NCBI GenBank assembly: GCA_045533905.1
Contig: JAZSIR010000001.1
Coordinates: 7,617-71,616, forward strand
Direction of reading: 5' to 3'
Length of the DNA stretch: 64,000 nt
Origin: Clostridia bacterium
Lineage (GTDB): Bacteria; Bacillota; Clostridia; UMGS1883; UMGS1540
Shown: piece by piece, positions 1 to 64,000 of the stretch
How positions within the stretch are numbered: the stretch's first letter is position 1
Layout: every line of letters begins with the position of its first letter
Made by a program: the position numbers and the translations under genes
The notes under the pieces: generated by a model
Seen by the model: only the letters and a program-made list of their open reading frames with translations
Databases searched by the model: none
Told to the model about the DNA's origin: nothing

Positions 1-2109
1 GGTGTTATGACAGCATCTATTCAGGCAGTTATGATGCCAAAGCTTGTTCCTGACGCAGAATATATGGAATTTAATTCGATATCAGATTTGATTGCAGCAC
101 TTAACAGTAACAAAATAGATGCTTTTGGCTGCGATGAATCCTTATATACATCAATGCTTTGGGAAGGTCAGGCAGTTGACCGCATTGATGAGCCTATTGA
201 TAAAAGTAATTATGGACTTATATTCCAAAAGGGCAAAAAACTTGAGCTTCAGAACGAGGTTAATGAGTTTATTGCCACGATAAGTGCAGACGGAACGCTT
301 AAAGCGTTGGAAGAAAAATGGTTTGGTGCGAAAGAACCGACAGAGTTTGCATCATATGAAAACTTAAATGGAACAAAGGGCACAATTACAGTTGCCACCA
401 ATTCTGCTTCCATGCCGTTTGTATATCGCAAAAATAATAAATTTGTCGGCTTTGATATTGAATTTATTACCGCCTTTGCCAAAGAATACGGCTATAATAT
501 TAAGTTTGAAGATACAGAATTTGCAGCTATTCTCAGCGGTGTTGGGTCAGGAAGATATGACCTTGGTATATCGGGCATTACCATAACCGATGAAAGAAAA
601 GAAAGTATGGACTTTTCTGATGTTTACCACGTAGAAGATCTTGCTGTAATTATAAGAAGAGAAGCAGGTGCAGATGAACTTTCGCAGTTTAACAGCGCAA
701 CACTCGGTGTTGTTACAGGCTCACTATACGGTGGATATTCTAAAGAGCAGTTCCCGGGCGCAAGCATCAAAGAGTTTAACAACTTCTCTGATGTTCTTGT
801 TGCCTTAAAGCAAGGCAAAGTTGACGGGATTATGCTTGATAAACCAAACTTTAACTCCGTTGCACGAACAGACAAGAGCCTTAAATGTATCATAGTTCCC
901 GCATATTCTGTGGAAATCGGTTTCGGATTCCAGAAAAATGACGGTGGCGATGCACTTCAGGCACAGATGAACGAGTTTTTGGCAAAGCTTGATAGCGATG
1001 GTACAACAGAGAAGCTCATAGATAAATGGTATGGCGAAACAGAGCCGGAAGAGACTATTGCATTAGAAGAACTTAAGGCAAACGAAAAGACACTTAATGT
1101 ATCTATCGACACAACAAGAAAGCCTTTTGTATATATGTATAAAGGAAAACCTGTGGGATTTGAAATTGAAGTCCTTTATATGTTCTGTAAGGAATATGGC
1201 TACAATGTAAATATCTCGGATGTTTCCTTTGCATCAGGACTTGCAGGCTTGGCAAGTGAAAAATATGACCTTGTTTGTGGCGGACTTTATATGACGCCTG
1301 AAAGAAAAGAAAGTGTAAACTTCTCCAATCCTTATATGAACGCAGAAGTTGTTATGGCAAAATGCGAAAGGTCAGGATTTGATAACTTTATGTTATCCAT
1401 TAAGGAGAGCTTTGAAAAAACCTTTGTAAGAGAGCAAAGATGGAAGCTGATTGTAGAGGGTATTTGCACCACAATGATTATAAGCTTGTTCTCCGCTTTG
1501 GGCGGAACACTACTTGGCTTTGCGCTTTATATGGCGGCACGCAGCAAGAAGAAGTGGCTCTCTAAACTTGCTAAAGGAATAGCAAAAGTGTATTCCACAA
1601 TTATTGCAGGCACACCTACGCTCGTTGTACTTATGCTTTTGTTCTATGTGGTATTCACTTCTCCCGATATGAGTGGAATTGTAGTTGCAATCGTCGGCTT
1701 TATACTGACCTTCGGCTCATTTGTTTACGATAATCTTGCATTAACCGTGTCAGGCGTTGACAACGGACAACTTGAAGCTGCATATGCTCTCGGCTATTCA
1801 AGAAACAGAACATTTTTCAGAATCATTCTGCCGCAGGCAATGAAGATGTTTGTGCCAAGTTATTCGGGCGAAATTGTAAACCTCATAAAAGCAACATCCG
1901 TTGTTGGTTATATAGCAGTAAACGACTTAACCAAAATGGGAGATATTATCAGAGGTAATACATACGAAGCTTTCTTCCCGCTTATTGCAGTTGCAGTAAT
2001 TTACTTTGCAATCACATGGGTTATAGCAGGACTTCTCGGAATTTTAAGAAAGAAAACCGAACCAAAAAGAAGAAAGAATAAAAACATATTAAAGGGGGTT
2101 GTAAGATGA
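1..2109 (+). CDS. Polar amino-acid ABC transporter with fused substrate-binding domains and permease (GlnP-like). The 5' end runs off the window.
   Basis: Frame 1 is open from nt 1, and the protein begins in the middle of a type-II binding domain (...EEKWFG). Next come one complete SBD (TITVATNSASMPFVY...DKWYG) and an N-lobe-only SBD of about 95 aa (LNVSIDTTRKPFVY...NPYM). The C-terminal part is a His/Glu/Gln/Arg-type permease with EAA loop EAAYALGYSRNRTFFRIILPQA. Confidence 0.8.
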   Translation, partial: GVMTASIQAVMMPKLVPDAEYMEFNSISDLIAALNSNKIDAFGCDESLYTSMLWEGQAVDRIDEPIDKSNYGLIFQKGKKLELQNEVNEFIATISADGTLKALEEKWFGAKEPTEFASYENLNGTKGTITVATNSASMPFVYRKNNKFVGFDIEFITAFAKEYGYNIKFEDTEFAAILSGVGSGRYDLGISGITITDERKESMDFSDVYHVEDLAVIIRREAGADELSQFNSATLGVVTGSLYGGYSKEQFPGASIKEFNNFSDVLVALKQGKVDGIMLDKPNFNSVARTDKSLKCIIVPAYSVEIGFGFQKNDGGDALQAQMNEFLAKLDSDGTTEKLIDKWYGETEPEETIALEELKANEKTLNVSIDTTRKPFVYMYKGKPVGFEIEVLYMFCKEYGYNVNISDVSFASGLAGLASEKYDLVCGGLYMTPERKESVNFSNPYMNAEVVMAKCERSGFDNFMLSIKESFEKTFVREQRWKLIVEGICTTMIISLFSALGGTLLGFALYMAARSKKKWLSKLAKGIAKVYSTIIAGTPTLVVLMLLFYVVFTSPDMSGIVVAIVGFILTFGSFVYDNLALTVSGVDNGQLEAAYALGYSRNRTFFRIILPQAMKMFVPSYSGEIVNLIKATSVVGYIAVNDLTKMGDIIRGNTYEAFFPLIAVAVIYFAITWVIAGLLGILRKKTEPKRRKNKNILKGVVR

Positions 2110-3197
2110 TTAAGATAAATCACTTAAAGAAAGAATATGCAAATGTTACTCCCTTAAAGGATGTAAATGTTCATATTCATAAGGGCGATGTCATTTCTAT
2201 TATTGGTCCTTCAGGCACCGGTAAATCAACCCTTATCAGATGTATCAATATGCTTGAAACTCCCACTTCCGGCGATATTTTCGTTAACGGTGAACGAATT
2301 ACCGACAAAAAATGTAACATAAACAAAATCCGTCAGAAGATGGGTATGGTGTTCCAATCCTTCAATTTGTTTAACCACATGAACATTATTGAAAACATTA
2401 TGGCAGCACCTATGGACTTACTTAAAAAATCAAAGCAGGATGCTTATGACGACGGTATGGAGCTTCTTCGCACAGTTGGTCTTGCAGATAAAGCCTTTAA
2501 CTATCCCGATGAGCTTTCAGGCGGTCAGAAACAGCGTGTTGCCATAGCAAGAGCACTCGCAATGGAACCCGAAATAATACTCCTTGATGAGCCGACATCG
2601 GCGCTCGATCCCACAATGGTCGGTGAAGTTCAGGCGGTAATTAAAGACCTTGCAAAAAAAGGCTTAACTTTAATGATAGTAACTCACGAAATGCGATTTG
2701 CAAGAGAAATTGCAAACAGAGTTTTCTATATGGATGAAGGCGGTGTTTATGAAGACGGAACACCTGAAGAAATCTTCGATAATCCAAAGCGAGAAAAGAC
2801 AATCAGATTTATTAAGCACCTTAAAGTATTTGAAAATCTTATCACCTCAAAGGATTTCGACTTTATAGGCTTTAATACATCTTTAGAAGAATTCGGCAGA
2901 CGAAATCAGGTTCCGCAGGAAACCATTTACCGCGCACAGTCGGTATTTGAAGAACTTGTTGTGCAATGTCTTCTTCCAAAGCTTGAGGAAGAGTTTACTC
3001 TAAGTATTGCCTTTGAATATTCTCAAGATGAAGAAACACTTTCGATGATTATGAAATATGACGGAGAACATTTCGATGTACGAAATACACCTAATGTTAT
3101 TTCGTTTGCTATTGCTGAAAATGCATCAGAAAGCATTGATTATACTGAGTGTAACGACGGTAATTTTACAAACCTCGTGACGGTGAAAATCAAATAA
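2106..3197 (+). CDS. Amino-acid ABC transporter ATP-binding protein (GlnQ-like) with an extra C-terminal domain of about 120 aa
   Basis: Walker A GPSGTGKST, signature LSGGQKQRVAIARAL, Walker B ILLDEPTSALD, H-loop VTHEM. ATGA overlap with the upstream permease. Residues about 241-363 lie beyond a normal NBD. Confidence 0.9.
   Translation: MIKINHLKKEYANVTPLKDVNVHIHKGDVISIIGPSGTGKSTLIRCINMLETPTSGDIFVNGERITDKKCNINKIRQKMGMVFQSFNLFNHMNIIENIMAAPMDLLKKSKQDAYDDGMELLRTVGLADKAFNYPDELSGGQKQRVAIARALAMEPEIILLDEPTSALDPTMVGEVQAVIKDLAKKGLTLMIVTHEMRFAREIANRVFYMDEGGVYEDGTPEEIFDNPKREKTIRFIKHLKVFENLITSKDFDFIGFNTSLEEFGRRNQVPQETIYRAQSVFEELVVQCLLPKLEEEFTLSIAFEYSQDEETLSMIMKYDGEHFDVRNTPNVISFAIAENASESIDYTECNDGNFTNLVTVKIK
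2826..3194 (+). other. RsbW/SpoIIAB-like (GHKL-fold) pseudo-kinase module fused to ABC ATPase 1
   Basis: Hand alignment to the stand-alone kinase at 13992-14402: QSVFEELVVQC vs IDIAIDELFGNI. FTLSIAFEYSQDEETLSMIMKYDGEHFDV vs ATVRVEVTEDPLAVVITFIDNGVPYDP. IDYTECNDGNFTNLVTVKIK vs IAYEYKDGHNILKIKK. It lacks the N-box Asn and the GGLG box. Confidence 0.5.
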
Positions 3198-3209
3198 CGA
3201 GGTGATAAA

Positions 3210-3563
3210 TTGGAACAGTATAATTTTTCAAACAGCAATATTGACCTTGCCTGTGAGGATGTTGGCGTTTTTCTGACATCGGTCGGAGTGGAAAAACGCG
3301 AAGTTTTGCGAAACAAACTCACCCTTGAGGAAATACTCCTTGAATACCAAGCAAAGTTTGGTGAAGAAGCGAACTTTAAGGTAAGATGCGTAAACCGCTT
3401 TATGACCATCAAGGTTGAGTTAATTGTTTCGGGACGGGTTTACAATCCGCTTGAAAAGAACGAGGAAGAAAACATCATACATGGAATTTTGGCAGGTATC
3501 GGTCTTGCCCCCTCATACGGATACAGAAACGGAAAGAATTATATCATTTTCACTCCCAAGAAA
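3210..3563 (+). other. RsbW-like pseudo-kinase module at the N-terminus of symporter 1
   Basis: NIDLACEDVGVFLTSV / KLTLEEILLEY / FKVRCVNRFMTIKVELIVSGRVYNPLEK / YGYRNGKNYIIF are collinear with NIETVTDFVNEQLEAF / IDIAIDELFGNI / ATVRVEVTEDPLAVVITFIDNGVPYDPLAK / YEYKDGHNILKI of the kinase at 13992-14402. Confidence 0.5.
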
Positions 3564-4781
3564 AAACCGTTGTCAAGCACGGTTAAAATGGGTGTGGCGA
3601 TTGGACTTTCGCTCATTTGCGGTTTTTTCCTTAATCTTCTGCCCGATTCAGTTAGAGCAGGTGCAAGCAAATATGTACTTTCGCCTGTGACCGATGCGTT
3701 TATGGGATTGATTTCGGCTGTATCGATTCCGCTGATTTTCTTGTCTGTCCTTGGTAGCATCTGCTCTATGGGCAACATGGAAACTCTCGGCAAAATTGGA
3801 AAAAAGACCATTAAAACTATTCTCCTGTATTTGACGGCGTTCAGTATACTTATGACAGCACTTGGAAGCTTGTTCTTTCACGTACAGTGGGGTGGCGGAG
3901 GAGCATCAGGTTTCTCACAGGTTTTCGATTTGATTTATAACATCATTCCATCGAATATGTTTGAACCTTTTATAACGGGAAATACTCTGCAGCTTATCTT
4001 CATTTCCATTATAGTTGGACTTGCAATGCTTGTCCTTTCGACAAGAGTGAACGGTGTTTTCAAACTTGTCGAACAGTTGGGCGCGATTGTGCAAACAATT
4101 ATGTCAGGACTTTCATCTATGCTGCCGATTTTGATTTTTGTACTCTTTACGGGAATGATATCCGGCGGAGAGTTCGGAACTCTGCTTGATTCTTGGAAGA
4201 TTATTGCAGTTTTCCTGTTGCTCGTTATGGTTTACTATGCAACAACTGTTTTGTACATTGCATTTAATAAAAAAATTTCGCCGGCTTTGCTATTAAAAAA
4301 GACATGGAAGACGCTTATTATTGCTCTTACAACTGCATCTTCTGCTGCGGCATTCCAAAAAAATATTCGCGATTCAAACAAAAAGTTTGGTATTGACAAA
4401 CGTCTCGCGGAATTTGGGGCATCCTTGGGACAAGTGTTGTTCAGCCCTGCTGATGTTGCTATTCTCATTGCAATGGAGGTTGGGTTTGCGGAAATGTATG
4501 GCATTGCGATCACTCCGCAGTTTTTAATCATTGCGTTGATCACGAACCTACTTTTGTCATTTTCCATTCCTCCCGTACCCGGAGGCTCTGTGATGGGATA
4601 CACTATTGCATTCACACAGCTTGGTATTCCTTTGGAGGTTATGGGTGTTGTTCTTGCCTTGGATGCGATCATTGATTTTCCGGCAACAGCGTGCAACATT
4701 TCGGGATGGCAGCTTACAATGATTGAGGTTGCTGACTCGCTCGATATGCTCGATAAAGAAACACTTTGCAAAAAGAGATGA
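3210..4781 (+). CDS. Dicarboxylate/amino-acid:cation symporter (DAACS/SDF family), paralog 1, with an extra N-terminal soluble domain
   Basis: TTG start 6 nt after GAGGTG. Multiple hydrophobic segments. SDF-type motifs TTASSAAAF, PPVPGGSVMGYT, DAIIDFPATACNISG. The first ~118 aa are non-membrane. Confidence 0.85.
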   Translation: MEQYNFSNSNIDLACEDVGVFLTSVGVEKREVLRNKLTLEEILLEYQAKFGEEANFKVRCVNRFMTIKVELIVSGRVYNPLEKNEEENIIHGILAGIGLAPSYGYRNGKNYIIFTPKKKPLSSTVKMGVAIGLSLICGFFLNLLPDSVRAGASKYVLSPVTDAFMGLISAVSIPLIFLSVLGSICSMGNMETLGKIGKKTIKTILLYLTAFSILMTALGSLFFHVQWGGGGASGFSQVFDLIYNIIPSNMFEPFITGNTLQLIFISIIVGLAMLVLSTRVNGVFKLVEQLGAIVQTIMSGLSSMLPILIFVLFTGMISGGEFGTLLDSWKIIAVFLLLVMVYYATTVLYIAFNKKISPALLLKKTWKTLIIALTTASSAAAFQKNIRDSNKKFGIDKRLAEFGASLGQVLFSPADVAILIAMEVGFAEMYGIAITPQFLIIALITNLLLSFSIPPVPGGSVMGYTIAFTQLGIPLEVMGVVLALDAIIDFPATACNISGWQLTMIEVADSLDMLDKETLCKKR

Positions 4782-4790
4782 GGTGGTTAA

Positions 4791-5144
4791 TTGGAACAGT
4801 ATAATTTTTCAAACAGCAATATTGACCTTGCCTGTGAAGAAGTCGGTGAGTTTCTTTCCAAAGTCGGTGTAGAACGACGCGAGGCTCTCCGAACAAAGCT
4901 CACATTTGAGGAAGTATTGCTTGAATACCAATCCAAGTTCGGAGAGGAAGCCACCTTCAAGGTGAGACTTCTGAAACGCTTGTCCTCTATAAAGGTCGAG
5001 ATCATCGTAGAAGGAGAATCCTACAACGCTCTTGTCAAAAACAGCGACGAGGGTGACGTGATACAAGGTCTGCTTGCAGGTATCGGTCTTGCTCCTACTT
5101 GGAATTACAAGAACGGTAAAAATTACATCGTATTTATACCAAAG
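4791..5144 (+). other. RsbW-like pseudo-kinase module at the N-terminus of symporter 2
   Basis: Same block structure as 3210-3563: NIDLACEEVGEFLSKV, KLTFEEVLLEY, FKVRLLKRLSSIKVEIIVEGESYNALVK, WNYKNGKNYIVF. Confidence 0.5.
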
Positions 5145-6365
5145 AAAAAACCGCTGTCCGGCACGGCCAAAATGGTCGGTGCAATCGGACTTGCGGTGAT
5201 TTGCGGAATTATCTTAAATCTCTTGCCAGACGGAATCAGAGCAGGCGCAAACGATTATGTGCTAACACCCGTAACGAATGCGTTTGTGGGACTTATCTCA
5301 GCAGTATCAGGGCCGCTGATCTTCCTATCGGTTCTCGGCAGTATCTGCTCCATGGGCAATATGGAAACCCTCGGCAAGATCGGAAGTAAGACGATTAAGG
5401 TTATCCTTCTTTATATGACGGTAATCGCAGTATTGATGACCGCATTCGGCTGCCTGTTTTATCACATTGAAATGGGTGGCGGAGGGACATCGAGCTTCTC
5501 GCAGATTCTCGATTTGATCTATGACATCATTCCGTCAAATCTGTTTGAACCCTTTGTAACCGGAAATGCTTTGCAGCTGATCTTCATTTCCATCATGGTC
5601 GGACTTGCAATGCTTGTCCTATCGTCGAGAGTCAGTGGCGTGTTCAAGCTCGTGGAACAGCTCAGCTCCATCGTGCAAACGATTATGTCGGGGCTGTCCT
5701 CAATGCTTCCGATTCTGATATTTGTTCTCTTTACGGGAATGATTTCAAGCGGTAACCTTGGTGCAATTCTCGATTCTTGGAAGATGATATTAGTCATCGT
5801 GCTAATGATTGTAGTTTACTACGTACTGAATCTTCTGCGAATCTCCCTTATGAAAAAGATACCGCCGGCTTTGCTGATGAAGAAAGCGTGGCAGACACTT
5901 CTCATTGCACTTACCACCGCATCCTCGGCTGCCGCGTTCGGTACGAACACCCGTGATGCAAACAAAAAGCTTGGTATTGACAAAAAGCTTGTTGAGTTCG
6001 CAACTCCCATCGGTCAGGTATTGTTTATGCCCGGATATGTCGCCATGCTTTTTTGTATGGAAATGGGCTTTGCGGAATCCTACGGTCTTCCGATTACTCT
6101 ACCGTGGATATTTATCGCTCTTATCACAAATCTTTTGTTATCATTTGCAGTCCCGCCCGTGCCCGGTGGTGCAATGATGGGATTTACGATTGCTTTTACA
6201 CAACTCGGCATTCCTATGGAGGTTATGGGTATTGCGTTGGCGGTGAACGCTATCATTGATTTCCCCTGTACAGCCTGCAATGTTTCAGGATGGCAGCTTA
6301 CTCTTATTGATGTTGCTGACTCACTTAATATGTTGGATAAAGAATCATTACATAAAAATAATTAA
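4791..6365 (+). CDS. DAACS/SDF-family symporter, paralog 2 (tandem duplicate of 3210-4781), with the same N-terminal extra domain
   Basis: Collinear with paralog 1 over its full length. Same TTG start context. Motifs TTASSAAAF, PPVPGGAMMGFT, NAIIDFPCTACNVSG. Confidence 0.85.
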   Translation: MEQYNFSNSNIDLACEEVGEFLSKVGVERREALRTKLTFEEVLLEYQSKFGEEATFKVRLLKRLSSIKVEIIVEGESYNALVKNSDEGDVIQGLLAGIGLAPTWNYKNGKNYIVFIPKKKPLSGTAKMVGAIGLAVICGIILNLLPDGIRAGANDYVLTPVTNAFVGLISAVSGPLIFLSVLGSICSMGNMETLGKIGSKTIKVILLYMTVIAVLMTAFGCLFYHIEMGGGGTSSFSQILDLIYDIIPSNLFEPFVTGNALQLIFISIMVGLAMLVLSSRVSGVFKLVEQLSSIVQTIMSGLSSMLPILIFVLFTGMISSGNLGAILDSWKMILVIVLMIVVYYVLNLLRISLMKKIPPALLMKKAWQTLLIALTTASSAAAFGTNTRDANKKLGIDKKLVEFATPIGQVLFMPGYVAMLFCMEMGFAESYGLPITLPWIFIALITNLLLSFAVPPVPGGAMMGFTIAFTQLGIPMEVMGIALAVNAIIDFPCTACNVSGWQLTLIDVADSLNMLDKESLHKNN

Positions 6366-6384
6366 AAGAAAGAGGTAGATTACT

Positions 6385-6681
6385 ATGACTATCGAAAAAA
6401 ACTTAAACGGAACCGAACTGACAGTTGCCATTGTTGGCAGACTTGACACAACAACCGCACCTGAACTTGAAGCATCTTTAAAAGAAAGCTTTACTGGTGT
6501 AGAAAAACTTGTGCTTGATTTTGCTTCACTTGAGTATCTTTCTTCTGCAGGACTTCGTGTTCTTCTGGCGGCTCAGAAGGCAATGAACAAGCAGGGCGAA
6601 ATGATTATTAAGAATGTAAACGAAACCATCAATGAAATCTTTGAAGTAACGGGATTTATTGATATTTTGACAATCGAATAA
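6385..6681 (+). CDS. STAS-domain anti-sigma-factor antagonist (SpoIIAA/RsbV-like), copy 1
   Basis: 98 aa of typical STAS length. Phospho-serine loop LEYLSSAGLRVLL. RBS AGAGG 9 nt upstream. Confidence 0.85.
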   Translation: MTIEKNLNGTELTVAIVGRLDTTTAPELEASLKESFTGVEKLVLDFASLEYLSSAGLRVLLAAQKAMNKQGEMIIKNVNETINEIFEVTGFIDILTIE

Positions 6682-6701
6682 TTGCTTAGGGAGGGCTTTG
6701 T

Positions 6702-7595
6702 ATGCCGAATTACGATTTTTTGCTTGAGCATAAGCTGAAGGAACTGAATAGTGAGTTTGCATATCGGCATACCTGCTGTATGTCACTTTTTGAGCAAATG
6801 CTGAAAAGGTTTCTCGCCGTATTCCCAACATTTACCGATCATACACTCCTACATACTTTGAGTGTGACAAACATATCAAACCAACTGCTTCGTGAAAATG
6901 TTATGAAATTAAATGCAAGCGAGATATACATATATCTTATGGCGTGTGCTTTGCATGATATTGGAATGGGTGTTTCGGACAAGGACATTGGCTCATTTAT
7001 TGATGCATCCGGTCTCAGAGGATATGTAAACGAACATCCTGAAATATCTAAGCCTAATTTGATACGCAAATTTCACAACGATTTTTCAGCACAGTTTGTA
7101 AAAAAGTATTGGGAGATACTTGAGATACCAAATAAGCGGTATGCTGATGCGATTGCTGAGGTCGGACGAGGGCACAGAAAGACGGATTTGATGGATGAAG
7201 CACTTTATCCTACAGATTACGAACTTGGTGACGGAAGCAAAGCGAATCTTGCCTTGCTTGCGGCACTTATACGACTTTGCGATGAGCTTGATATAGCATC
7301 GGACAGAAACCCTGATTTGCTGTATGATACCGAAACTATGGAGGGTATGAGCGAGAAGGATGTATTTGAGTTTTCCAAGCACGAGGCTATCCATACGCTA
7401 AAGTTTAGTGAGGATAATATTGTGGTTATTGCTGACACAGATAAACCGGATATTGCCGATGGAGTTATAGAGGCGATCCGTACTGTTAAAGAAACTCTTG
7501 AATATTGTCTTTCTGTAATCAGCAAACGTAGTGATTTTCAAATTGATTGCGAAACAATAAAACTGATATTAAATGATAAAGAAGTAGAGGTGTAA
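6702..7595 (+). CDS. HD-domain metal-dependent phosphohydrolase
   Basis: H...HD...D ligand pattern (DHTLLHTL, CALHDIGM, RLCDELD). No further family assignment is possible by eye. Confidence 0.65.
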   Translation: MPNYDFLLEHKLKELNSEFAYRHTCCMSLFEQMLKRFLAVFPTFTDHTLLHTLSVTNISNQLLRENVMKLNASEIYIYLMACALHDIGMGVSDKDIGSFIDASGLRGYVNEHPEISKPNLIRKFHNDFSAQFVKKYWEILEIPNKRYADAIAEVGRGHRKTDLMDEALYPTDYELGDGSKANLALLAALIRLCDELDIASDRNPDLLYDTETMEGMSEKDVFEFSKHEAIHTLKFSEDNIVVIADTDKPDIADGVIEAIRTVKETLEYCLSVISKRSDFQIDCETIKLILNDKEVEV

Positions 7596-7599
7596 AAAT

Positions 7600-8313
7600 A
7601 TGGCAACTGCACATATAAATGCAAAACCGGAGGATTTCGCAAAAACGGTGCTTATGCCCGGCGATCCTCTCCGCGCAAAGCTGATCGCGGAAAAATATCT
7701 TGAAAACGCTGTACTTGTAAATAATGTCAGAGGCGTTCAGGGCTATACGGGTACATATAAGGGCAAACGAGTGTCCGTTATGGCGAGTGGTATGGGAATG
7801 CCGTCAATGGGTATTTATTCTTATGAGCTTTACAAGTTTTTCGGAGTAGAAAACATTATTCGTATTGGTTCAGCAGGTGCTCTTAATACCGATATTTATG
7901 TTCGTGATGTTGTAATCGGTATGGGTTGTTCTACTGATTCCAATTTTGCGGCAAATTACAAGCTTCCCGGAACTTTTGCTCCACTTTGCAGCTACAAACT
8001 GATGGACGCTTGTGTTGAAAGTGCAAAAGAAATGGGTGTAACATATCACGTGGGCAACCTTCTTTCGTCAGATATTTTCTATGGTGATGACGAAACGGCA
8101 AACGACGCCTGGGCAAAGATGGGTGTTATGGCAATAGAGATGGAGGGTGCGGCACTTTATATGAATGCTGCGCGTCTTGGCAAAAACGCCCTTGTTATTT
8201 GTACCGTATCCAATCACATAATCACGGGCGAGGAAACTACTGCTGAGGAAAGACAGAATTCCTTTGGTGAAATGATTACATTGGCACTTGAAACCGCCTT
8301 GAAGTTAGACTGA
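7600..8313 (+). CDS. deoD: Purine nucleoside phosphorylase, DeoD type
   Basis: 237 aa. N-terminus HINAKPEDFAKTVLMPGDPLRAK, plus RIGSAGAL and AIEMEGAALY, all characteristic of hexameric PNP. Confidence 0.9.
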   Translation: MATAHINAKPEDFAKTVLMPGDPLRAKLIAEKYLENAVLVNNVRGVQGYTGTYKGKRVSVMASGMGMPSMGIYSYELYKFFGVENIIRIGSAGALNTDIYVRDVVIGMGCSTDSNFAANYKLPGTFAPLCSYKLMDACVESAKEMGVTYHVGNLLSSDIFYGDDETANDAWAKMGVMAIEMEGAALYMNAARLGKNALVICTVSNHIITGEETTAEERQNSFGEMITLALETALKLD

Positions 8314-8327
8314 CGGAGGGGGTACTG

Positions 8328-8966
8328 ATGGTAGAAATATTGAAGGGACTTGGCATCACCGTTTTTCTGACTGTTGCATGCTTTATAACAGCATCCTTGA
8401 TTGGAGCATTAACTTGTGCCGGCTTTTGCTCTAAAAACAAAATAGTCAGAACGGTATGCAAGATTTATAATGGCTTGGTGATTAAGATTCCTCCGCTCGT
8501 TATGTTAATGCTTTTCGCATTAGTCGTTATGGGCGACCGTAATAAAGGAACTATATTTATTGCTTTTGTAGGACTGTCTCTTTTTGTTGCAGCAAATCTT
8601 ACCGGTGTTTTCTGTGGCGGTGTTTTTTCCGTTGCAAATGGAGAAATTGAAGCGGCTCGCACGTTGGGAATGAACAAGATTCAAACATTTTTTCATGTTA
8701 TGTTACCTCAGATAATTGAAAACATTGTTCCGGTATATATGTCAATGTTTGTGATGTGTATGCAGATTACAAGTGTGGCATCCGTTATTGGAGTAGGTGA
8801 ATTTCTTAGCGTAACCGATGGTATTTCCGATGCTGTAATTGGAATTGTGATTTCGATTTCAGGTTATTTTGTTATTGGAACACTCGGTGATTTCGTTATC
8901 ACCCGTATAGGAAAGATAAAACATATTAAAGCAAAGGATTATCCTGGAAAGGCGGAGGTGAGATAA
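8328..8966 (+). CDS. Amino-acid ABC transporter permease (no adjacent binding protein)
   Basis: 212 aa, hydrophobic, with EAA loop EIEAARTLGMNKIQTFFHVMLPQ. Immediately followed by an ATPase gene. Confidence 0.8.
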   Translation: MVEILKGLGITVFLTVACFITASLIGALTCAGFCSKNKIVRTVCKIYNGLVIKIPPLVMLMLFALVVMGDRNKGTIFIAFVGLSLFVAANLTGVFCGGVFSVANGEIEAARTLGMNKIQTFFHVMLPQIIENIVPVYMSMFVMCMQITSVASVIGVGEFLSVTDGISDAVIGIVISISGYFVIGTLGDFVITRIGKIKHIKAKDYPGKAEVR

Positions 8967-8967
8967 G

Positions 8968-10059
8968 ATGAGTCTTGTAGAAATAAAAAATCTTACCAAG
9001 CGTTTCGGAGATAATCTTATTTGGGAGAATGTCAACGAATCTATCGAAAAAGGCGATGTGATAGTTATTGTCGGTAACTCGGGTTGCGGAAAGACAACTT
9101 TCCTTCGGTGTATCAATATGCTTGAAACACCTTCATCCGGTCAGATTTTCATTGATGGTGATGAAATAACTGCAGTCGGTGCTGATATTGATAAAATTCG
9201 CAGTAAAATGGGTATGGTGTATCAGAATTTCAATTTGTTCTCACATCTTACTGTACTTGAAAACATTATTAAGGCACCAATGGTGGTTAATAAGATTCCC
9301 AAGGAGCAGGCAATCAAGGAAGGTATGGAATATCTTCGTATGGTAGGTATGCAAGAGAAAGCAGATTTTATGCCCGATCAGCTTTCGGGCGGACAGAAAC
9401 AGCGTGTGGCAATTGCCCGTTGTCTTGCTATGAAGCCTGAAATCATTCTGTTTGACGAACCGACAAGCGCACTTGATCCTACAATGGTGGATGAGGTTCT
9501 TGCGGTTATTAGAAATCTTGCTAAGAGTGGGTTCACTTGTGTAATTGTAACCCACGAAATGGCATTTGCTAAAAGTGTGGCAAGTAAAATCATCTTCTTT
9601 GCTGACAGAGGAATTTATGAGGAGGCACCGCCTGTTGAGTTTTTTGAGCATCCCAAAAGAGAAAAAACAGTTGCCTTTGTTCGCAAACTCAAGACCTATA
9701 CCTACGAGTCTGAGGTTTGCAATATCGATCTTTATACACTTTTAGTTCAGGTCAACAATTATTGTAGTAAATATGCATTTCCGCTTAAATCTGCAAACCG
9801 TTTTCAATTAGTAGTGGAAGAACTTTTAACCTGTTTGCAAAGTATTGGCGGAGATGGCGAGATGAACTTGACTGTGGCGTATGAAGATACCACAGGCAAA
9901 AAAGAAATTATTTTGCGCGAAAAAGTGTGTAAGGGAAATATACTTGATGCGGAGCAGATGGACGAACTGAGTCTGATGCTTATTAAGAACTGTGCATCCG
10001 ATATTAAGCACTGCGTTGAAAACGGATATAATGTATTAACAATTGAAATAAAAGAATAG
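8968..10059 (+). CDS. Amino-acid ABC transporter ATP-binding protein, paralog 2, with the same extra C-terminal domain
   Basis: Walker A GNSGCGKTT, LSGGQKQRVAIARCL, ILFDEPTSALD, VTHEM. 363 aa, the same length as 2106-3197. Confidence 0.9.
   Translation: MSLVEIKNLTKRFGDNLIWENVNESIEKGDVIVIVGNSGCGKTTFLRCINMLETPSSGQIFIDGDEITAVGADIDKIRSKMGMVYQNFNLFSHLTVLENIIKAPMVVNKIPKEQAIKEGMEYLRMVGMQEKADFMPDQLSGGQKQRVAIARCLAMKPEIILFDEPTSALDPTMVDEVLAVIRNLAKSGFTCVIVTHEMAFAKSVASKIIFFADRGIYEEAPPVEFFEHPKREKTVAFVRKLKTYTYESEVCNIDLYTLLVQVNNYCSKYAFPLKSANRFQLVVEELLTCLQSIGGDGEMNLTVAYEDTTGKKEIILREKVCKGNILDAEQMDELSLMLIKNCASDIKHCVENGYNVLTIEIKE
9688..10056 (+). other. RsbW-like pseudo-kinase module fused to ABC ATPase 2
   Basis: NIDLYTLLVQVNNYCS / QLVVEELLTCL / MNLTVAYEDTTGKKEIILREK / IKHCVENGYNVLTIEIK are collinear with the kinase at 13992-14402. 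No N-box Asn and no GxGxG box. Confidence 0.5.
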
Positions 10060-10082
10060 AATTTTCGGCAAGTGAGGTTTTT

Positions 10083-11771
10083 ATGAAACGATTGTTGTAT
10101 GGCGGTACGGTTGTTAATGTGTTCACAGGCGAGCTTGAGCAAACGAACGTGCTGATAGAAAAAGATAAAATTGTAGGTGTTGGTGCATATTCTCCCGATG
10201 ATGCGGATATGACCGAGGATATTACAGGAAAGTACATATGCCCCGGATTTATTGACGGTCATATTCACATTGAAAGCACGATGTTGACACCCTCAGAGCT
10301 TGCAAGACTGTGTATGCCTCACGGAACTACCGCAATCGTTGCCGATCCTCACGAGATTGCCAATGTATGCGGTATGGATGGCATCAAATATATGATGGAA
10401 GCAAGTAGCGGTATCCCTCTCTCGGTTTATTTTACATTGCCTTCCTGCGTTCCCGCAACACCGTTTGATGAATCGGGTGCGGTGCTTGAGGCGGACGATA
10501 TCAGACCACTGTACGAAAACAAGCGAGTTGTAGGACTTGCCGAAATGATGAACTATCCCGGAGTTCTCCTTGGAACGAGCGATGTGTATAACAAAATCGG
10601 TGATGCAATAGAACACGGAAAAGTCATTGATGGCCACGCCCCCTTCTTGTCAGGAAAAGAACTTGATAAATACATTTGTGCAGGTATTACGAGTGACCAC
10701 GAGTGCTCGGATGTGGGTGAAGCGATAGAAAAAATCAGAAAAGGTCAATGGGTGATGATTCGCCAAGGAACGGCTGCTCGTAACCTTGCAGAGCTATTGC
10801 CATTGTTTGATGATGCTTATAGCCATAGATGCGTTCTTGTCACCGATGACCGTCATCCCGCAGACCTTATAAGAGACGGACATATTGATAATATCATCCG
10901 TCTTGCCGCCCGAGGCGGGAAATCAGTTATTACGGCAATTAAAATGGCTACGATACAGGCAGCTCAGTGCTTCGGTTTGCGATTCGTTGGGGCTGTTGCT
11001 CCCGGTTACCGTGCAGATCTTCTTGTACTAAACGACCTTAATGCAGTTGATATTGAAGACGTTTATTCAAAGGGAGAAAAGGTTGTAGAGCGAGGGCAAA
11101 TGAAAGCGTTTGACCGTCCCAAAATTGACGGGGGGTTGTGCGAAACAGTACATAACTCGTTCCATACAAAAGAATTGACGATTGCTGATTTTCACATTGA
11201 AGAAAATAGCAACAAATGTCGAGTGATAGAGATTATTCCCGGTCAGCTTCTCACGGGGGAACAAGTGTGTGAGATTGATTGGAGCAAGAGGAACGGCATT
11301 GACACCACGAGAGACATTCTTAAACTCGCGGTTATTGAAAGACACAAAAACACAGGTCATATTGGACTTGGCTTTATTAAGGGTATTGGAATAAAAAATG
11401 GTGCTATTGCATCCTCCGTATCTCACGATTCACACAATATTATTGTGATTGGCTCAAATGACGAGAATATGGTGATTGCCGCAAATAACATCCGTAAGAA
11501 TGGTGGTAATGTAGTTGTTTCTGCCGGAAAGATTATTGCCGACATGGCATTGCCGATAGCAGGTCTTATGACCAATCTTTCAGGCGAGGAAATTGCCCTT
11601 GCCAATGAAAATGTACGCAAAGCCGTGTATGAGCTTGGCGTGTCGAGGAATATCGAACCTTTTATGAATATGGCGTTTGTGAGTCTGCCTGTAATTCCGT
11701 CACTCAAAATGACGACGCAGGGGCTTGTGAACGTAGATAAACAAGAAAGAATATCGCTTTACTGCGATTAA
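10083..11771 (+). CDS. ade: Adenine deaminase
   Basis: 562 aa. Amidohydrolase HxH motif in GFIDGHIHIESTMLTP. Length and layout match the adenine deaminase family. Confidence 0.85.
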   Translation: MKRLLYGGTVVNVFTGELEQTNVLIEKDKIVGVGAYSPDDADMTEDITGKYICPGFIDGHIHIESTMLTPSELARLCMPHGTTAIVADPHEIANVCGMDGIKYMMEASSGIPLSVYFTLPSCVPATPFDESGAVLEADDIRPLYENKRVVGLAEMMNYPGVLLGTSDVYNKIGDAIEHGKVIDGHAPFLSGKELDKYICAGITSDHECSDVGEAIEKIRKGQWVMIRQGTAARNLAELLPLFDDAYSHRCVLVTDDRHPADLIRDGHIDNIIRLAARGGKSVITAIKMATIQAAQCFGLRFVGAVAPGYRADLLVLNDLNAVDIEDVYSKGEKVVERGQMKAFDRPKIDGGLCETVHNSFHTKELTIADFHIEENSNKCRVIEIIPGQLLTGEQVCEIDWSKRNGIDTTRDILKLAVIERHKNTGHIGLGFIKGIGIKNGAIASSVSHDSHNIIVIGSNDENMVIAANNIRKNGGNVVVSAGKIIADMALPIAGLMTNLSGEEIALANENVRKAVYELGVSRNIEPFMNMAFVSLPVIPSLKMTTQGLVNVDKQERISLYCD

Positions 11772-11804
11772 AAATAATAATAATTTAGAAAGAGGTAATT
11801 TATA

Positions 11805-12101
11805 ATGACTATCGAAAAGAACTTAAGCGGTACAGAACTTAATGTAAAGGTGTCAGGCAGACTTGACACAACAACCGCACCGGAACTTGAAGCAGAAGTT
11901 ATGGGCGCAATCTCAGGTGTAACAAAACTTGTACTTAACTTTGAAGCACTTGAGTACCTTTCATCTGCAGGACTCAGAGTACTGCTTCAGGTACAAAAGA
12001 TAATGAACAAGCAGGGTGAGATGATTATTAAGAACGTAAACGAAACAATCAATGAGATTTTTGAAGTAACAGGATTCATTGATATTCTGACGATTGAATA
12101 A
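11805..12101 (+). CDS. STAS-domain anti-sigma-factor antagonist, copy 2
   Basis: 98 aa paralog of 6385-6681. Same LEYLSSAGLRVLL loop. The last 32 aa are identical to copy 1. Confidence 0.85.
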   Translation: MTIEKNLSGTELNVKVSGRLDTTTAPELEAEVMGAISGVTKLVLNFEALEYLSSAGLRVLLQVQKIMNKQGEMIIKNVNETINEIFEVTGFIDILTIE

Positions 12102-12144
12102 GGTGAACTCCAATGAACCAAACAAGTATTGGAGGGATATACCT

Positions 12145-13995
12145 ATGAAACCAAAAAAGCAAACAAGCATTTCCTACAACTTCCTAAAATGGCTCTTATT
12201 CTTGATGCTCGTCGCCTTTATTGCCACAACCGTGTTCCTGTGGGTATTCCAAACACGACTCGCAAACAACAATGCCGACAATCTCTTGCGGTTGAACATC
12301 ACTGATGTCAAGGCAGACATAAAAGACGCCACCAACGACCATATGCTTGAGATCGTTCGCAACATATCGGCAGAGCTTGACGATATAGATGCAGATACCG
12401 CATCAGAAGAAGAAATGAGTGCACGAATTGCGGAAATGCTCACACGGTACGATGTAACGGAGATTGATATTATCAACAGTAAAGGTATCATCGTGGCGTG
12501 TAATATCGAATCTTTCGTCGGCTTCGATATGGCATCGGGCGAGCAATCCAAAGAGTTCTTGGTGTTGCTCGAAGGCGAAAAGGAAATGGTGCAGGAATTT
12601 CAAGCTCAGTCCTATGACAGCTCCATTGAGCGTAAGTATGCAGGCGCATCGCTTACAAACGGCGGTCTTGTGCAGATTGGTTATGACTACGCGCATTTGC
12701 AGGCGAGCGTTGACCACGAGGTTGTTTCGCTCACCCGTAACCGTCACGTGGGCAACAACGGACGAGTTCTGATTGTTGACCAAGATAAAAACATTGTCAG
12801 CAATGTCAAAGGAATTGACCGTAAAAAACTTGATTTAGAAGCGTTCGGAATAAAACCCGGCTCTGTTCAATCAGGACAACGTGTTACCGCAAACGTAGAG
12901 GGTGTTGATTTCTACTGTATGGCAGAAATGGCCGAAGGCTACTACATTATATCCGCAATACCGGTTAAAGAAGTAACCATCACACGAAATATGGTTGTCA
13001 TTATGGCAGTTGCGGTTGAAATGCTGATATTTATTGCCCTGACGCTTCTTGTCTATCTTTTGATAAAGAAACAGATCGTCGTCAGCGTGAACCGTATCAA
13101 CCATTCGCTATCGGAGATCACAAACGGAAACCTTGATGTTACGATGGACGTGCGTAACAATTTGGAATTTGACTCACTTTCCAACGACATCAACGCAACG
13201 GTAGATACTTTGAAGCGGTACATCAAGGATGCAGAAGAACGCATCGACGCAGAGCTTGCCTTTGCAAAAGCCATTCAGCACTCGGCGTTGCCGTCTGTAT
13301 TCCCGCCTTATCCGAATAGAAAAGAGTTCGAGATCTTCGCCACGATGCACACGGCAAAAGAGGTTGGCGGTGATTTCTACGATTTCTATTTTGTAGACGA
13401 AGATAACCTTGCGTTCTTGATAGCAGACGTATCCGGCAAGGGTGTCCCTGCGGCAATGTTTATGATGCAATCCAAGACCATCATCAAGAGCTGTGCCGAG
13501 TCGGGCATGAGCGTTGAGCAGGTATTCACCGTTGCCAACGAAAAGCTCTGCGAGGGCAATGATGCAGGTATGTTCGTTACCGCCTGGATGGGTATTCTGA
13601 ATACCAAAACCGGCAAGGTACTCTTTGCCAATGCCGGACATAACCCGCCTCTTGTCAAACACGCAGACGGTACATACGAATATCTCAAATCCCGTGCAGG
13701 TTTTGTGCTTGCAGGTATGGAGGGTGTTCGCTACCGCAAGAATGAAGTTGAGCTTGCACCCGGTGATGCGATTTATCTCTACACCGACGGTGTTACCGAA
13801 GCAACCGATCTGAACACCGAGCTTTACGGAGAAGATCGTCTGCATATCGTTCTTGAAAAATACAAAGATGCAGCACCGCAAGTGATCTGTGATGAAGTCA
13901 AAAAGGATGTAGACGCCTTCGTCGGGGAAGCTCCGCAGTTTGATGACATTACAATGCTTGCGCTGAAATACTACGGGAAGGAGGATGCACAATGA
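12145..13995 (+). CDS. Membrane sensor PP2C/SpoIIE-family serine phosphatase (RsbU-like): TM, extracytoplasmic domain, TM, HAMP-like linker, PP2C
   Basis: ATG at 12145 lies 8 nt after GGAGGG; the track ORF starts earlier at a TTG. Two TM segments flank about 270 aa. PP2C motifs GGDFYDF, ADVSGKGVPAA, TDGVTEA, FDDITML. Confidence 0.85.
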   Translation: MKPKKQTSISYNFLKWLLFLMLVAFIATTVFLWVFQTRLANNNADNLLRLNITDVKADIKDATNDHMLEIVRNISAELDDIDADTASEEEMSARIAEMLTRYDVTEIDIINSKGIIVACNIESFVGFDMASGEQSKEFLVLLEGEKEMVQEFQAQSYDSSIERKYAGASLTNGGLVQIGYDYAHLQASVDHEVVSLTRNRHVGNNGRVLIVDQDKNIVSNVKGIDRKKLDLEAFGIKPGSVQSGQRVTANVEGVDFYCMAEMAEGYYIISAIPVKEVTITRNMVVIMAVAVEMLIFIALTLLVYLLIKKQIVVSVNRINHSLSEITNGNLDVTMDVRNNLEFDSLSNDINATVDTLKRYIKDAEERIDAELAFAKAIQHSALPSVFPPYPNRKEFEIFATMHTAKEVGGDFYDFYFVDEDNLAFLIADVSGKGVPAAMFMMQSKTIIKSCAESGMSVEQVFTVANEKLCEGNDAGMFVTAWMGILNTKTGKVLFANAGHNPPLVKHADGTYEYLKSRAGFVLAGMEGVRYRKNEVELAPGDAIYLYTDGVTEATDLNTELYGEDRLHIVLEKYKDAAPQVICDEVKKDVDAFVGEAPQFDDITMLALKYYGKEDAQ

Positions 13996-14402
13996 AAGAA
14001 CTAACCATTGCCGCAACAGTAGAAAACATTGAAACTGTAACGGACTTCGTAAACGAACAGCTTGAAGCGTTTGATTGCCCTATGAAAGCACAGATGCAGA
14101 TCGACATTGCCATCGACGAGCTTTTCGGCAACATTGCGCACTATGCGTACAATCCCGATGTAGGAGAAGCGACCGTTCGCGTGGAGGTTACCGAAGATCC
14201 TCTTGCCGTGGTAATCACCTTTATTGATAACGGCGTACCTTACGATCCTCTTGCAAAAGCCGAGCCCGACACAACGCTTTCCGCAGAGGAAAGAGACATC
14301 GGTGGTCTTGGCATCTATATGGTGAAGAAGTCTATGGACGACATTGCCTATGAATACAAAGACGGACACAACATTTTGAAAATCAAGAAGAATTTGAATT
14401 AA
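13992..14402 (+). CDS. Anti-sigma regulatory factor-type Ser/Thr kinase (RsbW/SpoIIAB-like, GHKL ATPase)
   Basis: 136 aa. N-box DELFGNIAHY, G1-like IDNGVPYDP, G2 GGLGIYMV. ATGA overlap with the phosphatase gene. Confidence 0.8.
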   Translation: MKELTIAATVENIETVTDFVNEQLEAFDCPMKAQMQIDIAIDELFGNIAHYAYNPDVGEATVRVEVTEDPLAVVITFIDNGVPYDPLAKAEPDTTLSAEERDIGGLGIYMVKKSMDDIAYEYKDGHNILKIKKNLN

Positions 14403-14415
14403 AGGATTATTGCAA

Positions 14416-16602
14416 ATGAAGAACTTAAACAAAAAACTTTTGACCTTCGGTATAGTTTTGTGTATGCTTCTCTCGTGTTTTTCGGGAGTGGTATTTGCAA
14501 AGGATATCGAAACAATCGTTATTCTTTATGAAAACGATGTTCATTGTGCAGTAGAGGGTTATTCTAAACTTGCAGCAATGAAAAATGAATTATCAGAAGA
14601 TTATGAATATGTAGGCGTTGTATCCTCCGGCGACTTTGTTCAGGGCGGAACTCTTGGTGCAGTTTCTCGTGGTGAATACATAGTAAGCCTTATGAACCTT
14701 GTGGGATATGATGCCGTAACACTTGGTAATCACGAATTTGATTATAAGCTCCCACGCCTTGATGAACTTGCAGAATTGATGAACACCGAACCTATCTCTT
14801 GTAACTTTCAAAAGATAGGTGAAACTGAATCATATTTTGAGCCGTATTCCATCGTAACCTACGGTGATGTGGATATAGCATATATCGGTATCACAACACC
14901 ATCTACATTGTCCTCATCGTCACCTGCACAGTTTAAGGGTGAAAATGGTGAGTATATTTACACATTCAATGTAGATACCCTTTACGATGTGGTACAGGCA
15001 AGTATTGATTCTGCAAAGGAAGATGGTGCTGATTACATAATCGCCCTTTCTCATATTGGATATGAAGAAGATGAGCAGTATGAGGATGTTGTTGACTTAA
15101 TTGAAAACACATACGGATTTGATGTTGTTCTTGATGCTCATTCTCACTCTGTTATTGAAAATATGAAGCTGACCGATGAGGGCGGAAATGAGGTTGTTCT
15201 TACCTCAACAGGCACAAAGTTTGAAAATATCGGCAAGCTTACAATTTCAGGCGGTGAGATAACAACAGAGCTTATAGAAACTGAGAACTACACAAACACA
15301 GATACAACCGTTGATGCAAAACTTGCGGAAATAAACGAAGCATATTCTGCTCTCGGTAATCGCAAGATTGGTGAAAGCGAAATAGAGCTTATCACGAACG
15401 ATGCGGACGGAAACCGCCTTGTTAGGACAACAGAAACCAATCTCGGCAATTTGTGTGCAGATGCAATTAAAACAGTAACGAAAGCTGATATTGCCTATGT
15501 AAACGGCGGCGGAATCCGTGCACCGATTGAAATTGGCGAAGTATCGTTCAATGACATTTTTAGTGTTTTTCCATTTAACAATCAGATTGTTGTAGCAGAA
15601 ATGACAGGTCAGAAAATACGCGATATGCTTGAAATGTCACTTATGAATTATCCGGCAGAAGATGGCTCTTTCCCTCATGTTGCAGGACTAACATTTTCGG
15701 TTAATAAATCCATTCCAACATCTGTTAAAACAGACGAAAACACAGTTTTTACAGGCGTTGACGGTGAGTATAGAGTTTATGATATTAAAGTATTAAATGA
15801 AGACACAGGCGAATACGAGCCTATTAAACTCGACGGAACATACTCCTTTGCAAGCTTCAACTACTTTGTTTTAGACCAAGGCGGCGGTATGAGTATGTTT
15901 GACGGTGTAAAAATATTAAAGAATGACGGAATGCTTGATGTTGAAGCGTTAGAAACATACATCACAGAAAACCTTGGCGGTGTTATCGGCGAAGAATATG
16001 CAGAGGTAGATAACAGAATCAACTTTACAGACGGTGAAGATGCACTTAATAAGTTCACCGATTTGTCCGATGATGCTTGGTATAGTGATTCTGCAAAGTA
16101 TGTTTTGGAAAACGGTCTTATGAAAGGCGTAACAGATACCACCTTTGCACCAAACGAAAACTTAACAAGAGCAATGCTTGTTACAGTTCTTTACCGTGCA
16201 GAAAATGAACCTGCCACAAACCGCAGCATTCCTTTCTCTGATGTTGATACGGGTGCTTACTATGCAAGTGCAGTTTCTTGGGCAAAGCAGAACGGTATTG
16301 TAAACGGTGTAACAGAAACAGAATTTGCACCGAATGACAATATCACCCGTGAACAGATTGCGGCAATTATGCACAGATACGCACAGTACAAGGGTTATGA
16401 TGTCAGCGTAGGAGAAAACACAAATATTCTTTCCTATGACGATTTTGACAGCATTTCCGAGTATGCAATAGCTTCTATGCAGTACGCTTGCGGCAGCGGC
16501 TTGATTAAGGGTAAATCAGAAAGCACCCCCAATCCGCTTGATAATGCTACAAGAGCAGAAATAGCAGCAATACTTCACAGATTTATTGAAGTGAATAAGT
16601 AA
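14416..16602 (+). CDS. Secreted 5'-nucleotidase/metallophosphoesterase anchored by three C-terminal SLH domains
   Basis: Signal peptide MKNLNKKLLTFGIVLCMLLSCFSGVVFA. Calcineurin-like motifs GDFVQGG and GNHEFD. C-terminal SLH repeats (FTDLSDDAWY..., FSDVDTGAYY..., FDSISEYA...). Confidence 0.85.
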   Translation: MKNLNKKLLTFGIVLCMLLSCFSGVVFAKDIETIVILYENDVHCAVEGYSKLAAMKNELSEDYEYVGVVSSGDFVQGGTLGAVSRGEYIVSLMNLVGYDAVTLGNHEFDYKLPRLDELAELMNTEPISCNFQKIGETESYFEPYSIVTYGDVDIAYIGITTPSTLSSSSPAQFKGENGEYIYTFNVDTLYDVVQASIDSAKEDGADYIIALSHIGYEEDEQYEDVVDLIENTYGFDVVLDAHSHSVIENMKLTDEGGNEVVLTSTGTKFENIGKLTISGGEITTELIETENYTNTDTTVDAKLAEINEAYSALGNRKIGESEIELITNDADGNRLVRTTETNLGNLCADAIKTVTKADIAYVNGGGIRAPIEIGEVSFNDIFSVFPFNNQIVVAEMTGQKIRDMLEMSLMNYPAEDGSFPHVAGLTFSVNKSIPTSVKTDENTVFTGVDGEYRVYDIKVLNEDTGEYEPIKLDGTYSFASFNYFVLDQGGGMSMFDGVKILKNDGMLDVEALETYITENLGGVIGEEYAEVDNRINFTDGEDALNKFTDLSDDAWYSDSAKYVLENGLMKGVTDTTFAPNENLTRAMLVTVLYRAENEPATNRSIPFSDVDTGAYYASAVSWAKQNGIVNGVTETEFAPNDNITREQIAAIMHRYAQYKGYDVSVGENTNILSYDDFDSISEYAIASMQYACGSGLIKGKSESTPNPLDNATRAEIAAILHRFIEVNK

Positions 16603-16620
16603 ATAGCAAAATGGCACTAA

Positions 16621-16648
16621 GGAGTGAGTCGAAAGGCTCACTCCTTTT
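16621..16648 (+). terminator. Rho-independent terminator ending the 16.6-kb + strand gene array
   Basis: GGAGTGAG-tcgaaagg-CTCACTCC followed by TTTT. Confidence 0.7.
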
Positions 16649-16784
16649 ACATACCCTCATATTAAAATATGGTCCACATTAATCAAAGAAAAGGACTTTG
16701 AAAAAACTTCGTAGACTTATGTCATCTTCTGTGGTATGTTTGTGTTGCCGAAAAGGTAAATACAAATTTAGGAGATGAAATTTT

Positions 16785-17339
16785 ATGAAGAAAAAAGTAT
16801 TATGTACGGCATTGGCAGTGACTATGTTGCTAACAACAACTGCATCGGCAACTGCAAAACCTTGGTGGCTCAGTAAATACCGAGTAACTTTCGACAATGA
16901 ACTTGGAATCGTAGGAAATGTAACCTTAACCTTCGCCTCAGACGGCGGTAGCTTTATCAGGCCAATAACCAAAAGATATGGCGAGAGCATCAGTCTTGAA
17001 AGTTATGTACCAACAAAATACGGTTACACATTCAAAGGATGGTTCACAGATCCAAGAACAAAGCAAAATCAGGTAACAACATTCAAATTCACAAAGCCTG
17101 ATGTGCTTTACGCTAAGTGGCAGCCTAACCCACAGGAGCCTATAAATCCGAATGACGAAATCATAGCAAAAGATACCTGCTACCTCACGGACGAAGAAAC
17201 AAAAATACGAAATGAAATTATAGAAGAAAAGAATAAGACATACATCGAAGGCTTCGGTTATGTAGCTCCAAGTAAAACAAAAACAATCATCGTAGACTCA
17301 GGCGGTGATATAAATAAAATGGTCGGCACAATGGAATAA
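16785..17339 (+). CDS. Small secreted protein with one Listeria-Bacteroides-type repeat
   Basis: Signal-like N-terminus MKKKVLCTALAVTMLLTTTASA. Repeat signature YGYTFKGWFTDP. RBS AGGAGA. Confidence 0.6.
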   Translation: MKKKVLCTALAVTMLLTTTASATAKPWWLSKYRVTFDNELGIVGNVTLTFASDGGSFIRPITKRYGESISLESYVPTKYGYTFKGWFTDPRTKQNQVTTFKFTKPDVLYAKWQPNPQEPINPNDEIIAKDTCYLTDEETKIRNEIIEEKNKTYIEGFGYVAPSKTKTIIVDSGGDINKMVGTME

Positions 17340-17355
17340 AAAGAATAACTTAAAT

Positions 17356-17395
17356 GGCGGTATGCTCGAGATTACCTCGAACATACCGCCGTTTT
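17356..17395. terminator. Hairpin terminator between convergent genes
   Basis: GGCGGTATGcTCGAG-attac-CTCGAaCATACCGCC followed by GTTTT. Confidence 0.6.
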
Positions 17396-17400
17396 GTATC

Positions 17401-18507
17401 TTATATTTCTTTCAGTAGCCTGATGGCTTCATCAAGTGAAATTTCTCCGGACTCGCCACGATCTTTAATATCCATAGCCAATGTACTCTGTTCAAGCCAC
17501 TTGGAATAATCCAATCCGCTTGATTTTCGCTTAGCCAATCGATCGTAAGTTCTGTCATATTCTTTTTTTATTGGAGACCTGAATTCATCTGAGTTTTCTT
17601 TTTTGTGAGCACCTACCTTGCTGCATGTCCTGCCTTTCGGATCGTTAGGAGCCACTCTGTTGCAATAGTGGGTATCATGACCTGTTGGCAAAAGAAAAAA
17701 ACGTTTGCAATTATGACATCTTTTCGGTGAGTGTTTAACATTTAATCCTCTGAACAGGTCTGAATTTAAAAAGCCGCCAATAGACCTGAAAATGACTCTT
17801 TCTGCCAATATATAATTTTCTTTGCAATCAGGATCAGGACAAGTGACATATTCAATATTTGCCGGCATTTCTGCTTTAAATGTAATTGCAGGATATTTCG
17901 GGATAAGAGATTCAAGATTTTGCTGTAATTCGCTATTATTCAGAAACTGATATATTGCGTGTGCAAAATGTGCAGGGGTTCTTGCAGTAACATTTTCTAT
18001 ATATAAATCAACAAATGCAGATGCATATATTTTAAAAATCAGTATTTCATCATTGATTGATAACAAGCCTACTAAAATTCTGTTTAATATGCTTCTGCTC
18101 TCGCTTTTGGGATGGGTTTCATATATTTCCCTGAACTCCGATATATATCTTCTTTTATCAAATTCAAAGCGGTCATATAAAGGCAGGCTAAGGATAACAT
18201 CTAATGCCTTGCTTAGATATGGAGCAAAGCCATCAAAACTGCATGATGATATAATCATTAAATTTGATTCGTATTCCCCATATAGTTTTTCTAGAAACGC
18301 TTTCCTTAAATTTGATAATACTGTTTTCAAATTATCAAGCTGTTCGTCAGATAGCTCCAGAATTTCAGTTGAAATCTGACCAAGCGAGACCTTTTCTTTT
18401 CCGATAATGACATAATCTTTATAAAATTGTGCCGTTATATATCCAAAATCAAATGGTTTTTCATCTAAACTTTTTATACTTGCCATATACTCACTTCCAC
18501 GATACAT
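17401..18507 (-). CDS. Hypothetical protein with a C-terminal Cys/His cluster, next to the recombinase module
   Basis: 368-aa ORF; an alternative start MASIKSL is at 18486. Cluster CPDPDC...RCHNCKRFFLLPTGHDTHYCNRV...RTCSKVGAHKK suggests zinc binding. I cannot assign a family with confidence. Confidence 0.5.
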   Translation of the reverse strand: MYRGSEYMASIKSLDEKPFDFGYITAQFYKDYVIIGKEKVSLGQISTEILELSDEQLDNLKTVLSNLRKAFLEKLYGEYESNLMIISSCSFDGFAPYLSKALDVILSLPLYDRFEFDKRRYISEFREIYETHPKSESRSILNRILVGLLSINDEILIFKIYASAFVDLYIENVTARTPAHFAHAIYQFLNNSELQQNLESLIPKYPAITFKAEMPANIEYVTCPDPDCKENYILAERVIFRSIGGFLNSDLFRGLNVKHSPKRCHNCKRFFLLPTGHDTHYCNRVAPNDPKGRTCSKVGAHKKENSDEFRSPIKKEYDRTYDRLAKRKSSGLDYSKWLEQSTLAMDIKDRGESGEISLDEAIRLLKEI

Positions 18508-18549
18508 ATTTTATAATTCCACTACTTTTGAAAATGGCGGCAAAATCGA

Positions 18550-18578
18550 TTGACGCACATCTTGCGATATGTTAGAAT
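18550..18578 (+). promoter_or_regulatory. Sigma-A-type promoter upstream of the recombinase operon
   Basis: TTGACG, 17 nt, TAGAAT, with an extended-10 TGn (tgtTAGAAT). Confidence 0.55.
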
Positions 18579-18794
18579 AGCCACACAACAAATTATACAC
18601 GATACAAATAAAAATGTCAATCGTGGAAATTGAACCTTGAAAACTTAATAGCCGAACCGCAAGGGATACATTCTCGGGGAAGTGTCGCCACGATATGAGC
18701 GCACCAAGAGATGAAAATACGATGTCGGTGTCAAACAAGGCAGGAGGTCAGGAACTGTAGCGGAAGTCGGTGCTAAAATAATTATATGAAGGGA

Positions 18795-18959
18795 ATGATG
18801 TTTATGAAATCTATGAATATAGAGATAGAAAAGGCTGTTGCCAAGGCTATGATTTTAAACCTGTTAAAAGCAAACCTTATAAGCGATGAGGAAGCAAACA
18901 AGCTGATAGATAAAGCCTTTGATGCATTAAGCGAGCCTTTAATAGAAAACTCAGCATAA
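18795..18959 (+). CDS. Small hypothetical ORF (51-54 codons) preceding the recombinases
   Basis: Below the track cutoff. ATG codons at 18795, 18798 and 18804. Peptide MKSMNIEIEKAVAKAMILNLLKANLISDEEANKLIDKAFDALSEPLIENSA, predicted helical. Confidence 0.35.
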   Translation: MMFMKSMNIEIEKAVAKAMILNLLKANLISDEEANKLIDKAFDALSEPLIENSA

Positions 18960-19051
18960 TCTTTTAGTTTTTGTTTAATATTTGTCTGGATATATTAAGT
19001 TATTTGTGGTATTGTTGTCTTGAAAAAAATATGGAAAGGAGTGTGAGGCTG

Positions 19052-20593
19052 ATGTCAGAAGTAATTGTTATCCAAGGAAATCATACAAAAAACGAACCTG
19101 TGTTAAAGCGAGTATCCGCTTATGCCAGAGTAAGCTCTGCTTCAGACGAACAGCAATACTCCTTCCATAATCAGGTTCAGCACTTTACAAGCTTGATACA
19201 GGGAAATCCCGATTGGAAATATGTAGACATATATGCCGATGAAGGTGTAACCGGCACAAGAGAGGACAAACGCAGTGAATTCAACCGAATGATAAGAGAT
19301 GCCGAGGATGGACTGATGGACATTATCATTACAAAATCAGTCTCACGCTTCGGCAGAAATGTTTCAGAGTGCCTAAGAACAGTAAAACATCTCAAGGATA
19401 TTGGAGTTACCGTGATATTCGAAGAGGAAGGTCTTGATTCGGGAAAGCCTGCTGACTTTACAATGATATCTGTAAAAGCAGCAATGGCAGAACAGGAATC
19501 AATCTCTACTGCTGAGAACGGCAGAATGGCAAACCGCCAGAGAATGAAGATGGGTACATTTGTTCAAAGCAATCCTCCAATCGGTTATACATTAAACGGC
19601 ACGGAATTCGAGGTTAACGAGGAACAAGCCGATGTTATCAAACGAATATTTGCCGAATACCTGTCAGGAAGTGGTACAAGCAAAATTGCCGATGGGCTTA
19701 TGAAAGATAAAATTCCCAATAAGTATGGCAAGGTGCATTGGACACCGCAAAGTGTCAGCTATATCATAAATAACCCAAGATACAAAGGCGGTGCCCTGTT
19801 CCAGAAATCCTTTAAGACAGGATTTCCGTATAAGAAAAAGAAGAACACAGGCGAACTGCCGATGTATTATGCAGAGGATGCCAATATCCCCATAGTAAGT
19901 GCAGAAGACTTTGACAAAGCAGCCGAGCTTATGCAGACAAGGCGTGAAAAGCATGCCCAGGAAAACAACGAGAATGCAAGTATCTTTGCAAAGAAGATAT
20001 ATTGCAGGCACTGCGGTTCCACTTATCGATATAAAAATGGTACAGATACATGGGTATGCAGAACACACGATAAAGGCACAGACAAATGTCAGGCAATGCC
20101 TGTAAGCGAAGAAATGCTTAAAAAGGCATTTGTTCAAATGTATAATAAGCTGAAAGCAAATTATGAGCATATCCTTCTCCCGTTCTTAACACAGGTAGAG
20201 GCTATGAAGATAAACAAGGCAGAGCAAGATAGAATTGCTGATATCAACATGCAAATAGCACAGAATACAGAGCAGGTTTTATCGCTCCGAAGACTAAAGA
20301 GTCAGGAGCTGATAGAGCCTGCTTTCTATATTCAGGAGCTTAACCGCTTTGATAAGCAAACAATGGAACTTCGGAAAAAGAAAAATGCCATACTGCACAA
20401 CAACCGATATGATGACATTATCTCAAAGACCAGAAAAATCATAAGAGAAATGGAATCGGCTTGTGCAATAGGCAAATTCGATGCTGATAGCTTCAAAAAT
20501 CTTGTAAGCAGAATTGAAGCAGATAATGAAATAATAACCTTTATCCTCATAAACGGAATGGGGCTTGAGGTTAGCAAAAAGGAGGTGTTATAA
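19052..20593 (+). CDS. Large serine recombinase 1
   Basis: Start MSEVIVIQ follows AAAGGAG; the track ORF is extended upstream. Catalytic motif AYARVSSASDEQ, SVSRFGRN, recombinase domain, zinc ribbon CRHCGS...CRTHDKGTDKC, coiled-coil C-terminus. Confidence 0.9.
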   Translation: MSEVIVIQGNHTKNEPVLKRVSAYARVSSASDEQQYSFHNQVQHFTSLIQGNPDWKYVDIYADEGVTGTREDKRSEFNRMIRDAEDGLMDIIITKSVSRFGRNVSECLRTVKHLKDIGVTVIFEEEGLDSGKPADFTMISVKAAMAEQESISTAENGRMANRQRMKMGTFVQSNPPIGYTLNGTEFEVNEEQADVIKRIFAEYLSGSGTSKIADGLMKDKIPNKYGKVHWTPQSVSYIINNPRYKGGALFQKSFKTGFPYKKKKNTGELPMYYAEDANIPIVSAEDFDKAAELMQTRREKHAQENNENASIFAKKIYCRHCGSTYRYKNGTDTWVCRTHDKGTDKCQAMPVSEEMLKKAFVQMYNKLKANYEHILLPFLTQVEAMKINKAEQDRIADINMQIAQNTEQVLSLRRLKSQELIEPAFYIQELNRFDKQTMELRKKKNAILHNNRYDDIISKTRKIIREMESACAIGKFDADSFKNLVSRIEADNEIITFILINGMGLEVSKKEVL

Positions 20594-21457
20594 ATGGCAA
20601 ACCGTTACCTTGCATTCGGCTACAAAATAGCTGACGGCAAACTTTGTGTTGAAGAAACTGAGGCAGAACTTGTAAAGGCGACCTTTACACTGTATGCGGC
20701 AGGAAAATCCTACAGCCAAATTGCTGAAAGATTTACCTTAAGCGGAATCAGATACAACATTGATTTTGACAAATGGAATAAAAATATGGTAAAGCGGATA
20801 ATTGAAAACGATAAATATATCGGCAGGAACGGTTATCCGCAAATCATAGAAGAAAAGCTCTATAACAAGGCGAACAAGACAAGAATTTCAAAAGTCATAA
20901 ATAAACCGCCTGAAAAAGCAGAGCTTGACAACTTCCTTCGGTCTCATTCGGAATGCCCGGTTTGCAGCTCCCCGATAAAAAGGCAGAATCAATGCTACGG
21001 CGAGAATAGGTCTGTGGCATATAAATGTACCAATTCTGTATGCCCGGCGAAATCTGTTAAAGAGAATCGACTTGTAAATCTCATAACGGAATTGCTTAAC
21101 GAAATTGCAAATGATTTAAGTCTTGCAGATGAACCTGTTATAACCGCAATTCCCGATGATGAACTGACAGACGATATGGCAAACGATATCTACATAAAAA
21201 TGCTGACGGAATACGATAAGGATGAAGTGCTTGCAGACATATATGAGCTTGCAAAATTCAAATTCCGAAACAGTATCAAAACAGATATGAGTGCAGTTAC
21301 AGAAAGAATAAAAAAAGAGCTTTGCAAGTATGGGATACTTACAGAGCCTCATCTTCCGCTTATGCAGAAAATTATATCAAAATTCTATGTAGGCGGTCAG
21401 GAAGAGCTTTCTATACTGCTTACCAATGGAAAATTAATAACAAGGAGTGTGAATTAA
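20594..21457 (+). CDS. Serine-recombinase-family protein lacking the catalytic resolvase domain (recombinase domain plus zinc ribbon only)
   Basis: Starts one nt after the stop of recombinase 1. Begins at the recombinase-domain block LAFGYKIADGKLCVEETEAELVKATFTLYAAGKSYSQIAERF. Zinc ribbon CPVCSS...YKCTNSVCPAK. No YxRVS nucleophile motif. Confidence 0.75.
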   Translation: MANRYLAFGYKIADGKLCVEETEAELVKATFTLYAAGKSYSQIAERFTLSGIRYNIDFDKWNKNMVKRIIENDKYIGRNGYPQIIEEKLYNKANKTRISKVINKPPEKAELDNFLRSHSECPVCSSPIKRQNQCYGENRSVAYKCTNSVCPAKSVKENRLVNLITELLNEIANDLSLADEPVITAIPDDELTDDMANDIYIKMLTEYDKDEVLADIYELAKFKFRNSIKTDMSAVTERIKKELCKYGILTEPHLPLMQKIISKFYVGGQEELSILLTNGKLITRSVN

Positions 21458-21459
21458 AG

Positions 21460-23064
21460 ATGGCAAATGTAATCGAAATACCTGCAACAAAATCATATTT
21501 CGGGCATAGTGCAAAGCGAGTCCTGAATGTGGGTGCTTATGCGAGAGTCAGCACCGAGGCGGAGCAACAAGCAAAAAGCTTTGAAACTCAGGTTGAACAC
21601 TATACCAAACTGATCAAAGAAACTACCGGTTGGAAATTTGTAGATGTATATGGCGATGAAGGTATCAGCGGAACCTCTATATACAACCGACCAGAGTTTC
21701 AGAGAATGATGAATGATTGCAGAAAAGGCAGGCTGGACTTAATAATAATTAAATCAGTATCAAGATTCGGCAGAAATTCCGCCGAGAGCTTACAATGTAT
21801 CAGAGAACTTAAGGATTTAGGTGTCGGAGTAATATTTGAAAAGGAAGGTATCAATACCCTCAACTATACGACCGAGATGTTCATTGCACTGCATACCATA
21901 TTCGCTCAATCCGAAAGTGAGTCGATGAGTGAAAATATAAAAATGGGCAGAAGTTACAGATACCGTGAGGGTAAGTGCTGCTATAACTTTAACGGAGTAT
22001 ACGGCTTCAGTCAGGACGATGAAAAAAACATATCAGTGGAAATCGGCAAAGCAATCAATGTCAGGTTCATCTTCGACTGCTTCATAAAAGGTATGAGCAT
22101 AGAACAAATTGTCAATGCACTTGCCGAAAGAGAAATCCCCTCTCCGAGAGGTAAAGAAAGATGGTCGCCCGGCTCAGTGGAAAGAATACTTAAGAATGAA
22201 AAATATGCAGGTGATGTTCTGACCTCAAAGACATTAACTCTTGATCCAATCTCAAAGAAAAAGGTAAAGAACACAGGTCAGGCTCCGCAGTATTATATCA
22301 GAGACCATCATCCGCCAATCGTAGAACGAGAACTGTTCGACAGTGTACAAGAGGAAATTAGCCGACGTGGATGTATCAAAAAGTTTGATAAAAAACAAAG
22401 CTATGGAAAATACAGCGGGAAATTTCCTTACAATGACTTAATATTCTGTGGTGAGTGCGGTGCCAAATACAGACGAACAGAATGGAAAACCCGTAGCGGT
22501 GATAAGAAATATGTGTGGCGATGCCTGAACAGAATTCAGAACGGACAAGATTGCTGTAAGAATTCTCCTTCCATCAACAATAACTTTATGAATGAGGTTA
22601 CGCTCGAAGCTATCAATGCGATATACACAAGTAGAAAAAGAGTAAAGGACATATTAAAAAGCTCAATCGCCTCTCTACTCGGGGATACCGAACAGCCAAA
22701 GATAAGTGCAAATATGGAAAAGCTTAATCTAATGAGCGACAGAATGCGTGAGGCTATATACCAAAATGCTAACGGTGAAATATCAACGGACGAGCTTGAC
22801 AGAATATGTCTGGAAGTAAAGATGGAATCGCAAAGACTGCGTCAAGAGAATAAGGAATATGAGATGGAGAGAAAGATGAAATCAACCGAGTCATCTAAGC
22901 TGAAGCTTATCTTCAAAGCCATTGATGGTATGGAAGATAAGGTGAGCGAGATTGATACACCTCTCATTCGAAGCATCATCGAAAGATACGAGGTTGTGTC
23001 AAAGAAAAAGATGATCATATGGTTCATCGGCGACATACCTTATGAGGTTGACCTACCGAAATAA
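21460..23064 (+). CDS. Large serine recombinase 2 (third gene of the trio)
   Basis: Start MANVIEIP follows AGGAG. Catalytic AYARVSTEAEQQ, SVSRFGRN, zinc ribbon CGECGAKY...WRCLNRIQNGQDCC, coiled-coil tail. Confidence 0.9.
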   Translation: MANVIEIPATKSYFGHSAKRVLNVGAYARVSTEAEQQAKSFETQVEHYTKLIKETTGWKFVDVYGDEGISGTSIYNRPEFQRMMNDCRKGRLDLIIIKSVSRFGRNSAESLQCIRELKDLGVGVIFEKEGINTLNYTTEMFIALHTIFAQSESESMSENIKMGRSYRYREGKCCYNFNGVYGFSQDDEKNISVEIGKAINVRFIFDCFIKGMSIEQIVNALAEREIPSPRGKERWSPGSVERILKNEKYAGDVLTSKTLTLDPISKKKVKNTGQAPQYYIRDHHPPIVERELFDSVQEEISRRGCIKKFDKKQSYGKYSGKFPYNDLIFCGECGAKYRRTEWKTRSGDKKYVWRCLNRIQNGQDCCKNSPSINNNFMNEVTLEAINAIYTSRKRVKDILKSSIASLLGDTEQPKISANMEKLNLMSDRMREAIYQNANGEISTDELDRICLEVKMESQRLRQENKEYEMERKMKSTESSKLKLIFKAIDGMEDKVSEIDTPLIRSIIERYEVVSKKKMIIWFIGDIPYEVDLPK

Positions 23065-23101
23065 CGGCAGGTCCTTTTTACAAGAAATTTTCAAAAAGGC
23101 C

Positions 23102-23130
23102 TTGTAAAAAATATAGTTTTATGGTAGAAT
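23102..23130 (+). promoter_or_regulatory. Outward-facing promoter-like element downstream of the recombinases
   Basis: TTGTAA, 17 nt, TAGAAT, with TGn (tggTAGAAT). It overlaps an inverted repeat, so it may instead be part of a terminator or att structure. Confidence 0.3.
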
Positions 23131-23246
23131 AAATCTTGTAAAAGAGATTTATTCTGCCTTTGGAATTGATAAGGGTAAAACCTTGAAACCCGCTTGAAAT
23201 CAAGCAAAAATTAATGTGGCAGTAAAATCATATCGTTCTTACACGT

Positions 23247-23275
23247 CGGAGCAAAGTACGCTTTGCTCCGTTTTT
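23247..23275 (+). terminator. Rho-independent terminator
   Basis: CGGAGCAAAG-tacg-CTTTGCTCCG followed by TTTTT. Confidence 0.65.
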
Positions 23276-23437
23276 CTTTTATAAGAAAAACATTCGCCTA
23301 CTTCCTCTCCCCTCCTTTTCGCAAAAGGTCACGTTCAAGTCGGCTATTCGCTTGTAAACGCGCTCATAACGCCTTTTTTCACTACCAACCTTTTGCGAGT
23401 GTGCCTTCGGCACGATCTGTATTGTTATGTATAAAAA

Positions 23438-23467
23438 GGGCAGATTTTATAGAAATCTGCCCTTTTT
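23438..23467 (-). terminator. Bidirectional hairpin terminator directly after the stop at 23469
   Basis: AAAAA-GGGCAGATTT-tatag-AAATCTGCCC-TTTTT. Confidence 0.65.
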
Positions 23468-23507
23468 CTTATTTTTCTATTTGCTTTTTCACAAGGCTTT
23501 CGTCCCA
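23461..23507. repeat. Direct repeat copy A: imperfect duplicate of the acyl-CoA synthetase 3' end (candidate att/integration-site sequence)
   Basis: On the minus strand, GAAAGCCTTGTGAAAAAGCAAATAGAAAAATAAgaaaaagg compares with copy B GAAAGCCTCGTAAAAAAGCAAATCGAGAAATAAgaaaagg. There are 4 substitutions, all synonymous, and 1 indel. Confidence 0.8.
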
Positions 23508-26500
23508 TCCATATTCTTTAATATATGTATCTGCCTCTTTTAGGGCCTTTTTGTCTGTGTAGGCATCATACGAGAAGATACCGTCCTCGACCATTTTCTC
23601 AATCGTCGGTAGCGCTTCGTCAGGGGTTGCCTTGGCTTCAAGGATTGTGCGAACGGTCTGCGATACTTTCTTGTTTTTTCCTGTTTTCTGAGGCACTTGT
23701 ATGTCTCTGTGCGGTTTTTCTCCGCTTGGGATTGCGCCGTACCTTTCTATAAGCTCGTTGTAAAGTTCAGTACTTACGTGCCCTTTCTCTACATACTTTG
23801 CCAACTTGCGTTTGGCGGCCTCGTCCCCTTTTTGCAAGCCTTGAATGGTGGCAACATATTCCCTCTCCGAGAGCATGCCTTTGAGAGAAAAATCACTCTT
23901 GACTTTTTGTTCGGGATGTGCTACACTCTTGTTAAGGTCAGCACTTGTGTGCCCTGCCTCAGCATCTGTATTGATGCTTGCAGGGAAAGTGTTGGCCGTT
24001 TCTTTTTCCCAAACCCTGTGCACCCAGAATTTGTTTTTCTGCGGTGATTTTTTAATATCTAGGCGGATGGTAACGTCTTTTCCGTCGACCTCCAGCGTAT
24101 GCTCGATGTACGCAAATTTTTTATTATCGCTGTTTCCGTATTGGTTTTGAACATTATCAGCAACAAGACGTCCTTTCTCGATGATTTCTGGTAATCTCCT
24201 TATCGTAGCAAGCTTTGTAATTTTCTTATTCTTACCGAGACGTGCATAATTTTTCAAATTAAATGTCTCGTCGATTCCGCTTTTATTTGTTTCAATAATC
24301 ATACCGGAATCTTCGTTGACGTCTACTCTTTTTCGCTTCTCGGTATCTGTAAAAAAGTTTTCCCCGAGAAGAGTTTTTAGCACTTGTCTTTGCACGTGAA
24401 TGTAATCCCCAGGCGCGTCAATCCCAAAACTTTCAAAGGTGCTTTTAACAAACTCGTCCGAATAGTTGCTCTCACGCCTCGCGGGGACGCTTTCAACCGC
24501 TTTTATATAGTCGGAGTCTTTGAGAGAAAAATCACTCTTGACAATTTTTTGGGGGTGTGATATATTATCCCTAGAGTAGTTCTCTTTAACGTCTTGGACG
24601 TACGCCTTGCGGATTTCATGCAAATCAGCGAGATATTGAGAACTACTCTGTTTTTTATGTATAGCATCAATCAAGCCATACAGGTTTGGAATACTATCTA
24701 TCCCCGTTTTTACCATTTGCTTGTTAATAAGAAGTTTTTCTCTGTTATATTCCGTTGTTATTGCTTCGACATAATAAATCACATCACCCGGCATTACTTT
24801 TACATAAATCAAACCCGGATCACCATTTGCGTTTGTTTTGTAAAATACTTTATCGTAATTTTCAACAATATACGGAATTAGCTCAACATCTGCTTCGGTA
24901 ACAGGGTATTTTTCATTTGTTTTTTTGCCGTGGGAGTTCTTGATATGCCGAATATCATTATCGCGCAACGCATGAGAATAACCCGATATATCCACATCAG
25001 AAGATACTTCATTTATCAAATCCCTTCCAACCTTTAGGAATTTAATGTAAGATTTTTCATTATCGTTTAGATAGGCTTTTTCTATGTACCGGTTGATGTC
25101 AGATTGCGTAACCTCAAAATCAAACACTTTATCCGCATATCCTAATGTCTTCAAGGAAAAGTCCACACCGCCCTCTGGAGCGGTGTTCTTTTGTCCGTCT
25201 ATTCTCTTGAGTGAATAGCTCTTTTCTTCCGATTCTCTGAAGAGATTTTCGAGGACATTTCTAAAAGCTCGGCTTCCGTTGCGTTGGGATTGTCTCGGCA
25301 AAACTCCAACATTTTGATTGTGTCTTCCGCCTCCCAGGTTTCGAAGATTATTTTGACTACTGTTGACATTTTGCAACCAACTTCCTTGAGATACCCTTTG
25401 AGCAAAACTTGGTTTTCCGTTAATACCCTTGCCATCTTCTTCGTCCTCCAATAAATCAATTAAAATATCTAATTCAAAGCTTCCGTCATCGCCTTTTCTT
25501 TCGTAGAGGATTGTAGGATGTTCTGGGGTTTCCGTGCTGTATATGGCAAACAAAGCTTCTCCGTCAATTCTGCCTTTATACCAACATCCAACCGTATCTG
25601 CGATTCTTTTAGGTTCGTGATTCTCAACCTGCCGAATCCAGTCTTCCAGCATTTTGAACTGCGTTGCGTTCAAATCTGTGCGCCATTTTAACGAATAGCT
25701 TGTATTTCCATTATACTCCGCTCCCATGTTTTTTTCAAGAGTATCGGAGGAATTCTCTTTTTTGAGAGAAATTTCATTCTTGACAGAATTTGAATTTTGT
25801 GGTATATTGTCATTAGAAACACTATCCCGTGTAGCCTGTCTTTCGGCAGGCAATCTGGTCATTCTTTCGAGAAGACCAATCTCGGCGGTAGTGTTTTCTT
25901 CAATCCCAACAATATCGTATAGGTATTTGTTGCCATCAGAAGCATTCCTAATCAACAGCTCGACATCAAAAGCTCGTACCTTTGTTATCTTTCCTCGATT
26001 ATCTTTTATCGGGAAAGCAAAGGAATTAGCATAACGATACATACCATACTTCGCATCCTTATTATGTGTGTGCTGCGTCTTTTCCCACCTGCGATTCGTA
26101 GCTGTTTCTATCAATTCTCCAAAGCCGTCAACAGCTTTATTTTTACCTCTTGCGGCGGTGCGATTAACCCTACGGAGAAAAGTGGTGTACTTCGAATGCG
26201 TGTACTCTTGCGGCAAATCCTCGCCAATGTAGACCTTCTGCCCACTTTCTATAATCGTATAAACTTCGCCTATATGTTGTGCAATGTAGCCTGCAACAGC
26301 TTGATGGCTGTTTAATTGCTTGTTGGTCAGTCCACTTTCTTCAATCCATACAAAGCTCTTGCCATCAACATTTTTCAAGCTAAAGTCTACGCCGTCCTCT
26401 GTGTCGGTGTTTTTTTGTGCCTCTGCGGTCTGTTTAGTATGAGCCTTTGCTTCCACCGCCTTTTTGTTTTCCACAGCCTTTGCGACAGCAGTCTCAAACA

Positions 26501-27566
26501 TATCGCGAAGACTTGTGATTTCGTCAAGCTTTGGCTGAATCTTTGCTTTTTCTTTGGCGCTCTTGCCTGCAAGAAAATCACGAATTTTCCTAATCATCTC
26601 GGCAAGATACTCAATGTACTTCCGCAAGCCTTGCTTTGCCTTTTCGTCCGTGCCGTTGATGATGCTGTCAATAGCCTTATGGAATCGCGCCTCATCGTTG
26701 CCGTAAAGGTAGAGAATGTTGTTTGCAGAAACTTCTTCCATTGCCTTTGCAAGAGATATTTCCTCGCCCTGTGCGGCGTATGCACTTCGTTTTTGGTCTG
26801 CAACGGTAAATATAGACGGCTCATTGCCGGCAATGTGATTATACATCGCATACACAAACGCGCTGCCTTCTTCAGGGGCAAGGTCGACAACTCTATGCAG
26901 CGCTATTTCGTGCGCCGCATGGAAGACAATAGATACCTTCTGCCCGCCCACTTCTCTTTCAAAATCGAAGTCAATAGGCACTTCCCCCGTTTGCCTGTTG
27001 TACTCGGCGTTGCCTTTTAGGCCCTTTGCCATATACGCCTTTACGCCAAGTCCTTCTGCTAAAAGATTGAGCGTTGCAACCTCGCTTTGTTTAACATCGC
27101 TCGGCAGGTTTTCCGCAAGAACGCCGCTTTCCATATTTACAACTGCATTTCTAAACCTTTCTTTGGCGGCGAGGTCTTCCATTTTTCTGTCCATCTGCCC
27201 TGCCGTGAACGCATCTTCTTGTGCTTTGGATATAAATACGTCCTTGCCTTTTTTAACATTCAAGTCCGGTTGCTTAAAGCCTGTCATGTACGATGCCTTG
27301 ACCTCTTCCAGCACTTTGTTAAAGGTTGCCCCGTCTGCATTCGAATAATTGGCCACAAGTTTCGCCCCTTCCTCGCCAAACCCCGTGACCTTTCTTACCT
27401 CGTCGGCGGTTATCTCCACGCCGTTCTCGGTGAGGACATCTAGTGTTTCGCTGCTTACGATTCCTCTTCTGCGGTTTTCAAGAAGGGTGTAACCGTCTAC
27501 TCGATTTTTTCTACCGCGCCCATTGCCTTCCTTATACGCAAAAAGGCTGTGAAACCTAGGTTTCAC
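23469..27566 (-). CDS. Polyvalent protein of conjugative-element or phage type, apparently 5'-truncated. Its last 10 codons are supplied by repeat copy A.
   Basis: 1365-aa ORF made of modules separated by recurring (D)FSLK linkers, six in total. Nuclease-like motif SHALRDNDIRHIKNSHG. No credible RBS or ATG at the 5' end: a GTG inside a palindrome, 9 nt after the upstream stop. Confidence 0.6.
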   Translation of the reverse strand: MKPRFHSLFAYKEGNGRGRKNRVDGYTLLENRRRGIVSSETLDVLTENGVEITADEVRKVTGFGEEGAKLVANYSNADGATFNKVLEEVKASYMTGFKQPDLNVKKGKDVFISKAQEDAFTAGQMDRKMEDLAAKERFRNAVVNMESGVLAENLPSDVKQSEVATLNLLAEGLGVKAYMAKGLKGNAEYNRQTGEVPIDFDFEREVGGQKVSIVFHAAHEIALHRVVDLAPEEGSAFVYAMYNHIAGNEPSIFTVADQKRSAYAAQGEEISLAKAMEEVSANNILYLYGNDEARFHKAIDSIINGTDEKAKQGLRKYIEYLAEMIRKIRDFLAGKSAKEKAKIQPKLDEITSLRDMFETAVAKAVENKKAVEAKAHTKQTAEAQKNTDTEDGVDFSLKNVDGKSFVWIEESGLTNKQLNSHQAVAGYIAQHIGEVYTIIESGQKVYIGEDLPQEYTHSKYTTFLRRVNRTAARGKNKAVDGFGELIETATNRRWEKTQHTHNKDAKYGMYRYANSFAFPIKDNRGKITKVRAFDVELLIRNASDGNKYLYDIVGIEENTTAEIGLLERMTRLPAERQATRDSVSNDNIPQNSNSVKNEISLKKENSSDTLEKNMGAEYNGNTSYSLKWRTDLNATQFKMLEDWIRQVENHEPKRIADTVGCWYKGRIDGEALFAIYSTETPEHPTILYERKGDDGSFELDILIDLLEDEEDGKGINGKPSFAQRVSQGSWLQNVNSSQNNLRNLGGGRHNQNVGVLPRQSQRNGSRAFRNVLENLFRESEEKSYSLKRIDGQKNTAPEGGVDFSLKTLGYADKVFDFEVTQSDINRYIEKAYLNDNEKSYIKFLKVGRDLINEVSSDVDISGYSHALRDNDIRHIKNSHGKKTNEKYPVTEADVELIPYIVENYDKVFYKTNANGDPGLIYVKVMPGDVIYYVEAITTEYNREKLLINKQMVKTGIDSIPNLYGLIDAIHKKQSSSQYLADLHEIRKAYVQDVKENYSRDNISHPQKIVKSDFSLKDSDYIKAVESVPARRESNYSDEFVKSTFESFGIDAPGDYIHVQRQVLKTLLGENFFTDTEKRKRVDVNEDSGMIIETNKSGIDETFNLKNYARLGKNKKITKLATIRRLPEIIEKGRLVADNVQNQYGNSDNKKFAYIEHTLEVDGKDVTIRLDIKKSPQKNKFWVHRVWEKETANTFPASINTDAEAGHTSADLNKSVAHPEQKVKSDFSLKGMLSEREYVATIQGLQKGDEAAKRKLAKYVEKGHVSTELYNELIERYGAIPSGEKPHRDIQVPQKTGKNKKVSQTVRTILEAKATPDEALPTIEKMVEDGIFSYDAYTDKKALKEADTYIKEYGWDESLVKKQIEK
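27549..27566. repeat. Perfect 18-bp palindrome at the island/chromosome junction (terminator stem or recombination core)
   Basis: GTGAAACCTAGGTTTCAC lies 9 nt downstream of the synthetase stop. On the minus strand it is followed by AGCCTTTTT. Confidence 0.8.
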
Positions 27567-27568
27567 AT

Positions 27569-27614
27569 CCTTTTCTTATTTCTCGATTTGCTTTTTTACG
27601 AGGCTTTCGCCGCA
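27569..27614. repeat. Direct repeat copy B (native 3' end of the acyl-CoA synthetase gene)
   Basis: See copy A. Copy B uses the GC-richer synonymous codons (CTC, GTA, ATC, GAG). Confidence 0.8.
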
Positions 27615-29204
27615 GTATTTTTCGCGGAGTTTCGGTTTTTCGATTTTGCCGGTGGGGTTGCGCGGTACATCGGCGAAGATGATGCGGCGCGGTCTTTTAT
27701 ATCGTGGAAGTGCCTGACAAAACGCTTCGATATCTGCTTCCGTGCAGGTGCTGCCGGGCTGCAGTTCGATAATGGCCGCGGCAATCTCGCCGAGTCTGTC
27801 ATCCGGAAGGCCGATAACGCCCACGTCCTTAATCTCGCGGTTTGTGCGGAGAAAATCTTCAATCTGCACAGGGTAGAGGTTTTCGCCGCCTGTGATGATA
27901 ACGTCTTTTTTGCGGTCTACGAGGAAAATGAAGCCATCCGCATCTTCCATGGCCATATCGCCTGTGTAGAGCCAGCCGTCGTGCAGTACCGCATTTGTGG
28001 CCACCTCATCGCGATAATAGCATTTCATAACGCCGGGGCCTTTTACTGCAAGTTCCCCCACTTCGCCACGAGAAACGGTGCTTCCGTTTTCGTCAATAAT
28101 CTTCGTTTCCCAAAGATGACCGGCAATACCGATGGCGCCCACCTTATGTATATTCTCTACGCCAAGATGTACACAGCCGGGGCCGATAGATTCGGAAAGC
28201 CCGTAATTGGTATCATATGCGTGATTCGGGAAACGCTCACGCCAGCGCTTTATAAGGCTCGGCGGTACCGGCTGTGCGCCGATATGCATGAGCCGCCAAG
28301 AAGCAAGGTCATATTCTTCTATATTGACATCGCCGCGGTCAATCGCATCGAGAATATCCTGCGCCCACGGCACGAGAAGCCATACGATAGATGCCTTTTC
28401 CTCGGAAGCGGCTTTTAAAATCCACTCCGGCTTTACGCCGCGAAGAAGCACTGCTTTGCCGCCGACCAGAAAGCTTCCGAACCAATGCATCTTCGCGCCG
28501 GTATGATACAGCGGCGGAATGCAGAGGAACACATCGTCCTTCGTTTGCCCGTGGTGTTTATTTTCCGTAATGCACGAGGATATGAGGCTTCTGTGTGCAT
28601 GCAAAATAGCCTTGGGGAAGCCTGTGGTGCCGGAAGAAAAGTAGATGGCCGCATCGTCCTCTTCCGAAAGCGGTGCATCCGTAAAGTCTGCACACATTTC
28701 GGGGAGGCGCCCGTTATAATCTACGGCAAAATCGGGTGTATCCTCACCCACAAAGATATATTGTTTCACGCCGGGCATATCGCCCTTGGCCGCGGTTACG
28801 CGTTCTGTAAACTCAGGGCCAAAGATCAAAACATCCACCTCAGCAAGACCCGAGCAATAGGAAATTTCATCTGCTGCATAGCGGAAATTCATAGGCACGG
28901 CCAGTGCGCCCGTTTTGAGAATACCAAAATAGATGGGAAGCCACTCGAGGCAGTTCATAAGAAGGATTGCAACCTTATCCCCCTTCTTGATGCCAAGCGC
29001 TGTGAGCATATTGGCAAAGCGGCAGGCGCTTTCGTCAAACTCGCGCCATGTGATTTCGCGGCGCCCTGCATTTTTTGCGGCCGCTTCCACTAGCTCAAAA
29101 TCGCGCCAAGCCTGCTTTTCACGCACCTCGGGGCTGATTTCTACAAGCGCCGCACAGCTACCGTACTTCCTTGCATTTTCTCTTAAAACCTCAGTAATAA
29201 CCAT
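27576..29204 (-). CDS. AMP-dependent acyl-CoA synthetase/ligase
   Basis: AMP-binding motif YFSSGTTGFPKAILHAH, plus YGLSE, YTGD and PTGKIEKPKLRE. Start MVITEVL at 29204 follows GGAAGGA; the track ORF starts 8 codons earlier. Confidence 0.85.
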   Translation of the reverse strand: MVITEVLRENARKYGSCAALVEISPEVREKQAWRDFELVEAAAKNAGRREITWREFDESACRFANMLTALGIKKGDKVAILLMNCLEWLPIYFGILKTGALAVPMNFRYAADEISYCSGLAEVDVLIFGPEFTERVTAAKGDMPGVKQYIFVGEDTPDFAVDYNGRLPEMCADFTDAPLSEEDDAAIYFSSGTTGFPKAILHAHRSLISSCITENKHHGQTKDDVFLCIPPLYHTGAKMHWFGSFLVGGKAVLLRGVKPEWILKAASEEKASIVWLLVPWAQDILDAIDRGDVNIEEYDLASWRLMHIGAQPVPPSLIKRWRERFPNHAYDTNYGLSESIGPGCVHLGVENIHKVGAIGIAGHLWETKIIDENGSTVSRGEVGELAVKGPGVMKCYYRDEVATNAVLHDGWLYTGDMAMEDADGFIFLVDRKKDVIITGGENLYPVQIEDFLRTNREIKDVGVIGLPDDRLGEIAAAIIELQPGSTCTEADIEAFCQALPRYKRPRRIIFADVPRNPTGKIEKPKLREKYCGESLVKKQIEK

Positions 29205-29348
29205 GTATACCGTCCTTCCGTACTGCATAATGTACTATTTATACAGTATACCGCAAAAAAAGGAGTTTGTAAATACCCAAAATTTCTTTTCGCATACTTT
29301 TTCTGTTTGTGCACAAGATAAGAAAAGTATATAAAAAGGAGAACCCCA

Positions 29349-30596
29349 ATGTCTCTCATCCGCATCCGTCCCACGGGGCCGCTTTCGGGCACTGTGCGCA
29401 TTGCCGGTGCCAAAAATGCGGCGCTCCCTATCCTTGCCGCAACGCTTTTAGCCTCTTCCCCCTGCACGCTCTATGAAATCCCGCCGCTCTCCGATGTGTA
29501 CAATATGCTGGAAATTATCAAAAAACTCGGCGCGGTATGTTTGCCTTCTTCAAAAGGGCTTCACATTGACACGCGCGGCGTGCAAAACCTCGAAGCCGCC
29601 TACACGGATACAAGCCGCCTTCGTGCCTCTTTTCTCATTGCGGGGCCGCTTCTTGCCAAGTACGGCCGCTTCAAAATTGCGCTTCCCGGCGGCTGTAAAA
29701 TCGGCACGCGCCCTATCGACCTCCATCTGAAAGGCTTTGCCGCGATGGGCGCGCAGCTTACACATACACACGGCTATATAGAAGCAGAAGCTGCCCGGCT
29801 TCGGGGCGCAAATATATATCTGGACTTCCCGAGTGTTGGGGCAACGGAAAACATCATGCTGGCCGCGTGCCTCGCTGACGGGCAGACCGTAATTGAAAAC
29901 GCGGCAGTGGAGCCGGAAATCACCGACCTTGCAACCTTTCTGTCCCGTATGGGTGCAGAGGTGCGCGGTGCCGGCACGGATACTGTCAAGATATGGGGAA
30001 AGCCTTCTCTGCACGCCGCCGAGCACACCATCATTCCCGACAGGATTGAGGCCGGCACCTTTATGGTGGCCGCGGCCATTACGGGAGGGCGGGTGGAACT
30101 TCGAAACATTGTGCCCGAGCATATAAAGCCGCTTTCGGCAAAGCTTCGTGAAATGGGCGTGCGGATTACGGAAAGTGAGACCTCCGCCCTTATAGAGGCC
30201 GGTGCGGAGCTTATACCCACCGATATCAAAACGCTTCCCTTCCCCGGTTTCCCCACGGACATGCAGTCCCAGCTTTGTGCGCTTATGAGTGTGGCGCAGG
30301 GCACGGGCATTATCACGGAAACGGTTTTTGAAAATCGTTTCATGCACGTAAACGAGCTTCGGCGTATGGGCGCCGACATTACTATTGAAGGGCGCGCCGC
30401 CATCGTGAAAGGAAGGGCGCATCTTATGGGTACGCGCGTGGCCGCCCCAGACCTTCGTGCCGGTGCGGCGCTTGTGCTTGCGGGCCTTGTGGCCGACGGC
30501 GAAACAGAAATCGAAGGTGCAGAATATATTGCGCGGGGGTACGCGCATTTCCCTGAGAAGCTCCGTGCGCTTGGAGCAGATATGCAGGCAAGATAA
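29349..30596 (+). CDS. murA: UDP-N-acetylglucosamine 1-carboxyvinyltransferase
   Basis: 415 aa. GAKNAALPILAATLLA and active-site Cys context LPGGCKIGTRPIDLHL. Confidence 0.92.
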   Translation: MSLIRIRPTGPLSGTVRIAGAKNAALPILAATLLASSPCTLYEIPPLSDVYNMLEIIKKLGAVCLPSSKGLHIDTRGVQNLEAAYTDTSRLRASFLIAGPLLAKYGRFKIALPGGCKIGTRPIDLHLKGFAAMGAQLTHTHGYIEAEAARLRGANIYLDFPSVGATENIMLAACLADGQTVIENAAVEPEITDLATFLSRMGAEVRGAGTDTVKIWGKPSLHAAEHTIIPDRIEAGTFMVAAAITGGRVELRNIVPEHIKPLSAKLREMGVRITESETSALIEAGAELIPTDIKTLPFPGFPTDMQSQLCALMSVAQGTGIITETVFENRFMHVNELRRMGADITIEGRAAIVKGRAHLMGTRVAAPDLRAGAALVLAGLVADGETEIEGAEYIARGYAHFPEKLRALGADMQAR

Positions 30597-30628
30597 AAGA
30601 GACATACCAAACGGTATGTCTCTTTTTT
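30597..30628. terminator. Bidirectional terminator between murA and the vanZ-like gene
   Basis: AAGAGACATACC-aaac-GGTATGTCTCTT followed by TTTT. Confidence 0.7.
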
Positions 30629-31115
30629 ACGCGGTTTTATGAAAGTGCTTACAAATTTTTCTTCCAAGCGTTACAAGTGTAATGCTGAAAAGCGCGCCTG
30701 CCGTATCGATGCAGACATCAAAAAATTCACAGCTTCGGCCTTTGACAAAGTTCTGGTGTACCTCATCACTCACCGCATACAAAACACAGATGAGAAGTGC
30801 CCAAAGCCACACGCCTTTTTTGTTCCGGAAGGAAATGGCGGTGCAGAGGGCAAAAATACCCAGTACAAAATAAAGACAGAAGTGCGCCGTTTTTCGCACG
30901 ATGCGCGTCATAAGTGACTGCGTTTTCGGCTTGTTTGTGTCGAGCTTCGGGAATACCTTTTTCACCACCGCTTCCACCTTCTTTTGTACGGCGCCGCTTA
31001 CGGCAGATGACTTTTTCGCCGGCTGTGCGGAAAAGAAAAAAATCACGCCCATCCAGAGGCACAAAAGCACGAGGCTCAGTATTCTTTTAAACACCAGAAG
31101 TTCTCCTTTCCACAA
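30627..31115 (-). CDS. VanZ-family membrane protein
   Basis: 162 aa with 4 hydrophobic segments. Motif SDEVHQNFVKGRSCEFFDVCIDTAGA is typical of VanZ-like proteins. Confidence 0.7.
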   Translation of the reverse strand: MWKGELLVFKRILSLVLLCLWMGVIFFFSAQPAKKSSAVSGAVQKKVEAVVKKVFPKLDTNKPKTQSLMTRIVRKTAHFCLYFVLGIFALCTAISFRNKKGVWLWALLICVLYAVSDEVHQNFVKGRSCEFFDVCIDTAGALFSITLVTLGRKICKHFHKTA

Positions 31116-31121
31116 ATGACA

Positions 31122-31147
31122 TTGGCGGGGCGTTTTTGCCCCGCCAA
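31122..31147 (-). terminator. GC-rich hairpin after the SLH gene (weak U-tract)
   Basis: TTGGCGGGGC-gttttt-GCCCCGCCAA. Confidence 0.4.
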
Positions 31148-31154
31148 GCCTTTC

Positions 31155-34079
31155 CTAGTAACGGAAAATGATAATTGCCTTTACATTGTAGGAACCTGTG
31201 TAGTAGACCAGAATCTGCGATGCAGAATCTGCATTGTTTGTAATTGAATACGGCTGAATGTTGCCCTCAAGGCTTACATCCATCTGTACCTTCATATCGT
31301 CCTTCACGGCCGTATAGTCATACAGGAACACTTTGGCATTCTTGACATTATCAAAGAGGAACTCGTCTACTCTCTGGATACCGCCTTCGTCCTCTTTGAT
31401 GGTCGGAACCAGCGACAGGGACATCTGCCCGTTTTCTTCCTTTTCGAAGCCCATCGCCGTGCCGAACAAGAAGCCGCCTGCTGTCGCAGAATCTAACACT
31501 GTATCTACTTTGAAGATTCGTGCCTCTTTTGCGGCTTTTGCCACCTCTTCAAGTTCGCCACGAAGCGGCGTGGAAACCTCAACGCCATCGCAGTTGAACA
31601 CGGTTGCTTTCGTTGTGCCAAAATCTATGAGCTGCTGCGTATCGCTGACTTCGCCATCTGCGACTGCATACCGGAACATATCGCCTTGCTGATACTTACC
31701 GCGGAGCATTTCCTCTTTGGTGCTGCGGACATCCACTGCCGAACCGCCGGGGAATGTAAGACCTGAAACCCTATCCATAATTTCTGCAGTTTCATCGTCA
31801 CGCACGCTGGAAACCTCTGTTGCAATCATAATGGGCGATTTCGTGTTAATAGCTGCGCTACCCGCAAAAATACCGCCCGAGTAGGAAATGGCATACTTTG
31901 CGATTTTCGTACTGCCGACATTAAACGCTTCCATCTGATATTTCGTATTGCTCGTAAAGGAATTCCGGATGAAATATTTGGAGGTGTCTGTAACATCCAT
32001 CGGGATTTCCAGAACCTTGGTGGAAGAGTTTGCAATAAAGGCTACCTTCCCCTGCCCGTTTTCAAAACGGCCACTCGTGGTGTGCTTCAGTACATTTTCT
32101 CCATCCTGCTCTACCGTGTTATCCTGCGGATAGGAAACATCCAGAGAAAGGTCGGAGGAATTCTTCTTATTGAGAATCGTATCAATCGTGTCAATCTTTC
32201 CTGCAGAAGTTTTACTGTAACGAATCATCTGCGAATACGGCGTGACCATAATGCCGGCTTCCGCTTTTCCCTCGTTGTAAATGGTGGCCGCATCTTCCAG
32301 AGCCTTTAAGGCATCTGCAGGTTCGCGATACAGCTCGCCGTCAATCGTTACAGGGTCAGCAAGTACCATCGTCTGGCGCTTGGTTGTGCCCGTGATACCG
32401 TAGAAGGTAGCATATACGCTTCCGCTTTTGCCGGCTTCCTTATCCGCATCAATGAGAAATGCAAGATACGTTGTACTTTGCGCTGTGGACACGGTTGCCG
32501 CAGCGATTTTGCCTTCCATATCAAGGTATACGGAAACCTGTTCGCCAAGCTTCATTTCCGGCTTTGTGCCCGTATAGCGGGCATAGTTATCAGCAATAGC
32601 ATAATAGGCATTTCCGATTTTTCTTCTGCCGTCTCCGTCGACTTCCGTGATTTTGCCGGTGACTTTTTTCGTGGAAACAACGCCATTCCAAATGCCCTTG
32701 CCTTCTGCCGTGGGCTTGGAGCGCATAACGCTAATAACATTCCACTGAGAGAGCGAATTAATGATAGCTTCGGGCGTATCGGTGTTTCCCTGCTTTGTCA
32801 GCGAAAAATGTACGCCGGAATTTTTATAAGGGATCTCGAGTGTGCCCGCGTTGTACTTTCCGTACACCTTCGGCGGGTTCATATTCTTATCCGCGCTGTT
32901 CACTACGAAGTTTTCGTACTCGGTTACGAAGGCTACTTCGGCATCGCCGTCACCATCGTTACAAATAAGTTCCACGATTGCGGAGCCAAGGTCACCGAAG
33001 TCATCCGTATCATACGTAGCATCGTGCTTGCCGTTATAAATAACCTCTACATCTTCAATCCCCATTTTCTGGGCTCGTCCGCCTTTTTCGGCATAGTAGG
33101 TGACGATTCCGTCAGAAACGGTCTCGATCATATCCGATGTGAGCCTTACCTCTTCCGTTTTGGTTATGGTAATCTGGGATATTTCAAGGGTATCATCCAT
33201 GCCCGGTTCTACATAAGCACTGATTTTTCTGCCGAGGATGGACATTGTATCATACCCTTCGGGTACATTATAAAGTTTTTCTTCGCCTTTGACTTCTACC
33301 AGAATGCGATCTTTGGCAAGGCTTGTATCCCCGCCGTAAATACCGGTCTGCGGTACGCCCGTAACAATACCGGTGATCTGTTCTTTGCCTTGGAACTTAT
33401 CGAGGGCTGTCTGCGAGTCCGAAATAATATTGCCATCGGCATCTGTTTCTATAATTTCAACGCGCAGGCAGTTGTTTGTGAGAATCGCAACTGTGCCACG
33501 GGAGGCATAGTCCTCCACATTATTGACGGAAGCGTTCTTCAGAATGCCCTGTTCAGCCGCCACGGCCATATAGCCCGAATACCACGGGGCGCCCGGTGCC
33601 GTGCGGCGTTGTGCCATATCTCCATAACCCAGGGAGCAGACAAGCATCTTTACGATTTCCGTATATCTGACGGGTGCATCCGGTTGGAATGTGCCGTCGG
33701 TATAGCCGTTTACAATCTTCTGGTCTGCCGCAAGCTTAATGTACTTTTTGGCCCAGTGCGCTGCATCGTCCACATCCGGGAATCCGGAGGGAACTGTATC
33801 GAATGCAATGCTCTCCTGCCCGAGGAAAGAAATGATGATTTTGGAAACCTCGCCGCGCGTAATGGTGTTATCCGCGCGGAAGGTACCATCCTCGTACCCG
33901 TTGATAATGCCGAGCTTGACAAGCTCTGTAACAGCCTTTCCCACCGTGCTGCCGGCATCAATGTCTGTAAGATTTACCGCGCCCGTCGCCGTTTCTTCCG
34001 CAAAAACACCGAGAGGCACAAGCGAAAACAGCATCAAAACGCTCATAAGTGCCGCTAAAATTCTTTTTCGAATCTGCAT
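31155..34079 (-). CDS. SLH-domain cell-surface protein (974 aa)
   Basis: Signal peptide MQIRKRILAALMSVLMLFSLVPLGVFA. N-terminal SLH repeats (LTDIDAGSTVGKAV..., FPDVDDAAHWAKKYI...). Confidence 0.8.
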   Translation of the reverse strand: MQIRKRILAALMSVLMLFSLVPLGVFAEETATGAVNLTDIDAGSTVGKAVTELVKLGIINGYEDGTFRADNTITRGEVSKIIISFLGQESIAFDTVPSGFPDVDDAAHWAKKYIKLAADQKIVNGYTDGTFQPDAPVRYTEIVKMLVCSLGYGDMAQRRTAPGAPWYSGYMAVAAEQGILKNASVNNVEDYASRGTVAILTNNCLRVEIIETDADGNIISDSQTALDKFQGKEQITGIVTGVPQTGIYGGDTSLAKDRILVEVKGEEKLYNVPEGYDTMSILGRKISAYVEPGMDDTLEISQITITKTEEVRLTSDMIETVSDGIVTYYAEKGGRAQKMGIEDVEVIYNGKHDATYDTDDFGDLGSAIVELICNDGDGDAEVAFVTEYENFVVNSADKNMNPPKVYGKYNAGTLEIPYKNSGVHFSLTKQGNTDTPEAIINSLSQWNVISVMRSKPTAEGKGIWNGVVSTKKVTGKITEVDGDGRRKIGNAYYAIADNYARYTGTKPEMKLGEQVSVYLDMEGKIAAATVSTAQSTTYLAFLIDADKEAGKSGSVYATFYGITGTTKRQTMVLADPVTIDGELYREPADALKALEDAATIYNEGKAEAGIMVTPYSQMIRYSKTSAGKIDTIDTILNKKNSSDLSLDVSYPQDNTVEQDGENVLKHTTSGRFENGQGKVAFIANSSTKVLEIPMDVTDTSKYFIRNSFTSNTKYQMEAFNVGSTKIAKYAISYSGGIFAGSAAINTKSPIMIATEVSSVRDDETAEIMDRVSGLTFPGGSAVDVRSTKEEMLRGKYQQGDMFRYAVADGEVSDTQQLIDFGTTKATVFNCDGVEVSTPLRGELEEVAKAAKEARIFKVDTVLDSATAGGFLFGTAMGFEKEENGQMSLSLVPTIKEDEGGIQRVDEFLFDNVKNAKVFLYDYTAVKDDMKVQMDVSLEGNIQPYSITNNADSASQILVYYTGSYNVKAIIIFRY

Positions 34080-34162
34080 AGGAAGTTCCTCCTTTTCCTG
34101 CTTTAAGCGTATTTCTATTGTACCATTTTATCCCCCGAAAAGTCAACAACTATTTCGAAGTA

Positions 34163-34945
34163 TTATTCTTCCACGTTTGCCTTTTTCCGTGCGCGATAGA
34201 GGAATATGCCGCCTATCACAAGGACGAGTGAAAAAACCTGCGAAATGCGGAGATTTCCGAGCCAGAGGCTGTCCGCCCGCAGTCCTTCAATGAAGAAGCG
34301 CCCAATCCCGTAGCCGACCATATAAAGACTTGCGGCGCGCCCTTCGAAGCCACGCTTTTTCCGCGTAAACCACAAAAAGAGGAAAAGAGCAAGATTCCAA
34401 AGGGATTCATACAAAAATGTAGGATGTACCGCTTTGCCGTCTACAAGCATACGCCACGGAAGATTCGTAATTTCGCCGTATGCTTCGGCGTTGACGAAAT
34501 TCCCCCATCTGCCGATGCACTGCCCGATAAGGAATCCGTATGCACCGATATCGAGAAATTTCCAGACCGGCAGTTTATGTTTTTTCGTATAGCAAATGCC
34601 TGCAAGTAAGGCCCCGATGACACCGCCGTAAATGGCGATGCCGCCCTCCCATATGTAAAACACAGACAAAAGGTTGTCCTTATACTCCGAAAAAGAAAAG
34701 AGAACGTAATAAAGGCGGGCGCCCACAATGGCCGCAGGAAGCCCCCACAAAACCATATTATAAAGATGGTCGGGGTCCTCACCGAGACGCTTTGTTTCTC
34801 TTGTCCCGATCAAAAGTGCCGCAATAATGCCGAGCATAATAATAAGCGCATACCAGCGGATGCCCCCGCTTCCAAACGGAAGCGGTATGGCAATCTCATG
34901 TAGTGTGAAGGAAAGGCCGAGGCCCGGGAATGCTATCTTATTCAT
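34163..34945 (-). CDS. lgt: Prolipoprotein diacylglyceryl transferase
   Basis: 260 aa. IRWYALIIMLGI and Lgt signature GRWGNFVNAEAYG. Confidence 0.9.
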   Translation of the reverse strand: MNKIAFPGLGLSFTLHEIAIPLPFGSGGIRWYALIIMLGIIAALLIGTRETKRLGEDPDHLYNMVLWGLPAAIVGARLYYVLFSFSEYKDNLLSVFYIWEGGIAIYGGVIGALLAGICYTKKHKLPVWKFLDIGAYGFLIGQCIGRWGNFVNAEAYGEITNLPWRMLVDGKAVHPTFLYESLWNLALFLFLWFTRKKRGFEGRAASLYMVGYGIGRFFIEGLRADSLWLGNLRISQVFSLVLVIGGIFLYRARKKANVEE

Positions 34946-36209
34946 TTTCTTCCCCTCCCTTTTTCGGTTTTACAACGGAAAGGACGCATTTTGAAGCTGC
35001 AAGTCCGCCGCCGAGTGCCGCGGTTACATCTGAAAGCGTAAGCGCGCGCAAAACATCAGGGTAAGAGAGAAAATCGCCGCCGCGAAAGGCCATCGGCACA
35101 AAATTGTGCGCAATTTTCTCGGTGCTGTCCATCATACGGATCACGGTGCCCAAAGCGTTCTTTCTTGCTCTTTCAAATTCCGCCTCTCCGATGCCTTCTC
35201 TGCGCACCTTTTCCACGCGGTCTAAAATCCTGTCACGAACAACACGCGGGTTTTCGCTTTCCCCTTCTATTGCCAAAAATGCATACCCGCGCCCTGCGCT
35301 ATAGCCGCAGGAAACATCTTCGCCGATGAGGCCTTCGCCGTAAAGCTCTTTGAAAAGAGAGGTGCTTTTGCCGAAAAGGATGGACCCGAGCACTTCATAC
35401 ACGGCATCTGCAAAAACGGGGTCTTCCATAGGTTTCTCCTTAAAGCATACGGAAAACATCGGGCGCGAAACCATAAATTCGGCTTCCACTTCCGCTTTTA
35501 CAATTTCCTCGCCTTCTTCCGGAAGGCTCCACTCAAGAGCTGGCGAGCGTCTTTCTGCCGCCGTCTCCTCTACAACCTTCTGCACTTTTTCCGGTTCTAC
35601 ATCACCCGCAACGAATAAAATCATATTTTCGGGTGCATAGAACGCGTTATAGCACTGATACAAAAGTGTTTTATCGATTTTGGCGATGGATTCCTGATCG
35701 CCTGCAATATCAATCCGAATGGGATGGGTGCTGTACATTGCGCGAAGTGCCGAGAAAAAGCAGTTCCACGCCGGATCATCGCGGTACATATCAATTTCCT
35801 GCCCGATGATACCCTTTTCCTTTTCTACATTTTCTTCCGTAAAATACGGATTTTGCACAAACCGAATCAGAACCGAAAGTGCCTCGTACACATTCGAGGT
35901 GGCGGAGAAGAGATATCCCGTCATATCAAACGACGTGTATGCATTGGCAGAGGCGCCAAGTGCCGAGAATTTCTCAAATACATTCCCCTCTTCCTCTTCA
36001 AAGAGCTTATGCTCCAGAAAATGTGCTACACCGTCCGGCACGCGGATTTTTACGCTGTCCGCCGTAAAGGCAGTGTTGACAGAGCCGAAATCTGCCGCAA
36101 AAAGAGCAAAGCTCTTTCCAAATCCTTTTTTGGGAAGCACAAAGACGCGAAGACCGCTTTTATGCTTGAAATCATACAGTGTTTCACCGATGGAAGGATA
36201 TGTTTTCAT
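34938..36209 (-). CDS. M16-family zinc peptidase (catalytic subunit type)
   Basis: Inverted zinc motif HxxEH present (GVAHFLEHKLF). 8-nt overlap with lgt. Confidence 0.8.
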   Translation of the reverse strand: MKTYPSIGETLYDFKHKSGLRVFVLPKKGFGKSFALFAADFGSVNTAFTADSVKIRVPDGVAHFLEHKLFEEEEGNVFEKFSALGASANAYTSFDMTGYLFSATSNVYEALSVLIRFVQNPYFTEENVEKEKGIIGQEIDMYRDDPAWNCFFSALRAMYSTHPIRIDIAGDQESIAKIDKTLLYQCYNAFYAPENMILFVAGDVEPEKVQKVVEETAAERRSPALEWSLPEEGEEIVKAEVEAEFMVSRPMFSVCFKEKPMEDPVFADAVYEVLGSILFGKSTSLFKELYGEGLIGEDVSCGYSAGRGYAFLAIEGESENPRVVRDRILDRVEKVRREGIGEAEFERARKNALGTVIRMMDSTEKIAHNFVPMAFRGGDFLSYPDVLRALTLSDVTAALGGGLAASKCVLSVVKPKKGGEENE

Positions 36210-37492
36210 ACTTCTTTCCCTCCTTTTCCGTTTAAGAAGTAAACCGTATCCATAAAAATGCGCCCGGCAACTGCCGCAACGTCTTCCTTTCTGACTGCCA
36301 GAATCTTATCAATGACGCGGTCAATTTCTATAATATCACCAAACGGGAGCTGACGGCGGTGGTATCCCATAAGCTGGGAGGGCGAATCCTTGCAGGCGCG
36401 AAGATCCGAGATGGCACCCTGCACCGCGCCCGAAAATTCCGCATCGGTAATATTTCCCTTTCGGATTTCCGCTTCTTCCGCGCGGATAGCTTCCAGCGCC
36501 ACGGCGTACTTCGAAAAAGAAATGCCCGACTGCACAAACATAAGCCCCTTGGCGCGTTCAAGCCCCGAGGATGCATAATAGCAAAGGCTCATCTTCTCGC
36601 GCACGTTATTGAAAAGCTTTGAGGCGGTGCCGCCGCCGAACACGCGGTTATACAGCATCAGGGCATACATGTCGTCCGAAGAAGGGTCCACATCCACACG
36701 GTAGCCGATAACGAGTTTTCCCTGGAGAACCGCTTCCTTGTCCTCCACATAGCGGACTTCGTCTGCAGTCTTTCGCAGTGCTCCCGGGTATTCTGCGCTT
36801 CGCGCACCCAGCTTTTCGGCAAGGCGTTCTGCGCCACTGCGAGCCGCCGCTTCCTCAAAATTGCCGGACACAAAAATATCTACGCGAGCCGAAGAGAGCA
36901 TCTCGCGGTATATCTGATAAGCGCTTTCAGGGGTGATGCGCGGCAGGTCCTCCTCCCGCCCGTCAGCACGGATAGCATACGGCTCCCCTTTACACATTTC
37001 CTCGGCGCAGCGAACGAGGGCATACCGTCTTTTATCGTTCACAATGCCACGAATATCTTCCAAAAGCGCCTCTTTTTCACGGGTTAACACTGCCGCATCA
37101 AACCCCTCGCCTTCGGTGCGGGGGGAAAGAATGATATCGGAAAGCAGGTTTTGCATCTTTTCAAAAAGCGGTTCGCCTGCATAGGCATCGGCGATGGAAT
37201 CGGCTACAAAATACACCGTCTGCATTTCGCCCGATTTTTCTACGCCTGTATGCAGTTTCGTACCGTACAGCTCCTCGAGGTACAGATGAAGCGCCGACCG
37301 ATCAGAAAATTTCGAGTTGCCCGCCGTCAGCATTTTCGGCAAAAGTGCAAGCGCGGTTGCCTTTTCTTCTGCGAGCGGCATATGAAAATAGATGCCGATA
37401 ACACTGTTTTTGAACTTTTTGTCCGGCAGCATACAAAGCGTTATTCCGTTTTTAAGTGTTCGTTTTTGTATATCCACAGAGCTTCCTCCCAT
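36206..37492 (-). CDS. M16-family peptidase homolog without the HxxEH motif (non-catalytic partner type)
   Basis: Collinear M16 fold-length protein. No HxxEH at the equivalent N-terminal position. 4-nt overlap with the downstream M16 gene. The exact start is uncertain because the ORF overlaps the upstream gene by 52 nt. Confidence 0.7.
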   Translation of the reverse strand: MGGSSVDIQKRTLKNGITLCMLPDKKFKNSVIGIYFHMPLAEEKATALALLPKMLTAGNSKFSDRSALHLYLEELYGTKLHTGVEKSGEMQTVYFVADSIADAYAGEPLFEKMQNLLSDIILSPRTEGEGFDAAVLTREKEALLEDIRGIVNDKRRYALVRCAEEMCKGEPYAIRADGREEDLPRITPESAYQIYREMLSSARVDIFVSGNFEEAAARSGAERLAEKLGARSAEYPGALRKTADEVRYVEDKEAVLQGKLVIGYRVDVDPSSDDMYALMLYNRVFGGGTASKLFNNVREKMSLCYYASSGLERAKGLMFVQSGISFSKYAVALEAIRAEEAEIRKGNITDAEFSGAVQGAISDLRACKDSPSQLMGYHRRQLPFGDIIEIDRVIDKILAVRKEDVAAVAGRIFMDTVYFLNGKGGKEV

Positions 37493-38613
37493 AAAATTTC
37501 TTTCTTAGTATTTGCAGGGTTCTTGATGGCATACATAAAAAGTTTTCCGAGTGCCTCGCCGATTTCCCTGCCGGAAAAACCGATTTCCGCAAGGTCCCTG
37601 CCTGAAATTGGAAGTTCCGCCATATGCATTAAAGTGCCGTTTTCCTTTGCGCATATCCATTCTTTCTCAGCCGCCGCGTCCTGCAAAAAATCAAAAAGCT
37701 CTTCCGCGGACGAATGTTTAAGAGACGCGACATCAAAAACTATGCTTTCGCCCCTTTTATAGGCAGAAAGCTCCTCTGCGGAAAGAACGAGTGCACGCGG
37801 GGCATGCAAAGACCGCAGTGTTTCCGCGGCATCCTCGTCCAGAAGGTGCGCCCATTTTGCCGAAAGCGTGCGACACGCCGCAACCTTCTGAAATGTCGAT
37901 GCAGAAAGCGAGGCCTTTGGCACAGTGACGCGAAAGACGACCTCAGCCGCCGAAAGCGCCGAAAAATTGGCATACGTAAGGAGCTTTGTAAGTTCGGCAA
38001 AAATCCGCTCGCGGCTTATATCCTGCAGCGTAGCCGCCATTTCCCTGGCCGCTTTTTCCGTTTCTTCTTCCACAGAAAACGAAAGCTGCGCCGCAAAGCG
38101 AAAAAGGCGCAGGATGCGAAGGGCATCCTCTCCAAACCGCTGGCGCGGATCCCCCACCGTGCGAAGAAGCTTCTTTTCAAGGTCGGCTTCTCCTGAAAAC
38201 GGGTCATACACCCCGCTTTCAGGGCTATACGCTATGGCGTTTACGGTGAAATCCCGCCTTTTTAGATCTTCGTCAATCTCCGAAAGAAAATCCACGCTGT
38301 CCGGCCTTCTTTTATCGGTGTATGCACCGTCTTTCCGAAAGGTGGTAACTTCTATCGCACCCTCATCGGTTACAACTGTTACTGTGCCGTGCAAAAGCCC
38401 GGTATCATAGGTGTGCGGAAAAAGGCGCTTTACTTCCTCCGGCCGTGCGGAGGTGGCCACATCATAGTCGTGCGGCGTGCGGGACAAAAGAAGGTCCCTT
38501 ACACATCCGCCTACCGCATAGGCACGAAAACCCGCGTCCGTAAGTGTTTTACATATTGCTTCCACGTGCCGGGGCAGTGGCAAGTATCTCATCTTTTCTT
38601 TCATATTTTTCAA
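37441..38613 (-). CDS. cca: tRNA nucleotidyltransferase (CCA-adding) / poly(A) polymerase family protein
   Basis: GGCVRDLLLSRTPHDYDVAT nucleotidyltransferase head motif and RRDFTVNA. The start may be a downstream Met (38604 or 38592). Confidence 0.75.
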   Translation of the reverse strand: MKNMKEKMRYLPLPRHVEAICKTLTDAGFRAYAVGGCVRDLLLSRTPHDYDVATSARPEEVKRLFPHTYDTGLLHGTVTVVTDEGAIEVTTFRKDGAYTDKRRPDSVDFLSEIDEDLKRRDFTVNAIAYSPESGVYDPFSGEADLEKKLLRTVGDPRQRFGEDALRILRLFRFAAQLSFSVEEETEKAAREMAATLQDISRERIFAELTKLLTYANFSALSAAEVVFRVTVPKASLSASTFQKVAACRTLSAKWAHLLDEDAAETLRSLHAPRALVLSAEELSAYKRGESIVFDVASLKHSSAEELFDFLQDAAAEKEWICAKENGTLMHMAELPISGRDLAEIGFSGREIGEALGKLFMYAIKNPANTKKEILWEEALWIYKNEHLKTE

Positions 38614-39694
38614 AAATAAAATCTCCCAGACGCTTCATAGGGTTTCGCTCGCTTATGGTGCGAATCCCCTCCCGAAGGTTTTCACGCCGCCAATCATTCT
38701 GCAAAAACTGGTATACTGCCTCCTCAATCGGGCAAGTACTCGAAACAGCCATCGCAAGGCCGTTATTGACAAGGAACTCGCGATTTCTGTCCTCATGCCC
38801 CGGAATCGGGTTCATCAGAATGGTCGGCACCCCTTTGACAAGGCTTTCCGAAAGCGTAATCCCGCCCGGCTTTGTAATCATAAGGTCAGCCGCATCCATC
38901 ATCACATCCACATTGTCTACATACTCGTAAGCATACAAAGTATGCGCCGTTTTCAGCCGGTCGATATCGCGCTTCGCTTTCCTGTTTTTGCCGCAGACAC
39001 AAAGAAGCTGAAAATCATCCTGTATCTTATCAATCTGGCGTATGCTCTTTGTCATATTGCCGTAGCCCATACTGCCCATCATCACCAAAATCGTGGTTTT
39101 ATTCTCGATGCCGAGCGCCGCACGTGCCTCCGCTTTGGAAACGGACGTGGTGAATTTTTCCCGCACGGGAATCCCAAACGGCAAAATCTTATACTCCGAA
39201 ATTCCCTTCCGGATGCACTGGTAATTCAGGAGGGATGATGCGGTCACATAATAGTCAAGCCTTGTATTCTCCCAGTACGGATGCATCGTGAAGTCTGTTA
39301 CGATACCGAAGGTGGGGATTTCCCCGAGTTCTGCTTCCAGATATGTCAGATGGAGCGCCGCAAAAAGATGTGTGGTAATAATCACATCAGGCGAGAAGGA
39401 TTCGATATGACGAAGAAGCTTCTGCCCCACAACACTGTTGGCAATGCGGCTTAAGGGAATACCGTGGTGCTCGCTCTTTTCTGCAAGGCGGTACGCTCTT
39501 CTGTACATACCGGTTGCATACTGCGTGCCCACAAGATATCCCTTTTCAAGAGAATCGCTGAGAAGCGGGTTTGTTGCCTTATAGGCATCCAGCACGCGGC
39601 ACTCATGCCCGCGGGTTTCGAAATACTCGGAGATGGCCATTGCAGTCTGCGTATGACCCTGACCGGTTGAAATTGTTAAAACTAAAATTTTCAA
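38549..39694 (-). CDS. MGDG-synthase-family (GT28) diacylglycerol glycosyltransferase, UgtP-like
   Basis: MKILVLTISTGQGHTQTAMAISEYF N-terminal motif and C-terminal ITKPGGITLSE. Confidence 0.75.
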   Translation of the reverse strand: MKILVLTISTGQGHTQTAMAISEYFETRGHECRVLDAYKATNPLLSDSLEKGYLVGTQYATGMYRRAYRLAEKSEHHGIPLSRIANSVVGQKLLRHIESFSPDVIITTHLFAALHLTYLEAELGEIPTFGIVTDFTMHPYWENTRLDYYVTASSLLNYQCIRKGISEYKILPFGIPVREKFTTSVSKAEARAALGIENKTTILVMMGSMGYGNMTKSIRQIDKIQDDFQLLCVCGKNRKAKRDIDRLKTAHTLYAYEYVDNVDVMMDAADLMITKPGGITLSESLVKGVPTILMNPIPGHEDRNREFLVNNGLAMAVSSTCPIEEAVYQFLQNDWRRENLREGIRTISERNPMKRLGDFIFEKYERKDEILATAPARGSNM

Positions 39695-39804
39695 AACACT
39701 TCCGCCTTTCCTGTGTCACCAAAAAAGTGGCGTTTACATACTATACTATTGAAACAGCGGTGTGCTGTTTTACAGTACTATCAATATTTAAGGAGGACTT
39801 ACAC

Positions 39805-39954
39805 ATGGGTTTATTTGGTGGATGTGGCAACAACAACGGTAATTCCTGTCTCTGGATTATCATCATTCTGATCCTCATCTTCTGCTGCGGCTGCGGCTCG
39901 AACAATCTCGTAGGTGGCTGCCAGAGCAACTGCGGCAACGGTTGCTGCGACTAA
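39805..39954 (+). CDS. Tiny Cys-rich membrane peptide 1 (49 aa)
   Basis: AAGGAGGA lies 8 nt upstream of the ATG. Peptide MGLFGGCGNNNGNSCLWIIIILILIFCCGCGSNNLVGGCQSNCGNGCCD has 9 Cys and a central hydrophobic helix. Confidence 0.6.
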   Translation: MGLFGGCGNNNGNSCLWIIIILILIFCCGCGSNNLVGGCQSNCGNGCCD

Positions 39955-39989
39955 GAGAATCTCTATCTAGCTTTCAGAAAGGAGTATAC

Positions 39990-40118
39990 ATGATGAACTG
40001 CGGTCTTTCTTGCGGAAACAACAGCAATAACTGCTGTGAATGGATTTGGTGGATTCTTATCATCTATGTTTTCTTGAACTGCTTCTGCGGCGGTTGTAAC
40101 AACCAGAGCTGCTGCTAA
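39990..40118 (+). CDS. Tiny Cys-rich membrane peptide 2 (42 aa)
   Basis: AAAGGAG lies upstream. Peptide MMNCGLSCGNNSNNCCEWIWWILIIYVFLNCFCGGCNNQSCC has 9 Cys and the same architecture as peptide 1. Confidence 0.6.
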   Translation: MMNCGLSCGNNSNNCCEWIWWILIIYVFLNCFCGGCNNQSCC

Positions 40119-40134
40119 ATCCGAAAGGGCACTG

Positions 40135-40158
40135 CATCGGGCGAAGTTTCGCCCGATG
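40135..40158. terminator. Hairpin between the peptide genes and rdgB (poor U-tracts)
   Basis: CATCGGGCGAA-gt-TTCGCCCGATG. Confidence 0.35.
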
Positions 40159-40169
40159 TAGCCTTCCCG

Positions 40170-40745
40170 CTATTTTTCAAGATATGCGCGAAACTTTGCC
40201 AGCGCTCGCGAGCGGTGGCTGATTTCATTTTTTATTTCGGGCGAAAGTTCCCCGAAGGTTTTGCCGTATTCCGGAATGTAAAATACGGGGTCATACCCAA
40301 AGCCGTTCGTGCCGTGCGGTGAAAACGAGATTACACCGCGACATTCGCCGCGAAAGACCTTTTCCTCCCCTTCGGGCGTGACATAGGCGATAACAGATAC
40401 GAATGCCGCCCCACGTGCTGCTTCGGGAATTTCCTGCATGGCGAGAAGAAGCTTCTCCACATTTTTTTCGTCTGTGGCGTCTTCCCCCGCATACCGTGCC
40501 GAATAAATGCCGGGCGCGCCGGAAAGGGCATCTACCGCAAGCCCCGAATCATCCGCAATCGCGGCTTTTCCCGTAGCGTGCATCACAGCGCGCGCCTTAA
40601 TCAGCGCATTTTCCTCAAAGCTTGCACCATCTTCTATTATTTCTTCCGTAAATCCTGCTTCCCGCATAGTAATAAGTTCATAGGAAGGCAGAATTTTGCG
40701 GAATTCTTTCATTTTACCCATATTTCCTGTTGCAACCACCAGCAT
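40170..40745 (-). CDS. rdgB: Non-canonical purine NTP pyrophosphatase (XTP/dITP diphosphatase)
   Basis: 191 aa. VVATGNMGKMKEF, SFEENALIKA and FGYDPVF motifs of the Ham1/RdgB family. Confidence 0.88.
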   Translation of the reverse strand: MLVVATGNMGKMKEFRKILPSYELITMREAGFTEEIIEDGASFEENALIKARAVMHATGKAAIADDSGLAVDALSGAPGIYSARYAGEDATDEKNVEKLLLAMQEIPEAARGAAFVSVIAYVTPEGEEKVFRGECRGVISFSPHGTNGFGYDPVFYIPEYGKTFGELSPEIKNEISHRSRALAKFRAYLEK

Positions 40746-40765
40746 TTTCGTTTCTCCTTTTGGGG

Positions 40766-40888
40766 CTATCGGATAATCGGCAGAAATTTTCTTGCGATTT
40801 CCTCTACGCCGTAAGTATTCGGATGCACCTCGTCTGCAGAGATAAAGGACATATCCCCAAGAACAAAGCGCCCGTTTATGTAGGTCAC
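40766..40888 (-). pseudogene. Possible remnant of the C-terminus of an SGNH/GDSL hydrolase
   Basis: 40-codon GTG-initiated frame VTYINGRFVLGDMSFISADEVHPNTYGVEEIARKFLPIIR. ADEVHPNxxG resembles SGNH block V (DxxHPxxxG). No upstream catalytic blocks. Confidence 0.25.
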
Positions 40889-40916
40889 ATTTTATAGTGC
40901 ATTCCTTTTCCCCAAT

Positions 40917-41402
40917 TTATTTTTCTTCCGCCACAACAAACAAAGTCGAGTATTCTTCCACATCATAGTCGCCCGCGGCGCGAAAATCCATAAATTCTTT
41001 TTTGAGGCAGTATTCGCCGGGCGAAAGTTTGCCGTACAGATACTCCCAGTCTACCGAAAACTCGGTAGTTTCATTTTTCCGGATGATATAGGCCATTGCA
41101 TTCCACGTGTAATTTTCGATAATTGTGCTGACCGGTTCCCAGTCTTCGCCCTTTTTTTCAAAAAGCACAAAGTCCGCCCCTGTCTGAAGCTGGCCCGTAG
41201 GTTTGCCGCCTTTCTGTGTCACACGGATTTTTATACCGCCGGCGGTTACATTTTCTGCCGAAAGCGTAAGACCCCAGTCATATGTCTTCGATTCTTCTAC
41301 ATATACGGAAGTGGGGCCCTCTGCCCCGCCGATAGGGCTCTCGCCCGCGCAGCCCGAAAGAAGGCAAAGCGCCGAAAGCAGTATGAGAGATATTCGTTTC
41401 AT
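40917..41402 (-). CDS. Lipoprotein, function unknown
   Basis: Start MKRISLILLSALCLLSGC (lipobox LLSGC) at 41402 follows GGAAAGGAAG. The longer track ORF is an upstream extension. Confidence 0.65.
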   Translation of the reverse strand: MKRISLILLSALCLLSGCAGESPIGGAEGPTSVYVEESKTYDWGLTLSAENVTAGGIKIRVTQKGGKPTGQLQTGADFVLFEKKGEDWEPVSTIIENYTWNAMAYIIRKNETTEFSVDWEYLYGKLSPGEYCLKKEFMDFRAAGDYDVEEYSTLFVVAEEK

Positions 41403-41428
41403 ATTTTCTTCCTTTCCCCAAAGTGCTC

Positions 41429-42373
41429 CTACAGTAAGCCCAGAAAGCTTAAAAGGAACGTCCAGCCGAACAGGGTGATAAGGCACAGCGCTGAAGAAAT
41501 AACTACCAGGTGCGCCGCCAGCTGCTCGTCCCCACCCGTTTGCTGCGCCATCGTAAAGGACGACACGGCAACAGGTGCACCAAAGGTAATGAGCACACAA
41601 ACGAGTGCTTCACCACGGATGCCGAGGCAGGCGGCCGCGGAAAGTGCCAGAAGCGGAATCCATATGAGCTTTGCACTGACGGTAACCGTGATTTCTTTTA
41701 TACATTTCCGTATCGACTGATATTCAAACTCCGCGCCGAGCGCGATGAGTGCAAGCGGCGTTGCCACCGCGGCAACATCCTTTACTGAACTTTCGAGTAG
41801 CGAAGGCAATCGAAGATCCAAAAGCAAAAAGCCAACACCGAAAAGGCATGCTATAATTAAGGGGTTTTTGAAAATTTCCTTGACCATATGCATAGTGGAA
41901 GGGCGACCCTCGCCGTTTCCGAACCAGGTGAGCGCAAAGATGGCCAGAATATTAAAAATCGGCACGACCACGCTTACCATGAGAGATGCCACGCCGCCCG
42001 CCCCGCTTCCATAGAGGTATCCCACGAAAGGAAGCCCCAAAAGTGCGAAGTTCGAGCGAAAGGTTCCCTGCAGTATTACGCCCCTTTTTGCATTTTCCTT
42101 TGCGGTGCACATTGCCACCGCATACCCGAGGGCGAAATTTATAAGAATTGCGATAATGGTGAAGAGAACGAGCTTTCCATCAAAGATACTGCCAAGGTCC
42201 GTTTTATACAGATTATAAAATAAAAGCACAGGCAAAAAGACTTTGAAAACCATTTTATTCATCGTATCAAAGCCTCTTTTATCGGTAAGCTTTATCTTTT
42301 TCAGAAAATAGCCGATAAGCATCAGCACAAAGAGAGGCGCCACGGCATTATATGACAGCTGTAAGCTTTCCAA
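41429..42373 (-). CDS. AEC-family (auxin efflux carrier-like) transporter
   Basis: About 10 hydrophobic segments, N-terminus ...YNAVAPLFVLMLIGYFLKK. TTG start 7 nt after GGAGGA. Confidence 0.7.
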   Translation of the reverse strand: MESLQLSYNAVAPLFVLMLIGYFLKKIKLTDKRGFDTMNKMVFKVFLPVLLFYNLYKTDLGSIFDGKLVLFTIIAILINFALGYAVAMCTAKENAKRGVILQGTFRSNFALLGLPFVGYLYGSGAGGVASLMVSVVVPIFNILAIFALTWFGNGEGRPSTMHMVKEIFKNPLIIACLFGVGFLLLDLRLPSLLESSVKDVAAVATPLALIALGAEFEYQSIRKCIKEITVTVSAKLIWIPLLALSAAACLGIRGEALVCVLITFGAPVAVSSFTMAQQTGGDEQLAAHLVVISSALCLITLFGWTFLLSFLGLL

Positions 42374-42395
42374 TTGTTTTCCTCCGTACGCTTTT

Positions 42396-43064
42396 TTAGA
42401 TCTTATAGGCCTTTTCGGTAGGAATGGCGAACACAATGCCGTTTGCTTCTGAAGTAAGGCCGAACGCCCCGTTTACATCCTGCATAATCCGGCGGCTTGT
42501 TTCAAGCGGTGCAAGGATACAAAGGATTTCGCGCTCACCCTCGATATTTGTTTTGCCCATTGCGGCAAACTGCTCAACCTCGGCAAGGCGCCCTTTGATG
42601 ATCGTGCCGCCGGTGGCACCTGCTTTTCTTGCAGTATGCATTACGTCCTCGGCGTAGCCTTCATTTACAGATATGAAAATCAAATTGTTATGATGCTCGT
42701 TTTTCATTGCGCCATCTCCTTTTTCTGCGTTTACATCGTTATTGAAGCCGAGCACCTCCGTGAGAAGTCTGCTCGCGGCGGAAACCCCCAGAATAATCAT
42801 AAGACCGCCGTATTTTGAGTGGCTCTCAAAGGCCGTGCCGAAATTCGCCATCATCGTTTTGACAACACCCTCCGCGCCGAGGCTTATGATGATATCTTTA
42901 TCGTGTGAACCAAGGCCGAAGATGTCCATCATTTCCGTAGGTGCCGTGCCGAGGCCGACCGATTGGAAATTGATACGGATATCGTTCTTTTCGAGTTCTT
43001 TTATCAGTTTTTGTCCTTTATCCCGTTCTACAATGGATAAAAGGAACATCGGTTTTTTGCTCAT
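42396..43064 (-). CDS. Tandem P-II-like (two ferredoxin-like domains) regulatory protein
   Basis: Two repeats of the P-II-like pattern: MFLLSIVERDKGQKLIKELEKNDIRINFQSVGLG and NLIFISVNEGYAEDVMHTARKAGATGGTIIKGR. 4-nt overlap with the upstream membrane-protein gene. Confidence 0.55.
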   Translation of the reverse strand: MSKKPMFLLSIVERDKGQKLIKELEKNDIRINFQSVGLGTAPTEMMDIFGLGSHDKDIIISLGAEGVVKTMMANFGTAFESHSKYGGLMIILGVSAASRLLTEVLGFNNDVNAEKGDGAMKNEHHNNLIFISVNEGYAEDVMHTARKAGATGGTIIKGRLAEVEQFAAMGKTNIEGEREILCILAPLETSRRIMQDVNGAFGLTSEANGIVFAIPTEKAYKI

Positions 43065-44584
43065 ACGCTCTCCTCCTCATCAAAGAACAGAATATCATCC
43101 TCGAGCATACTGATTTCGGTGTGAAGCCTCTGCAGCATGCGGGCACGTCTTCTCCTTTCAAAAAGGCCTAATGTCTGAATCGTGATGAGCGGTGTCATCG
43201 CAATCATCGCTACAATGCCGAAGGCATCCATCATCACATTGCCTCCGATGGCCTCGCAGGCACCCATTGCAAACGGAAGCATAAAGGTCGATGTCATCGG
43301 ACCGCTCGCAACGCCGCCCGAGTCAAACGCGATGCCGGTATAGATGTGCGGCACGAAAAAGCTGATGACAATGGATATGGCATATCCCAAAATCAAAAAC
43401 GGCATAATCGGCATCCCCGTAAGAACACGGAGCATAGAGATGCCCACAGAAATCGAAACGCCGACGGAAAGCGCCGTTGCTACGGCTTTCTGGGAAATAG
43501 CGCCGTTTGTAATTTCGCTGACCTGTCTTTTTAAGGAGTGCACCGCAGGCTCTGCAGAAACCACGAAGTAGCCCATCACCATACCGACGGGAATAAGCAT
43601 CGCGCGAAAGGAACCCCCGGCAAGCTTTGCGCCGATAAGGCGGCCTGCGGGCATAAAGCCGACGTTGGCGCCCGTCAAAAAAAGTACAAGCCCTATATAG
43701 GTGTATACAAAACCGACGGACATTTTGAGAACATTATGAATATGGAATCTCCTTGTGATAAGCTGAAAGACAAGAAAGACCAAAACAATCGGCACAAACG
43801 CCATCAAAACCTCTTTTGCATATTTCGGGAGCCAGTGTGCAAACTCGCCGAAAGCTTCCGTAGTTGTGGTAATTTCCGTCATCGTATAGGTCGAGGTGGC
43901 AGCGTGGGGCCTGAAGAAAATGCTAAGAAGAAGCACCGACAAGATGGGACCGATACTGCAAAGTGCTACAAGACCGAAGCTGTTTTCGCCGCTATGCTTA
44001 CCACCCTTGACAGAGGCAAGACCTGCACCGAGCGCCATAATAAAGGGCACCGTGATGGGTCCGGTGGTAACGCCGCCCGAATCAAAGGCTGTAGGTACAA
44101 ATTCGGCCGGTGCAAAGAAGGAAAGGCCGATAATTAAGATGTAGAAAATAAGCAAAAGTGTGCGAAGTGGGATATTCTTTTTGTTCCGGACAAGCGTGAT
44201 ACTGAGAAAAACACCGACGCCGATACCGACACAGTTTATAAGAAGTGCATTCGGAATGGTAGGCACCTGCTCGGCAAGCACCTGCAGATCCGGTTCCGAC
44301 ACGGTAATCAGAAAGCCGAGAACGCCGCAGATAATAAGCGGCAGCAAAATTTTGCTGTTTTTATTGAGAGACTTCCCGATGCCATCGCCAAGCGGTTCCA
44401 TCGATATGCCGGAACCTACCGTAAAAAAGCCCATTCCGAGGATCAGAAGAATTGTGCCGAATAAAAACAGAACGAGCACCCCGGCATCGAGCGTTACTGC
44501 GGTGACAGACAGAATTAAAACAATAATCGCAATCGGCAAAACCGAGGAAAGCGATTCTTTGGCAGATGCATAAATATGTGACAT
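43061..44584 (-). CDS. Internally duplicated integral membrane protein (DUF1538-like)
   Basis: Start MSHIYASAKE at 44584. Two halves each carry FDSGGV(T/A)(T/S)GP(I/M)T (AFDSGGVTTGPITVPF and AFDSGGVASGPMTSTF). Confidence 0.55.
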   Translation of the reverse strand: MSHIYASAKESLSSVLPIAIIVLILSVTAVTLDAGVLVLFLFGTILLILGMGFFTVGSGISMEPLGDGIGKSLNKNSKILLPLIICGVLGFLITVSEPDLQVLAEQVPTIPNALLINCVGIGVGVFLSITLVRNKKNIPLRTLLLIFYILIIGLSFFAPAEFVPTAFDSGGVTTGPITVPFIMALGAGLASVKGGKHSGENSFGLVALCSIGPILSVLLLSIFFRPHAATSTYTMTEITTTTEAFGEFAHWLPKYAKEVLMAFVPIVLVFLVFQLITRRFHIHNVLKMSVGFVYTYIGLVLFLTGANVGFMPAGRLIGAKLAGGSFRAMLIPVGMVMGYFVVSAEPAVHSLKRQVSEITNGAISQKAVATALSVGVSISVGISMLRVLTGMPIMPFLILGYAISIVISFFVPHIYTGIAFDSGGVASGPMTSTFMLPFAMGACEAIGGNVMMDAFGIVAMIAMTPLITIQTLGLFERRRRARMLQRLHTEISMLEDDILFFDEEESV

Positions 44585-44666
44585 GCAAACGACTCCTTGC
44601 CCTAAACCCACACGGATTTTTCTATGTATATCCTGACGGTTTTCTGCAAATTCACAGTTATAGTTT

Positions 44667-44695
44667 ATTATACCATATTCTTCTCTTTTTTGCAA
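44667..44695 (-). promoter_or_regulatory. Promoter for the DUF1538/P-II/AEC operon
   Basis: On the minus strand: TTGCAA, 17 nt, TATAAT, with TGn (tggTATAAT). Confidence 0.5.
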
Positions 44696-44730
44696 TTTTT
44701 TTGAAAAAAATAAAAAATTAAAAAAAAGAC

Positions 44731-44759
44731 TTGTATATTTCAAAAAGTTATGCTATAAT
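44731..44759 (+). promoter_or_regulatory. Promoter for rpmB
   Basis: TTGTAT, 17 nt, TATAAT, with extended-10 (tgcTATAAT). Confidence 0.6.
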
Positions 44760-44803
44760 GTATCTGTTTCAGTATGGAAACGAACCGAAGGAGGTGTATA
44801 TAT

Positions 44804-44989
44804 ATGGCAAAGTGTGATATCTGCGGAAAGGGCGTTTCGTTTGGCATTCAGGTCAGCCACTCGCACAGAAGAGCAAATAAGATGTGGAAATCGAACATCA
44901 GAACAGTTAAGGCTATCGTTGGTGGTACGCCGAAAACGGTGCATGTTTGTTCCCGTTGTCTGCGCTCGGGTCTTGTGACACGCGCTTAA
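44804..44989 (+). CDS. rpmB: 50S ribosomal protein L28
   Basis: MAKCDICGKGVSFGIQVSHSHRRANKMWKSNIRTVKA... 61 aa. GGAGG RBS. Confidence 0.92.
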   Translation: MAKCDICGKGVSFGIQVSHSHRRANKMWKSNIRTVKAIVGGTPKTVHVCSRCLRSGLVTRA

Positions 44990-45004
44990 TTCGTTTGGTT
45001 TGAG

Positions 45005-45038
45005 AAGAAGATATTTCCTCGCGAATATCTTCTTTTTT
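45005..45038 (+). terminator. Rho-independent terminator after rpmB
   Basis: AAGAAGATATT-tcctcgcg-AATATCTTCTT followed by TTTT. Confidence 0.75.
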
Positions 45039-45067
45039 CATTTAGAGAGAAACATAGAAAGGACTTT

Positions 45068-45958
45068 TTGAAAGTGAAAAGAAAACGTCGCTGGGGTGAC
45101 CGCAAAGACGGGAGACGCCTTCGTACTCTCCCCCCGATGTCTATGGTTTCCCCCTATATTATGAAAACACGCGCAGGCGCGCAAAATAAAGTGCATTATA
45201 CGTTGGATATTGCAAAGGTAGAAGACTATATCCGTAAAAAACGTGCCGAAGGGCTTAAGAGTTTTGGCGTTCTGCACGTACTCGTAGCCGCCTATGTGCG
45301 GACCGTGGCCGCAAGGCCCGCTATCAACCGCTTTATCTCCGGGCAGAAGATTTTTGCCCGCCACGACATTGAAACGGTGATGGCGATTAAAATGTCGATG
45401 ACGCTCGATGCGCCCGACACGATGATTAAGCTGAAGTTTGCACCGTCGGCAACGGCGGACGATGTATACCATGCTTTTGTAAAGGAAATTGATGCAAACC
45501 GTGGTGAAGGTGCTGCGGAGGAAAGCGATTTTGATAAGCTCGCACGTATTCTCCGCTACATCCCGGGGCTTCTTCTTCGCTTTACGGTTTCGATTCTGAC
45601 CTTCCTCGATTACTTCGGACATCTGCCGCGGTTTTTGACGAATTTAAGCCCGTTCCATGGCTCGATGGTCATTACCTCTATGGGGTCACTTGGTATTCCG
45701 CCGATTTACCATCATCTGTATGACTTTGGCAACGTACCGATTTTCATCGCGTACGGCGCAAAGAAAAAGATGATTGTACCGCAAAGAGGCACGTGCGAGC
45801 CGGAGTACAAGAAGTTTCTGGACTTTACGGTGACTACGGACGAGCGCATTTGTGACGGATACTATTTCGCCTCTGCCCTAAAGTATCTGTGCAGCATTCT
45901 CGAAAATCCGGATGTTTTAGACACGCCCCCGGAAAAGGTTATTGAAGATATTGAATAG
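45068..45958 (+). CDS. Stand-alone 2-oxoacid-dehydrogenase E2-type acyltransferase catalytic-domain homolog with an altered active-site motif
   Basis: About 296 aa. Basic N-terminus KRKRRWGDRKDGRRLR. C-terminal TTDERICDGYYFASAL corresponds to the DHRxxDG motif with His replaced by Glu. Confidence 0.55.
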   Translation: MKVKRKRRWGDRKDGRRLRTLPPMSMVSPYIMKTRAGAQNKVHYTLDIAKVEDYIRKKRAEGLKSFGVLHVLVAAYVRTVAARPAINRFISGQKIFARHDIETVMAIKMSMTLDAPDTMIKLKFAPSATADDVYHAFVKEIDANRGEGAAEESDFDKLARILRYIPGLLLRFTVSILTFLDYFGHLPRFLTNLSPFHGSMVITSMGSLGIPPIYHHLYDFGNVPIFIAYGAKKKMIVPQRGTCEPEYKKFLDFTVTTDERICDGYYFASALKYLCSILENPDVLDTPPEKVIEDIE

Positions 45959-45967
45959 ACAAGATAA

Positions 45968-45999
45968 GGGACTGAAAACCTCGGTTTTCAGTCCCTTTT
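45968..45999. terminator. Terminator between convergent genes (E2-like and mutL)
   Basis: GGGACTGAAAACC-tcg-GTTTTCAGTCCC followed by TTTT. Confidence 0.7.
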
Positions 46000-46002
46000 G
46001 TA

Positions 46003-47913
46003 TTATACAATGCGGCGGAATTGTTTCTCTATTTCCTTTTTTGTGAGTGACAGAATAATCGGTCTCCCGTGCGGGCAGGTGGCAATGCCTTCCAGAAGAA
46101 GTGCCTTCTTCACAAGAACCTCCTGCTCCTTTTCGGAAAGGTACCGGCCGCCTTTTAAGGCCGCCTTGCAGGCGATGCTCTCGAGAGCTTCCATCTCGGC
46201 AGTGGTCTTGGTGTCCCGTCTTGCGGAAAGTCTGTCGATAATTTCCAGAAATGCGGCGGAGACATCGGTATCGGAAAGTGCCGTGGGCACCATACTGATT
46301 TTGACAATCCCCGTGCCGAACTCCTCGGCATCAAAGCCGATTTTCTGCACAAGTGCTTCGTTTTCAAGAAATACAGACATTTCGCTCGGCGAAAGCCGCA
46401 CATTCGTAGGCATCAGAAGCATCTGGCTGTCCACGCCCTTACCCTTTATATCTTCAAGGAGGGCATTATATAAGATACGCTCGTGCGCTGCGTGCTGATC
46501 AACTAAAATGAGCTTTCCTTCTGCTTCGGCCACGATATAGGTATCAAATGCCTGCCCCAAAATGCGCACAAACGGCTCCGGCTCGGGTGCGGGCACAGCT
46601 TCGGCTTTACCTTCGACTGTAGATTCCGGTACGCGTGCGGGCGCAGGTGTTACCGCAGTTTCCTTCTTCTCAGGAAACTCCGGAAGCGGAACTTCCACGG
46701 AAATACGCGGTGCAGAGCACATCTCTTCTCTTTCTCCGGCATAGGAATATGCGGGCGGCGGCGTCACGGTCACCGTGCGCGGCGACTCTCTCTTTTCCGG
46801 CGTTTCTGGCGTGGCAGCACGCGGCTTTGTGGGCGCTGAAGGCGGTACGACTTCGGTCTGCACCGGAGAAGCCGTCTCCCTCTTCGGCGGAGGCGTCGTT
46901 TCTATATGCAGCGTGCGCGTATCGCGGATCGCATAGAGCGAATTTTTCGTACCCCAGTAAATCACATCAAAAATGGGCTTGTCATTTGCAAACTTGATTT
47001 CCGCTTTCGAAGGATGTACATTCACATCACAAAGTGCAGGGTCAATATTGATATGTAAAACGGCCACAGGGAATCTTCCTGTCATAATCTGACCGCGGTA
47101 TGCCTCCATAAGCGCTATGGAGAAGCTTTTATGCATAACACTTCTGCCGTTGACAAAGAAAATCTGAAACGTGCGGTTCGGCCTTGTCAGCTCACTTTTG
47201 CCAATGAGCCCCGTAATCTGCACGCCGTCCTGCGCATAGGAGACGGGAAGCATTGCCTCGGCATAGTCACGCCCGAAAAGCGCCAGAACTGCATTTTGTA
47301 GCTCGCCGTCACCGGGCGTGAAAAAGATTTCTTTGCCGTTTACAATAAAGCGAAAGGAAATATCCGGGCGTGCGAGGGCGATTTTACGGACAATCTCCTC
47401 CGCATAGCCTGCTTCAACACTGTCTTTTTTCAGAAACTTCATTCTTGCCGGCGTATTAAAGAATAAATCACGAACAACAACGCTTGTGCCGTCGGGACAG
47501 CCGCAAGGCTCGAGCAGCGGCTCGCCGCCACCTCGTACGGCGGCGCGCGTTCCCATTGCATCCTCGCGGCGCTTTGTTATGATTTCCACTTCCGCCACAG
47601 CCGCGATACTGTAAAGAGCCTCCCCGCGAAAGCCGAGTGTTACGATGCTTTCGAGATCCTCTTCCGTTTCTATCTTACTCGTTGCATGGCGCAAAAACGC
47701 CGTGGGTACATCCTCTTCGGCCATACCGCGGCCGTTATCGGTGACCCGCATATATGTAATGCCGCCACGGCGCAGCTCCACGGTAATATGGCTCGCCAAA
47801 GCGTCAATTGCATTTTCCACAAGTTCTTTTATAACAGATGCCGGGCGTTCTACCACCTCGCCCGCAGCAATAAGCGCCGCAACTTCAGGCGCCAGTTTTC
47901 TGATTTCTGCCAT
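46003..47913 (-). CDS. mutL: DNA mismatch repair protein MutL
   Basis: IAAGEVVERPASVIKELVENAIDA GHKL N-terminus. Pro-rich linker. C-terminal dimerisation domain with QAFDTYIV and DQHAAHERI. Confidence 0.92.
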   Translation of the reverse strand: MAEIRKLAPEVAALIAAGEVVERPASVIKELVENAIDALASHITVELRRGGITYMRVTDNGRGMAEEDVPTAFLRHATSKIETEEDLESIVTLGFRGEALYSIAAVAEVEIITKRREDAMGTRAAVRGGGEPLLEPCGCPDGTSVVVRDLFFNTPARMKFLKKDSVEAGYAEEIVRKIALARPDISFRFIVNGKEIFFTPGDGELQNAVLALFGRDYAEAMLPVSYAQDGVQITGLIGKSELTRPNRTFQIFFVNGRSVMHKSFSIALMEAYRGQIMTGRFPVAVLHINIDPALCDVNVHPSKAEIKFANDKPIFDVIYWGTKNSLYAIRDTRTLHIETTPPPKRETASPVQTEVVPPSAPTKPRAATPETPEKRESPRTVTVTPPPAYSYAGEREEMCSAPRISVEVPLPEFPEKKETAVTPAPARVPESTVEGKAEAVPAPEPEPFVRILGQAFDTYIVAEAEGKLILVDQHAAHERILYNALLEDIKGKGVDSQMLLMPTNVRLSPSEMSVFLENEALVQKIGFDAEEFGTGIVKISMVPTALSDTDVSAAFLEIIDRLSARRDTKTTAEMEALESIACKAALKGGRYLSEKEQEVLVKKALLLEGIATCPHGRPIILSLTKKEIEKQFRRIV

Positions 47914-47963
47914 ACTGTTTCCTCGCTTTTCTCTCGTTCTCTCCGTGCCCGCTAGAACAAAAA

Positions 47964-47990
47964 GGCAAATGAAAACTCATTTGCCTTTTT
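47964..47990 (-). terminator. Bidirectional terminator after spoVG
   Basis: AAAAA-GGCAAATGA-aaac-TCATTTGCC-TTTTT. Confidence 0.7.
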
Positions 47991-48001
47991 GTTTTGGCAG
48001 A

Positions 48002-48277
48002 TTACTCTGCGTCGTCTTGTTGCAGAAGCGTTTCTTCGTACTTACGAAGAATGGCACTCTGAAGAAGCTCTCGCATTTCGGCATTGATCGGGTGCGCAAC
48101 GTCCTTAAAAACACCCTCAGGCGTTTTTCTGCTAGGCATTGCTATGAACAGCTTGTCTTGACCTTCAATTACTTTGATGTCATGGATTACGATAGCGTTA
48201 TCGAAGGTTACAGAAACAACCGCCTTCATTTTGCCCTCTGCCGTCATCCGCCTGACGCGGATATCCGTGATGTCCAT
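48002..48277 (-). CDS. spoVG: Septation/sporulation regulator SpoVG
   Basis: [51 protein letters not shown]... the canonical SpoVG sequence. Confidence 0.92.
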
Positions 48278-48335
48278 GAATGCATCTCCTCCCGTTTATG
48301 TAGGTCAGAAGCGTCTCTAACCCCGCTTATTTACT

Positions 48336-48364
48336 ATTTTATCAAATAAAAAATAAAATTTCAA
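48336..48364 (-). promoter_or_regulatory. Candidate promoter for spoVG
   Basis: On the minus strand: TTGAAA, 17 nt, TAAAAT, within a very AT-rich divergent intergenic region. Confidence 0.4.
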
Positions 48365-48454
48365 CAAAAATTACAATTTTATTGTATTTTTTTTATTTTT
48401 TAGTGTATAATATATATAATAGTATATTCTGATTTGGGAAAGGACAACATCGAA

Positions 48455-49825
48455 ATGGCATTTTTATTATCTTCCTTACCGCACGGCGCACATATTCATT
48501 TTATCGGCATAGGCGGCATCAGTATGAGCGGCCTCGCCGACATACTAATAGACCGAGGCTTTCGCGTAAGCGGTTCTGATGTGCGCGAATCCCGCCTTAC
48601 GGAGCATCTCCGTACGCGCGGTGCCACCGTGTACATAGGCCAACGTGCAGAAAACATCCAAAATCCGGATGCCGTTGTATACTCGGCAGCCATAAAGCCG
48701 GATAACGAGGAATTTCGCGCGGCCGAGGAATGCGGCGCGCCTTTGTTTGACCGTGCAACGCTGATGGGCGCGATCATGAAGCTTTATAAATACCCCGTAG
48801 CAATTGCGGGCACACACGGCAAAACCACAACCACCTCCATGATGACGCATATTGCACTCGCAGCTGACCTTGACCCCACCATTTCCCTTGGCGGGGAGCT
48901 TTCTGCCATCGGCGGCAACATCCGCGTTGGCGGCGGCGAGCATTTTATTTGCGAGGCTTGTGAATACCACCAGAGCTTTCTGCGGTTTTTTCCGCTTGTA
49001 AGTATTATTTTAAATGTAGAAGAGGATCATCTCGATTACTTTAGAGATCTTGACCATATTATGGATACTTTCCGCGGTCTCGCGGATTTAACGCCGCCGG
49101 AAGGGGCCGTAATCATCAATGCCGATGACGAAAACACCTGTACAGCAGTGTCGGAAAGTTCTGCCCGCATTATCACCGCTTCTGTACGGGACAAGTCAAA
49201 AGACTTTGTGGCCGTAGATATCGAAACGGATGAAGCCGGCTTCCCCGCCTTCTCCGTTTTAGAGTATGGAGAGAATCTCGGGCGCATTACGCTCTCCGTT
49301 TTCGGTATGCATAATGTATCAAATGCTCTTTGCACCGTGGCCGCTGCGCGTTTTCTCGGTATTCCGTTCTCGGCCATTTCGAAAGGGCTTGCTGCCTTCA
49401 CAGGTGTTGGCCGCCGATTTGAAATCAAGGGCACGAAAGACGGCGTTATGGTGGTAGATGATTATGCGCATCACCCCACAGAAATTGCCGCTACACTTCG
49501 CGTAGCGCAGGAGACCGCAAAAGGGCGCGTGTGGTGCATTTTTCAGCCGCACACCTATACGAGGACCAAAACACTGTTTGACGACTTTAAAACGGTATTT
49601 TCAAACACAGGCGTACTTATGTTAGACATTTATGCCGCCCGTGAAAAGGATACGGGACTTGTAAGCGCAAAAGAGCTTGCGGATGCAACGCCGGGCGCTA
49701 TGTACCTTCCCTCCTTTGAGGCGTGCGCCGCATACCTTCTTGAAAATGTCAGAGAGGGAGATATGGTGCTGACGATGGGCGCGGGCGATGTATACCGCAT
49801 CGGCGAAATGTTTTTAAAAAAATGA
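48455..49825 (+). CDS. murC: UDP-N-acetylmuramate--L-alanine ligase
   Basis: Start MAFLLSS follows GGAAAGGA. Motifs HFIGIGGISMSGLA and GTHGKTTTTSM. Confidence 0.9.
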   Translation: MAFLLSSLPHGAHIHFIGIGGISMSGLADILIDRGFRVSGSDVRESRLTEHLRTRGATVYIGQRAENIQNPDAVVYSAAIKPDNEEFRAAEECGAPLFDRATLMGAIMKLYKYPVAIAGTHGKTTTTSMMTHIALAADLDPTISLGGELSAIGGNIRVGGGEHFICEACEYHQSFLRFFPLVSIILNVEEDHLDYFRDLDHIMDTFRGLADLTPPEGAVIINADDENTCTAVSESSARIITASVRDKSKDFVAVDIETDEAGFPAFSVLEYGENLGRITLSVFGMHNVSNALCTVAAARFLGIPFSAISKGLAAFTGVGRRFEIKGTKDGVMVVDDYAHHPTEIAATLRVAQETAKGRVWCIFQPHTYTRTKTLFDDFKTVFSNTGVLMLDIYAAREKDTGLVSAKELADATPGAMYLPSFEACAAYLLENVREGDMVLTMGAGDVYRIGEMFLKK

Positions 49826-49840
49826 ACAGATATACAAAAA

Positions 49841-49869
49841 GGCTTTAGCAAATAGCTAAAGCCTTTTTT
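49841..49869. terminator. Bidirectional terminator between murC and the SLH gene
   Basis: AAAAA-GGCTTTAGC-aaata-GCTAAAGCC-TTTTTT. Confidence 0.75.
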
Positions 49870-49870
49870 C

Positions 49871-51202
49871 TTATTGCTCCGGCATTTTCATAATGCCAAA
49901 TTCGTCTTTGAGCCAGAGAAGTACTTCTCCATCGAGGGATGCCAGGCCTAAATTGAACTGACCTTTCAGTGTTGTATCCTTTCGGATGGTTTCGTACAGA
50001 CCCTTTGCAATATCCACCTGTGCTTTGATTTCAGGTGTTTTAAACATAAACTGCCTGTCAATGATAGCCTTATCTTCATACGTTAATACATCTATAATGC
50101 AGTCATGAATCGTTGTGATTAAGAGATACGGCTCAACGCCGGAAAACTCATTGAGATGTGCACTTATGTCGTCACGCACAAATCTGAGCTGGTCGGCCAT
50201 CGCCTTGTTTTCGAGCGCGTAGTTCGGCGTGGGCGTCGGTTTCGGCGTAGCCGTTGCAGTGGGCTTCGGAGAAGCGGTTGCAGTAGGTTTCGGCGTAGCT
50301 GTTGCAGTAGGCTTCGGAGAAGCGGTTGCGGTAGGCTTCGGAGAAGCGGTTGCGGTAGCACTCGGGCTCGTAGTTGCCGTGGGTGCAGGGCTTGCCGTGG
50401 GCGCAGGAGAAGCCGAAGGGCTCTGTGTGGGAACCGGTGTGGCTGTAGGTGTGGGCGTTGTGCCGCCGACAACATTGTTGCCGCCGCCTCCACCGCCGCC
50501 TCCACCGCCGCCACCGCCGCCTCCGCCGCCGGAGGAGCTTGTGGGTTTGGGTGTAGGCGTGGGAACTACAGGCACATAGAGATTTGCAAACATCTGGCAA
50601 AACTCAGCTCTTGTTATGTTTTGCGTAGCACGGAAGGTGTTCCCCGCTTCCAGCGAAACGAATGCATTTCCAAGCGCGGCCTGTACATACGGAACGGCCC
50701 ACTCGGAAACCACGTCACTGATTTCGGTTTTAATCCCCAAGTCAAAAAGAGCTGCCGTGCGGCAAAGGATAGCGCACGCTTGTTCTCTTGTTACCATATT
50801 CTGGCCGCGGAAGGTGCCGTCCTCATACCCTACGATGTAGCCGGCCTTCTTGGCAATCAGTACATAGTCATAATACCAGTCCTCAGCCGTTACATCCGAA
50901 AAACCGGTAGCGTCTTTTTCAGTGTAGGCGAAAATGGCATTTACAATCTTGGAAAGCTCTGCACGTGTGATGGGAGCATCCGGTCGGAATGTACCGTCGC
51001 CATATCCAAGCAAAATGCCGCCGTCGGCAAGCTTGTAGATGGCTTTTCCTGCATCTGTGTTCTTATCTACATCCGTAAACACAATGGGAGTTTTCGTCTC
51101 CGCCGAGCGTGCGGAAAGCTCTGTTGCAGAAACGGATGCAAGTGTGGCGAACACTGTCATGGCAATTGCCAGAAACAATGCGCCTTTTCTTGAAGGTTTC
51201 AT
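49871..51202 (-). CDS. SLH-domain surface protein with a Gly17 tract and Pro/Thr/Ala-rich tandem repeats
   Basis: Signal peptide. Three SLH repeats (FTDVDKNTDAGKAIY, FSDVTAEDWYYDYV, ISDVVSEWAVPYV). Low-complexity linker and a C-terminal globular domain. Confidence 0.8.
   Translation of the reverse strand: MKPSRKGALFLAIAMTVFATLASVSATELSARSAETKTPIVFTDVDKNTDAGKAIYKLADGGILLGYGDGTFRPDAPITRAELSKIVNAIFAYTEKDATGFSDVTAEDWYYDYVLIAKKAGYIVGYEDGTFRGQNMVTREQACAILCRTAALFDLGIKTEISDVVSEWAVPYVQAALGNAFVSLEAGNTFRATQNITRAEFCQMFANLYVPVVPTPTPKPTSSSGGGGGGGGGGGGGGGGGNNVVGGTTPTPTATPVPTQSPSASPAPTASPAPTATTSPSATATASPKPTATASPKPTATATPKPTATASPKPTATATPKPTPTPNYALENKAMADQLRFVRDDISAHLNEFSGVEPYLLITTIHDCIIDVLTYEDKAIIDRQFMFKTPEIKAQVDIAKGLYETIRKDTTLKGQFNLGLASLDGEVLLWLKDEFGIMKMPEQ
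50226..50530 (-). repeat. In-frame coding tandem repeats: a 24-nt unit (TATASPKP) about 5 times, plus 17 consecutive Gly codons (50480-50530)
   Basis: ggcttcggagaagcggttgcagta-type units recur from about 50226 to 50350. NCC triplets run uninterrupted from 50480 to 50530. Confidence 0.85.
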
Positions 51203-51223
51203 TTTGTTCCCTCCTTGTTCTGA

Positions 51224-51260
51224 AAATCCGCCACGGCCACACGGCTGTGGCGGATTTTTT
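51224..51260 (-). terminator. Terminator after the giant SLH gene
   Basis: AAATCCGCCAC...GTGGCGGATTT stem. T-tracts on both strands. Confidence 0.65.
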
Positions 51261-51262
51261 GA

Positions 51263-54200
51263 TTAAAATTCAAGTTTTCTCGTGATGCGAAGTGTGATAT
51301 TTGCGAAATTTACGCGAAAATCATCTCTTGTAGCGATGTCATCCGCGGTCTCCGGTACGCGGAAGGGTTCCACACCTTCCTCTGCGATGAGGCAAAGAAG
51401 ATCGTATACAGAATCCACAGTGCCTGTCACTCTACCCGAATTCTTGATTTCATCCATGCGGTCGGCCAGTGTGCCGAATCCGCCGCGGCCGGCAAAGAGT
51501 TCACCAAGCGATGTGCTTTCGAACTTGTTGACTGCTGTGCGGAGCTTGCCGGAATCAATCAGCTTCTTGAGAGCTTCCTGCGTCTTTGCTTCGAACTGAT
51601 AGAAGAGCGTATAGAGAGAATCCATTGTGATAACCGGTTCTTCCTGCCCTACAATCCAGTCGGTAAGCTTCTGTACCTTTTCGTTATTTTCAATGTCACC
51701 CGAGAGGATCAGTTCATCCACGCGCGAGCCGAGATAACGTTCTACGAGTCCCTGCAATTTTGCGCGGTTCTTAGAAAGCAGATCGGAAATCTGGCTTACC
51801 TGCGAAATGAGCGAATCTATGCGACCGGGAAGCGTTCCGTCGTTTTCGAAGGCTTCTAAAAGCTCACGGATCTTTGCATATGCCGCATCGGCTTTATCAA
51901 AGAGCGCGCTGTAAACCGCCGCAAACTCTGTCGGCGTTACGTTGTTATCATCACCGTACCAGGTGAGTGCATCGTCCGCAACAAGGAATGTTGCATAGAT
52001 GTAATCGTAATAATCCATAACATCCTTTACCGTGTAGCCTGTGAGCGTTTCGCTCCGGAGCGCCGGGTTATATGTGAGAAGGCTGTCAACAATGCTCGTT
52101 TCCACCAGATACTTAAGGTAAATGTTTTCATCGTAGCGAACACCGAGATCCCGGATCTTCTCTTCAGCCTTTGCCTGCGCCTTTTCATAGATCGGCACTA
52201 CGATTTCATTGATTACGTCGATTTTCCATGTAAGCGAGGTTGTGTACTTCGCCGGAGCACCGGTATTTCTTGCTCTGTCAATAGCGGCTTCGAGACCATC
52301 GCAGTACTCGTCACGGATTTCAGTGAAGAAGCCGTTGATGCGGTCCTTGCCGAGGATGTTGACCATCTTCGAAAGGATTGCATTATCCGTCTGCTCCAGT
52401 GCGGAATCGAGAGAGAGCGAACGGATGGCACCGGCAATGGCAATGACCATCGAAAGATTACCGCTGTTGATTTCAAATTCTTTCTTTGTTAGAAGACTTG
52501 TTAAAAGTGTATCGTACTCTGTAGTCTGGCTGATCTCGGTGTAAACGCTGTCTGCAAATGCAATCTTATCTTCAAGACGGCTAATGTACGCCTTCACAAG
52601 CGTCTCGTTAATTACGGAAGACAAATCGAATGTAGCGAGCACTTCTGTGATCAGCGCGCGGTTATCATGAATAAATTCTGCCGTAATATTGTCGATAAAT
52701 CCACCGACTTCTGTTGCAATTTCCGCGGGCGTTGCATCCTCGTTGATATAGGTCGTAGCCATAGATTCGAGCGTGGAAGCCTGCGCCGGATCTGCAATAA
52801 AGGTCTCCAGTTCTGCACGAATAAGTGTGACGTTTGCGGAGTCTGCCCCGAGGAACTTTGCGGTGTATCTGTTGAGATCGGACAGCGAGATCGTGCCAAC
52901 ACTGGTAACGAGCAGCCCCTCTACCATGGTTCTGTTTTCCGCTACCGCGGTTGCCATGTAGCCGGTGATTGCAGTGTTCGACATCGTGGGAATGTACGCC
53001 GCAAGTTTTGTCTTTAACGTTTCCTTTGCGTTCGGAACCGTATTGAACATGCTTGTGAGATTTGTAGCAATCTGTTCCTTTGTAAGGCCGCCTACATATG
53101 TCTTAATCAGGGCCTTCATTTCTGCGCCTTCACAATTTCCGGCGATGAAGGAAGACATTGTGGCCGTGCTTACTTTCCCATCCGTTACGGCATCAATCAA
53201 GGCCTTTTCCACGTCTCCGTAGACGGTGCTGCCTGCTGCCTGCACCATAGGAACGAGCTTTGAAATCAAGAGGCTGTAATTGGCATCCTGTTTTACAATG
53301 CCTTCGGCCATTGCGCGGTTTGTCGATACAAATTCGCGAATAACCGCAGCAATATCGTCCTGCTTGGTTTCGTCATGGAGCATTACGTTCTTGAGCGTTT
53401 CAAGATGTCCCTTAATGGTATAAATTTCATCTGTGCTTTCTACGTTAGTAGCTTTTACAATTTCGCCAACGCATGTAATAAGGATTTCTTCAATAACAGA
53501 TGCTACATTCGCGTTGAGAGAAGAATCTTCCGTGAGATACTTTTCTACGTATTCCACCATCTTAGCTTCAATAATGCTGTTAATCTTAGCATCGGTAATG
53601 GTGTTACCGGCGGCCAAAGCATCGAGCATTTCTACCTTGTAGGCGTCGAATTCGCTTCTTGCTGTTGCGAGGATTTCGTCGCGTGCGGCAGAATTGGTAT
53701 ACAGGTCATCCTTAAACATCTGCTGGTTTGCGCCTGCGTAATTCGTGGAGCCGTAAATAGCTGCAATCCCCGGGTTTGTAGCATACATTTCGTCATACAA
53801 ATCCGAAAGCATAGCTTCTACTTCTGTCTGCGTGATAAAGCCTTCAAAGGCACTCGCATCTACCCCACTCTGGCCGCAGATGTAGGCGTACAATGCAGAC
53901 TCATTCGGAACCACAGCGCTGAATGTGATGGAATTTAAAACTTCTGTACGCATCGCGCCACGGATATCTGTCGGTTCCTGACCGGGAAGCGGCTTGGAAA
54001 TCAAGAGTTTGAAGTTTGTGTCAGCCTTTACACGGTTTAAAATGTTCGTTTTAAACGCGGTGTTGCCGGCAAGGAGTGCTTCGATATCCGTCTTTATATC
54101 GCCGTGATGGAGGTTATCAACCACATGGTCATGGAAAATTGTGGAATGCAGAAGTGCATCAATAAATGCATCATTGGCAACAACTGCATCGATAAGTGCA

Positions 54201-57200
54201 TCGCGAAATGCCGTGTTTGCCAGGACCTTATCGATAAAGGTGTCTGCAAGAAGCATTGTGGCGATCATGTCCTTTACAGTGGTTTCCTGCAAAATGGTCG
54301 AGAGCGAGCTGCTCATCAAAATCGCTTTGCGAACATTGGTACCTGTAGATGTAGTGGTATCCAAAATAGCTGCTTTGACTTCTGTCAACACCGTGTTCAT
54401 CATAACTGAGCTTGTGCTCTTAAGGTCGGCGCAAATTACGTTTACAAGTTCGTCGCTTCCTTTAATATAGGTTACAACAGCGTCGCTTGCCGTTCCCGCG
54501 GCAAGGTCACCAATAAGTGCTTCCGCAATGGTCGTCTTAATCGTGCCATTTTCGCGAATCTCCGCAATAACAAAGTCACGCAGGGGGTCTTCCGGCGCTG
54601 TGTTCGAAAGCGAGGTAATCAGTGTATTTACAAAGCGCTTCTGCAAATCGCTTCCTTCTGTTTTGAGAAGACCGTCAAGATAGGTAAGCGCGGAAGTTTT
54701 GAGCGCGGATTGTTTCTCTACATCCTGCAAATCTGCGAGAAGTTGATTTACAATTCTTGTGCGGAATTCCCCGTTGGTTGTCAGGTAATTTACAACGAAC
54801 GAAAGCATCTTCGAAGGCGTTGCCGTAAGGTCTGTTACAATGTAATTTACAATCTGCGGCTTGAACTCTTCTGTTTTTACGAGGTTTGCAAGTTCTTCAT
54901 CCGTCATCGCGCCAATGAGACCGGATACATCGATCGTGCCCGCGAGATCCGCTACGTCAATCATGCTGAAGAGGTTATCAAGCTTTGCCTCGTCACTTAC
55001 AGTATCGCGGACAAACTGGCGAACCATGCTGTCAGCCGTGTTTCTCTTTACAAAGGTAGAAATCGGCAAGGAAATCTCCGAAACCTTGATGTTCAAATCT
55101 TCGTCGATAAGACCTGCGTTCGAAAGCTTTTCGATAAGCTGCACCTTTGTTTCATCGTACCGCGGAATCATATCGAGCGTAATGGCCTTTTCAAGCTGCT
55201 GTCTGCCGGCTTTCGCCATATCCTTGACGGAATTCATTGCGCGCGTGCTTGCATTGTAAAACGCCTGCACGTAGAGCGGCTCGGGCATGTCGCGGATAAG
55301 CGCTGTGATAGCTATACTATCGAGAAGAATGTATACATTGGTATCTTCTGTAAGAACGACCTCTGTAGTGAAGGGTACGAGTGTATTTGTATCATCTACA
55401 TACCAAAGAGAACCCTCTGTCTTGTGTGTGTATTCGTTGCCGGCGTATACAGAGGCGAGGCTCGCAGTCTCAGAATACCCTGTCTTATAAAACTGCGTCA
55501 TATCCGGAAGGTCTGCTTCCGAAAGTGTGCCGCCTACATAGGTACCGGAAGTTTTTACATTCAGAATTTCGTTGTAGCCGCGGAAGAACTTAACGACTAC
55601 CGGAGGCTTCGGTACGAAGTTCGGGAAAAGTTCAATTACATCCGGTGTTTCGTCTGTAACTTCAAAGCCCGTAAACTCTGTGCCGTCCGCAAGAATCCAG
55701 CCGCCCATCATCTGGGAAGGATCGCTTACGACTACCTTGTCGAAGTCTGCAAGCGGCGTAATGCTTGCATTTAAGATGGTGTATTCCGTAGTCGGTACAT
55801 AGCCATCTACGAAAGTGGCGTTATAGTGCACCGTGTATGTGATAATTTCAAAGTCTGCATATACATCGACTGTCGTGCCCATACCGGCTGCGACGGCGAG
55901 TGTGGCATCATACGGAACGTAACTTACGTTGCCGCCGTTTTCGACGCGCATAAACCAACCGAGGAAGGTATAACCGGTGCGGTGTACCTTATCAAGTTCC
56001 GGGAAGGTGTAGGCTGTTTCAATGTCGAAGTCCACGCCCGGCGTAAAGCCCGTGACAAAGTCGGTAAAGGCTGTACCGTCCATATTCTTAAAGACAACTC
56101 TGTACGGAATCTTTTCCCATACTGCACGAAGCGTAATGCCTTCGGCCACGGTCATATCAGCAGTAACTGCAAGCTCGGTGACATCCGCGCCCGAAGCATC
56201 CTTCCAGCCGAGGAATCTCCAGCCGAGTCTTTCAATATTTTCATCTGCCGGCAAAACTGTGGTGCCCTGATTCAGAATTGTAAAGTTTGCAGGGGCGGTA
56301 TATCCGTCCTTATAATAGGCAAACGGCGTGGTGCCGTCCGCATCCATAAAGTGAATCGGATATGTGTTCAGGGTATAATTGGAATATACCTTCATGCCGG
56401 AGGTAAGAACTGTGCCCGCGAGAACAGCTGTGCCATCTTCATATTTCCAATTGAAGGTATACCCGAGGGTATCCGCAAAGGTCAGACTTTCAATTACGCT
56501 GCCCTTGGCTACCTTCTTTTCCACATCGTCCACATAGATGGTAATCGGCCCGTCAATCCAGACTGCCTTTAAGGTAAGCCCTTCTGTCGTAGTCAGATCT
56601 TCTGTAACGGCAAGCGCAGTTACTGGCGTACCCGAAAGTGTCTGCCAGCCGTCAAGTGCAAAGCCATCTCTCTCCACATTGTCATTTTGGGGAAGAACAA
56701 TCGTGCTCTGATTTTCTACCGTGAAGCTTACGGGAGCGGTGTATCCGTCCTTATAGTAGGCAAACGGCGTTGCACCGTCCGCATCTACAAAATGCAGCGG
56801 ATACACATTCAGTGCATAGTTTGTGAAAATCTTCATACCGGCGGTGAGAACGGTTTCCGGGAGAACGGGGTCCCCGTTTTCATATTTCCAGCTGAAGGTG
56901 TAACCGAGTCTGTCTTCATACGAAATGCTTTCAATCTTGCTGCCTGCGCGGACGGCTTTGGTTACGTTATCTACATAAATGGTAATCCAGGAAGAACCGG
57001 CACCGCCTGAGCCGGGCTTTGCAAGGAAGCTTGCGCGTGTTTTCTCTAAAAGACCGGTAAATACGGCTTCATCGCGGTAATTCATAAAGGGCGTTACGCC
57101 GTTTACGTTGTTTACCACAACATTTTCGCCTAAAGTTGTATTCTGAATCGTAATGGTACCACCGCGGGCTAAAAGGCGCTTTTCCACCTTGATGCCTTTG

Positions 57201-57943
57201 AGAAGGACATCTTCATCCATCGCGCCGTCACCGATCACAAGGTCACTTGTAACAGAAAGGCCTTCGAGGGTTACATTGCCGGTGCGGAGCACCACAATGC
57301 CTGCAAGGTCTTCTTTATATGTACCTTCTTCTGTGATGTAGGTACGAATGGCATTGTGCATAAACTGAGCAAATTCCTCGCGCGTGATGAGAGCGCCGGG
57401 ATTTACATTGCCGAGATCGTCCCCGTTTACATAGCCGCGGGAAACAAGAGCAGCCATACCGTCCTTCGCCCAATCGGAAATCTTGGCGTTATCGCCGAAC
57501 TTTGCAAGACTTTCGTGATTCGTGCTTTCCAGAACGAGGACACGGGATACTGCCGTGAACACTTCTTCTCTGGTAATATTATGGTCAGGATGCATCAGGG
57601 TCGCGCTGACGCCCTGCATAGCCCCCATCTTGACTACCTTTGCAATATAGTCATAATACCAGGCTGCGCGGCTCACATCCGAATACCCGGAAATATCTGC
57701 ACGCGTTTCCGCCCCGAAGGCACGGACTATAATCGCGGCAAATTCTGCTCTTGTGAGCTTGCCTGTCGGTCTGATTTCTCCGTTCTCATAGCCATTCAAA
57801 AGGCCATTGTCGACGGCTGCCGTCATAGCCTCTTTTGACCAGCCGGTCGGAAAATCCACAAACGTTGCCGCCTGGACAAAGCTTGCGGGGATGAGCGATA
57901 ACAAAAGTACTGTCGCTACCACTAAACTAATAAGTCGCTTCAT
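51263..57943 (-). CDS. Giant SLH-domain cell-surface protein (2226 aa)
   Basis: Signal peptide MKRLISLVVATVLLLSLIPASFVQA. Three SLH repeats. Duplicated Listeria-Bacteroides-type repeat units (GYTFSWKYENGDPV / GYTFNWKYEDGTAV). A long Ala/Leu/Thr-rich, probably helical region. Confidence 0.85.
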   Translation of the reverse strand: MKRLISLVVATVLLLSLIPASFVQAATFVDFPTGWSKEAMTAAVDNGLLNGYENGEIRPTGKLTRAEFAAIIVRAFGAETRADISGYSDVSRAAWYYDYIAKVVKMGAMQGVSATLMHPDHNITREEVFTAVSRVLVLESTNHESLAKFGDNAKISDWAKDGMAALVSRGYVNGDDLGNVNPGALITREEFAQFMHNAIRTYITEEGTYKEDLAGIVVLRTGNVTLEGLSVTSDLVIGDGAMDEDVLLKGIKVEKRLLARGGTITIQNTTLGENVVVNNVNGVTPFMNYRDEAVFTGLLEKTRASFLAKPGSGGAGSSWITIYVDNVTKAVRAGSKIESISYEDRLGYTFSWKYENGDPVLPETVLTAGMKIFTNYALNVYPLHFVDADGATPFAYYKDGYTAPVSFTVENQSTIVLPQNDNVERDGFALDGWQTLSGTPVTALAVTEDLTTTEGLTLKAVWIDGPITIYVDDVEKKVAKGSVIESLTFADTLGYTFNWKYEDGTAVLAGTVLTSGMKVYSNYTLNTYPIHFMDADGTTPFAYYKDGYTAPANFTILNQGTTVLPADENIERLGWRFLGWKDASGADVTELAVTADMTVAEGITLRAVWEKIPYRVVFKNMDGTAFTDFVTGFTPGVDFDIETAYTFPELDKVHRTGYTFLGWFMRVENGGNVSYVPYDATLAVAAGMGTTVDVYADFEIITYTVHYNATFVDGYVPTTEYTILNASITPLADFDKVVVSDPSQMMGGWILADGTEFTGFEVTDETPDVIELFPNFVPKPPVVVKFFRGYNEILNVKTSGTYVGGTLSEADLPDMTQFYKTGYSETASLASVYAGNEYTHKTEGSLWYVDDTNTLVPFTTEVVLTEDTNVYILLDSIAITALIRDMPEPLYVQAFYNASTRAMNSVKDMAKAGRQQLEKAITLDMIPRYDETKVQLIEKLSNAGLIDEDLNIKVSEISLPISTFVKRNTADSMVRQFVRDTVSDEAKLDNLFSMIDVADLAGTIDVSGLIGAMTDEELANLVKTEEFKPQIVNYIVTDLTATPSKMLSFVVNYLTTNGEFRTRIVNQLLADLQDVEKQSALKTSALTYLDGLLKTEGSDLQKRFVNTLITSLSNTAPEDPLRDFVIAEIRENGTIKTTIAEALIGDLAAGTASDAVVTYIKGSDELVNVICADLKSTSSVMMNTVLTEVKAAILDTTTSTGTNVRKAILMSSSLSTILQETTVKDMIATMLLADTFIDKVLANTAFRDALIDAVVANDAFIDALLHSTIFHDHVVDNLHHGDIKTDIEALLAGNTAFKTNILNRVKADTNFKLLISKPLPGQEPTDIRGAMRTEVLNSITFSAVVPNESALYAYICGQSGVDASAFEGFITQTEVEAMLSDLYDEMYATNPGIAAIYGSTNYAGANQQMFKDDLYTNSAARDEILATARSEFDAYKVEMLDALAAGNTITDAKINSIIEAKMVEYVEKYLTEDSSLNANVASVIEEILITCVGEIVKATNVESTDEIYTIKGHLETLKNVMLHDETKQDDIAAVIREFVSTNRAMAEGIVKQDANYSLLISKLVPMVQAAGSTVYGDVEKALIDAVTDGKVSTATMSSFIAGNCEGAEMKALIKTYVGGLTKEQIATNLTSMFNTVPNAKETLKTKLAAYIPTMSNTAITGYMATAVAENRTMVEGLLVTSVGTISLSDLNRYTAKFLGADSANVTLIRAELETFIADPAQASTLESMATTYINEDATPAEIATEVGGFIDNITAEFIHDNRALITEVLATFDLSSVINETLVKAYISRLEDKIAFADSVYTEISQTTEYDTLLTSLLTKKEFEINSGNLSMVIAIAGAIRSLSLDSALEQTDNAILSKMVNILGKDRINGFFTEIRDEYCDGLEAAIDRARNTGAPAKYTTSLTWKIDVINEIVVPIYEKAQAKAEEKIRDLGVRYDENIYLKYLVETSIVDSLLTYNPALRSETLTGYTVKDVMDYYDYIYATFLVADDALTWYGDDNNVTPTEFAAVYSALFDKADAAYAKIRELLEAFENDGTLPGRIDSLISQVSQISDLLSKNRAKLQGLVERYLGSRVDELILSGDIENNEKVQKLTDWIVGQEEPVITMDSLYTLFYQFEAKTQEALKKLIDSGKLRTAVNKFESTSLGELFAGRGGFGTLADRMDEIKNSGRVTGTVDSVYDLLCLIAEEGVEPFRVPETADDIATRDDFRVNFANITLRITRKLEF

Positions 57944-57957
57944 TGTGTTCTCCCTTC

Positions 57958-58668
57958 CTAATCCATATATCGGTTAATAAAATATGCTTTCTTTGCTTTT
58001 TTCTCATTCAGATATGCACTTTCAAGCTTATCTGCAATGCTTTCATCCTGTCCGCTTTTCTTTGCAGCCTCGCGTACCTCTTCCAAAATGGCATATACCA
58101 CAGCGTCACATTCATTTTCCCATGCTACCACCTGCGAGAGATACTGGTTCAAAAGCCTTTGCTTTGCACCTTTTTTCTCCTCCGGCGACATCGCAATGTA
58201 AAGACCTCTTACCTGTGCCTCTACCCCATCGAGTTTGCCGAGATACATATTCTTCTGTACATACAGCTTCGCGATGGCTTCGGAAACTGTCTTGTCCATC
58301 ACACTCGGCGTCGGCGATGCGGTCACACCCGGTGTTGGATCCGGCCCCTCCTCTTTCGGTTCCTCCTTGGAGGTGAGCCGGTTTACAATTTCCTCTTCCG
58401 TCATCGTGCCTTCCTCCAGCGCCTTTTGCTCTTCTGGCGTAAGGTCACGTACCACGATTTCTTTGCTGTCTATATATTCCTGCAGGTCCTCTTTTGCACC
58501 CTCCAGCTGACGGTCTATATCCTCCTGCGAATACCGGAGCGCATCGAAAAATGCCTCAATGCTGTTCCGGTTTTGATACAGAATCCCCAGAAGAATAAGG
58601 AGTACGACCAGCAGAATGCACAGTACAATTTTCAGAGCTTTTTTCATACTTTTCTCCTTTTTGGACAC
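57958..58668 (-). CDS. Membrane-anchored hypothetical protein
   Basis: N-terminal TM ALKIVLCILLVVLLILLGILY, then charged, probably helical regions and a Pro/Thr linker. Confidence 0.55.
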   Translation of the reverse strand: MSKKEKSMKKALKIVLCILLVVLLILLGILYQNRNSIEAFFDALRYSQEDIDRQLEGAKEDLQEYIDSKEIVVRDLTPEEQKALEEGTMTEEEIVNRLTSKEEPKEEGPDPTPGVTASPTPSVMDKTVSEAIAKLYVQKNMYLGKLDGVEAQVRGLYIAMSPEEKKGAKQRLLNQYLSQVVAWENECDAVVYAILEEVREAAKKSGQDESIADKLESAYLNEKKAKKAYFINRYMD

Positions 58669-58770
58669 ACCACTCCACTATTTAAATGTATTCCAATATA
58701 TTATACAAGGTTTCCATTCAAAAGTCAAGAATAATTCTACGAATTTACGCTTTTTTTATGTTCAAAAAAA

Positions 58771-58818
58771 AGCAAATCCCTTTCCCGGAAATCCGGGCGG
58801 GATTTGCTTGTTTTTTTT
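58771..58818 (-). terminator. Terminator after the gene at 58828
   Basis: AGCAAATCCC...GGGATTTGCT stem with nested CCCGGAaaTCCGGG. An A-tract and a T8-tract flank it. Confidence 0.75.
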
Positions 58819-58827
58819 GTATTTTTC

Positions 58828-60018
58828 TTAATCCGTAAGGTTATCAAAATAGCCCTGTACCAAAACAATCGGCGTGCCCTTATCGCCCGAGCCGCTCGTA
58901 AGGTCGCACAAGGAACCGATAAGGTCTGTAAGGCGACGCGGCGTAGTCCCCTGCGAGGCCATATTCCCGACAAGGTCGCCATCTTTTTTACGGATAGCAT
59001 CGGCGATGGCATCGTTTAAGGCCTTGCCGGAAAGATTTGCAAAATCATTGTCGGCAAGATACTTGAGCTTCAGCTCGTTCGGCGTACCTTCAAGCCCCTT
59101 TGTATAGGCGGGCGACACAACCGGGTCGGCAAGCTCCCAGATTTTTCCGATCGGATCACGGAATGCACCGTCCCCGTACACCATAACCTCTACACGCTTG
59201 CCGCTTGCGGCATACAGCTTTTCCTGGATAGTGTCTACAAGAGCAAAGCACTCCTGCGGGAAGAGCTTTACTGTGTCTTCCGTGGATTTATTCGAGCCTA
59301 AAAGCCCGTATCTTTCGTTAAAGCCGCTGCCGTCTACGGAAGTGTTCATAATTTCATCCAGGCCCAGAACCCGTTTGGCGCCTGCCGCAAGGAGGATGCG
59401 CTTTGTGCGGGCACGGGAGTGAATGTCGCAGTTTAAAACTGTATCGGTATAGCGAAGGATTACACGCGGGTCATTGGCCAGAAGGATTTCCACCTCGGCG
59501 CCGCACGCGCGGATGAGGTCTCCGTAGTAGCGGACATAATCCACACCCGTGAAAGGATGGGGATTTTCGCCAAAGAGCTCTCTGTATTTTTCTTCAGTCA
59601 GAACATCCGAATAGGGATTAATGCCGGCTTCATCAAGCTGGTCAAGCGAAACGAGTGCATTGCCGACCTCGTCGCTCGGATAGTTGAGCATCAGCACAAT
59701 CTTCTTTGCGCCCTTTGCAATGCCGCGAAGGCAGATGGCGAAACGGTTACGGCTGAGAATCGGGAAGATAACGCCAATGGTTTCACCGCCGAGCTTTGTC
59801 TTTACATCCTTTGCGATCGCTTCCACGGAAGCATAATTGCCCTGCGCGCGGGCTACGACGGATTCGGTTACGGCAACCACATCACGGTCACGAAGAGCAA
59901 AGCCTTCGGATTCAGCCGCTTCCAAAACGCTATTTACAACGATAGAGGCAATATCATCACCCTCGCGGATAATCGGGCAACGGACACCTCTTGAAACTGT
60001 ACCAATTTTTCTTTCCAT
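58828..60018 (-). CDS. CofE-like (F420-0:gamma-glutamyl ligase family) protein
   Basis: Start MERKIGTV follows GGAGGG. N-terminal RGVRCPIIREGDDIASIV...DRDVVAVTESVVARAQGN matches my memory of the family. Assignment from memory only. Confidence 0.45.
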   Translation of the reverse strand: MERKIGTVSRGVRCPIIREGDDIASIVVNSVLEAAESEGFALRDRDVVAVTESVVARAQGNYASVEAIAKDVKTKLGGETIGVIFPILSRNRFAICLRGIAKGAKKIVLMLNYPSDEVGNALVSLDQLDEAGINPYSDVLTEEKYRELFGENPHPFTGVDYVRYYGDLIRACGAEVEILLANDPRVILRYTDTVLNCDIHSRARTKRILLAAGAKRVLGLDEIMNTSVDGSGFNERYGLLGSNKSTEDTVKLFPQECFALVDTIQEKLYAASGKRVEVMVYGDGAFRDPIGKIWELADPVVSPAYTKGLEGTPNELKLKYLADNDFANLSGKALNDAIADAIRKKDGDLVGNMASQGTTPRRLTDLIGSLCDLTSGSGDKGTPIVLVQGYFDNLTD

Positions 60019-60124
60019 AAAAAATCCCTCCGACTTCTTGACATTTCTGTCTACGCTCATTATAATACAAATATAGCTATTAGTAAAGCAGATAATTTTT
60101 AGAACAGTGATAAGGAGAGCTTAT

Positions 60125-61000
60125 ATGAAAGCAAAGCCGGATGCCTACCGCATTTTTTATGAAACGGCGCGTTTTTCTTCCTTTTCTGCCGCCGCAGAGC
60201 ATTTATACATCTCGCAGTCTGCCATTTCGCAGTGTATCCGTAATCTGGAAAAGGATTTGCAGACGCAGCTTTTTGTGCGCTCAAGGCGCGGTGCCGTACT
60301 CACGGCGGAGGGACAGCTTCTTTTTGAGAAGGTAGAAAGCGCGATGCAGGCGCTCGACCAGGGCGAGATGCTTCTGGCGCGCCGCCGCCATCTGGAAAGC
60401 GGCTCGCTTGTGATTGCGGCCGCCGATACAATTACAAGTCATTATCTCCTCCCCTATCTCGAAAAATTCCACGCGGCGTACCCGGGGATTCGCATTGAAA
60501 TGGCAAACTCCTATTCCTCCCACATGCTGCAGCTTGTAAAAGAAGGTGCGGCTGAGCTTGCTTTCGTGAACCTACCGGCTGAGGAGGAGGCGCTTTGCAT
60601 TGCCCCTTGTCTTGAAATCCATGATATTTTTGTTGCAGGTGCAGAATATGACGTGCAGGATAGCTATACCTGGGAAGAAATTGCGAAGGAGCCTCTTATT
60701 TTGCTCGAAACACATTCCTCTTCCCGCCGGTACCTTGACCATGCTTTTGCCCTTCAAAATATACCGCTCACGCCGCAAATTGAGGTGGCGGCACACGACC
60801 TTCTTATCCGTTTTGCCTCGATTCATTTAGGCGTTTCGTGTGTGGTGGAGGAATTTGCAAAAGAAAGCATCGCGCGAGGACTGATTCGTCCCTTGCCGCT
60901 CACGCCGCCCCTTGCTCCTCGTCATATCGGCTATGCACACCTTCGAAACACGCCGCTTTCCCCTGCCGCAAAGGCTTTTTTAAAGCTGATAAAAAAATAG
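60125..61000 (+). CDS. LysR-family transcriptional regulator
   Basis: HTH FSAAAEHLYISQSAISQCIRNLEKDL, then a substrate-binding-type C-terminal domain. ATG follows AAGGAGAG. Confidence 0.85.
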   Translation: MKAKPDAYRIFYETARFSSFSAAAEHLYISQSAISQCIRNLEKDLQTQLFVRSRRGAVLTAEGQLLFEKVESAMQALDQGEMLLARRRHLESGSLVIAAADTITSHYLLPYLEKFHAAYPGIRIEMANSYSSHMLQLVKEGAAELAFVNLPAEEEALCIAPCLEIHDIFVAGAEYDVQDSYTWEEIAKEPLILLETHSSSRRYLDHAFALQNIPLTPQIEVAAHDLLIRFASIHLGVSCVVEEFAKESIARGLIRPLPLTPPLAPRHIGYAHLRNTPLSPAAKAFLKLIKK

Positions 61001-61004
61001 AAAA

Positions 61005-61031
61005 AGCGCCAAACTTTTGTTTGGCGCTTTT
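61005..61031. terminator. Bidirectional terminator between the LysR and MATE genes
   Basis: AGCGCCAAAC-tttt-GTTTGGCGCT followed by TTT. Confidence 0.75.
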
Positions 61032-61033
61032 GA

Positions 61034-62398
61034 TTATGCCGCATACATTTTTTGGAATGCTTTTTTACGAACACAAAGGAAGCAAATGTAATGCACTATA
61101 ACAACAACCACCCAAGAAATCGGCCAACAGAGGAAAAGCATCTCTATAGTGTGGTGGAGAGGCAAAATGAGCGCAATCCACAAAAGACGCAGGCCGCAGG
61201 CACCCACGAGAGAGTTTACGGTGCTGAGGGTAGAATAGCCGAGACCGCGAAGCACGCCGCTCATGACCTCCATCATACCACACAGAAAATACGGAAGCCC
61301 CGTATAGATCATGCGAATAACACCGAAATCAATAGCCTCCGGCGAATCTGTGATGTAAATGCGAAGAAGCGGCCGCGCAAACAGGACGGTAATCGCACCG
61401 AGCAAGGCACCGACAACGCTTGTACACGCAAGAAGCGTGTACATGGATGTATATACGCGTTTTTCGTTTTTGGCGCCGTAGTTTTGGCCTACTGCCGTTA
61501 CGGTCGCCTGCGAGAAGGCGTTCATTGCCGTATACACAAACCCTTCAATGTTGGACCCTGCGGCGCCACCTGCAATGGCAGCCTTGCCGAAGGAGTTTAC
61601 GCCGGACTGAATCGTTACGTTCGCAACGGCAAACAGTGTGCTCTGAATCCCCGACGGCACCCCGATTTTGAGGATCTCCAAAATTTCCTCCTTATAGGCG
61701 CGGATTTTAGAAAGTGTGAGTCTGTACATACCGTTTGTATGAATAAGGGCATAAATAACGGCAAACGCAGAAAGGTAATTGGAAACGCCCGTAGCAATGG
61801 CAACGCCCACAACATCCATATGAAATACAATGACCAAAACGAGATTTAAAATTACATTTACGATGCCGGTGAGTGCCAATATGTAAAGGGGACGCTTGGT
61901 ATCACCCACCCCGCGAAGAACAGAAGCACCAAAGTTATAGACAAGCGTTCCGGGAAGACACAAAAAGATAATGCGTATATACAAAACTGCGCCGTCGAAA
62001 ACTCTTCCCTCGGGCGTACCCATAAGCCGAAGCATAGGGGCAGAAATCAAAAGACCTACCACAAGGGCAATCACGCCTACAGCAAGACTGAGGAATACTG
62101 TAGTATGTACAGCACGGCGAACGCCGGCCGCATCCTTCGCGCCATATTTTCTTGCCACAACAACGCCCGCTCCTATGGAAAGCCCGACGCAGAAATTGAG
62201 AACCAGTGTGTTTAGAGAGCTCGTGGCCCCTACCGATGCCATCGCATCACTTCCTGCAAAACGGCTGACCACAATAAGGTCTGCCGCATTATAGAGAAGC
62301 TGCAAAATGTTTCCCAAAATCAGGGGAATTACAAACCGAATTACATTTTCGAAAATAGAGCCCCGGGTCATATCGATTTCGCTTTTATGCTTTCGCAT
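61034..62398 (-). CDS. MATE-family efflux transporter
   Basis: 12 hydrophobic segments. N-terminus GSIFENVIRFVIPLILGNILQLLYNAADLIVVSRF. ATG (MRKHKS) 6 nt after GGAGGGG. Confidence 0.85.
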   Translation of the reverse strand: MRKHKSEIDMTRGSIFENVIRFVIPLILGNILQLLYNAADLIVVSRFAGSDAMASVGATSSLNTLVLNFCVGLSIGAGVVVARKYGAKDAAGVRRAVHTTVFLSLAVGVIALVVGLLISAPMLRLMGTPEGRVFDGAVLYIRIIFLCLPGTLVYNFGASVLRGVGDTKRPLYILALTGIVNVILNLVLVIVFHMDVVGVAIATGVSNYLSAFAVIYALIHTNGMYRLTLSKIRAYKEEILEILKIGVPSGIQSTLFAVANVTIQSGVNSFGKAAIAGGAAGSNIEGFVYTAMNAFSQATVTAVGQNYGAKNEKRVYTSMYTLLACTSVVGALLGAITVLFARPLLRIYITDSPEAIDFGVIRMIYTGLPYFLCGMMEVMSGVLRGLGYSTLSTVNSLVGACGLRLLWIALILPLHHTIEMLFLCWPISWVVVVIVHYICFLCVRKKAFQKMYAA

Positions 62399-62579
62399 CT
62401 TTTGCCCCTCCAAATTCGCTTGTTACACTTATTATACACCCCAAAATCAAATATGCAAGTGAAAACACGTAAAAAAACAATGAAAACTCGCATATTTTGC
62501 GACATCTCCTGCAAAAAGACCTTGCGACGCTTTTTAAAATATGATAAAATAAATGTATACCTAAGAAAGAGGGATAAAT

Positions 62580-63458
62580 ATGAAAGAGATACGGCTTTGC
62601 GAGGCATGTATGCATTGCCTGATTAAAAAATTTACCAAAGCATATCCGGATAGCATAGACGAGCGCACAAAGCTTTCGTATATACAGGGCGTACTCGCTT
62701 GTATCGCACGCGCCGATGTAGAAATGAGCGCGCCGGAGATTGTGCCGGAAATAGAAAAAGTCTGGGAAAAGCATTTTGGGCCGCAAAAGGAATTTGCAGA
62801 AATCAAGCGGCACTTTAATCTTTTGCTTCTCTCTATGGAAGATGCGCTTTGGAAGAAGATTTCCGAAAGTGACCGGCCCCTTCTCTCAGCTCTCCAGTAT
62901 GCGATGATGGGCAATTACATTGATTTCGGCGCTGTGGAAAACGTAACAGAAGAAGCCCTTCTGGGCTTTATGGAAGACGCGGAAAACATCGTGCCGGACA
63001 AGGCTGTTTTTGAAATGCTTTTGCACGATTTGGAAAATGGGAAAAAGCTTATTTATCTTACGGATAACTGCGGCGAAATTGTACTTGACAAGCTTTTTCT
63101 CCGCACCATTGTAGAGATATATCCGCATCTGGATGTAAAAGCGATTGTGCGCGGCTTCCCTGTTCTCAATGATGCCACGATGGAAGATGCCGAAATGATA
63201 GGTCTTTCGGATGTGGTGCCCGTTTTAGATAACGGCTCCCCCATTGCCGGCACGTGCCTCGGGAAAATTTCGAAAGAAGCGGAGAACGAGATTGAAGGTG
63301 CCGATATTATCCTTGCAAAGGGGCAGGGAAATTTCGAAACGCTTCTCCACTCGGGCAAAAATATATATTATATTTTTATGTGCAAATGTCTTTTGTTTGC
63401 CGAGAGATTTGGTGTGCCACAATATACGGGTATGCTCAAAAATGAGCGTCTTTTGTAA
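62580..63458 (+). CDS. DUF89/ARMT1-like damage-control phosphatase family protein
   Basis: Motifs DNCGEIVLDKLF and KGQGNFETL. Confidence 0.65.
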   Translation: MKEIRLCEACMHCLIKKFTKAYPDSIDERTKLSYIQGVLACIARADVEMSAPEIVPEIEKVWEKHFGPQKEFAEIKRHFNLLLLSMEDALWKKISESDRPLLSALQYAMMGNYIDFGAVENVTEEALLGFMEDAENIVPDKAVFEMLLHDLENGKKLIYLTDNCGEIVLDKLFLRTIVEIYPHLDVKAIVRGFPVLNDATMEDAEMIGLSDVVPVLDNGSPIAGTCLGKISKEAENEIEGADIILAKGQGNFETLLHSGKNIYYIFMCKCLLFAERFGVPQYTGMLKNERLL

Positions 63459-63472
63459 AAGGAGATGACGAT

Positions 63473-64000
63473 ATGCAGGAATATACTTGTGATGTTCTGA
63501 TTTTAGGCGGCGGGCCTGCTGGGTATACAGCTGCGCTCTATGCTGCAAGAGCCGGCCTTTCGGCCATCGTTGTGGAAAAAATGGCTGCCGGCGGGCAGAT
63601 GGCCATCACGCCCGAAATTGATAACTATCCCGGATTTGATGCGGGTATTTCCGGTTTTGAGCTCGGTATGCAGATGCAAAAAGGTGCCGAGCGGTTTGGT
63701 GCGCGCACGGTGCAGGGCGAGGTTCTTTCAATAGAACTTGAAAGCACTTTGAAGGTTGCCGAAACACGCACAGCCCGTTTTGAATCCAAAAGCGTAATTC
63801 TCGCCACGGGCGCAAGTCCCCGAAAGCTCGGCCTGCCGAATGAAGAAGCTCTTATCGGGCGTGGCGTGAGCTACTGCGCAAATTGCGATGGGATGTTCTA
63901 CCGCGACAAAACCGTTGTGATTGTAGGCGGCGGCAACACCGCAGCAGAGGATGCGCTCCTCCTTTCTAAAATTTGCAAAAAGGTCATCCTTGTGCACAGA
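63473..64000 (+). CDS. trxB: Thioredoxin-disulfide reductase, 3' end beyond the window
   Basis: My own translation: MQEYTCDVLILGGGPAGYTAALYAARAG... (FAD GxGxxG), redox CANCDG, second GGGNTAAEDA (NADPH). The frame stays open to nt 64000. Not in the supplied ORF track. Confidence 0.88.
   Translation, partial: MQEYTCDVLILGGGPAGYTAALYAARAGLSAIVVEKMAAGGQMAITPEIDNYPGFDAGISGFELGMQMQKGAERFGARTVQGEVLSIELESTLKVAETRTARFESKSVILATGASPRKLGLPNEEALIGRGVSYCANCDGMFYRDKTVVIVGGGNTAAEDALLLSKICKKVILVHR

Follow-up and report, generated by a model that had tools for sequence, protein, structure and literature searches.

In the Bacillus partner-switching modules RsbU/RsbV/RsbW and SpoIIE/SpoIIAA/SpoIIAB, a STAS protein with a phosphorylatable serine is encoded together with a SpoIIE-type PP2C phosphatase and a small GHKL serine kinase of HATPase_c_2 type. 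Partner switching with outputs other than sigma factors is known from P. aeruginosa SiaABCD, in which SiaC acts on the diguanylate cyclase SiaD (SiaB-SiaC structure: 6kko), and from HsbR/HsbA. MlaB contacts the nucleotide-binding domain of MlaF directly and is not known to be driven by a kinase/phosphatase pair. The published account describes a single-domain STAS protein that is bound to an ABC ATPase and regulates the transporter via this subunit (PMC7367683). Among transporters, L. lactis GlnPQ combines several SBDs, fused N-terminally to a TMD, with a GlnQ-like ATPase, and the SDF/DAACS symporters are represented by GltPh/GltTk, ASCT and SstT. The locus described here occupies positions 1-16602 of the window (the whole stretch of 64,000 nucleotides that was analysed) and forms a single tightly packed array on the + strand, with the following features.

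1..2109, + strand, ABC importer subunit with SBDs fused to the TMD (SBP_bac_3 in three stretches plus BPD_transp_1)
2106..3197, + strand, ABC ATPase 1, 363 aa, with a C-terminal RsbW/SpoIIAB-like pseudokinase domain (residues ~239-363, nt ~2820-3194)
3210..4781, + strand, SDF-family symporter 1, 523 aa, with an N-terminal RsbW/SpoIIAB-like pseudokinase domain (residues 1-~118, nt 3210-3563)
4791..6365, + strand, SDF-family symporter 2, 524 aa (SDF Pfam match at residues 127-500)
6385..6681, + strand, STAS protein 1, anti-sigma-factor-antagonist type (STAS/STAS_2; TIGR00377, 71 bits, cut-off 53)
6702..7595, + strand, predicted HD-CE family HD-domain phosphohydrolase (Pfam HD-CE PF24391, 120.7 bits, cut-off 27)
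7600..8313, + strand, DeoD-type hexameric-class purine nucleoside phosphorylase, PNP (NF004489, 344 bits against 230; TIGR00107, 297 against 232)
8328..8966, + strand, second ABC permease of polar-amino-acid type, 212 aa (BPD_transp_1, 49.5 bits; EhuD/GltK/TcyL-like matches)
8968..10059, + strand, ABC ATPase 2, 363 aa (ABC_tran, TcyN/GlnQ-like), whose C-terminal RsbW-like domain (nt ~9688-10056) is diverged
10083..11771, + strand, adenine deaminase, a variable accessory gene (TIGR01178, 611 bits against 472.5; Adenine_deam_C)
11805..12101, + strand, STAS protein 2 (STAS/STAS_2; TIGR00377, 75.7 bits; 'YLSSAGL' motif as in STAS 1)
12094..13995, + strand, membrane sensor PP2C phosphatase (SpoIIE, 175 bits, plus HAMP)
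13992..14402, + strand, stand-alone RsbW-type serine kinase, 136 aa (HATPase_c_2, 79 bits; RsbW/SpoIIAB-like)
14410/14416..16602, + strand, predicted secreted SLH-anchored 5'-nucleotidase/UshA-family metallophosphoesterase (Metallophos, 5_nucleotid_C and SLH)
16619..16646, + strand, intrinsic-terminator-like hairpin at the array end (12-bp stem, GAAA loop, then UUUU)

The sequence-only reading had placed an HD hydrolase, DeoD, an adenine deaminase and a 5'-nucleotidase in this region, interleaved with amino-acid-type transporters and with partner-switching genes. Pfam and NCBIfam matches located all four enzymes at the coordinates claimed and the interleaving was as described, the other members being the SBD-TMD fusion, the two 363-aa ABC ATPases, the 212-aa permease, two SDF symporters, two STAS proteins, one HAMP-PP2C and one HATPase_c_2 kinase. 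The small gaps claimed for the array correspond to measured intergenic distances of -8 to +33 nt, an operon-like spacing, with three start/stop overlaps and a Shine-Dalgarno-like purine-rich stretch 5' of most starts. In agreement with the claim that no terminator precedes the array end, the hairpin at 16619-16646 is the first convincing terminator-like structure (-21.4 kcal/mol, z = -4.6; 0 of 200 shuffles folded equally well), and a consensus hairpin scan inside the array gave only weak matches at chance level. Since the frame of gene 1, truncated at the left window edge, is open from base 1, the array continues past the window. The region may be the distal half of one long operon of an uncultured, Oscillospirales-like gut member of the Clostridia, a proposal that forms part of the joint explanation set out below and shares its even standing. 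The array adjoins a mobile element that encodes three serine recombinases as well as a polyvalent protein (PBECR3/LPD3), and array and element are both low in GC (0.417 and 0.403, compared to 0.494 in the rest of the window).

The partner-switching genes resemble those of the Bacillus modules. The phosphorylatable serine is conserved in both STAS proteins, the second serine of the STAS 1 'YLSSAGL' motif aligning with what we take to be the phosphosites RsbV Ser56 and SpoIIAA Ser58. The phosphatase translation, with two hydrophobic segments, is ordered TM, extracytoplasmic domain of ~260 aa, TM, HAMP and SpoIIE-type PP2C, the extracytoplasmic domain being weakly Cache-like (dCache_1, E 2e-4, under the cut-off). 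In the stand-alone kinase both the N-box Asn and the G boxes are intact ('DELFGNIAHY', 'DNGVPYDP' and 'GGLGI' in translation). By contrast with the Bacillus modules, the array has no identified sigma factor as far as it is annotated: Pfam scans and precomputed Pfam labels, which cover all but several ORFs of the related loci, assign no sigma factor to any annotated gene there or in the window. STAS genes were found in 10 and PP2C genes in 8 of 12 long SDF loci, among them the minimal SDF-STAS-PP2C-RsbW modules of L024 and L027, devoid of purine genes.

A further difference from the Bacillus modules lies in the number of RsbW-like domains, which is five in the array, four of them lacking the catalytic Asn and fused to transporters. 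Each of the two ABC ATPases and of the two SDF symporters has a cytoplasmic domain of ~120 residues for which the AF2 models (pLDDT 88.6 and 91.9 for the extension domains) predict the same fold as SpoIIAB and RsbW. Comparison of the N-extension profile with the window kinase by hhalign gave a Prob of 80.6% and an E of 1.3e-5 over 104 columns, and the N-extension HMM detects stand-alone RsbW genes in related loci (E 2e-4 to 8e-4). For the C-extension the corresponding values were 30% and 5.5e-4 over 107 columns; its kinship to RsbW is weak by sequence and is based on the predicted fold. The N-terminal domain of symporter 2 (nt 4791-~5144) is 70% identical to that of symporter 1 (alignment A1), and the extensions of ATPase 1 and ATPase 2 can be aligned over their whole length (A2/A3), where they are ~20% identical and share R, EEL and S. 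The alignments show either a deletion or a replacement of the N-box in the fused domains, and the kinase Asn is absent. The N-extension is present in 931 representative clusters, nearly all of those checked being SDF fusions. As four of the five RsbW-like domains are Asn-less and transporter-fused, the STAS protein and not the kinase would be the partner-switching component, and the switch's targets are likely the kinase-like domains fused to the amino-acid transporters. Whereas SiaABCD and HsbR/HsbA act on a separate target protein without a kinase-like fold, the presumed docking module here is a transporter-fused pseudokinase domain. The role proposed for the array STAS is similar to that of MlaB, but the array ATPase bears an RsbW-like domain of its own, and the locus also encodes a kinase and a PP2C. 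Compared to GlnQ, this domain is an addition at the C-terminus, the 240-position GlnQ profile covering residues 1-239 of 363.

What the transporters carry was assessed from their ligand residues. The statement of the sequence-only reading that no recognisable nucleoside or nucleobase permease is present was borne out within the window, where no such family was found and the remaining multi-pass membrane ORFs are Mem_trans, DUF1538, MatE, LGT and VanZ. Its proposal that an amino-acid-family transporter has been re-purposed for purines did not find support. The product of 1..2109, whose 5' end is cut, is ordered partial SBD, full SBD, N-terminal half-SBD (~1054-1410) and TMD. The complete SBD (SBD2) is nearest to L. 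lactis GlnPQ and GlnH, with GlnPQ SBD1-SBD2 (6h30) as its best solved relative, and the array shares with GlnPQ the N-terminal fusion of several SBDs to the TMD and the GlnQ-like ATPase; array-type fusions (984-986 aa in full-length orthologues) have however more SBD units and a half-SBD. Wherever the window includes their positions, the Arg and Asp amino-acid ligands are kept: SBD2 and the half-SBD have the 'ITITDERK' Arg, while SBD2 and the partial first SBD have the ammonium-binding Asp. Like GltPh/GltTk, ASCT and SstT, the SDF symporters have the 'SSA' motif in HP1 and the 'VPG' motif in HP2; their Pfam SDF match exceeds the threshold, and they keep residues equivalent to GltPh D394, T398 and N401, the ligands of the alpha-amino and carboxylate groups. 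They differ by the absence of the NMDGT Na+-site motif and of D405, by Ala/Cys at the R397 position and by their 120-residue N-terminal cytoplasmic domain; symporter 2 displays the motifs LFMPGY and IIDFPCTACNVSGW. Given the loss of NMDGT and D405, their coupling would be atypical and their substrate perhaps atypical too. Within the window the second ABC system lacks an SBD of its own from which its substrate could be judged, and the HD-CE-DeoD-permease-ATPase block to which it belongs is also found in L001, L017, L038 and L040. No residue of the SBDs or SDFs gives evidence for a nucleoside substrate, and on the ligand positions polar or neutral amino acids, rather than nucleosides, are the most likely cargo of the array transporters.

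The HD hydrolase, which the sequence-only reading lists beside the purine enzymes, carries His/Asp residues as expected of an HD-domain site (H47, H51, H85-D86, H125, H158, D194 and D197) that are invariant in 12 homologues; sequence searches gave no solved relative, and no characterised one was found either. Its gene tracks STAS genes and not the nucleotidase: in counts that include near-duplicate metagenomic contigs and are not independent, the gene directly 5' of HD-CE encodes a STAS protein in 20 of 31 evaluable loci and an adenosine deaminase in a further 5, the gene directly 3' is DeoD in 10 of 28, and the 5'-nucleotidase is present in 3 of 40. Minimal STAS-HD-CE-SDF modules exist among these loci, and human-gut metagenomes commonly contain a STAS - HD-CE::methyltransferase - PP2C - RsbW - SDF module. 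The purine genes are linked to the array, as had been proposed: HD-CE and PNP recur in gut-Clostridia relatives with the same transporters and STAS/PP2C/RsbW genes (41-46% identity in HD-CE/PNP), and the pair, also found beside a MatE exporter that replaces the importers, occurs in at least three different array architectures of other genomes, so that the association exceeds chance. We consider HD-CE a core companion of the STAS gene, associated with partner switching, with the same even confidence that we attach to the joint explanation.

The array PNP is strongly similar over its full length to DeoD structures (E 1e-72 to 1e-76); the nearest known enzymes are E. coli DeoD and the 6-oxopurine-specific T. 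thermophilus PNP I. Its claimed identity stands, although the linear adenosine route built on it is not supported, as 'ICTVSNH' aligns with 'ICTVSDH' of solved DeoDs and places Asn at the catalytic Asp204 of the E. coli enzyme in 8 of 8 array-type DeoDs examined (the window's and seven orthologues). T. thermophilus PNP I carries Asn204, which is the basis for associating this residue with a shift to 6-oxopurines. TthPNP I takes 6-oxopurines only (PMC11430614). In E. coli PNP the replacement of Asp204 by Asn blocks N7 protonation (PMC11477426), which makes the conversion of adenosine to adenine and hypoxanthine via the array DeoD and adenine deaminase doubtful. By analogy, the array enzyme probably acts on a 6-oxopurine nucleoside, for instance inosine or guanosine; Asn204 could alternatively mark a slow or regulatory enzyme.

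The idea of a fixed purine pathway is not supported by the distribution of the two remaining enzymes. The adenine deaminase is found in the window only among 40 HD-CE loci and is missing at the matching position in L017 and in L001, the nearest relative, where most of the genes in common with the window are ~80-99% identical to it. In L002 and L061 an adenosine deaminase (PF00962) lies elsewhere in the array, a substitution that argues for selection on purine deamination. Apart from the window, the 5'-nucleotidase is present in L001 and adjoins HD-CE in L032. Its translation shows an N-terminal signal-like hydrophobic segment and the metallophosphatase motifs DVH, GD, GNHE and HSH. It shares the Metallophos and 5_nucleotid_C core with S. 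sanguinis Nt5e (NF040549) and UshA, its best NCBIfam matches, and is predicted to be surface-displayed like Nt5e. By contrast with Gram-positive ecto-5'-nucleotidases its anchor is SLH and not LPXTG, and its scores of ~160 bits are far under the equivalog cut-offs of 1050 and 600.

Taken as a whole, the locus is best explained, with a chance that we put at about even, by amino-acid import gated post-translationally by a sigma-less partner-switching module to which a small purine-breakdown branch is attached. The sensor PP2C would dephosphorylate STAS-P on an extracytoplasmic signal, and the free STAS protein, judging from fold and gene neighbourhood, would dock on the transporter pseudokinase domains to turn transport on or off. 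The stand-alone kinase would re-phosphorylate STAS at an ATP-dependent rate and reset the system. In the purine branch, HD-CE may dephosphorylate a purine nucleotide to a nucleoside that the Asn204-type PNP would split, while the adenine deaminase, replaced by adenosine deaminase in other arrays, would convert adenine compounds to the level of hypoxanthine. An optional add-on, the 5'-nucleotidase at the surface would free nucleosides and phosphate extracellularly.

A scavenging route running from extracellular nucleotides through the 5'-nucleotidase, a re-purposed amino-acid-family importer, DeoD and the adenine deaminase to hypoxanthine could draw on the presence of all its enzymes in intact form, on the window's want of a dedicated purine permease, on the atypical SDFs (NMDGT and R397 lost) and on the 5'-nucleotidase of L001 and L032. 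The placement of permease 2 and ATPase 2, with no SBD of their own in the window, directly 3' of HD-CE-DeoD in five loci points the same way. We consider this route improbable, given the alpha-amino-acid ligands of the GlnPQ/GlnH-like SBDs (where readable), the D394, T398 and N401 equivalents of the SDFs, the Asn204 of DeoD (against adenosine cleavage, PMC11477426), the rare nucleotidase and window-only adenine deaminase, and the HD-CE/PNP genes that accompany a MatE exporter instead of importers. Simple nucleoside scavenging is not the best reading since the purine enzymes track HD-CE and the sigma-less switch. That the genes are only loosely co-transcribed, purine-salvage genes riding along in a nutrient super-operon (e.g. 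for nitrogen or ribose supply) without mechanistic coupling, the partner switch regulating the transporters only and HD-CE being a generic nucleotidase, is a tentative possibility. DeoD and the adenine deaminase do score as ordinary family members, many SDF-STAS-PP2C-RsbW loci are without any purine genes, and adenine deaminase, 5'-nucleotidase, acyltransferase and NRPS-like genes vary among close relatives. However, the position of HD-CE beside STAS, minimal modules included, is too regular for a passenger, the adjoining PNP is a distinct Asn204 subtype kept across architectures, and two unrelated deaminase families have been recruited into the same neighbourhood.

The gated-import explanation also has to be set against cargo of the mobile element: a nucleotide-depleting defence or conflict system, patterned on ATP-degrading defence systems, with the HD hydrolase, the PNP-family enzyme and the deaminase as effectors. 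The adjacent element, the low GC that the array shares with it and a weak partial match of HD-CE to the HD region of the defence reverse transcriptase RT_UG24 (E 4.7e-8) would fit such a system. It is nonetheless extremely unlikely, as scanning of 8 other array proteins gave no specific defence-model match and only generic ABC/AAA matches (ATPase 1), DeoD and the adenine deaminase are of housekeeping type, and nutrient importers make up most of the locus. Moreover, the arrays of relatives are surrounded by ordinary chromosomal genes (RNase J, MnmA, PnuC) and have a GC similar to that of their flanks.

The array consists of fourteen consecutive forward-strand genes filling window positions 1-16602. 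From the left window edge, these encode an SBD-SBD-TMD subunit of an ABC importer (SBD, substrate-binding domain; TMD, membrane domain), ABC ATPase 1, two SDF carriers, STAS1, the HD-CE hydrolase and DeoD, followed by ABC permease 2, ATPase 2, adenine deaminase, STAS2, a HAMP-PP2C protein, an RsbW-type kinase and a 5'-nucleotidase.

Features of the array (window coordinates, strand)
Truncated by the left window edge, frame open from base 1, +: SBD-SBD-TMD ABC subunit
6702-7595, +: HD-CE hydrolase
7600-8313, +: DeoD
10083-11771, +: adenine deaminase
14410-16602, +: SLH-anchored 5'-nucleotidase
16619-16646: terminator-like hairpin at the end of the array (12-bp stem, GAAA loop, then UUUU)

Intergenic gaps range from -8 to +33 nt; at three junctions, start and stop codons overlap. 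Terminator-like matches inside the array occurred at chance level only, and the hairpin at its end scored -21.4 kcal/mol (z -4.6). Among the other multi-pass membrane ORFs of the window, none was found to belong to a nucleoside or nucleobase permease family. The sequence-only reading had described purine enzymes embedded in an array of transporter and partner-switching genes, with small gaps, a terminator-like hairpin at the end and no purine permease in the window. That description proved accurate, DeoD and adenine deaminase exceeding their NCBIfam cut-offs and HD-CE its Pfam cut-off, while the interpretation attached to it held in part.

The enzymes of the array belong to known kinds. Adenine deaminase reached 610.9 bits with the TIGR01178 equivalog (cut-off 472.5) and 195 bits with Adenine_deam_C (PF13382). 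In the 5'-nucleotidase, which has a visible hydrophobic, signal-like N-terminus, the Metallophos (PF00149), 5_nucleotid_C (PF02872) and SLH domains all exceeded their cut-offs; its scores lie far below all equivalog cut-offs, and its substrate was therefore left unassigned. DeoD matched curated models over its full length (NF004489, 344.2 bits vs 230; TIGR00107, 297.3 vs 232.25). In the alignment, however, its ICTVSNH segment pairs with the ICTVSDH (or TISDS) of solved DeoDs, so that the general acid Asp204 (E. coli numbering; window codon for residue 205) is replaced by Asn. This Asn is kept in all seven other array-type, HD-CE-adjacent DeoDs, from the related loci L001, L015, L017, L030, L038, L039 and L040. 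The PNP of the type found in L002, a locus that carries adenosine deaminase, retains Asp. Judged by its sequence, the PNP of this array is thus a non-standard DeoD, a conserved Asp204-to-Asn variant. Asn204 is presumably also present in Thermus thermophilus PNP I. This enzyme accepts only 6-oxopurines (PMC11430614), and in E. coli PNP the D204N substitution prevents proton transfer to N7 (PMC11477426). The linear chain proposed earlier, in which DeoD converts adenosine to adenine and adenine deaminase converts adenine to hypoxanthine, is questionable for this array type because its DeoD carries Asn204. A Ham1/RdgB-type non-canonical purine NTP pyrophosphatase gene lies far from the array (40170-40745, - strand) and is probably a housekeeping gene unrelated to it.

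We then consider what the transporters carry. In the SBP_bac_3 family, an Arg binds the alpha-carboxylate and an Asp the alpha-ammonium group of the ligand. The ABC importer has the hallmarks of polar-amino-acid uptake, namely SBP_bac_3 domains with the ligand Arg and Asp, a HEQRo-type permease and a GlnQ-like ATPase. The Arg is kept in the complete SBD (SBD2, ITITDERK) and in a half-SBD (YMTPERK), and the Asp in SBD2 (MLDKPN) and in the partial first SBD (GCDESL). By sequence, SBD2 is closest to L. lactis GlnPQ and GlnH, and its alpha-amino-acid-binding pair is intact. For permease 2, the window offers no SBD from which a substrate could be read. Around 1054-1410, the SBD-TMD fusion ends with an N-terminal half-SBD directly before the membrane domain, and a separate 273-aa SBP of L002 (L002:19705-20526) seems to join a C-terminal half to an N-terminal half behind it; in both cases the binding domain may have been permuted or split.

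Both SDF carriers (3210-6365) exceeded the Pfam threshold with 208 and 219 bits, possess the HP1 and HP2 motifs and could be aligned to 9bgz and GltTk. NMDGT, which is near-universal, and D405 (GltPh numbering) form the SDF Na+ sites, and R397 is the ligand of acidic side chains. The equivalents of D394, T398 and N401 are kept in both carriers, while NMDGT, D405 and R397 are all replaced. These replacements are widespread among homologues: LFSPAD or LFMPGY substitutes for NMDGT in 119 of 120, and in the 64 of 120 where the TM8 motif was matched, Ala or Cys stands at the R397 position in 55 and Trp at the D405 position in all 64. Such residues would suit carriers of neutral alpha-amino acids whose ion coupling is atypical, and they give no hint of nucleosides. 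The suggestion that one of the amino-acid-family transporters had been re-purposed found no positive support, since the SBDs keep their amino-acid ligand residues and the SDFs some of theirs.

Partner-switching modules are abundant in bacteria, and to our knowledge few of them have an established output besides a sigma factor. In the array, both STAS genes exceed the TIGR00377 cut-off and both products keep the phosphorylatable Ser, aligned with the known phosphosite (presumably RsbV Ser56 and SpoIIAA Ser58). Alongside them are encoded a PP2C phosphatase (SpoIIE, 175 bits) and the RsbW-type kinase (HATPase_c_2, 79 bits). The sensor PP2C comprises two TM segments flanking an external domain of ~260 residues, weakly Cache-like, followed by HAMP. 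No sigma factor family was detected among the 14 array genes or the scanned ORFs, which are part of those of the window, and none among those called genes of L001, L002 and L030 that carry Pfam labels. In the genes covered, the array thus shows no cognate sigma factor, the target in a classical anti-sigma system.

The transporters themselves carry additional segments of ~120 residues. ATPase 1 and ATPase 2 are each 363 aa long and their GlnQ-like match stops at residue ~239, and both SDFs start about 125 residues ahead of the SDF domain; no Pfam family, HATPase models included, matched these segments. A profile of the SDF N-extensions aligned end to end with the window RsbW-type kinase (hhalign Prob 80.6%, E 1.3e-5), the N-box segment being deleted. 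Alignments to the kinase revealed, in both extension types, a common Arg six residues ahead of an EE-L motif. Active kinases carry an E-x-x-x-N N-box. This box is deleted in the N-extensions and reads EELVVQ in the C-extensions, so that the Asn is kept in none. The four extensions show a predicted alpha/beta fold of Bergerat type, most similar to that of anti-sigma kinases, and lack the N-box Asn and G1/G2 boxes of an active kinase. Because the fold match comes without the N-box Asn, the window is read as encoding a single intact RsbW-type kinase besides four RsbW-like transporter domains that are kinase-dead. Single C-extension sequences gave no significant match to the N-extension profile, and the modelled link between the two types rests on the common fold. 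Given the established topology of ABC and SDF transporter families, all extensions lie on the cytoplasmic side.

The N-extension profile retrieved 931 cluster representatives at E <= 1e-3, mostly from gut Clostridia. Among matches of non-standard length, all nine with a Pfam match were SDF proteins or fragments, and one had no match. A STAS gene co-occurs in 10 of 12 long loci with an SDF fusion. The C-extension search in a set of 5.8 billion proteins gave 32 matches. Almost all of them measure just 75-215 aa and are probably fragments from contig ends; they served for alignment and are unsuited to judging distribution. The related locus L030 encodes a 575-aa MatE exporter (L030:8550-10277) with a C-terminal extension of ~125 residues that by eye is RsbW-like and retains an N-box-like EELLLNIIKFG; this likeness was unconfirmed by hhalign and BLAST and is a lead only.

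Related arrays occur in other genomes as well. Hundreds of close homologues of the 523-aa SDF, of equal length, occur in gut metagenomes, on contigs and MAGs of Clostridia (Oscillospiraceae, Acutalibacteraceae, Faecousia) from sheep, yak, buffalo, deer and human gut, and the related loci assemble these building blocks in more than one order. L001 shares the gene order of the window, with array genes mostly about 80-99% identical (PP2C and 5'-nucleotidase less); it has no adenine deaminase and carries an acyltransferase ahead of a shorter PP2C. L002, an Oscillospiraceae MAG, contains SBD-TMD, ATPase, two SDFs, adenosine deaminase (PF00962), HD-CE and PNP, then two STAS genes, acyltransferase, PP2C, RsbW, SBP, permease and ATPase; identity to the window is about 70% for the SDFs, 41% for HD-CE and 46% for PNP. 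A minimal SDF-STAS-PP2C(-RsbW) module, lacking purine genes, is found in L024 and L027. From this variety, the purine genes recur within a larger conserved system in which they are optional.

The HD-CE hydrolase matched PF24391 with 120.7 bits (gathering score 27) and has a conserved H...HD...H...D metal-ligand pattern with invariant His and Asp residues. Its context was examined in 43 further metagenome loci and the neighbourhoods of more distant homologues, annotated against the window proteins. Directly upstream of HD-CE, a STAS gene was found in 20 of 31 evaluable loci and an adenosine deaminase gene in 5 more; directly downstream, DeoD was found in 10 of 28, all these counts containing near-duplicate contigs and being indicative only. 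From these neighbours, HD-CE is taken to be a companion of the STAS switch and the purine enzymes to be accessories of HD-CE, an uncharacterised family tied consistently to STAS genes and purine-processing enzymes. In human-gut data, a five-gene module is common that comprises STAS, an HD-CE::methyltransferase (576 aa), PP2C, RsbW and an SDF with N-extension, the latter with intact NMDGS and Arg at the R397 position. In the 576-aa fusion, seen at L057:10001-11731 and in about 15 similar human-gut loci, the partner of HD-CE is a class I SAM-methyltransferase domain. In L030, a STAS-HD-CE-PNP-STAS block shares one operon with the MatE exporter, a GNAT acetyltransferase and a methyltransferase encoded by its own gene, and in L032 HD-CE adjoins an NRPS-like gene and a 5'-nucleotidase. 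An otherwise similar array without HD-CE (L018) contains, between ABC ATPase and SDF, a small operon (5427-7328, - strand) that combines a STAS gene with genes for a small alarmone synthetase of RelA_SpoT type and for a SpoT-like HD_4 hydrolase.

Searches for the activity of HD-CE gave little. A phmmer search against PDB returned no match, and a profile search only matches at E 0.4-0.6, to an exopolyphosphatase and the HD domain protein 2o6i, which we take to be the E. faecalis EF1143 dNTPase. With hhalign, neither a SpoT-like HD_4 protein nor an HD protein of YfbR type gave a meaningful match, no RsbW-like docking domain was present within HD-CE, and no exact copy of the window protein is on record in public assemblies. 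We found no literature on 'HD-CE' or PF24391.

Directly downstream of the array lies a mobile-element block (17401-27566).

Features of the block (window coordinates, strand)
17401-18507, -: DUF6076 protein
18971-23064, +: three large serine recombinase genes
23469-27566, -: polyvalent protein of 1365 aa with PBECR3 and LPD3 domains

GC content is lower in both this block (0.403) and the array (0.417) than in the window at 27.6-64 kb (0.494); relatives show no such contrast, and the array may have arrived with or beside the mobile element. Further on, the - strand encodes large secreted proteins with signal-like N-termini, of 974 aa (31155-34079) and 2226 aa (51263-57943).

Taken together, the arrangement is, as far as the literature we found goes, an undescribed variant of partner switching: a sigma-less switch, pseudokinase receivers on ABC and SDF transporters, and a branch of HD-CE, Asn204 PNP and deaminase. 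SiaABCD and HsbA, which are partner-switching systems with non-sigma outputs, are its nearest precedents of that kind. For a STAS protein bound to an ABC ATPase, the nearest precedent is MlaB-MlaF (PMC7367683). On partner switching that acts on transporters, the literature search found MlaB-MlaF and general reviews, and no report of RsbW-like domains within or fused to transporters. By analogy with their families, the sensor PP2C would dephosphorylate STAS-P and the 136-aa kinase would re-phosphorylate STAS and compete for it; fold and neighbourhood suggest that unphosphorylated STAS would bind the pseudokinase domains of ATPase 1/2 and SDF 1/2 and thereby change transport. A reading of the purine branch more coherent than the linear chain would have HD-CE produce a nucleoside, the PNP act on inosine or guanosine, and deaminases bring adenine compounds to the 6-oxo level.

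How these parts might combine can be put only tentatively. One proposal, which we consider unlikely as a whole, is a two-part signalling logic that joins a phospho-relay on transporter receivers to STAS-coupled hydrolysis of a purine signal by HD-CE. Receivers in SDF carriers, ABC ATPases and possibly MATE exporters would gate nutrient flux post-translationally, while HD-CE would hydrolyse an alarmone-like or adenylate-derived nucleotide whose product would be cleared by the Asn204 PNP and adenine or adenosine deaminases. L018 fits such a logic, because its RelA/SpoT-type synthetase and SpoT-like HD hydrolase adjoin STAS in place of HD-CE. That the salvage genes are simply co-transcribed is plausible, if on the doubtful side, and leaves unexplained both the regularity of STAS-HD-CE and the specialised PNP. 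Nucleoside scavenging through a re-purposed transporter, conceivable for permease 2/ATPase 2 or the atypical SDFs, lacks positive support and appears quite improbable. A defence system is very unlikely: the array does border on a mobile element of similarly low GC, but related arrays lie in ordinary chromosomal context. A PADLOC scan of nine array proteins turned up nothing specific, only a match of part of the HD region to RT_UG24 besides generic ABC/AAA ATPase matches, and this candidate was rejected.

As to the purine genes, the attractive but weak idea of an amino-acid transporter re-purposed for nucleosides gives way to testable ones. With at least 931 protein clusters containing the N-terminal domain, the kinase-dead transporter receivers of the window and its relatives are a concrete and widespread candidate for a non-sigma output of partner switching. 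If STAS gates transporters, this would be a new, fast and reversible control of nutrient uptake in dominant uncultured anaerobes of rumen and human gut, and would assign a role to many STAS, PP2C and RsbW genes that are now orphans.

Two further features accompany related arrays. In the region corresponding to that beyond the left window edge, genes for an AgrA/AgrC-like LytTR response regulator and a HATPase_c_5 histidine kinase precede the array (L001:3565-5942; L006:7607-9601; L030:2927-6174), followed in L001 and L030 by a small ORF of 79-96 aa; this pair probably provides transcriptional control of the array. NRPS-like genes occur within or beside others, encoding C-A-T-reductase (1394 aa, L017:15673-19857) and A-T-C (L032:5682-8678) proteins, and suggest a small-molecule product in some versions of the array. 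In L018, a 1396-aa ORF (9575-13765) occupies the position of the L017 gene.

Follow-up and report, generated by a model that had tools for sequence, protein, structure and literature searches.

A predicted non-catalytic paralog encoded between two large serine recombinases in a small mobile element of Clostridia

Large serine recombinases (LSRs) are regarded as the simplest of the integrases, needing one protein and two short sites, and they are prized as genome-engineering tools because of this simplicity. The 64,000-nucleotide stretch of clostridial DNA analyzed here (the window) carries two LSR genes with a shorter gene between them, whose product resembles an LSR without its catalytic part. 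This raises the question of whether the short protein is the product of a broken gene or a working partner of its neighbors, and, if a partner, what it might contribute to recombination. We refer to the three proteins, in gene order, as LSR-A, M, and LSR-C.

The three open reading frames have exactly the positions and lengths (513, 287, and 534 aa) of the original prediction (Table 1). They are tightly packed, and each has a strong ribosome-binding site. The ATG of M directly follows the LSR-A stop codon (TAA-ATG), which agrees with the predicted start just past that stop; its ribosome-binding site, AAGGAGGTG, lies 7 nt 5′ of the ATG. LSR-C starts 2 nt past the M stop codon (TAA-AG-ATG) and is preceded by AAGGAGTG. 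LSR-A and M share one reading frame in the window. At other loci they are separated by 2-nt gaps or joined by 4-nt overlaps and lie in other frames, so an A-M fusion is not a conserved feature, and we rejected read-through between the two genes. We also rejected a split LSR with its catalytic domain on a separate open reading frame: The window element has no such frame, and stand-alone catalytic-domain frames occur at a minority of loci only.

The two outer proteins are full-length LSRs, as the original prediction held. A Pfam search finds the catalytic domain PF00239 (E = 1e-27 in LSR-A and 1e-31 in LSR-C) and, C-terminal to it, both the recombinase domain (PF07508) and the zinc ribbon (PF13408) above the curated cut-offs; YARVS and SRFGRN motifs are present in both proteins. 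LSR-A also matches the phrog_95 integrase family (E = 1e-113). Both proteins probably have coiled coils, given their end-to-end homology to LSRs (phrog_95 and NCBIfam matches). Among 69 LSR-A orthologs, some of which are truncated by contig ends, Y-x-R-V-S is found in 64, YCRAS in one, and no detectable motif in four; 68 have an SRFxR-type motif and one has SRIIR. All 75 LSR-C orthologs have Y-x-R-V-S, and the orthologs of LSR-C likewise retain the SRFxR motif. LSR-A is truncated at loci L013 and L084–L086, and LSR-C at L035.

M has the domain content that had been predicted for it. PF07508 is its only Pfam match (profile positions 1–61 of 102), with a C4 zinc-finger match below threshold and no PF00239 in the same search, and it carries the zinc-ribbon motif CPVCSS...CTNSVCPAK. 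Its start coincides with PFGY, the opening motif of the recombinase domain, and the preceding in-frame codon is the LSR-A stop; for these reasons, together with the missing PF00239, M is predicted to be an LSR-derived DNA-binding protein and not a recombinase. When its AlphaFold2 model (pLDDT 83.6) is searched against the PDB with Foldseek, all matches at E ≤ 0.001 are to large-serine-integrase structures (SPbeta, A118, Bxb1, and phiC31) in complex with DNA, with E-values from 4e-10 to 5e-4. A profile of the M family matches 4kis over residues 7–278, and hhalign aligns M end to end with LSR-A residues 175–507 (99% probability). As modeled, M has the fold of the DNA-binding half of an LSR, in which a zinc ribbon and a coiled coil follow the recombinase domain. 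It is best read as an LSR-A-like paralog that lost its catalytic and dimerization domain long ago and has been maintained since.

The recombinase domain of M is nevertheless ∼28 residues shorter than those of LSR-A and LSR-C, so that DNA binding by M could be altered or lost. Among the invariant residues of the M family are R4 at the N-terminus, those of the PFGY motif and of the helix WNKNMVKRIIEN.KY.G, and the four cysteines. The conserved recombinase-domain helix has a mean pairwise identity of 0.64 in M versus 0.40 in LSR-A.

We found 890 homologs of M at E ≤ 1e-5; among the 120 listed, 119 have no PF00239 match, and most are 283–350 aa, with a few shorter fragments. At E ≤ 1e-10 the family comprises 865 representatives of 50%-identity clusters. 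The best 150 of the 865 are mostly ∼270–305 aa long, and all except one (P0131) match from their own residues 1–8; the exception, considered as a possible natural fusion of A and M, proved to be a recombinase that carries five recombinase domains in tandem. Gene order was surveyed in 80 genome loci picked via M and, independently, in 80 IMG/VR loci picked via LSR-C. In both sets, every inspected locus uncut by a contig end has the short member between two full LSRs, and this middle member lacks PF00239, as in the window. Intact trios occur in the cultured strains Ruminococcus albus 7, where plasmid pRUMAL02 has the genes in the same order, Hominimerdicola aceti, and Ruminococcus sp. Marseille-P6503. 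Ruminococcus phage NatCom_38182 encodes two proteins named "DNA invertase," of 513 and 140 aa, and after them a 521-aa protein that matches the recombinase-zinc region of M. Middle members vary in length from ∼135 aa, with nothing but the recombinase domain, to 350 aa, and forms of ∼140 and ∼247 aa lack the zinc ribbon or the coiled coil; all size classes have the shortened recombinase domain in common and no other part (also in phrog_7701).

The dN/dS of M is 0.05–0.17, compared with 0.05–0.13 for LSR-A and 0.03–0.10 for LSR-C, and M is under purifying selection like its neighbors. Pairwise identities of the three proteins correlate across 50 trios (r = 0.94–0.96), and the proteins are co-inherited. 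The original prediction had named a condition under which it would fail, namely that the short gene arose by a recent 5′ deletion and is missing from related elements. A recent deletion or pseudogene is clearly contradicted by the breadth of conservation and the low dN/dS, as well as by the constant order of the genes and an N-terminus that is intact and conserved, and M is a real, conserved paralog. Judged by these comparisons, the trio is conserved in gut Clostridia over hundreds of their mobile elements and phages, the case of the Ruminococcus phage being read from gene order and sizes. Since the three-gene unit is conserved, the short protein is best regarded as a working partner and not as a broken gene.

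The trio lies at the right-hand end of a 6.6-kb element (16660–23243). Similarity to six related loci begins exactly at 16660, to the left of which the loci have unrelated DNA; on the other side, similarity to 12 related elements stops at 23243, where the flanks are again unrelated. Related copies occupy many different intergenic sites, nearly always just upstream of a host terminator, and the copy in the window has a 5′-nucleotidase/SLH gene and a polyvalent-protein gene as neighbors. Copies whose trio DNA is 91%–95% identical, or whose trio proteins are 95%–97% identical, have unrelated flanks, indicating recent movement with M intact. A Pfam search of the element finds no conjugation genes. 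A DUF6076 gene is also present in L013-type relatives, and L084–L086 have the same gene order; at the DNA level, this region of the window is swapped relative to L001–L007. The small open reading frame upstream of LSR-A has a core of ∼51 aa from a Met at 18804, with the C-terminus ...P[LV][IY]ENSA, and is found at the matching position in 10 related loci. It has no Pfam match above the curated cut-off (CtsR_C matches weakly, 19.6 bits vs. 23.8) and no NCBIfam or PHROG family; it is a candidate for a cofactor of the module or for its regulator.

Table 1. Features of the element and of protein M (positions in the window, or residues of M where so marked)
Feature	Position	Strand	Description
Left end	16660..16784	.	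Conserved, non-coding; begins TATYAAAATATGRTMC; promoter-like block before first gene
Cargo gene	16785..17339	+	184-aa Listeria-Bacteroides repeat (Flg_new) protein; Pfam PF09479; conserved in related elements
DUF6076 gene	17401..18507	-	368 aa; Pfam PF19553, E = 3e-37
Small open reading frame	18786..18959	+	93 nt upstream of LSR-A; position conserved in relatives
LSR-A	19052..20593	+	Full large serine recombinase, 513 aa; PF00239, PF07508, PF13408; phrog_95
M	20594..21457	+	Non-catalytic paralog, 287 aa; PF07508 only; aligns with LSR-A
M, shortened recombinase domain	Residues ∼1-100		
M, Cys4 zinc ribbon	C121, C124, C145, C150		
M, helical hairpin	Residues ∼157-226		
M, small C-terminal beta domain	Residues 261-285		
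LSR-C	21460..23064	+	Full large serine recombinase, 534 aa; PF00239, PF07508, PF13408
Right end	23065..23243	.	Non-coding, 179 nt; terminus ...CAGTAAAATCATATCGTTCTTACA
Outward-facing promoter	23102-23130	+	TTGTAA-17-TAGAAT; within right end
Terminator hairpin	23247..23270	+	Flanking DNA just past insertion point, outside element

The conserved non-coding DNA at the element ends extends over ∼110–180 nt, and a minimal att site needs 50 bp. Conservation of the right end is well above that of coding DNA. We found no conserved RNA fold there (RNAalifold, −1.9 kcal/mol with almost no covariation; nothing credible in Rfam), and the reconstructed joined ends (attP) have no consistent center of two-fold symmetry, which would fit, weakly, different proteins on the two arms. 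Among candidate signals, a GTAAAAYC-like repeat in the element ends is suggestive only as a binding motif for M. CYTTGAAAM was rejected as such a motif, its eight matches not differing significantly from the 4.6 expected, and an excess of ACAGTAAAA in the loci is explained by homologous coding positions. Searches of public viral and JGI metagenome contigs found neither an excised circle junction nor an empty target site. Small "Bacteriophage sp." records with the trio, considered as circles, are linear fragments without terminal overlap. Exact-protein look-ups with the genes flanking the element gave no match.

The original prediction likened the outer pair to CcrA and CcrB of the staphylococcal SCC elements, which are likewise two different LSRs encoded side by side. 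Misiura and colleagues are said to have found in 2013 that CcrA and CcrB are jointly required and have unequal roles in DNA binding. The likeness holds as an analogy and does not extend to family membership: LSR-A scores 126 bits with the NCBIfam model of CcrB (cut-off 900) and 82 bits with that of CcrA (cut-off 700), LSR-C scores 137 bits with CcrB, and M scores 43 bits with CcrA, all of which points to a distant sequence relationship. In addition, SCC has no third, non-catalytic member, and it targets the 3′ end of rlmH (orfX), unlike the element described here. TnpX of Tn4451 and TndX of Tn5397 also move small or medium clostridial elements to many targets, via a circular intermediate and a 2-bp crossover. 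There, however, one recombinase does everything and the crossover is GA, whereas elements of the window type have two recombinases and M, with CA or TA as the candidate dinucleotide.

Recombinase-derived proteins that bind DNA without cutting it, and so shape or restrain a reaction, include the accessory-site subunits of resolvases, Tn5 Inh, and IS1 InsA. Resolvase synaptosomes offer a functional analogy to M, although their accessory sites are bound by the same full-length protein; Inh and InsA are alternative products of a transposase gene and not, like M, products of a separate conserved gene. Non-catalytic partners that alter the action of an LSR, as is predicted for M, include phiC31 gp3, Bxb1 gp47, and SPbeta SprB. 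The known directionality factors of this kind bear no relation to the integrase (PMC11795197), whereas M is a paralog of its DNA-binding half, encoded between the two enzymes.

A closer precedent than SCC, which the original prediction did not name, is provided by the integrative and conjugative elements (ICEs) of streptococci, of which the Tn1549 and Tn5252 families carry triplets of serine integrases (Ambroset et al. 2016, PMC4701971; also PMC7563491). In these, as in our trio, three adjacent, co-oriented genes of the serine-recombinase family form a module near one end of the element, and the insertion repeats are very short (2–8 bp). The three positions of the streptococcal triplets fall into separate clades, implying an ancestral three-gene module, and the same may hold for our trio. 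In contrast, all members of the streptococcal triplets have the PF00239 catalytic domain (PMC4701971), and the ICEs are conjugative and disrupt mutT, traG, and hsdM, whereas our element is small, carries no conjugation genes, and has intergenic relatives beside terminators. Full-length triplets are already published; in the literature searched, no middle member devoid of the catalytic domain was described, and this variant appears to be undescribed.

The interpretation given in the original prediction is supported in part, and an accessory or regulatory role of M at att sites is still the most reasonable reading. More specifically, we favor, at even confidence, the proposal that M is the non-catalytic DNA-binding subunit of a heteromeric integrase and moves the element together with LSR-A and LSR-C. 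The three genes would form one recombination module that moves the 6.6-kb element and that, in related forms, would serve plasmid-borne mobilizable elements and temperate phages. LSR-A and LSR-C, both predicted to be catalytically competent, would most likely act as a hetero-oligomer, cutting the target and the ends of the element and joining them anew. M would be synthesized in step with the two enzymes, judging from stop and start codons that abut or overlap and from the strong ribosome-binding site of the M gene. It would contact DNA at or beside the attachment sites through its shortened recombinase domain, acting as a non-cutting architectural or specificity subunit; in the longer forms, that of the window included, the zinc ribbon, helical hairpin, and C-terminal beta domain may add further DNA and protein contacts. 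The comparisons show which domains the proteins have, their conservation, co-inheritance, and purifying selection, the constant gene order, the boundaries of the element, and its many sites of insertion; from these we infer hetero-oligomer formation, DNA binding by M, and the sign of its effect on recombination.

A serious but rather unlikely alternative is that M is a negative regulator that keeps excision and transposition rare, either as a dominant-negative competitor for A-type half-sites or as a repressor of the module promoters (18550–18620 and 23102–23130). The data that favor a subunit would fit an inhibitor or repressor as well. Transposition inhibitors derived from truncated transposases, such as Tn5 Inh, P-element KP, and IS1 InsA, are well known and give this alternative a precedent. 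M lacks the catalytic and dimerization domain, the conserved promoters sit in end regions that it might bind, and it is most similar to the DNA-binding half of LSR-A, so that M could recognize similar DNA. However, the 28-residue deletion and the distinct, more strongly conserved helix argue that M reads something other than the half-site of LSR-A, and a pure inhibitor encoded between both enzymes and apparently translationally coupled to them, as seen over the 160 loci (those cut by contig ends aside), would be unusual.

We regard as very unlikely a built-in recombination directionality factor, which would engage the coiled coils of LSR-A and LSR-C on attL and attR through its coiled coil or zinc domain and switch between integration and excision. 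The M of the window does have a zinc ribbon, and its long helical hairpin resembles the LSR coiled coil; known directionality factors act at the zinc-domain/coiled-coil hinge (PMC5814800, PMC11722253). On the other hand, many middle members (those of ∼140 aa, including that of the phage, and of ∼247 aa) lack a zinc ribbon or a coiled coil altogether, so directionality control through a coiled coil cannot be the universal function of the family. Moreover, M is apparently co-transcribed and co-translated with the enzymes and therefore offers no timed switch unless otherwise regulated, and the small open reading frame upstream of LSR-A is an equally good candidate. That LSR-A and LSR-C are independent integrases, for example one per direction or target, and M the functionless, decaying remnant of a third is scarcely credible: Published triplets (PMC4701971) make a third full-length gene a plausible ancestor, and LSR-A or LSR-C has decayed at the loci with truncated copies, but the selection and conservation data already contradict this reading, M having a low dN/dS, an intact N-terminus with the same starting motif in hundreds of diverged clusters, a place in every inspected locus uncut by a contig end, and its own strong ribosome-binding site.

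The proposal of a non-catalytic subunit also has a stronger form, which we consider improbable, in which M is an obligatory third subunit: Catalysis (LSR-A and LSR-C) and part of site selection (M) would reside on separate polypeptides, and M, by reading a conserved feature of the element ends or of the target, where insertions lie just upstream of intrinsic terminators, would license the two enzymes to insert at many loosely related sites. If true, this would be a serine "transposase" whose targeting is entrusted to a subunit of its own, and such a division of labor would also explain the full-length triplets of the streptococcal ICEs.

From the sequence comparisons, the module appears to be very common, occurring in elements of gut Clostridia, in a Ruminococcus plasmid, and in a phage of Ruminococcus, the last as judged by gene order and protein sizes. 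The fixed order of two enzymes and an enzyme-derived, non-catalytic partner implies an unstudied, multi-subunit version of the LSR reaction. Understanding the trio could explain how heteromeric serine recombinases share DNA recognition, why recombinase triplets are found in some conjugative elements, and how small elements choose sites close to terminators, and M could give the integrase toolbox a separable DNA-targeting part.

The three open reading frames lie where the original prediction had placed them, and its description of the middle protein, M, as lacking a catalytic domain is borne out by the Pfam search, in which M has only a Recombinase domain and a C4 zinc finger whose match falls below threshold; no catalytic domain was found. 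The start codon of M abuts the TAA of LSR-A, the first of the two full large serine recombinases (LSRs), and is preceded by AAGGAGGTG; LSR-C, the second, starts 2 nt past the M stop and is preceded by AAGGAGTG.

Coordinates of the trio and of other features in the window
Feature	Position	Strand	Description
LSR-A	19052-20593	+	513 aa; Resolvase, Recombinase and zinc-ribbon Pfam domains above curated cut-offs; YARVS and SRFGRN
M	20594-21457	+	287 aa; Recombinase domain only (profile positions 1-61 of 102)
LSR-C	21460-23064	+	534 aa; Resolvase, Recombinase and zinc-ribbon Pfam domains above curated cut-offs; YARVS and SRFGRN
Small ORF	18786-18959	+	~51 aa; ends ...P[LV][IY]ENSA
Predicted sigma-70-like promoter	23102-23130	+	TTGTAA-17-TAGAAT, upstream TG
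Imperfect direct repeat (~45 nt)	23462-23506 and 27569-27613		82% identical
Duplicated segment (~315 nt)	6367-6681 and 11787-12101		82-97% identical; starts with ribosome-binding site and ATG
Adjacent paralogous SDF symporter genes	3199-4781 and 4780-6365		~70-76% DNA identity over repeated segments
Tandem array	50211-50402		24-nt period, six overlapping copies; within long ORFs 49871-51202 (-) and 50156-51193 (+)

A word-indexed search returned 890 homologues of M at E<=1e-5. When 1.84 billion cluster representatives were searched exhaustively with HMMER, 865 matched at E<=1e-10. Among the 120 homologues listed of the 890, PF00239 is absent from 119, most are 283-350 aa (with a few shorter fragments), and full-length matches extend down to 28% identity. 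The best 150 of the 865 are mostly ~270-305 aa, and all but one align from their own residues 1-8. The alignments show an invariant N-terminus (M-x-x-R-x-x-x-F-G-Y), a helix WNKNMVKRIIEN.KY.G and four invariant cysteines. Over the same element pairs, the dN/dS of M (0.05-0.17, Nei-Gojobori) is in the range of its neighbors (LSR-A, 0.05-0.13; LSR-C, 0.03-0.10). The spread of the family, its invariant N-terminus and the low dN/dS refute a recent 5' deletion; judged from these sequences, M is a conserved gene. One protein in the HMMER list (P0131) is an 847-aa serine recombinase with one catalytic domain followed by five tandem recombinase domains.

The original prediction proposed surveying homologous trios for the short member, and we find it kept in every inspected locus that is not cut by a contig end. 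A one-genome-per-species scan yielded 199 M relatives; in the 80 loci inspected, a full LSR (~510-540 aa), a short member and a second full LSR (~535-555 aa) follow one another wherever a contig end does not intervene. A second set of 80 loci, free of the bias of choosing on M, came from an IMG/VR scan that used an alignment of LSR-C relatives; each has a catalytic-domain-less short member between two full LSRs (78 by BLAST, the other two as a 140-aa form visible on translation). Precomputed Pfam calls on independent contigs give the same arrangement. Pairwise identities of the three proteins correlate across 50 trios (r = 0.94-0.96). The nucleophile motif is present in 75 of 75 LSR-C orthologs and in 64 of 69 LSR-A orthologs (one has YCRAS and four have no detectable motif; some ORFs are cut by contig ends). 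On the Ruminococcus albus 7 plasmid pRUMAL02, the trio (507, 291 and 545 aa; locus RUMAL_RS19390-19400) adjoins MobC/relaxase genes. In Ruminococcus phage NatCom_38182, whose genome is complete, 513-aa and 140-aa proteins annotated as "DNA invertase" precede a 521-aa protein, whose residues ~181-419 match the recombinase-zinc region of M; judged by annotation, sizes and this match, the layout is that of the trio. The three genes are a fixed module under purifying selection.

The only significant PDB matches of the AlphaFold2 model of M (pLDDT 83.6) are structures of large serine integrases (SPbeta, A118, Bxb1 and phiC31). Profile comparison matches the whole of M to LSR-A residues 175-507 (99% probability), and the match takes in the C-terminal "ILING" strands; the alignment with LSR-C is confined to the recombinase and zinc domains. 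The recombinase domain of M lacks ~28 residues relative to those of LSR-A and LSR-C, and M has a shorter helical hairpin than LSR-A. Across the wider family (phrog_7701), middle members fall into size classes of ~135-145 aa (recombinase domain only), ~176-188 aa, ~247-253 aa (no Cys4 zinc ribbon) and 273-350 aa, the class of M itself. The shortened recombinase domain alone is universal to all classes, and no other part of M is as well conserved (mean pairwise identity of the helix in this domain, 0.64 vs. 0.40 for the LSR-A equivalent). In sequence and predicted structure, M corresponds to the DNA-binding half of an LSR.

Nucleotide similarity to related loci begins sharply at 16660 (starting TATYAAAATATG) and ends sharply at 23243 (ending CAGTAAAATCATATCGTTCTTACA), and the DNA beyond is unrelated between loci; a 6.6-kb element therefore ends with the trio. 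The element also carries genes for a DUF6076 protein and a protein with the Flg_new repeat, as well as the ~51-aa ORF. In closer clades this ORF is kept 60-93 nt ahead of LSR-A; it matches nothing above curated cut-off in the libraries searched and may be a cofactor or directionality factor. Related elements are 6.9-8.8 kb long. Some with trio DNA 91-95% identical, or trio proteins 95-97% identical, lie in different flanks, indicating recent movement. "CA" flanks the window copy on both sides, which is not so in all relatives; CA or TA is a candidate crossover dinucleotide, and a candidate target sequence is, for example, ACATACCCTCACGTCGGAGCAAAGTACGCTTTGCTCCG.

An intrinsic-terminator-like hairpin occurs within the first 30 nt of the right flank in nine of 13 cases by a strict criterion and 12 of 13 by eye (background 2%; P ~3e-13), which may reflect targeting or post-insertion selection. 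Where the hairpin is present, as at 23244-23270 of the window and in right flanks of related loci L004-L018, the elements lie 0-30 nt upstream of it, and it shares the strand of the trio. The predicted outward-facing promoter is conserved in every one of the 13 right ends aligned; transcription from it would leave the element or, in a circular form, cross the joint. Conservation in the end regions spans 110-180 nt and includes no RNA fold; reconstructed joined ends (23065-23243 plus 16660-16784) have no consistent dyad symmetry. Locus L008 has a second right-end-like sequence ~170 nt past the first (3240-3264 and 3434-3458), which suggests insertion beside a remnant of a related element.

Elsewhere in the window, each copy of the ~45-nt repeat covers the end of a minus-strand ORF (its last nine codons, SLVKKQIEK, and its stop codon) together with a terminator hairpin. 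One of the two ORFs encodes a 1365-aa polyvalent protein (PBECR3, LPD3) and is open up to the junction and apparently 5'-truncated; the other encodes an AMP-binding acyl-CoA synthetase. GC content rises from ~0.40 to ~0.50 near 27500, the same point as the repeat. The arrangement resembles either an assembly join or the 4.1-kb remnant of another mobile element bounded by att-type repeats. The ~315-nt segment, which opens with a ribosome-binding site and ATG and in one copy directly precedes SpoIIE-type phosphatase and HATPase_c_2 kinase genes, may encode a small partner-switching protein.

LSR-A and LSR-C are both motif-competent enzymes. We consider it an evenly balanced proposition that they would act as a hetero-oligomer, with M as a non-cutting subunit whose recombinase domain binds DNA at the att sites or next to them. 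That M is instead an inhibitor or repressor seems unlikely. A coiled-coil-based directionality factor is less probable again, since many middle members lack the zinc ribbon and coiled coil and M is apparently co-expressed with LSR-A and LSR-C. A functionless remnant is contradicted by the selection data on M and appears highly improbable.

The likeness to CcrA/CcrB raised in the original prediction holds as an analogy but not as family membership, the NCBIfam scores of the trio being far below cut-offs. Serine-integrase triplets have been described in streptococcal ICEs, inserted into mutT, traG or hsdM (PMC4701971; PMC7563491). All members of those triplets have the catalytic domain, whereas here the middle member lacks it. 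Full-text searching of a literature library that is not exhaustive found no account of such a middle member.

What the first reader, a model, noticed from the sequence alone, without database searches (positions are those of the whole stretch)
23461..27614. Two copies of the acyl-CoA synthetase 3' end bracket a 4.1-kb cassette (SCC-like composite island)
On the minus strand the synthetase ends GGC GAA AGC CTC GTA AAA AAG CAA ATC GAG AAA TAA gaaaagg (copy B, 27569-27614). A second copy, 4.1 kb downstream, reads GAC GAA AGC CTT GTG AAA AAG CAA ATA GAA AAA TAA gaaaaagg (copy A, 23461-23507). All four substitutions inside ESLVKKQIEK* are synonymous, and each copy is followed by its own hairpin terminator. 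Copy A lies about 400 bp from the end of the recombinase trio. The segment between the copies is one truncated mobile-element ORF that borrows its last 10 codons and stop from copy A. The layout mirrors staphylococcal SCC composite islands. In those, an LSR pair targets the 3' end of a conserved gene, the gene end is restored, and tandem elements or pseudo-elements are separated by repeated integration-site sequences. A system of this kind targeting an acyl-CoA synthetase in a Clostridia-type genome does not match anything I know.
Basis: partly seen in the sequence, partly recalled or inferred. Interest (0 to 1): 0.7.

Follow-up and report, generated by a model that had tools for sequence, protein, structure and literature searches.

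The report
Prophage remnant beside a recombinase transposon
The duplicated gene end is real and brackets a 4-kb leftover of a phage-like integrated element, but the three-recombinase cluster next to it is a separate small transposon-like element with its own ends, so this is ordinary mobile-DNA debris and not a new SCC-like system.

Summary
The last 11 codons, the stop and 7-8 further bases of the acyl-CoA synthetase occur twice on the minus strand: copy B at 27569-27611 and copy A at 23461-23504. There are four synonymous differences, and each copy has its own hairpin. Between the copies lies one ORF, a phage-type polyvalent protein (LPD3, PBECR3). It is cut off at its 3' end exactly where copy A begins. 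The SCC-like reading does not hold. Comparison with 15 contigs that carry 83-97% identical recombinases places the ends of the recombinase element (E) at about 16650 and 23243. E is 6.6 kb, has a 2-bp CA at both junctions, and sits in at least ten different right-hand contexts. Its end is 218 bp from copy A. It abuts a tRNA-terminator region that is native to the DNA downstream of the synthetase in relatives. Four close relatives have empty synthetase ends. I read the 4.06-kb segment (R) as a decayed integrated prophage-type element flanked by att-derived imperfect repeats, with its integrase lost. E is an unrelated multi-targeting serine-recombinase element that inserted next door. The DNA left of E differs in composition from the DNA to the right, so the contig may be chimeric across E. 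Interest is low.

The parts
27576..29228 (-). Acyl-CoA synthetase (AMP-binding). It is intact and ends in copy B.
   Evidence: Pfam AMP-binding plus AMP-binding_C. It is 82-86% identical to homologues in L001-L003 and L093, which share the C-terminus CGESLVKKQ(I/T)EK*.
27569..27611 (-). Copy B of the repeat: the last 11 codons, the stop and 7 nt of the synthetase. This is the attL-like junction.
   Evidence: Its variable codons are mildly host-like (log2 host/insert 1.55).
27548..27567 (-). Hairpin B, the terminator now serving the synthetase. It was probably brought in by the inserted element.
   Evidence: 8-bp stem plus T run. It is unrelated to hairpin A and to the terminators of relatives.
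23505..27568 (-). Insert R (4.06 kb): hairpin B, a short leader and one polyvalent-protein ORF (called as 23469-27566). The ORF is 3'-truncated, and its start region carries a frameshift.
   Evidence: Pfam LPD3 and PBECR3. Homologues P0002, P0004 and P0008 run on past ...GW. Full-length homologues lie beside holin and amidase genes at prophage ends. R is absent from L001-L003 and L093. GC is 41-48% against 49-53% in the host. A 4-nt gap relative to L081 lies near 27500.
23461..23504 (-). Copy A of the repeat: the displaced synthetase 3' end, read in frame by the truncated ORF. This is the attR-like junction.
   Evidence: The junction with polyvalent-gene sequence falls directly after TGG. Natural homologues read GGCTGGACACAAAGCCTCACA at that point.
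23433..23467 (.). Hairpin A, a 16-bp bidirectional terminator-like stem after copy A. It is the likely original terminator of the synthetase.
   Evidence: Its position relative to the tRNA-side flank matches the synthetase-to-tRNA spacing in relatives.
23244..23432 (+). Host flank of E: a tRNA-type terminator hairpin (23247-23270) followed by a conserved structured motif of about 150 nt.
   Evidence: It is homologous to L082 11058-11246, which starts at the base after tRNA-Asp, and to the right flank of E in L090. The hairpin stem is identical to the tRNA-Arg terminator downstream of the synthetase in L003. RNAalifold gives 18 of 47 pairs with compensatory changes. There is no Rfam hit.
16650..23243 (+). 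Element E (6.6 kb), a separate serine-recombinase element. Its genes are a Flg_new protein (16785-17339), DUF6076 (17401-18507, minus strand), a 51-aa ORF (18804-18959), LSR1 (19052-20593), a catalytic-domain-less Recombinase protein (20594-21457) and LSR3 (21460-23064).
   Evidence: Pfam. Homology to L083-L092 and L097-L101 stops exactly at 23243, and homology to L097 starts at 16645. CA is present at both junctions. A subterminal inverted 10-mer, CCACATTAAT / ATTAATGTGG, was read.

Best explanation
Two unrelated mobile elements sit side by side in the short spacer between the synthetase and a convergent tRNA gene.

(1) R (23505-27568) is the decayed remnant of a temperate-phage-type integrative element. 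I infer that it integrated by site-specific recombination into the last ~40 bp of the synthetase gene. Its attachment site carried a near-copy of that gene end. Integration therefore left the synthetase with a complete reading frame and a new terminator (copy B plus hairpin B). The original end and terminator were displaced 4 kb downstream (copy A plus hairpin A). Later deletions removed the integrase and nearly everything else. One deletion joined the middle of the polyvalent-protein gene to the edge of copy A, at a patch of local similarity (TGG....AAAGCCTY). This created the in-frame borrowed tail. R is now immobile.

(2) E (16650-23243) is a 6.6-kb element with two large serine recombinases and an accessory recombinase-domain protein. 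It inserts at many sites with a 2-bp CA crossover. [quoted passage not shown] It plays no part in the 44-bp duplication.

Shown: the repeat, the truncation, the empty sites in relatives, the ends of E and its multiple contexts.

Inferred: the integrase type (probably tyrosine), the order of events, and which copy is native.
For: - **Repeat:** it is real and not due to chance.
- **Origin of both copies:** both encode the native C-terminus seen in relatives.
- **Hairpins:** they are unrelated to each other, so the two copies have different origins and are not a fill-in duplication.
- **Empty sites:** L093 (86% identical synthetase) and L001-L003 have stop plus terminator and no insert. In three of them (L093, L002, L003) tRNA-Arg lies 110-515 bp away, and in L002 and L003 it is convergent.
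- **Native flank beyond copy A:** the sequence beyond copy A and hairpin A is a tRNA-downstream region in the same relative orientation. Its terminator stem is identical to that of L003 tRNA-Arg. It starts at the base that follows the CCA of tRNA-Asp in L082.
- **R is foreign and phage-like:** it carries LPD3 and PBECR3 and has lower GC. Full-length homologues are the last large gene next to holin and amidase at prophage ends.
- **Truncation:** homologues continue past GW, and the local similarity at the junction is visible in L094 and L082.
- **E is separate:** its right end at 23243 is fixed by 15 contigs, and its left end at about 16650 is fixed by L097. It has CA at both junctions, at least ten different right flanks and three different left flanks.
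- **Literature:** elements with triple serine integrases give 2-8 bp repeats. Integration at 3' ends of housekeeping genes is described as typical of tyrosine integrases, and ICE repeats in general span 2-60 bp (PMC4701971). Multi-targeting LSR clades are known (PMC10083194).
Against: - **No intact relative of R:** none was found with an integrase and an attP carrying the synthetase mimic. Pattern scans of viral and metagenome contigs found nothing.
- **No recurrence:** no other synthetase locus shows such an insertion.
- **Two deletions needed:** the model requires two deletions, and one of them ends exactly at the repeat edge.
- **Native copy unresolved:** codon evidence is weak.
- **Single assembly:** the host species is represented by one assembly only, so the junctions lack independent confirmation.
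- **Missing tRNA:** the tRNA expected left of E is not in the window.
- **Composition break:** the DNA left of E differs in composition from the DNA to the right. Part of the contig may be misjoined or rearranged.
Confidence: 0.55

Rival explanations
1. Captured-fragment origin. Copy A is not an att product. It is a piece of a synthetase gene from an earlier, related host. Illegitimate recombination fused it to the polyvalent gene (as in aberrant excision of a prophage, specialised-transduction style). It was then carried here together with its own terminator. The insert would then sit just after hairpin B, and both copy B and hairpin B would be native.
For: The junction at copy A lies at a patch of local similarity between polyvalent genes and the synthetase end. 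The synonymous-only differences are what two real alleles from related lineages would show; copy A matches L001 at three of the four variable sites. Copy B is mildly host-like in codon choice, and copy A has the host-rare ATA codon. No element with an attP mimic was found.
Against: It needs an extra explanation for why the carried fragment landed exactly beside the homologous gene end. The sequence directly beyond copy A and hairpin A looks like the native tRNA-side neighbourhood of this synthetase in relatives. That fits copy A being in its original place.
Confidence: 0.2
2. Large composite island. Everything left of 27568 (at least 27.5 kb of about 41% GC DNA, including R, copy A, the motif, E and the metabolic genes) is one or more elements accreted at the synthetase end. 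Copy A would be an internal att relic, and a further copy would lie beyond the left edge of the window.
For: The GC break lies at copy B, not at E: 41-43% to the left and 49-53% to the right. The tetranucleotide signature of 1-16650 differs from that of 27569-64000. Other copies of E live in 33-41% GC surroundings.
Against: The content of 1-16600 is ordinary chromosomal metabolism with no mobility genes. The flank between E and copy A matches the native tRNA neighbourhood of the synthetase in relatives. There is no third copy within 23 kb. E is a repeat found in many contexts and could equally cause a chimeric join.
Confidence: 0.12
3. SCC-like system. The two LSRs recognise the synthetase 3' end, and R and E are tandem elements separated by repeated integration-site sequences.
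For: The geometry is suggestive. The recombinases lie about 400 bp from copy A, and a recombinase-less cassette is bounded by the repeats.
Against: E ends at 23243, with 218 bp of host-type sequence before copy A. The E junctions are CA dinucleotides with no similarity to the repeat. E relatives sit in at least ten other contexts, none of them a synthetase. A 44-bp repeat is unlike serine-recombinase products. No recombinase lies between the copies.
Confidence: 0.04
4. The duplication or one of its junctions is an assembly artefact of a metagenome-assembled contig.
For: Only one assembly of this species exists. The contig shows a composition break and lacks the tRNA expected at E, which suggests at least one misjoin.
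Against: The two copies share at most 11 identical bases in a row, and nothing else at the R junctions is repeated, so no k-mer path could create them. The likely misjoin is inside E, not at 23505 or 27568.
Confidence: 0.06

Closest known systems
Integrated prophages and ICEs that target the 3' end of a protein-coding gene, and their decayed derivatives (dICE and CIME-type remnants)
   Same: Imperfect direct repeats within the 2-60 bp range flank the insert. The target gene keeps a complete 3' end. The insert is foreign, is absent from relatives and has lost its recombination genes (general description in PMC4701971).
   Different: No integrase or intact relative was found, so the recombinase class is unknown. 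Only one truncated gene survives. An acyl-CoA synthetase as target was not seen in any of 81 other loci.
Staphylococcal SCC / SCCmec composite islands (CcrAB, 3' end of rlmH/orfX)
   Same: A repeat derived from a gene 3' end bounds a recombinase-less segment, and large serine recombinase genes lie nearby. (The SCC features are from my own knowledge.)
   Different: The recombinases are not inside a repeat-bounded unit. Their element has separate ends with a CA junction 218 bp away. The repeat is 43-44 bp with mismatches rather than a short conserved core. The recombinase element is promiscuous in its targets.
Elements with multiple serine integrases (streptococcal ICEs with integrase triplets) and multi-targeting or transposase-like LSRs (TndX/TnpX type)
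   Same: For E: tandem serine recombinase genes at one end of the element, a tiny junction repeat, and many different insertion contexts (PMC4701971; PMC10083194).
   Different: E is only 6.6 kb with no conjugation genes. Its middle gene lacks the catalytic domain yet is conserved at 287 aa. No DUF4368 was detected. It carries DUF6076 and a Flg_new protein. There is no DNA match in the plasmid collection and only short 70% matches in phage records.
Polyvalent proteins of phages and conjugative elements (LPD and PBECR domain families)
   Same: The ORF in R has LPD3 and PBECR3 modules separated by repeated ..SDFSLK.. linkers. Its full-length homologues are 2100-2400-aa proteins beside lysis genes.
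   Different: This copy is a stand-alone 1365-aa fragment with a borrowed C-terminus and a damaged start. Similar orphan fragments occur at other loci in related genomes (L081, L082).

Membership tests
SCC-type element (Ccr-mediated, gene-3'-end targeting) | The serine recombinase genes lie inside the unit bounded by the integration-site repeats. | tested here: not met
   The only ORF between the copies is the polyvalent fragment. The recombinases lie outside, in an element with its own ends.
SCC-type element (Ccr-mediated, gene-3'-end targeting) | The ends of the recombinase-bearing element coincide with copies of the target-gene repeat. | tested here: not met
   E ends at 23243 and about 16650, with CA junctions. 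The nearest repeat copy is 218 bp away, and none lies at the left end.
SCC-type element (Ccr-mediated, gene-3'-end targeting) | The same target gene is used recurrently by related recombinases. | tested here: not met
   Relatives of LSR3 at 83-97% identity sit next to at least ten different flanks, none of them a synthetase. None of 81 synthetase loci has a second gene-end copy.
SCC-type element (Ccr-mediated, gene-3'-end targeting) | Excision to a circle and a restored attB. | not testable with these tools
   No reads are available. Pattern scans of public contigs found no junctions.
Remnant of a site-specifically integrated prophage or ICE | Direct repeats at both borders, one of them completing the target gene. 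| tested here: met
Remnant of a site-specifically integrated prophage or ICE | The insert is absent from the same site in related genomes. | tested here: met
   L093, L001, L002 and L003 have stop plus terminator only. These are genus-level relatives. No same-species genome exists.
Remnant of a site-specifically integrated prophage or ICE | The content is of mobile-element origin. | tested here: met
   LPD3 and PBECR3 polyvalent protein. Full-length homologues lie in holin/amidase prophage contexts.
Remnant of a site-specifically integrated prophage or ICE | An integrase (or a pseudogene of one), or an intact relative whose attP carries the repeat. | tested here: not met
   R has no integrase. 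No contig in the viral or metagenome collections carries the repeat. This keeps the claim at 'most likely', not 'shown'.
Multi-targeting large-serine-recombinase element (for E) | A large serine recombinase with Resolvase, Recombinase and Zn-ribbon domains. | tested here: met
   LSR1 and LSR3. The middle 287-aa protein has only the Recombinase domain and is conserved in all relatives.
Multi-targeting large-serine-recombinase element (for E) | Identical element ends in several unrelated flanks, with a short crossover repeat. | tested here: met
   The right end is fixed in 16 sequences with at least ten different flanks. The left end is fixed by L097. CA is present at both junctions.
Multi-targeting large-serine-recombinase element (for E) | A DUF4368 domain, common in the multi-targeting clade (PMC10083194). 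| tested here: not met
   It was not reported by Pfam for LSR1 or LSR3. This feature is frequent in that clade but does not define it.
Multi-targeting large-serine-recombinase element (for E) | Recombinase-dependent movement. | not testable with these tools
   An experiment is required.

The most novel reading that the evidence does not exclude
R is not dead debris. It would be a non-autonomous, single-gene cassette still bounded by functional att sites in the synthetase end. It could be mobilised in trans by an unidentified integrase, or by a second specificity of the neighbouring LSR pair. That would make the locus a small accretion platform for polyvalent-toxin cassettes in Oscillospiraceae-type Clostridia. 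The orphan polyvalent fragments with the same 5' boundary at other loci in related genomes (L081, L082) hint at independent mobility of this module.
Probability: 0.06. Interest if true: 0.55.

Novelty: new member of a known kind. Interest (0 to 1): 0.2.

Why it matters
This finding corrects a tempting over-reading. Recombinase genes lying close to a duplicated gene end do not make an SCC-like system. The ends of the recombinase element had to be mapped by comparison, and they fall elsewhere. What remains is a routine prophage scar plus a small promiscuous serine-recombinase element. Three by-products may be of modest use. First, E has precisely defined ends and many natural target junctions, which is useful for LSR mining. 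Second, the conserved catalytic-domain-less middle recombinase protein may be an accessory or directionality factor. Third, an apparently undescribed structured motif lies downstream of tRNA genes. The composition break across E also warns that this public contig may be chimeric.

Tried and rejected
- **Third repeat copy in the window:** none found.
- **Exact-protein look-ups** of the synthetase (both start variants), the adjacent EPSP_synthase-family (PF00275) protein and the polyvalent ORF, to find the source contig or same-species contigs: not on record.
- **Scans for the degenerate repeat** in viral and metagenome contigs: zero hits.
- **Scan for the right end of E** in metagenomes: one 1-kb contig sharing only the last 81 bp.
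- **Flanking repeats around the orphan polyvalent genes** in L081 and L082: nothing convincing.
- **Rfam and tRNA search:** Rfam on 16000-30000 gave only sub-threshold noise. There are no tRNAs in the window.
- **PHROGs for the polyvalent ORF, DUF6076 and the Flg_new protein:** no family.
- **Polyvalent ORF against other collections:** one weak partial hit in GenBank phages and one partial hit in IMG/VR with uninformative neighbours.
- **E DNA against plasmids and phages:** no useful match.
- **E as a large island of at least 23 kb (my first idea):** rejected once the 92.7%-identical relative L097 fixed the left end at about 16650.
- **The 749-aa LPD3 protein beside E in L097 as evidence of a link between E and polyvalent genes:** rejected, because it is not significantly similar to the window ORF.
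- **Fill-in target duplication or template switching as the origin of the repeat:** rejected, because the two copies carry unrelated hairpins and differ at 5 of 44 positions (four inside the ESLVKKQIEK codons plus GGC/GAC) and by a 1-nt indel, while the 1365-codon ORF is still open.
- **Codon-usage assignment of the native copy:** only weakly informative.

Full report
**1. The observation**

On the minus strand the AMP-binding acyl-CoA synthetase (27576-29228; Pfam) ends ...TGC GGC GAA AGC CTC GTA AAA AAG CAA ATC GAG AAA TAA gaaaagg. A second copy lies 4.1 kb downstream...TGG GAC GAA AGC CTT GTG AAA AAG CAA ATA GAA AAA TAA gaaaaagg.

- A degenerate 38-nt pattern finds these two sites and nothing else in the window. 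It finds nothing in 100 shuffles.
- The four differences inside ESLVKKQIEK* are synonymous. The codon before them differs (Gly against Asp), and there is a 1-nt indel after the stop.
- Each copy is followed by a different hairpin: 27548-27567 and 23433-23467.
- The closest synthetase homologues end CGESLVKKQ(I/T)EK*, so both copies are genuine synthetase ends.
- The longest identical run between the copies is 11 nt, so assembly through a repeat cannot have produced them.

**2. What lies between the copies**

One ORF lies there (23469-27566, 1365 aa), with LPD3 and PBECR3 domains. It is a polyvalent protein of the phage and conjugative-element kind.

- Homologues P0002, P0004 and P0008 align up to ...(N/Q/K)GW. 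They then continue (S/T)QS(L/F)T... for 80 to more than 900 residues. The window ORF switches at that point to DESLVKKQIEK*.
- The natural DNA at that point in L094 is GGCTGGACACAAAGCCTCACA. Copy B reads TGCGGCGAAAGCCTCGTA and copy A reads GGATGGGACGAAAGCCTTGTG. The junction therefore falls directly after TGG, in a patch of local similarity (AAAGCCTY).
- At the 5' side, homology to the N-termini of P0002 and P0003 starts about 45 bp after hairpin B. An ATG with a good ribosome-binding site is put out of frame by a 4-nt gap relative to L081. The database call uses a GTG inside the hairpin, so the gene is probably damaged.
- Full-length homologues (2379-2389 aa) sit beside holin and Amidase_3 genes. 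In L095 the host genes begin about 1.2 kb beyond the homologue, after a holin gene.
- Orphan fragments with the same 5' boundary stand alone among housekeeping genes in two related genomes: next to tRNA-Met in L081 and 2.6 kb from tRNA-Asp in L082.

**3. The recombinase cluster is a separate element (E)**

The closest relatives of LSR3 are P0088 (83% identical, 10 contigs shown, L083-L092) and P0327 (a member of the cluster whose representative is 97% identical; L097-L101). All carry the same module: Flg_new protein, DUF6076, a 51-aa ORF, a 513-aa LSR, a 287-aa protein with only the Recombinase domain, and a 534-aa LSR.

- **Right end.** In every one of these contigs, DNA homology to the window stops at the same base, 23243 (...ATCGTTCTTACA|). 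It is followed by unrelated sequences. A further contig, L096, shares only the last 81 bp.
- **Left end.** In the 92.7%-identical L097, homology begins at 16645. The alignment places the left end at ...CTCCTTTTA|CA|TACCC.
- **Structure.** E therefore spans about 16650-23243 (6.6 kb), with CA at both junctions. An inverted 10-mer (CCACATTAAT / ATTAATGTGG) lies about 22-25 bp inside each end.
- **Targets.** The three left flanks differ: 5'-nucleotidase in the window, a MobL region in L097 and a glycosyltransferase cluster in L083. There are at least ten different right flanks.
- **Comparison with known elements.** This behaviour matches multi-targeting serine recombinases (PMC10083194). It also matches the 2-8 bp repeats reported for elements with triple serine integrases (PMC4701971). 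It does not fit a 44-bp gene-end repeat. Nothing at either end of E resembles copy A or copy B.

**4. What lies between E and copy A**

Positions 23244-23432 contain a terminator-type hairpin followed by a conserved motif of about 150 nt.

- The same sequence follows E in L090. In L082 it starts at the base after the CCA end of tRNA-Asp (10981-11057).
- Its hairpin stem (CGGAGCAAAG...CTTTGCTCCG) is identical to the terminator of the tRNA-Arg(CCG) that lies convergently downstream of the synthetase in L003.
- L002, L003 and L093 all have tRNA-Arg 110-515 bp from the synthetase stop, with no insert between them.
- The block copy A, hairpin A, motif and tRNA terminator therefore stands where, and in the orientation in which, the native downstream region of the synthetase is expected. 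E has inserted at the tRNA 3' end. R has inserted into the synthetase end.

**5. Most likely history**

R is the scar of an integrative, phage-type element. Its attachment site mimicked the synthetase end.

- Integration produced copy B plus hairpin B, which now terminates the synthetase. It displaced copy A plus hairpin A.
- Deletions then removed the integrase and most genes. One deletion fused the polyvalent gene to the edge of copy A.
- General descriptions of ICE integration give repeats of 2-60 bp and name 3' ends of housekeeping genes as typical tyrosine-integrase targets.
- The weak points are these. No intact relative or attP mimic was found. This gene end is not used in 81 other loci. 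Two deletions are required. Codon usage only weakly favours copy B as host-like. I put this explanation at 0.55.

**6. Rivals**

- **Captured fragment (0.2).** Copy A is a synthetase fragment from an earlier host, fused to the polyvalent gene by aberrant recombination.
- **Composite island (0.12).** All the low-GC DNA left of 27568 is an accreted island with a further repeat copy beyond the window. The GC break does lie at copy B.
- **SCC-like LSR system (0.04).** This is contradicted by section 3.
- **Assembly artefact at the R junctions (0.06).**

**7. A caution on the contig**

- The 16.6 kb left of E has 41-42% GC. Its tetranucleotide signature correlates 0.91 internally but only 0.66-0.80 with the 36 kb right of R. 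That right-hand DNA has 49-50% GC and correlates 0.89-0.94 internally.
- The tRNA expected left of E is absent.
- E is a repeat found in many contexts, so a chimeric join or a rearrangement across E is plausible.
- This does not affect copies A and B, which both lie on the right side of E.

**8. Verdict**

The pieces belong to known kinds, and interest is low.

Noticed in passing
window 16650-23243: A compact 6.6-kb serine-recombinase element with precisely mappable ends and CA at both junctions. It was seen in at least ten different right-flank contexts in other contigs. Its middle gene (20594-21457, 287 aa) has only the Recombinase domain and no catalytic domain, yet it is conserved at the same length in all relatives. 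It may be an accessory or directionality factor.
   Followed up: partly
window 1-16650 versus 27569-64000: GC (41-42% against 49-50%) and tetranucleotide signature differ sharply across E and R. The tRNA expected at the left junction of E is missing. The public contig may be chimeric or rearranged across the repeat element E.
   Followed up: partly
window 23244-23432 (+); L082 11058-11246; L090 11783-11975: A conserved structured motif of about 150 nt lies after a tRNA terminator hairpin. With three sequences, 18 of 47 predicted pairs show compensatory changes. It has a long closing stem and a terminal GCCTTCGGC hairpin. No Rfam family matches. It is possibly an undescribed small RNA or cis element downstream of tRNA genes.
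   Followed up: partly
window 27490-27566 (-): The start region of the polyvalent ORF is damaged. An ATG with a good ribosome-binding site (near 27517) is out of frame by a 4-nt gap relative to the L081 homologue. The database protein starts at a GTG inside the terminator hairpin.
   Followed up: partly
L081 6082-8745 and L082 4166-8422: Orphan 3'-truncated fragments of the same polyvalent gene family, with the same 5' boundary, stand alone among housekeeping genes in two related genomes. One abuts tRNA-Met. No flanking repeats were found. Why this module survives repeatedly is unexplained.
   Followed up: partly
window 23880-23936, 24519-24575, 25761-25817: Three 57-nt repeats lie inside the polyvalent ORF. 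On the coding strand they encode the ...VKSDFSLK... inter-module linkers. On the opposite strand two of them score as near-consensus sigma-70 promoters (TTGACA-17-TATATT).
   Followed up: no
window 6367-6681 and 11787-12101: Two copies, 82-85% identical, of a stretch of about 300 bp that starts with a ribosome-binding site and MTIEKNL... One lies upstream of the HD-CE gene and one upstream of the SpoIIE-type phosphatase. They are probably paralogous small partner-switching (STAS-like) genes. Two tandem SDF symporter paralogues lie at 3210-6365.
   Followed up: no
window 50211-50402: A 24-nt tandem repeat array (about 8 units) lies inside the overlapping ORFs at 49871-51202 (-) and 50156-51193 (+). 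A 2226-aa ORF follows at 51263-57943 (-).
   Followed up: no
L096 1-1011: A 1-kb metagenome contig carries only the terminal 81 bp of E (window 23163-23243). These lie next to an NlpC/P60-type gene on the other strand and are followed by a new flank. The terminal module seems to be shared by otherwise different elements.
   Followed up: partly
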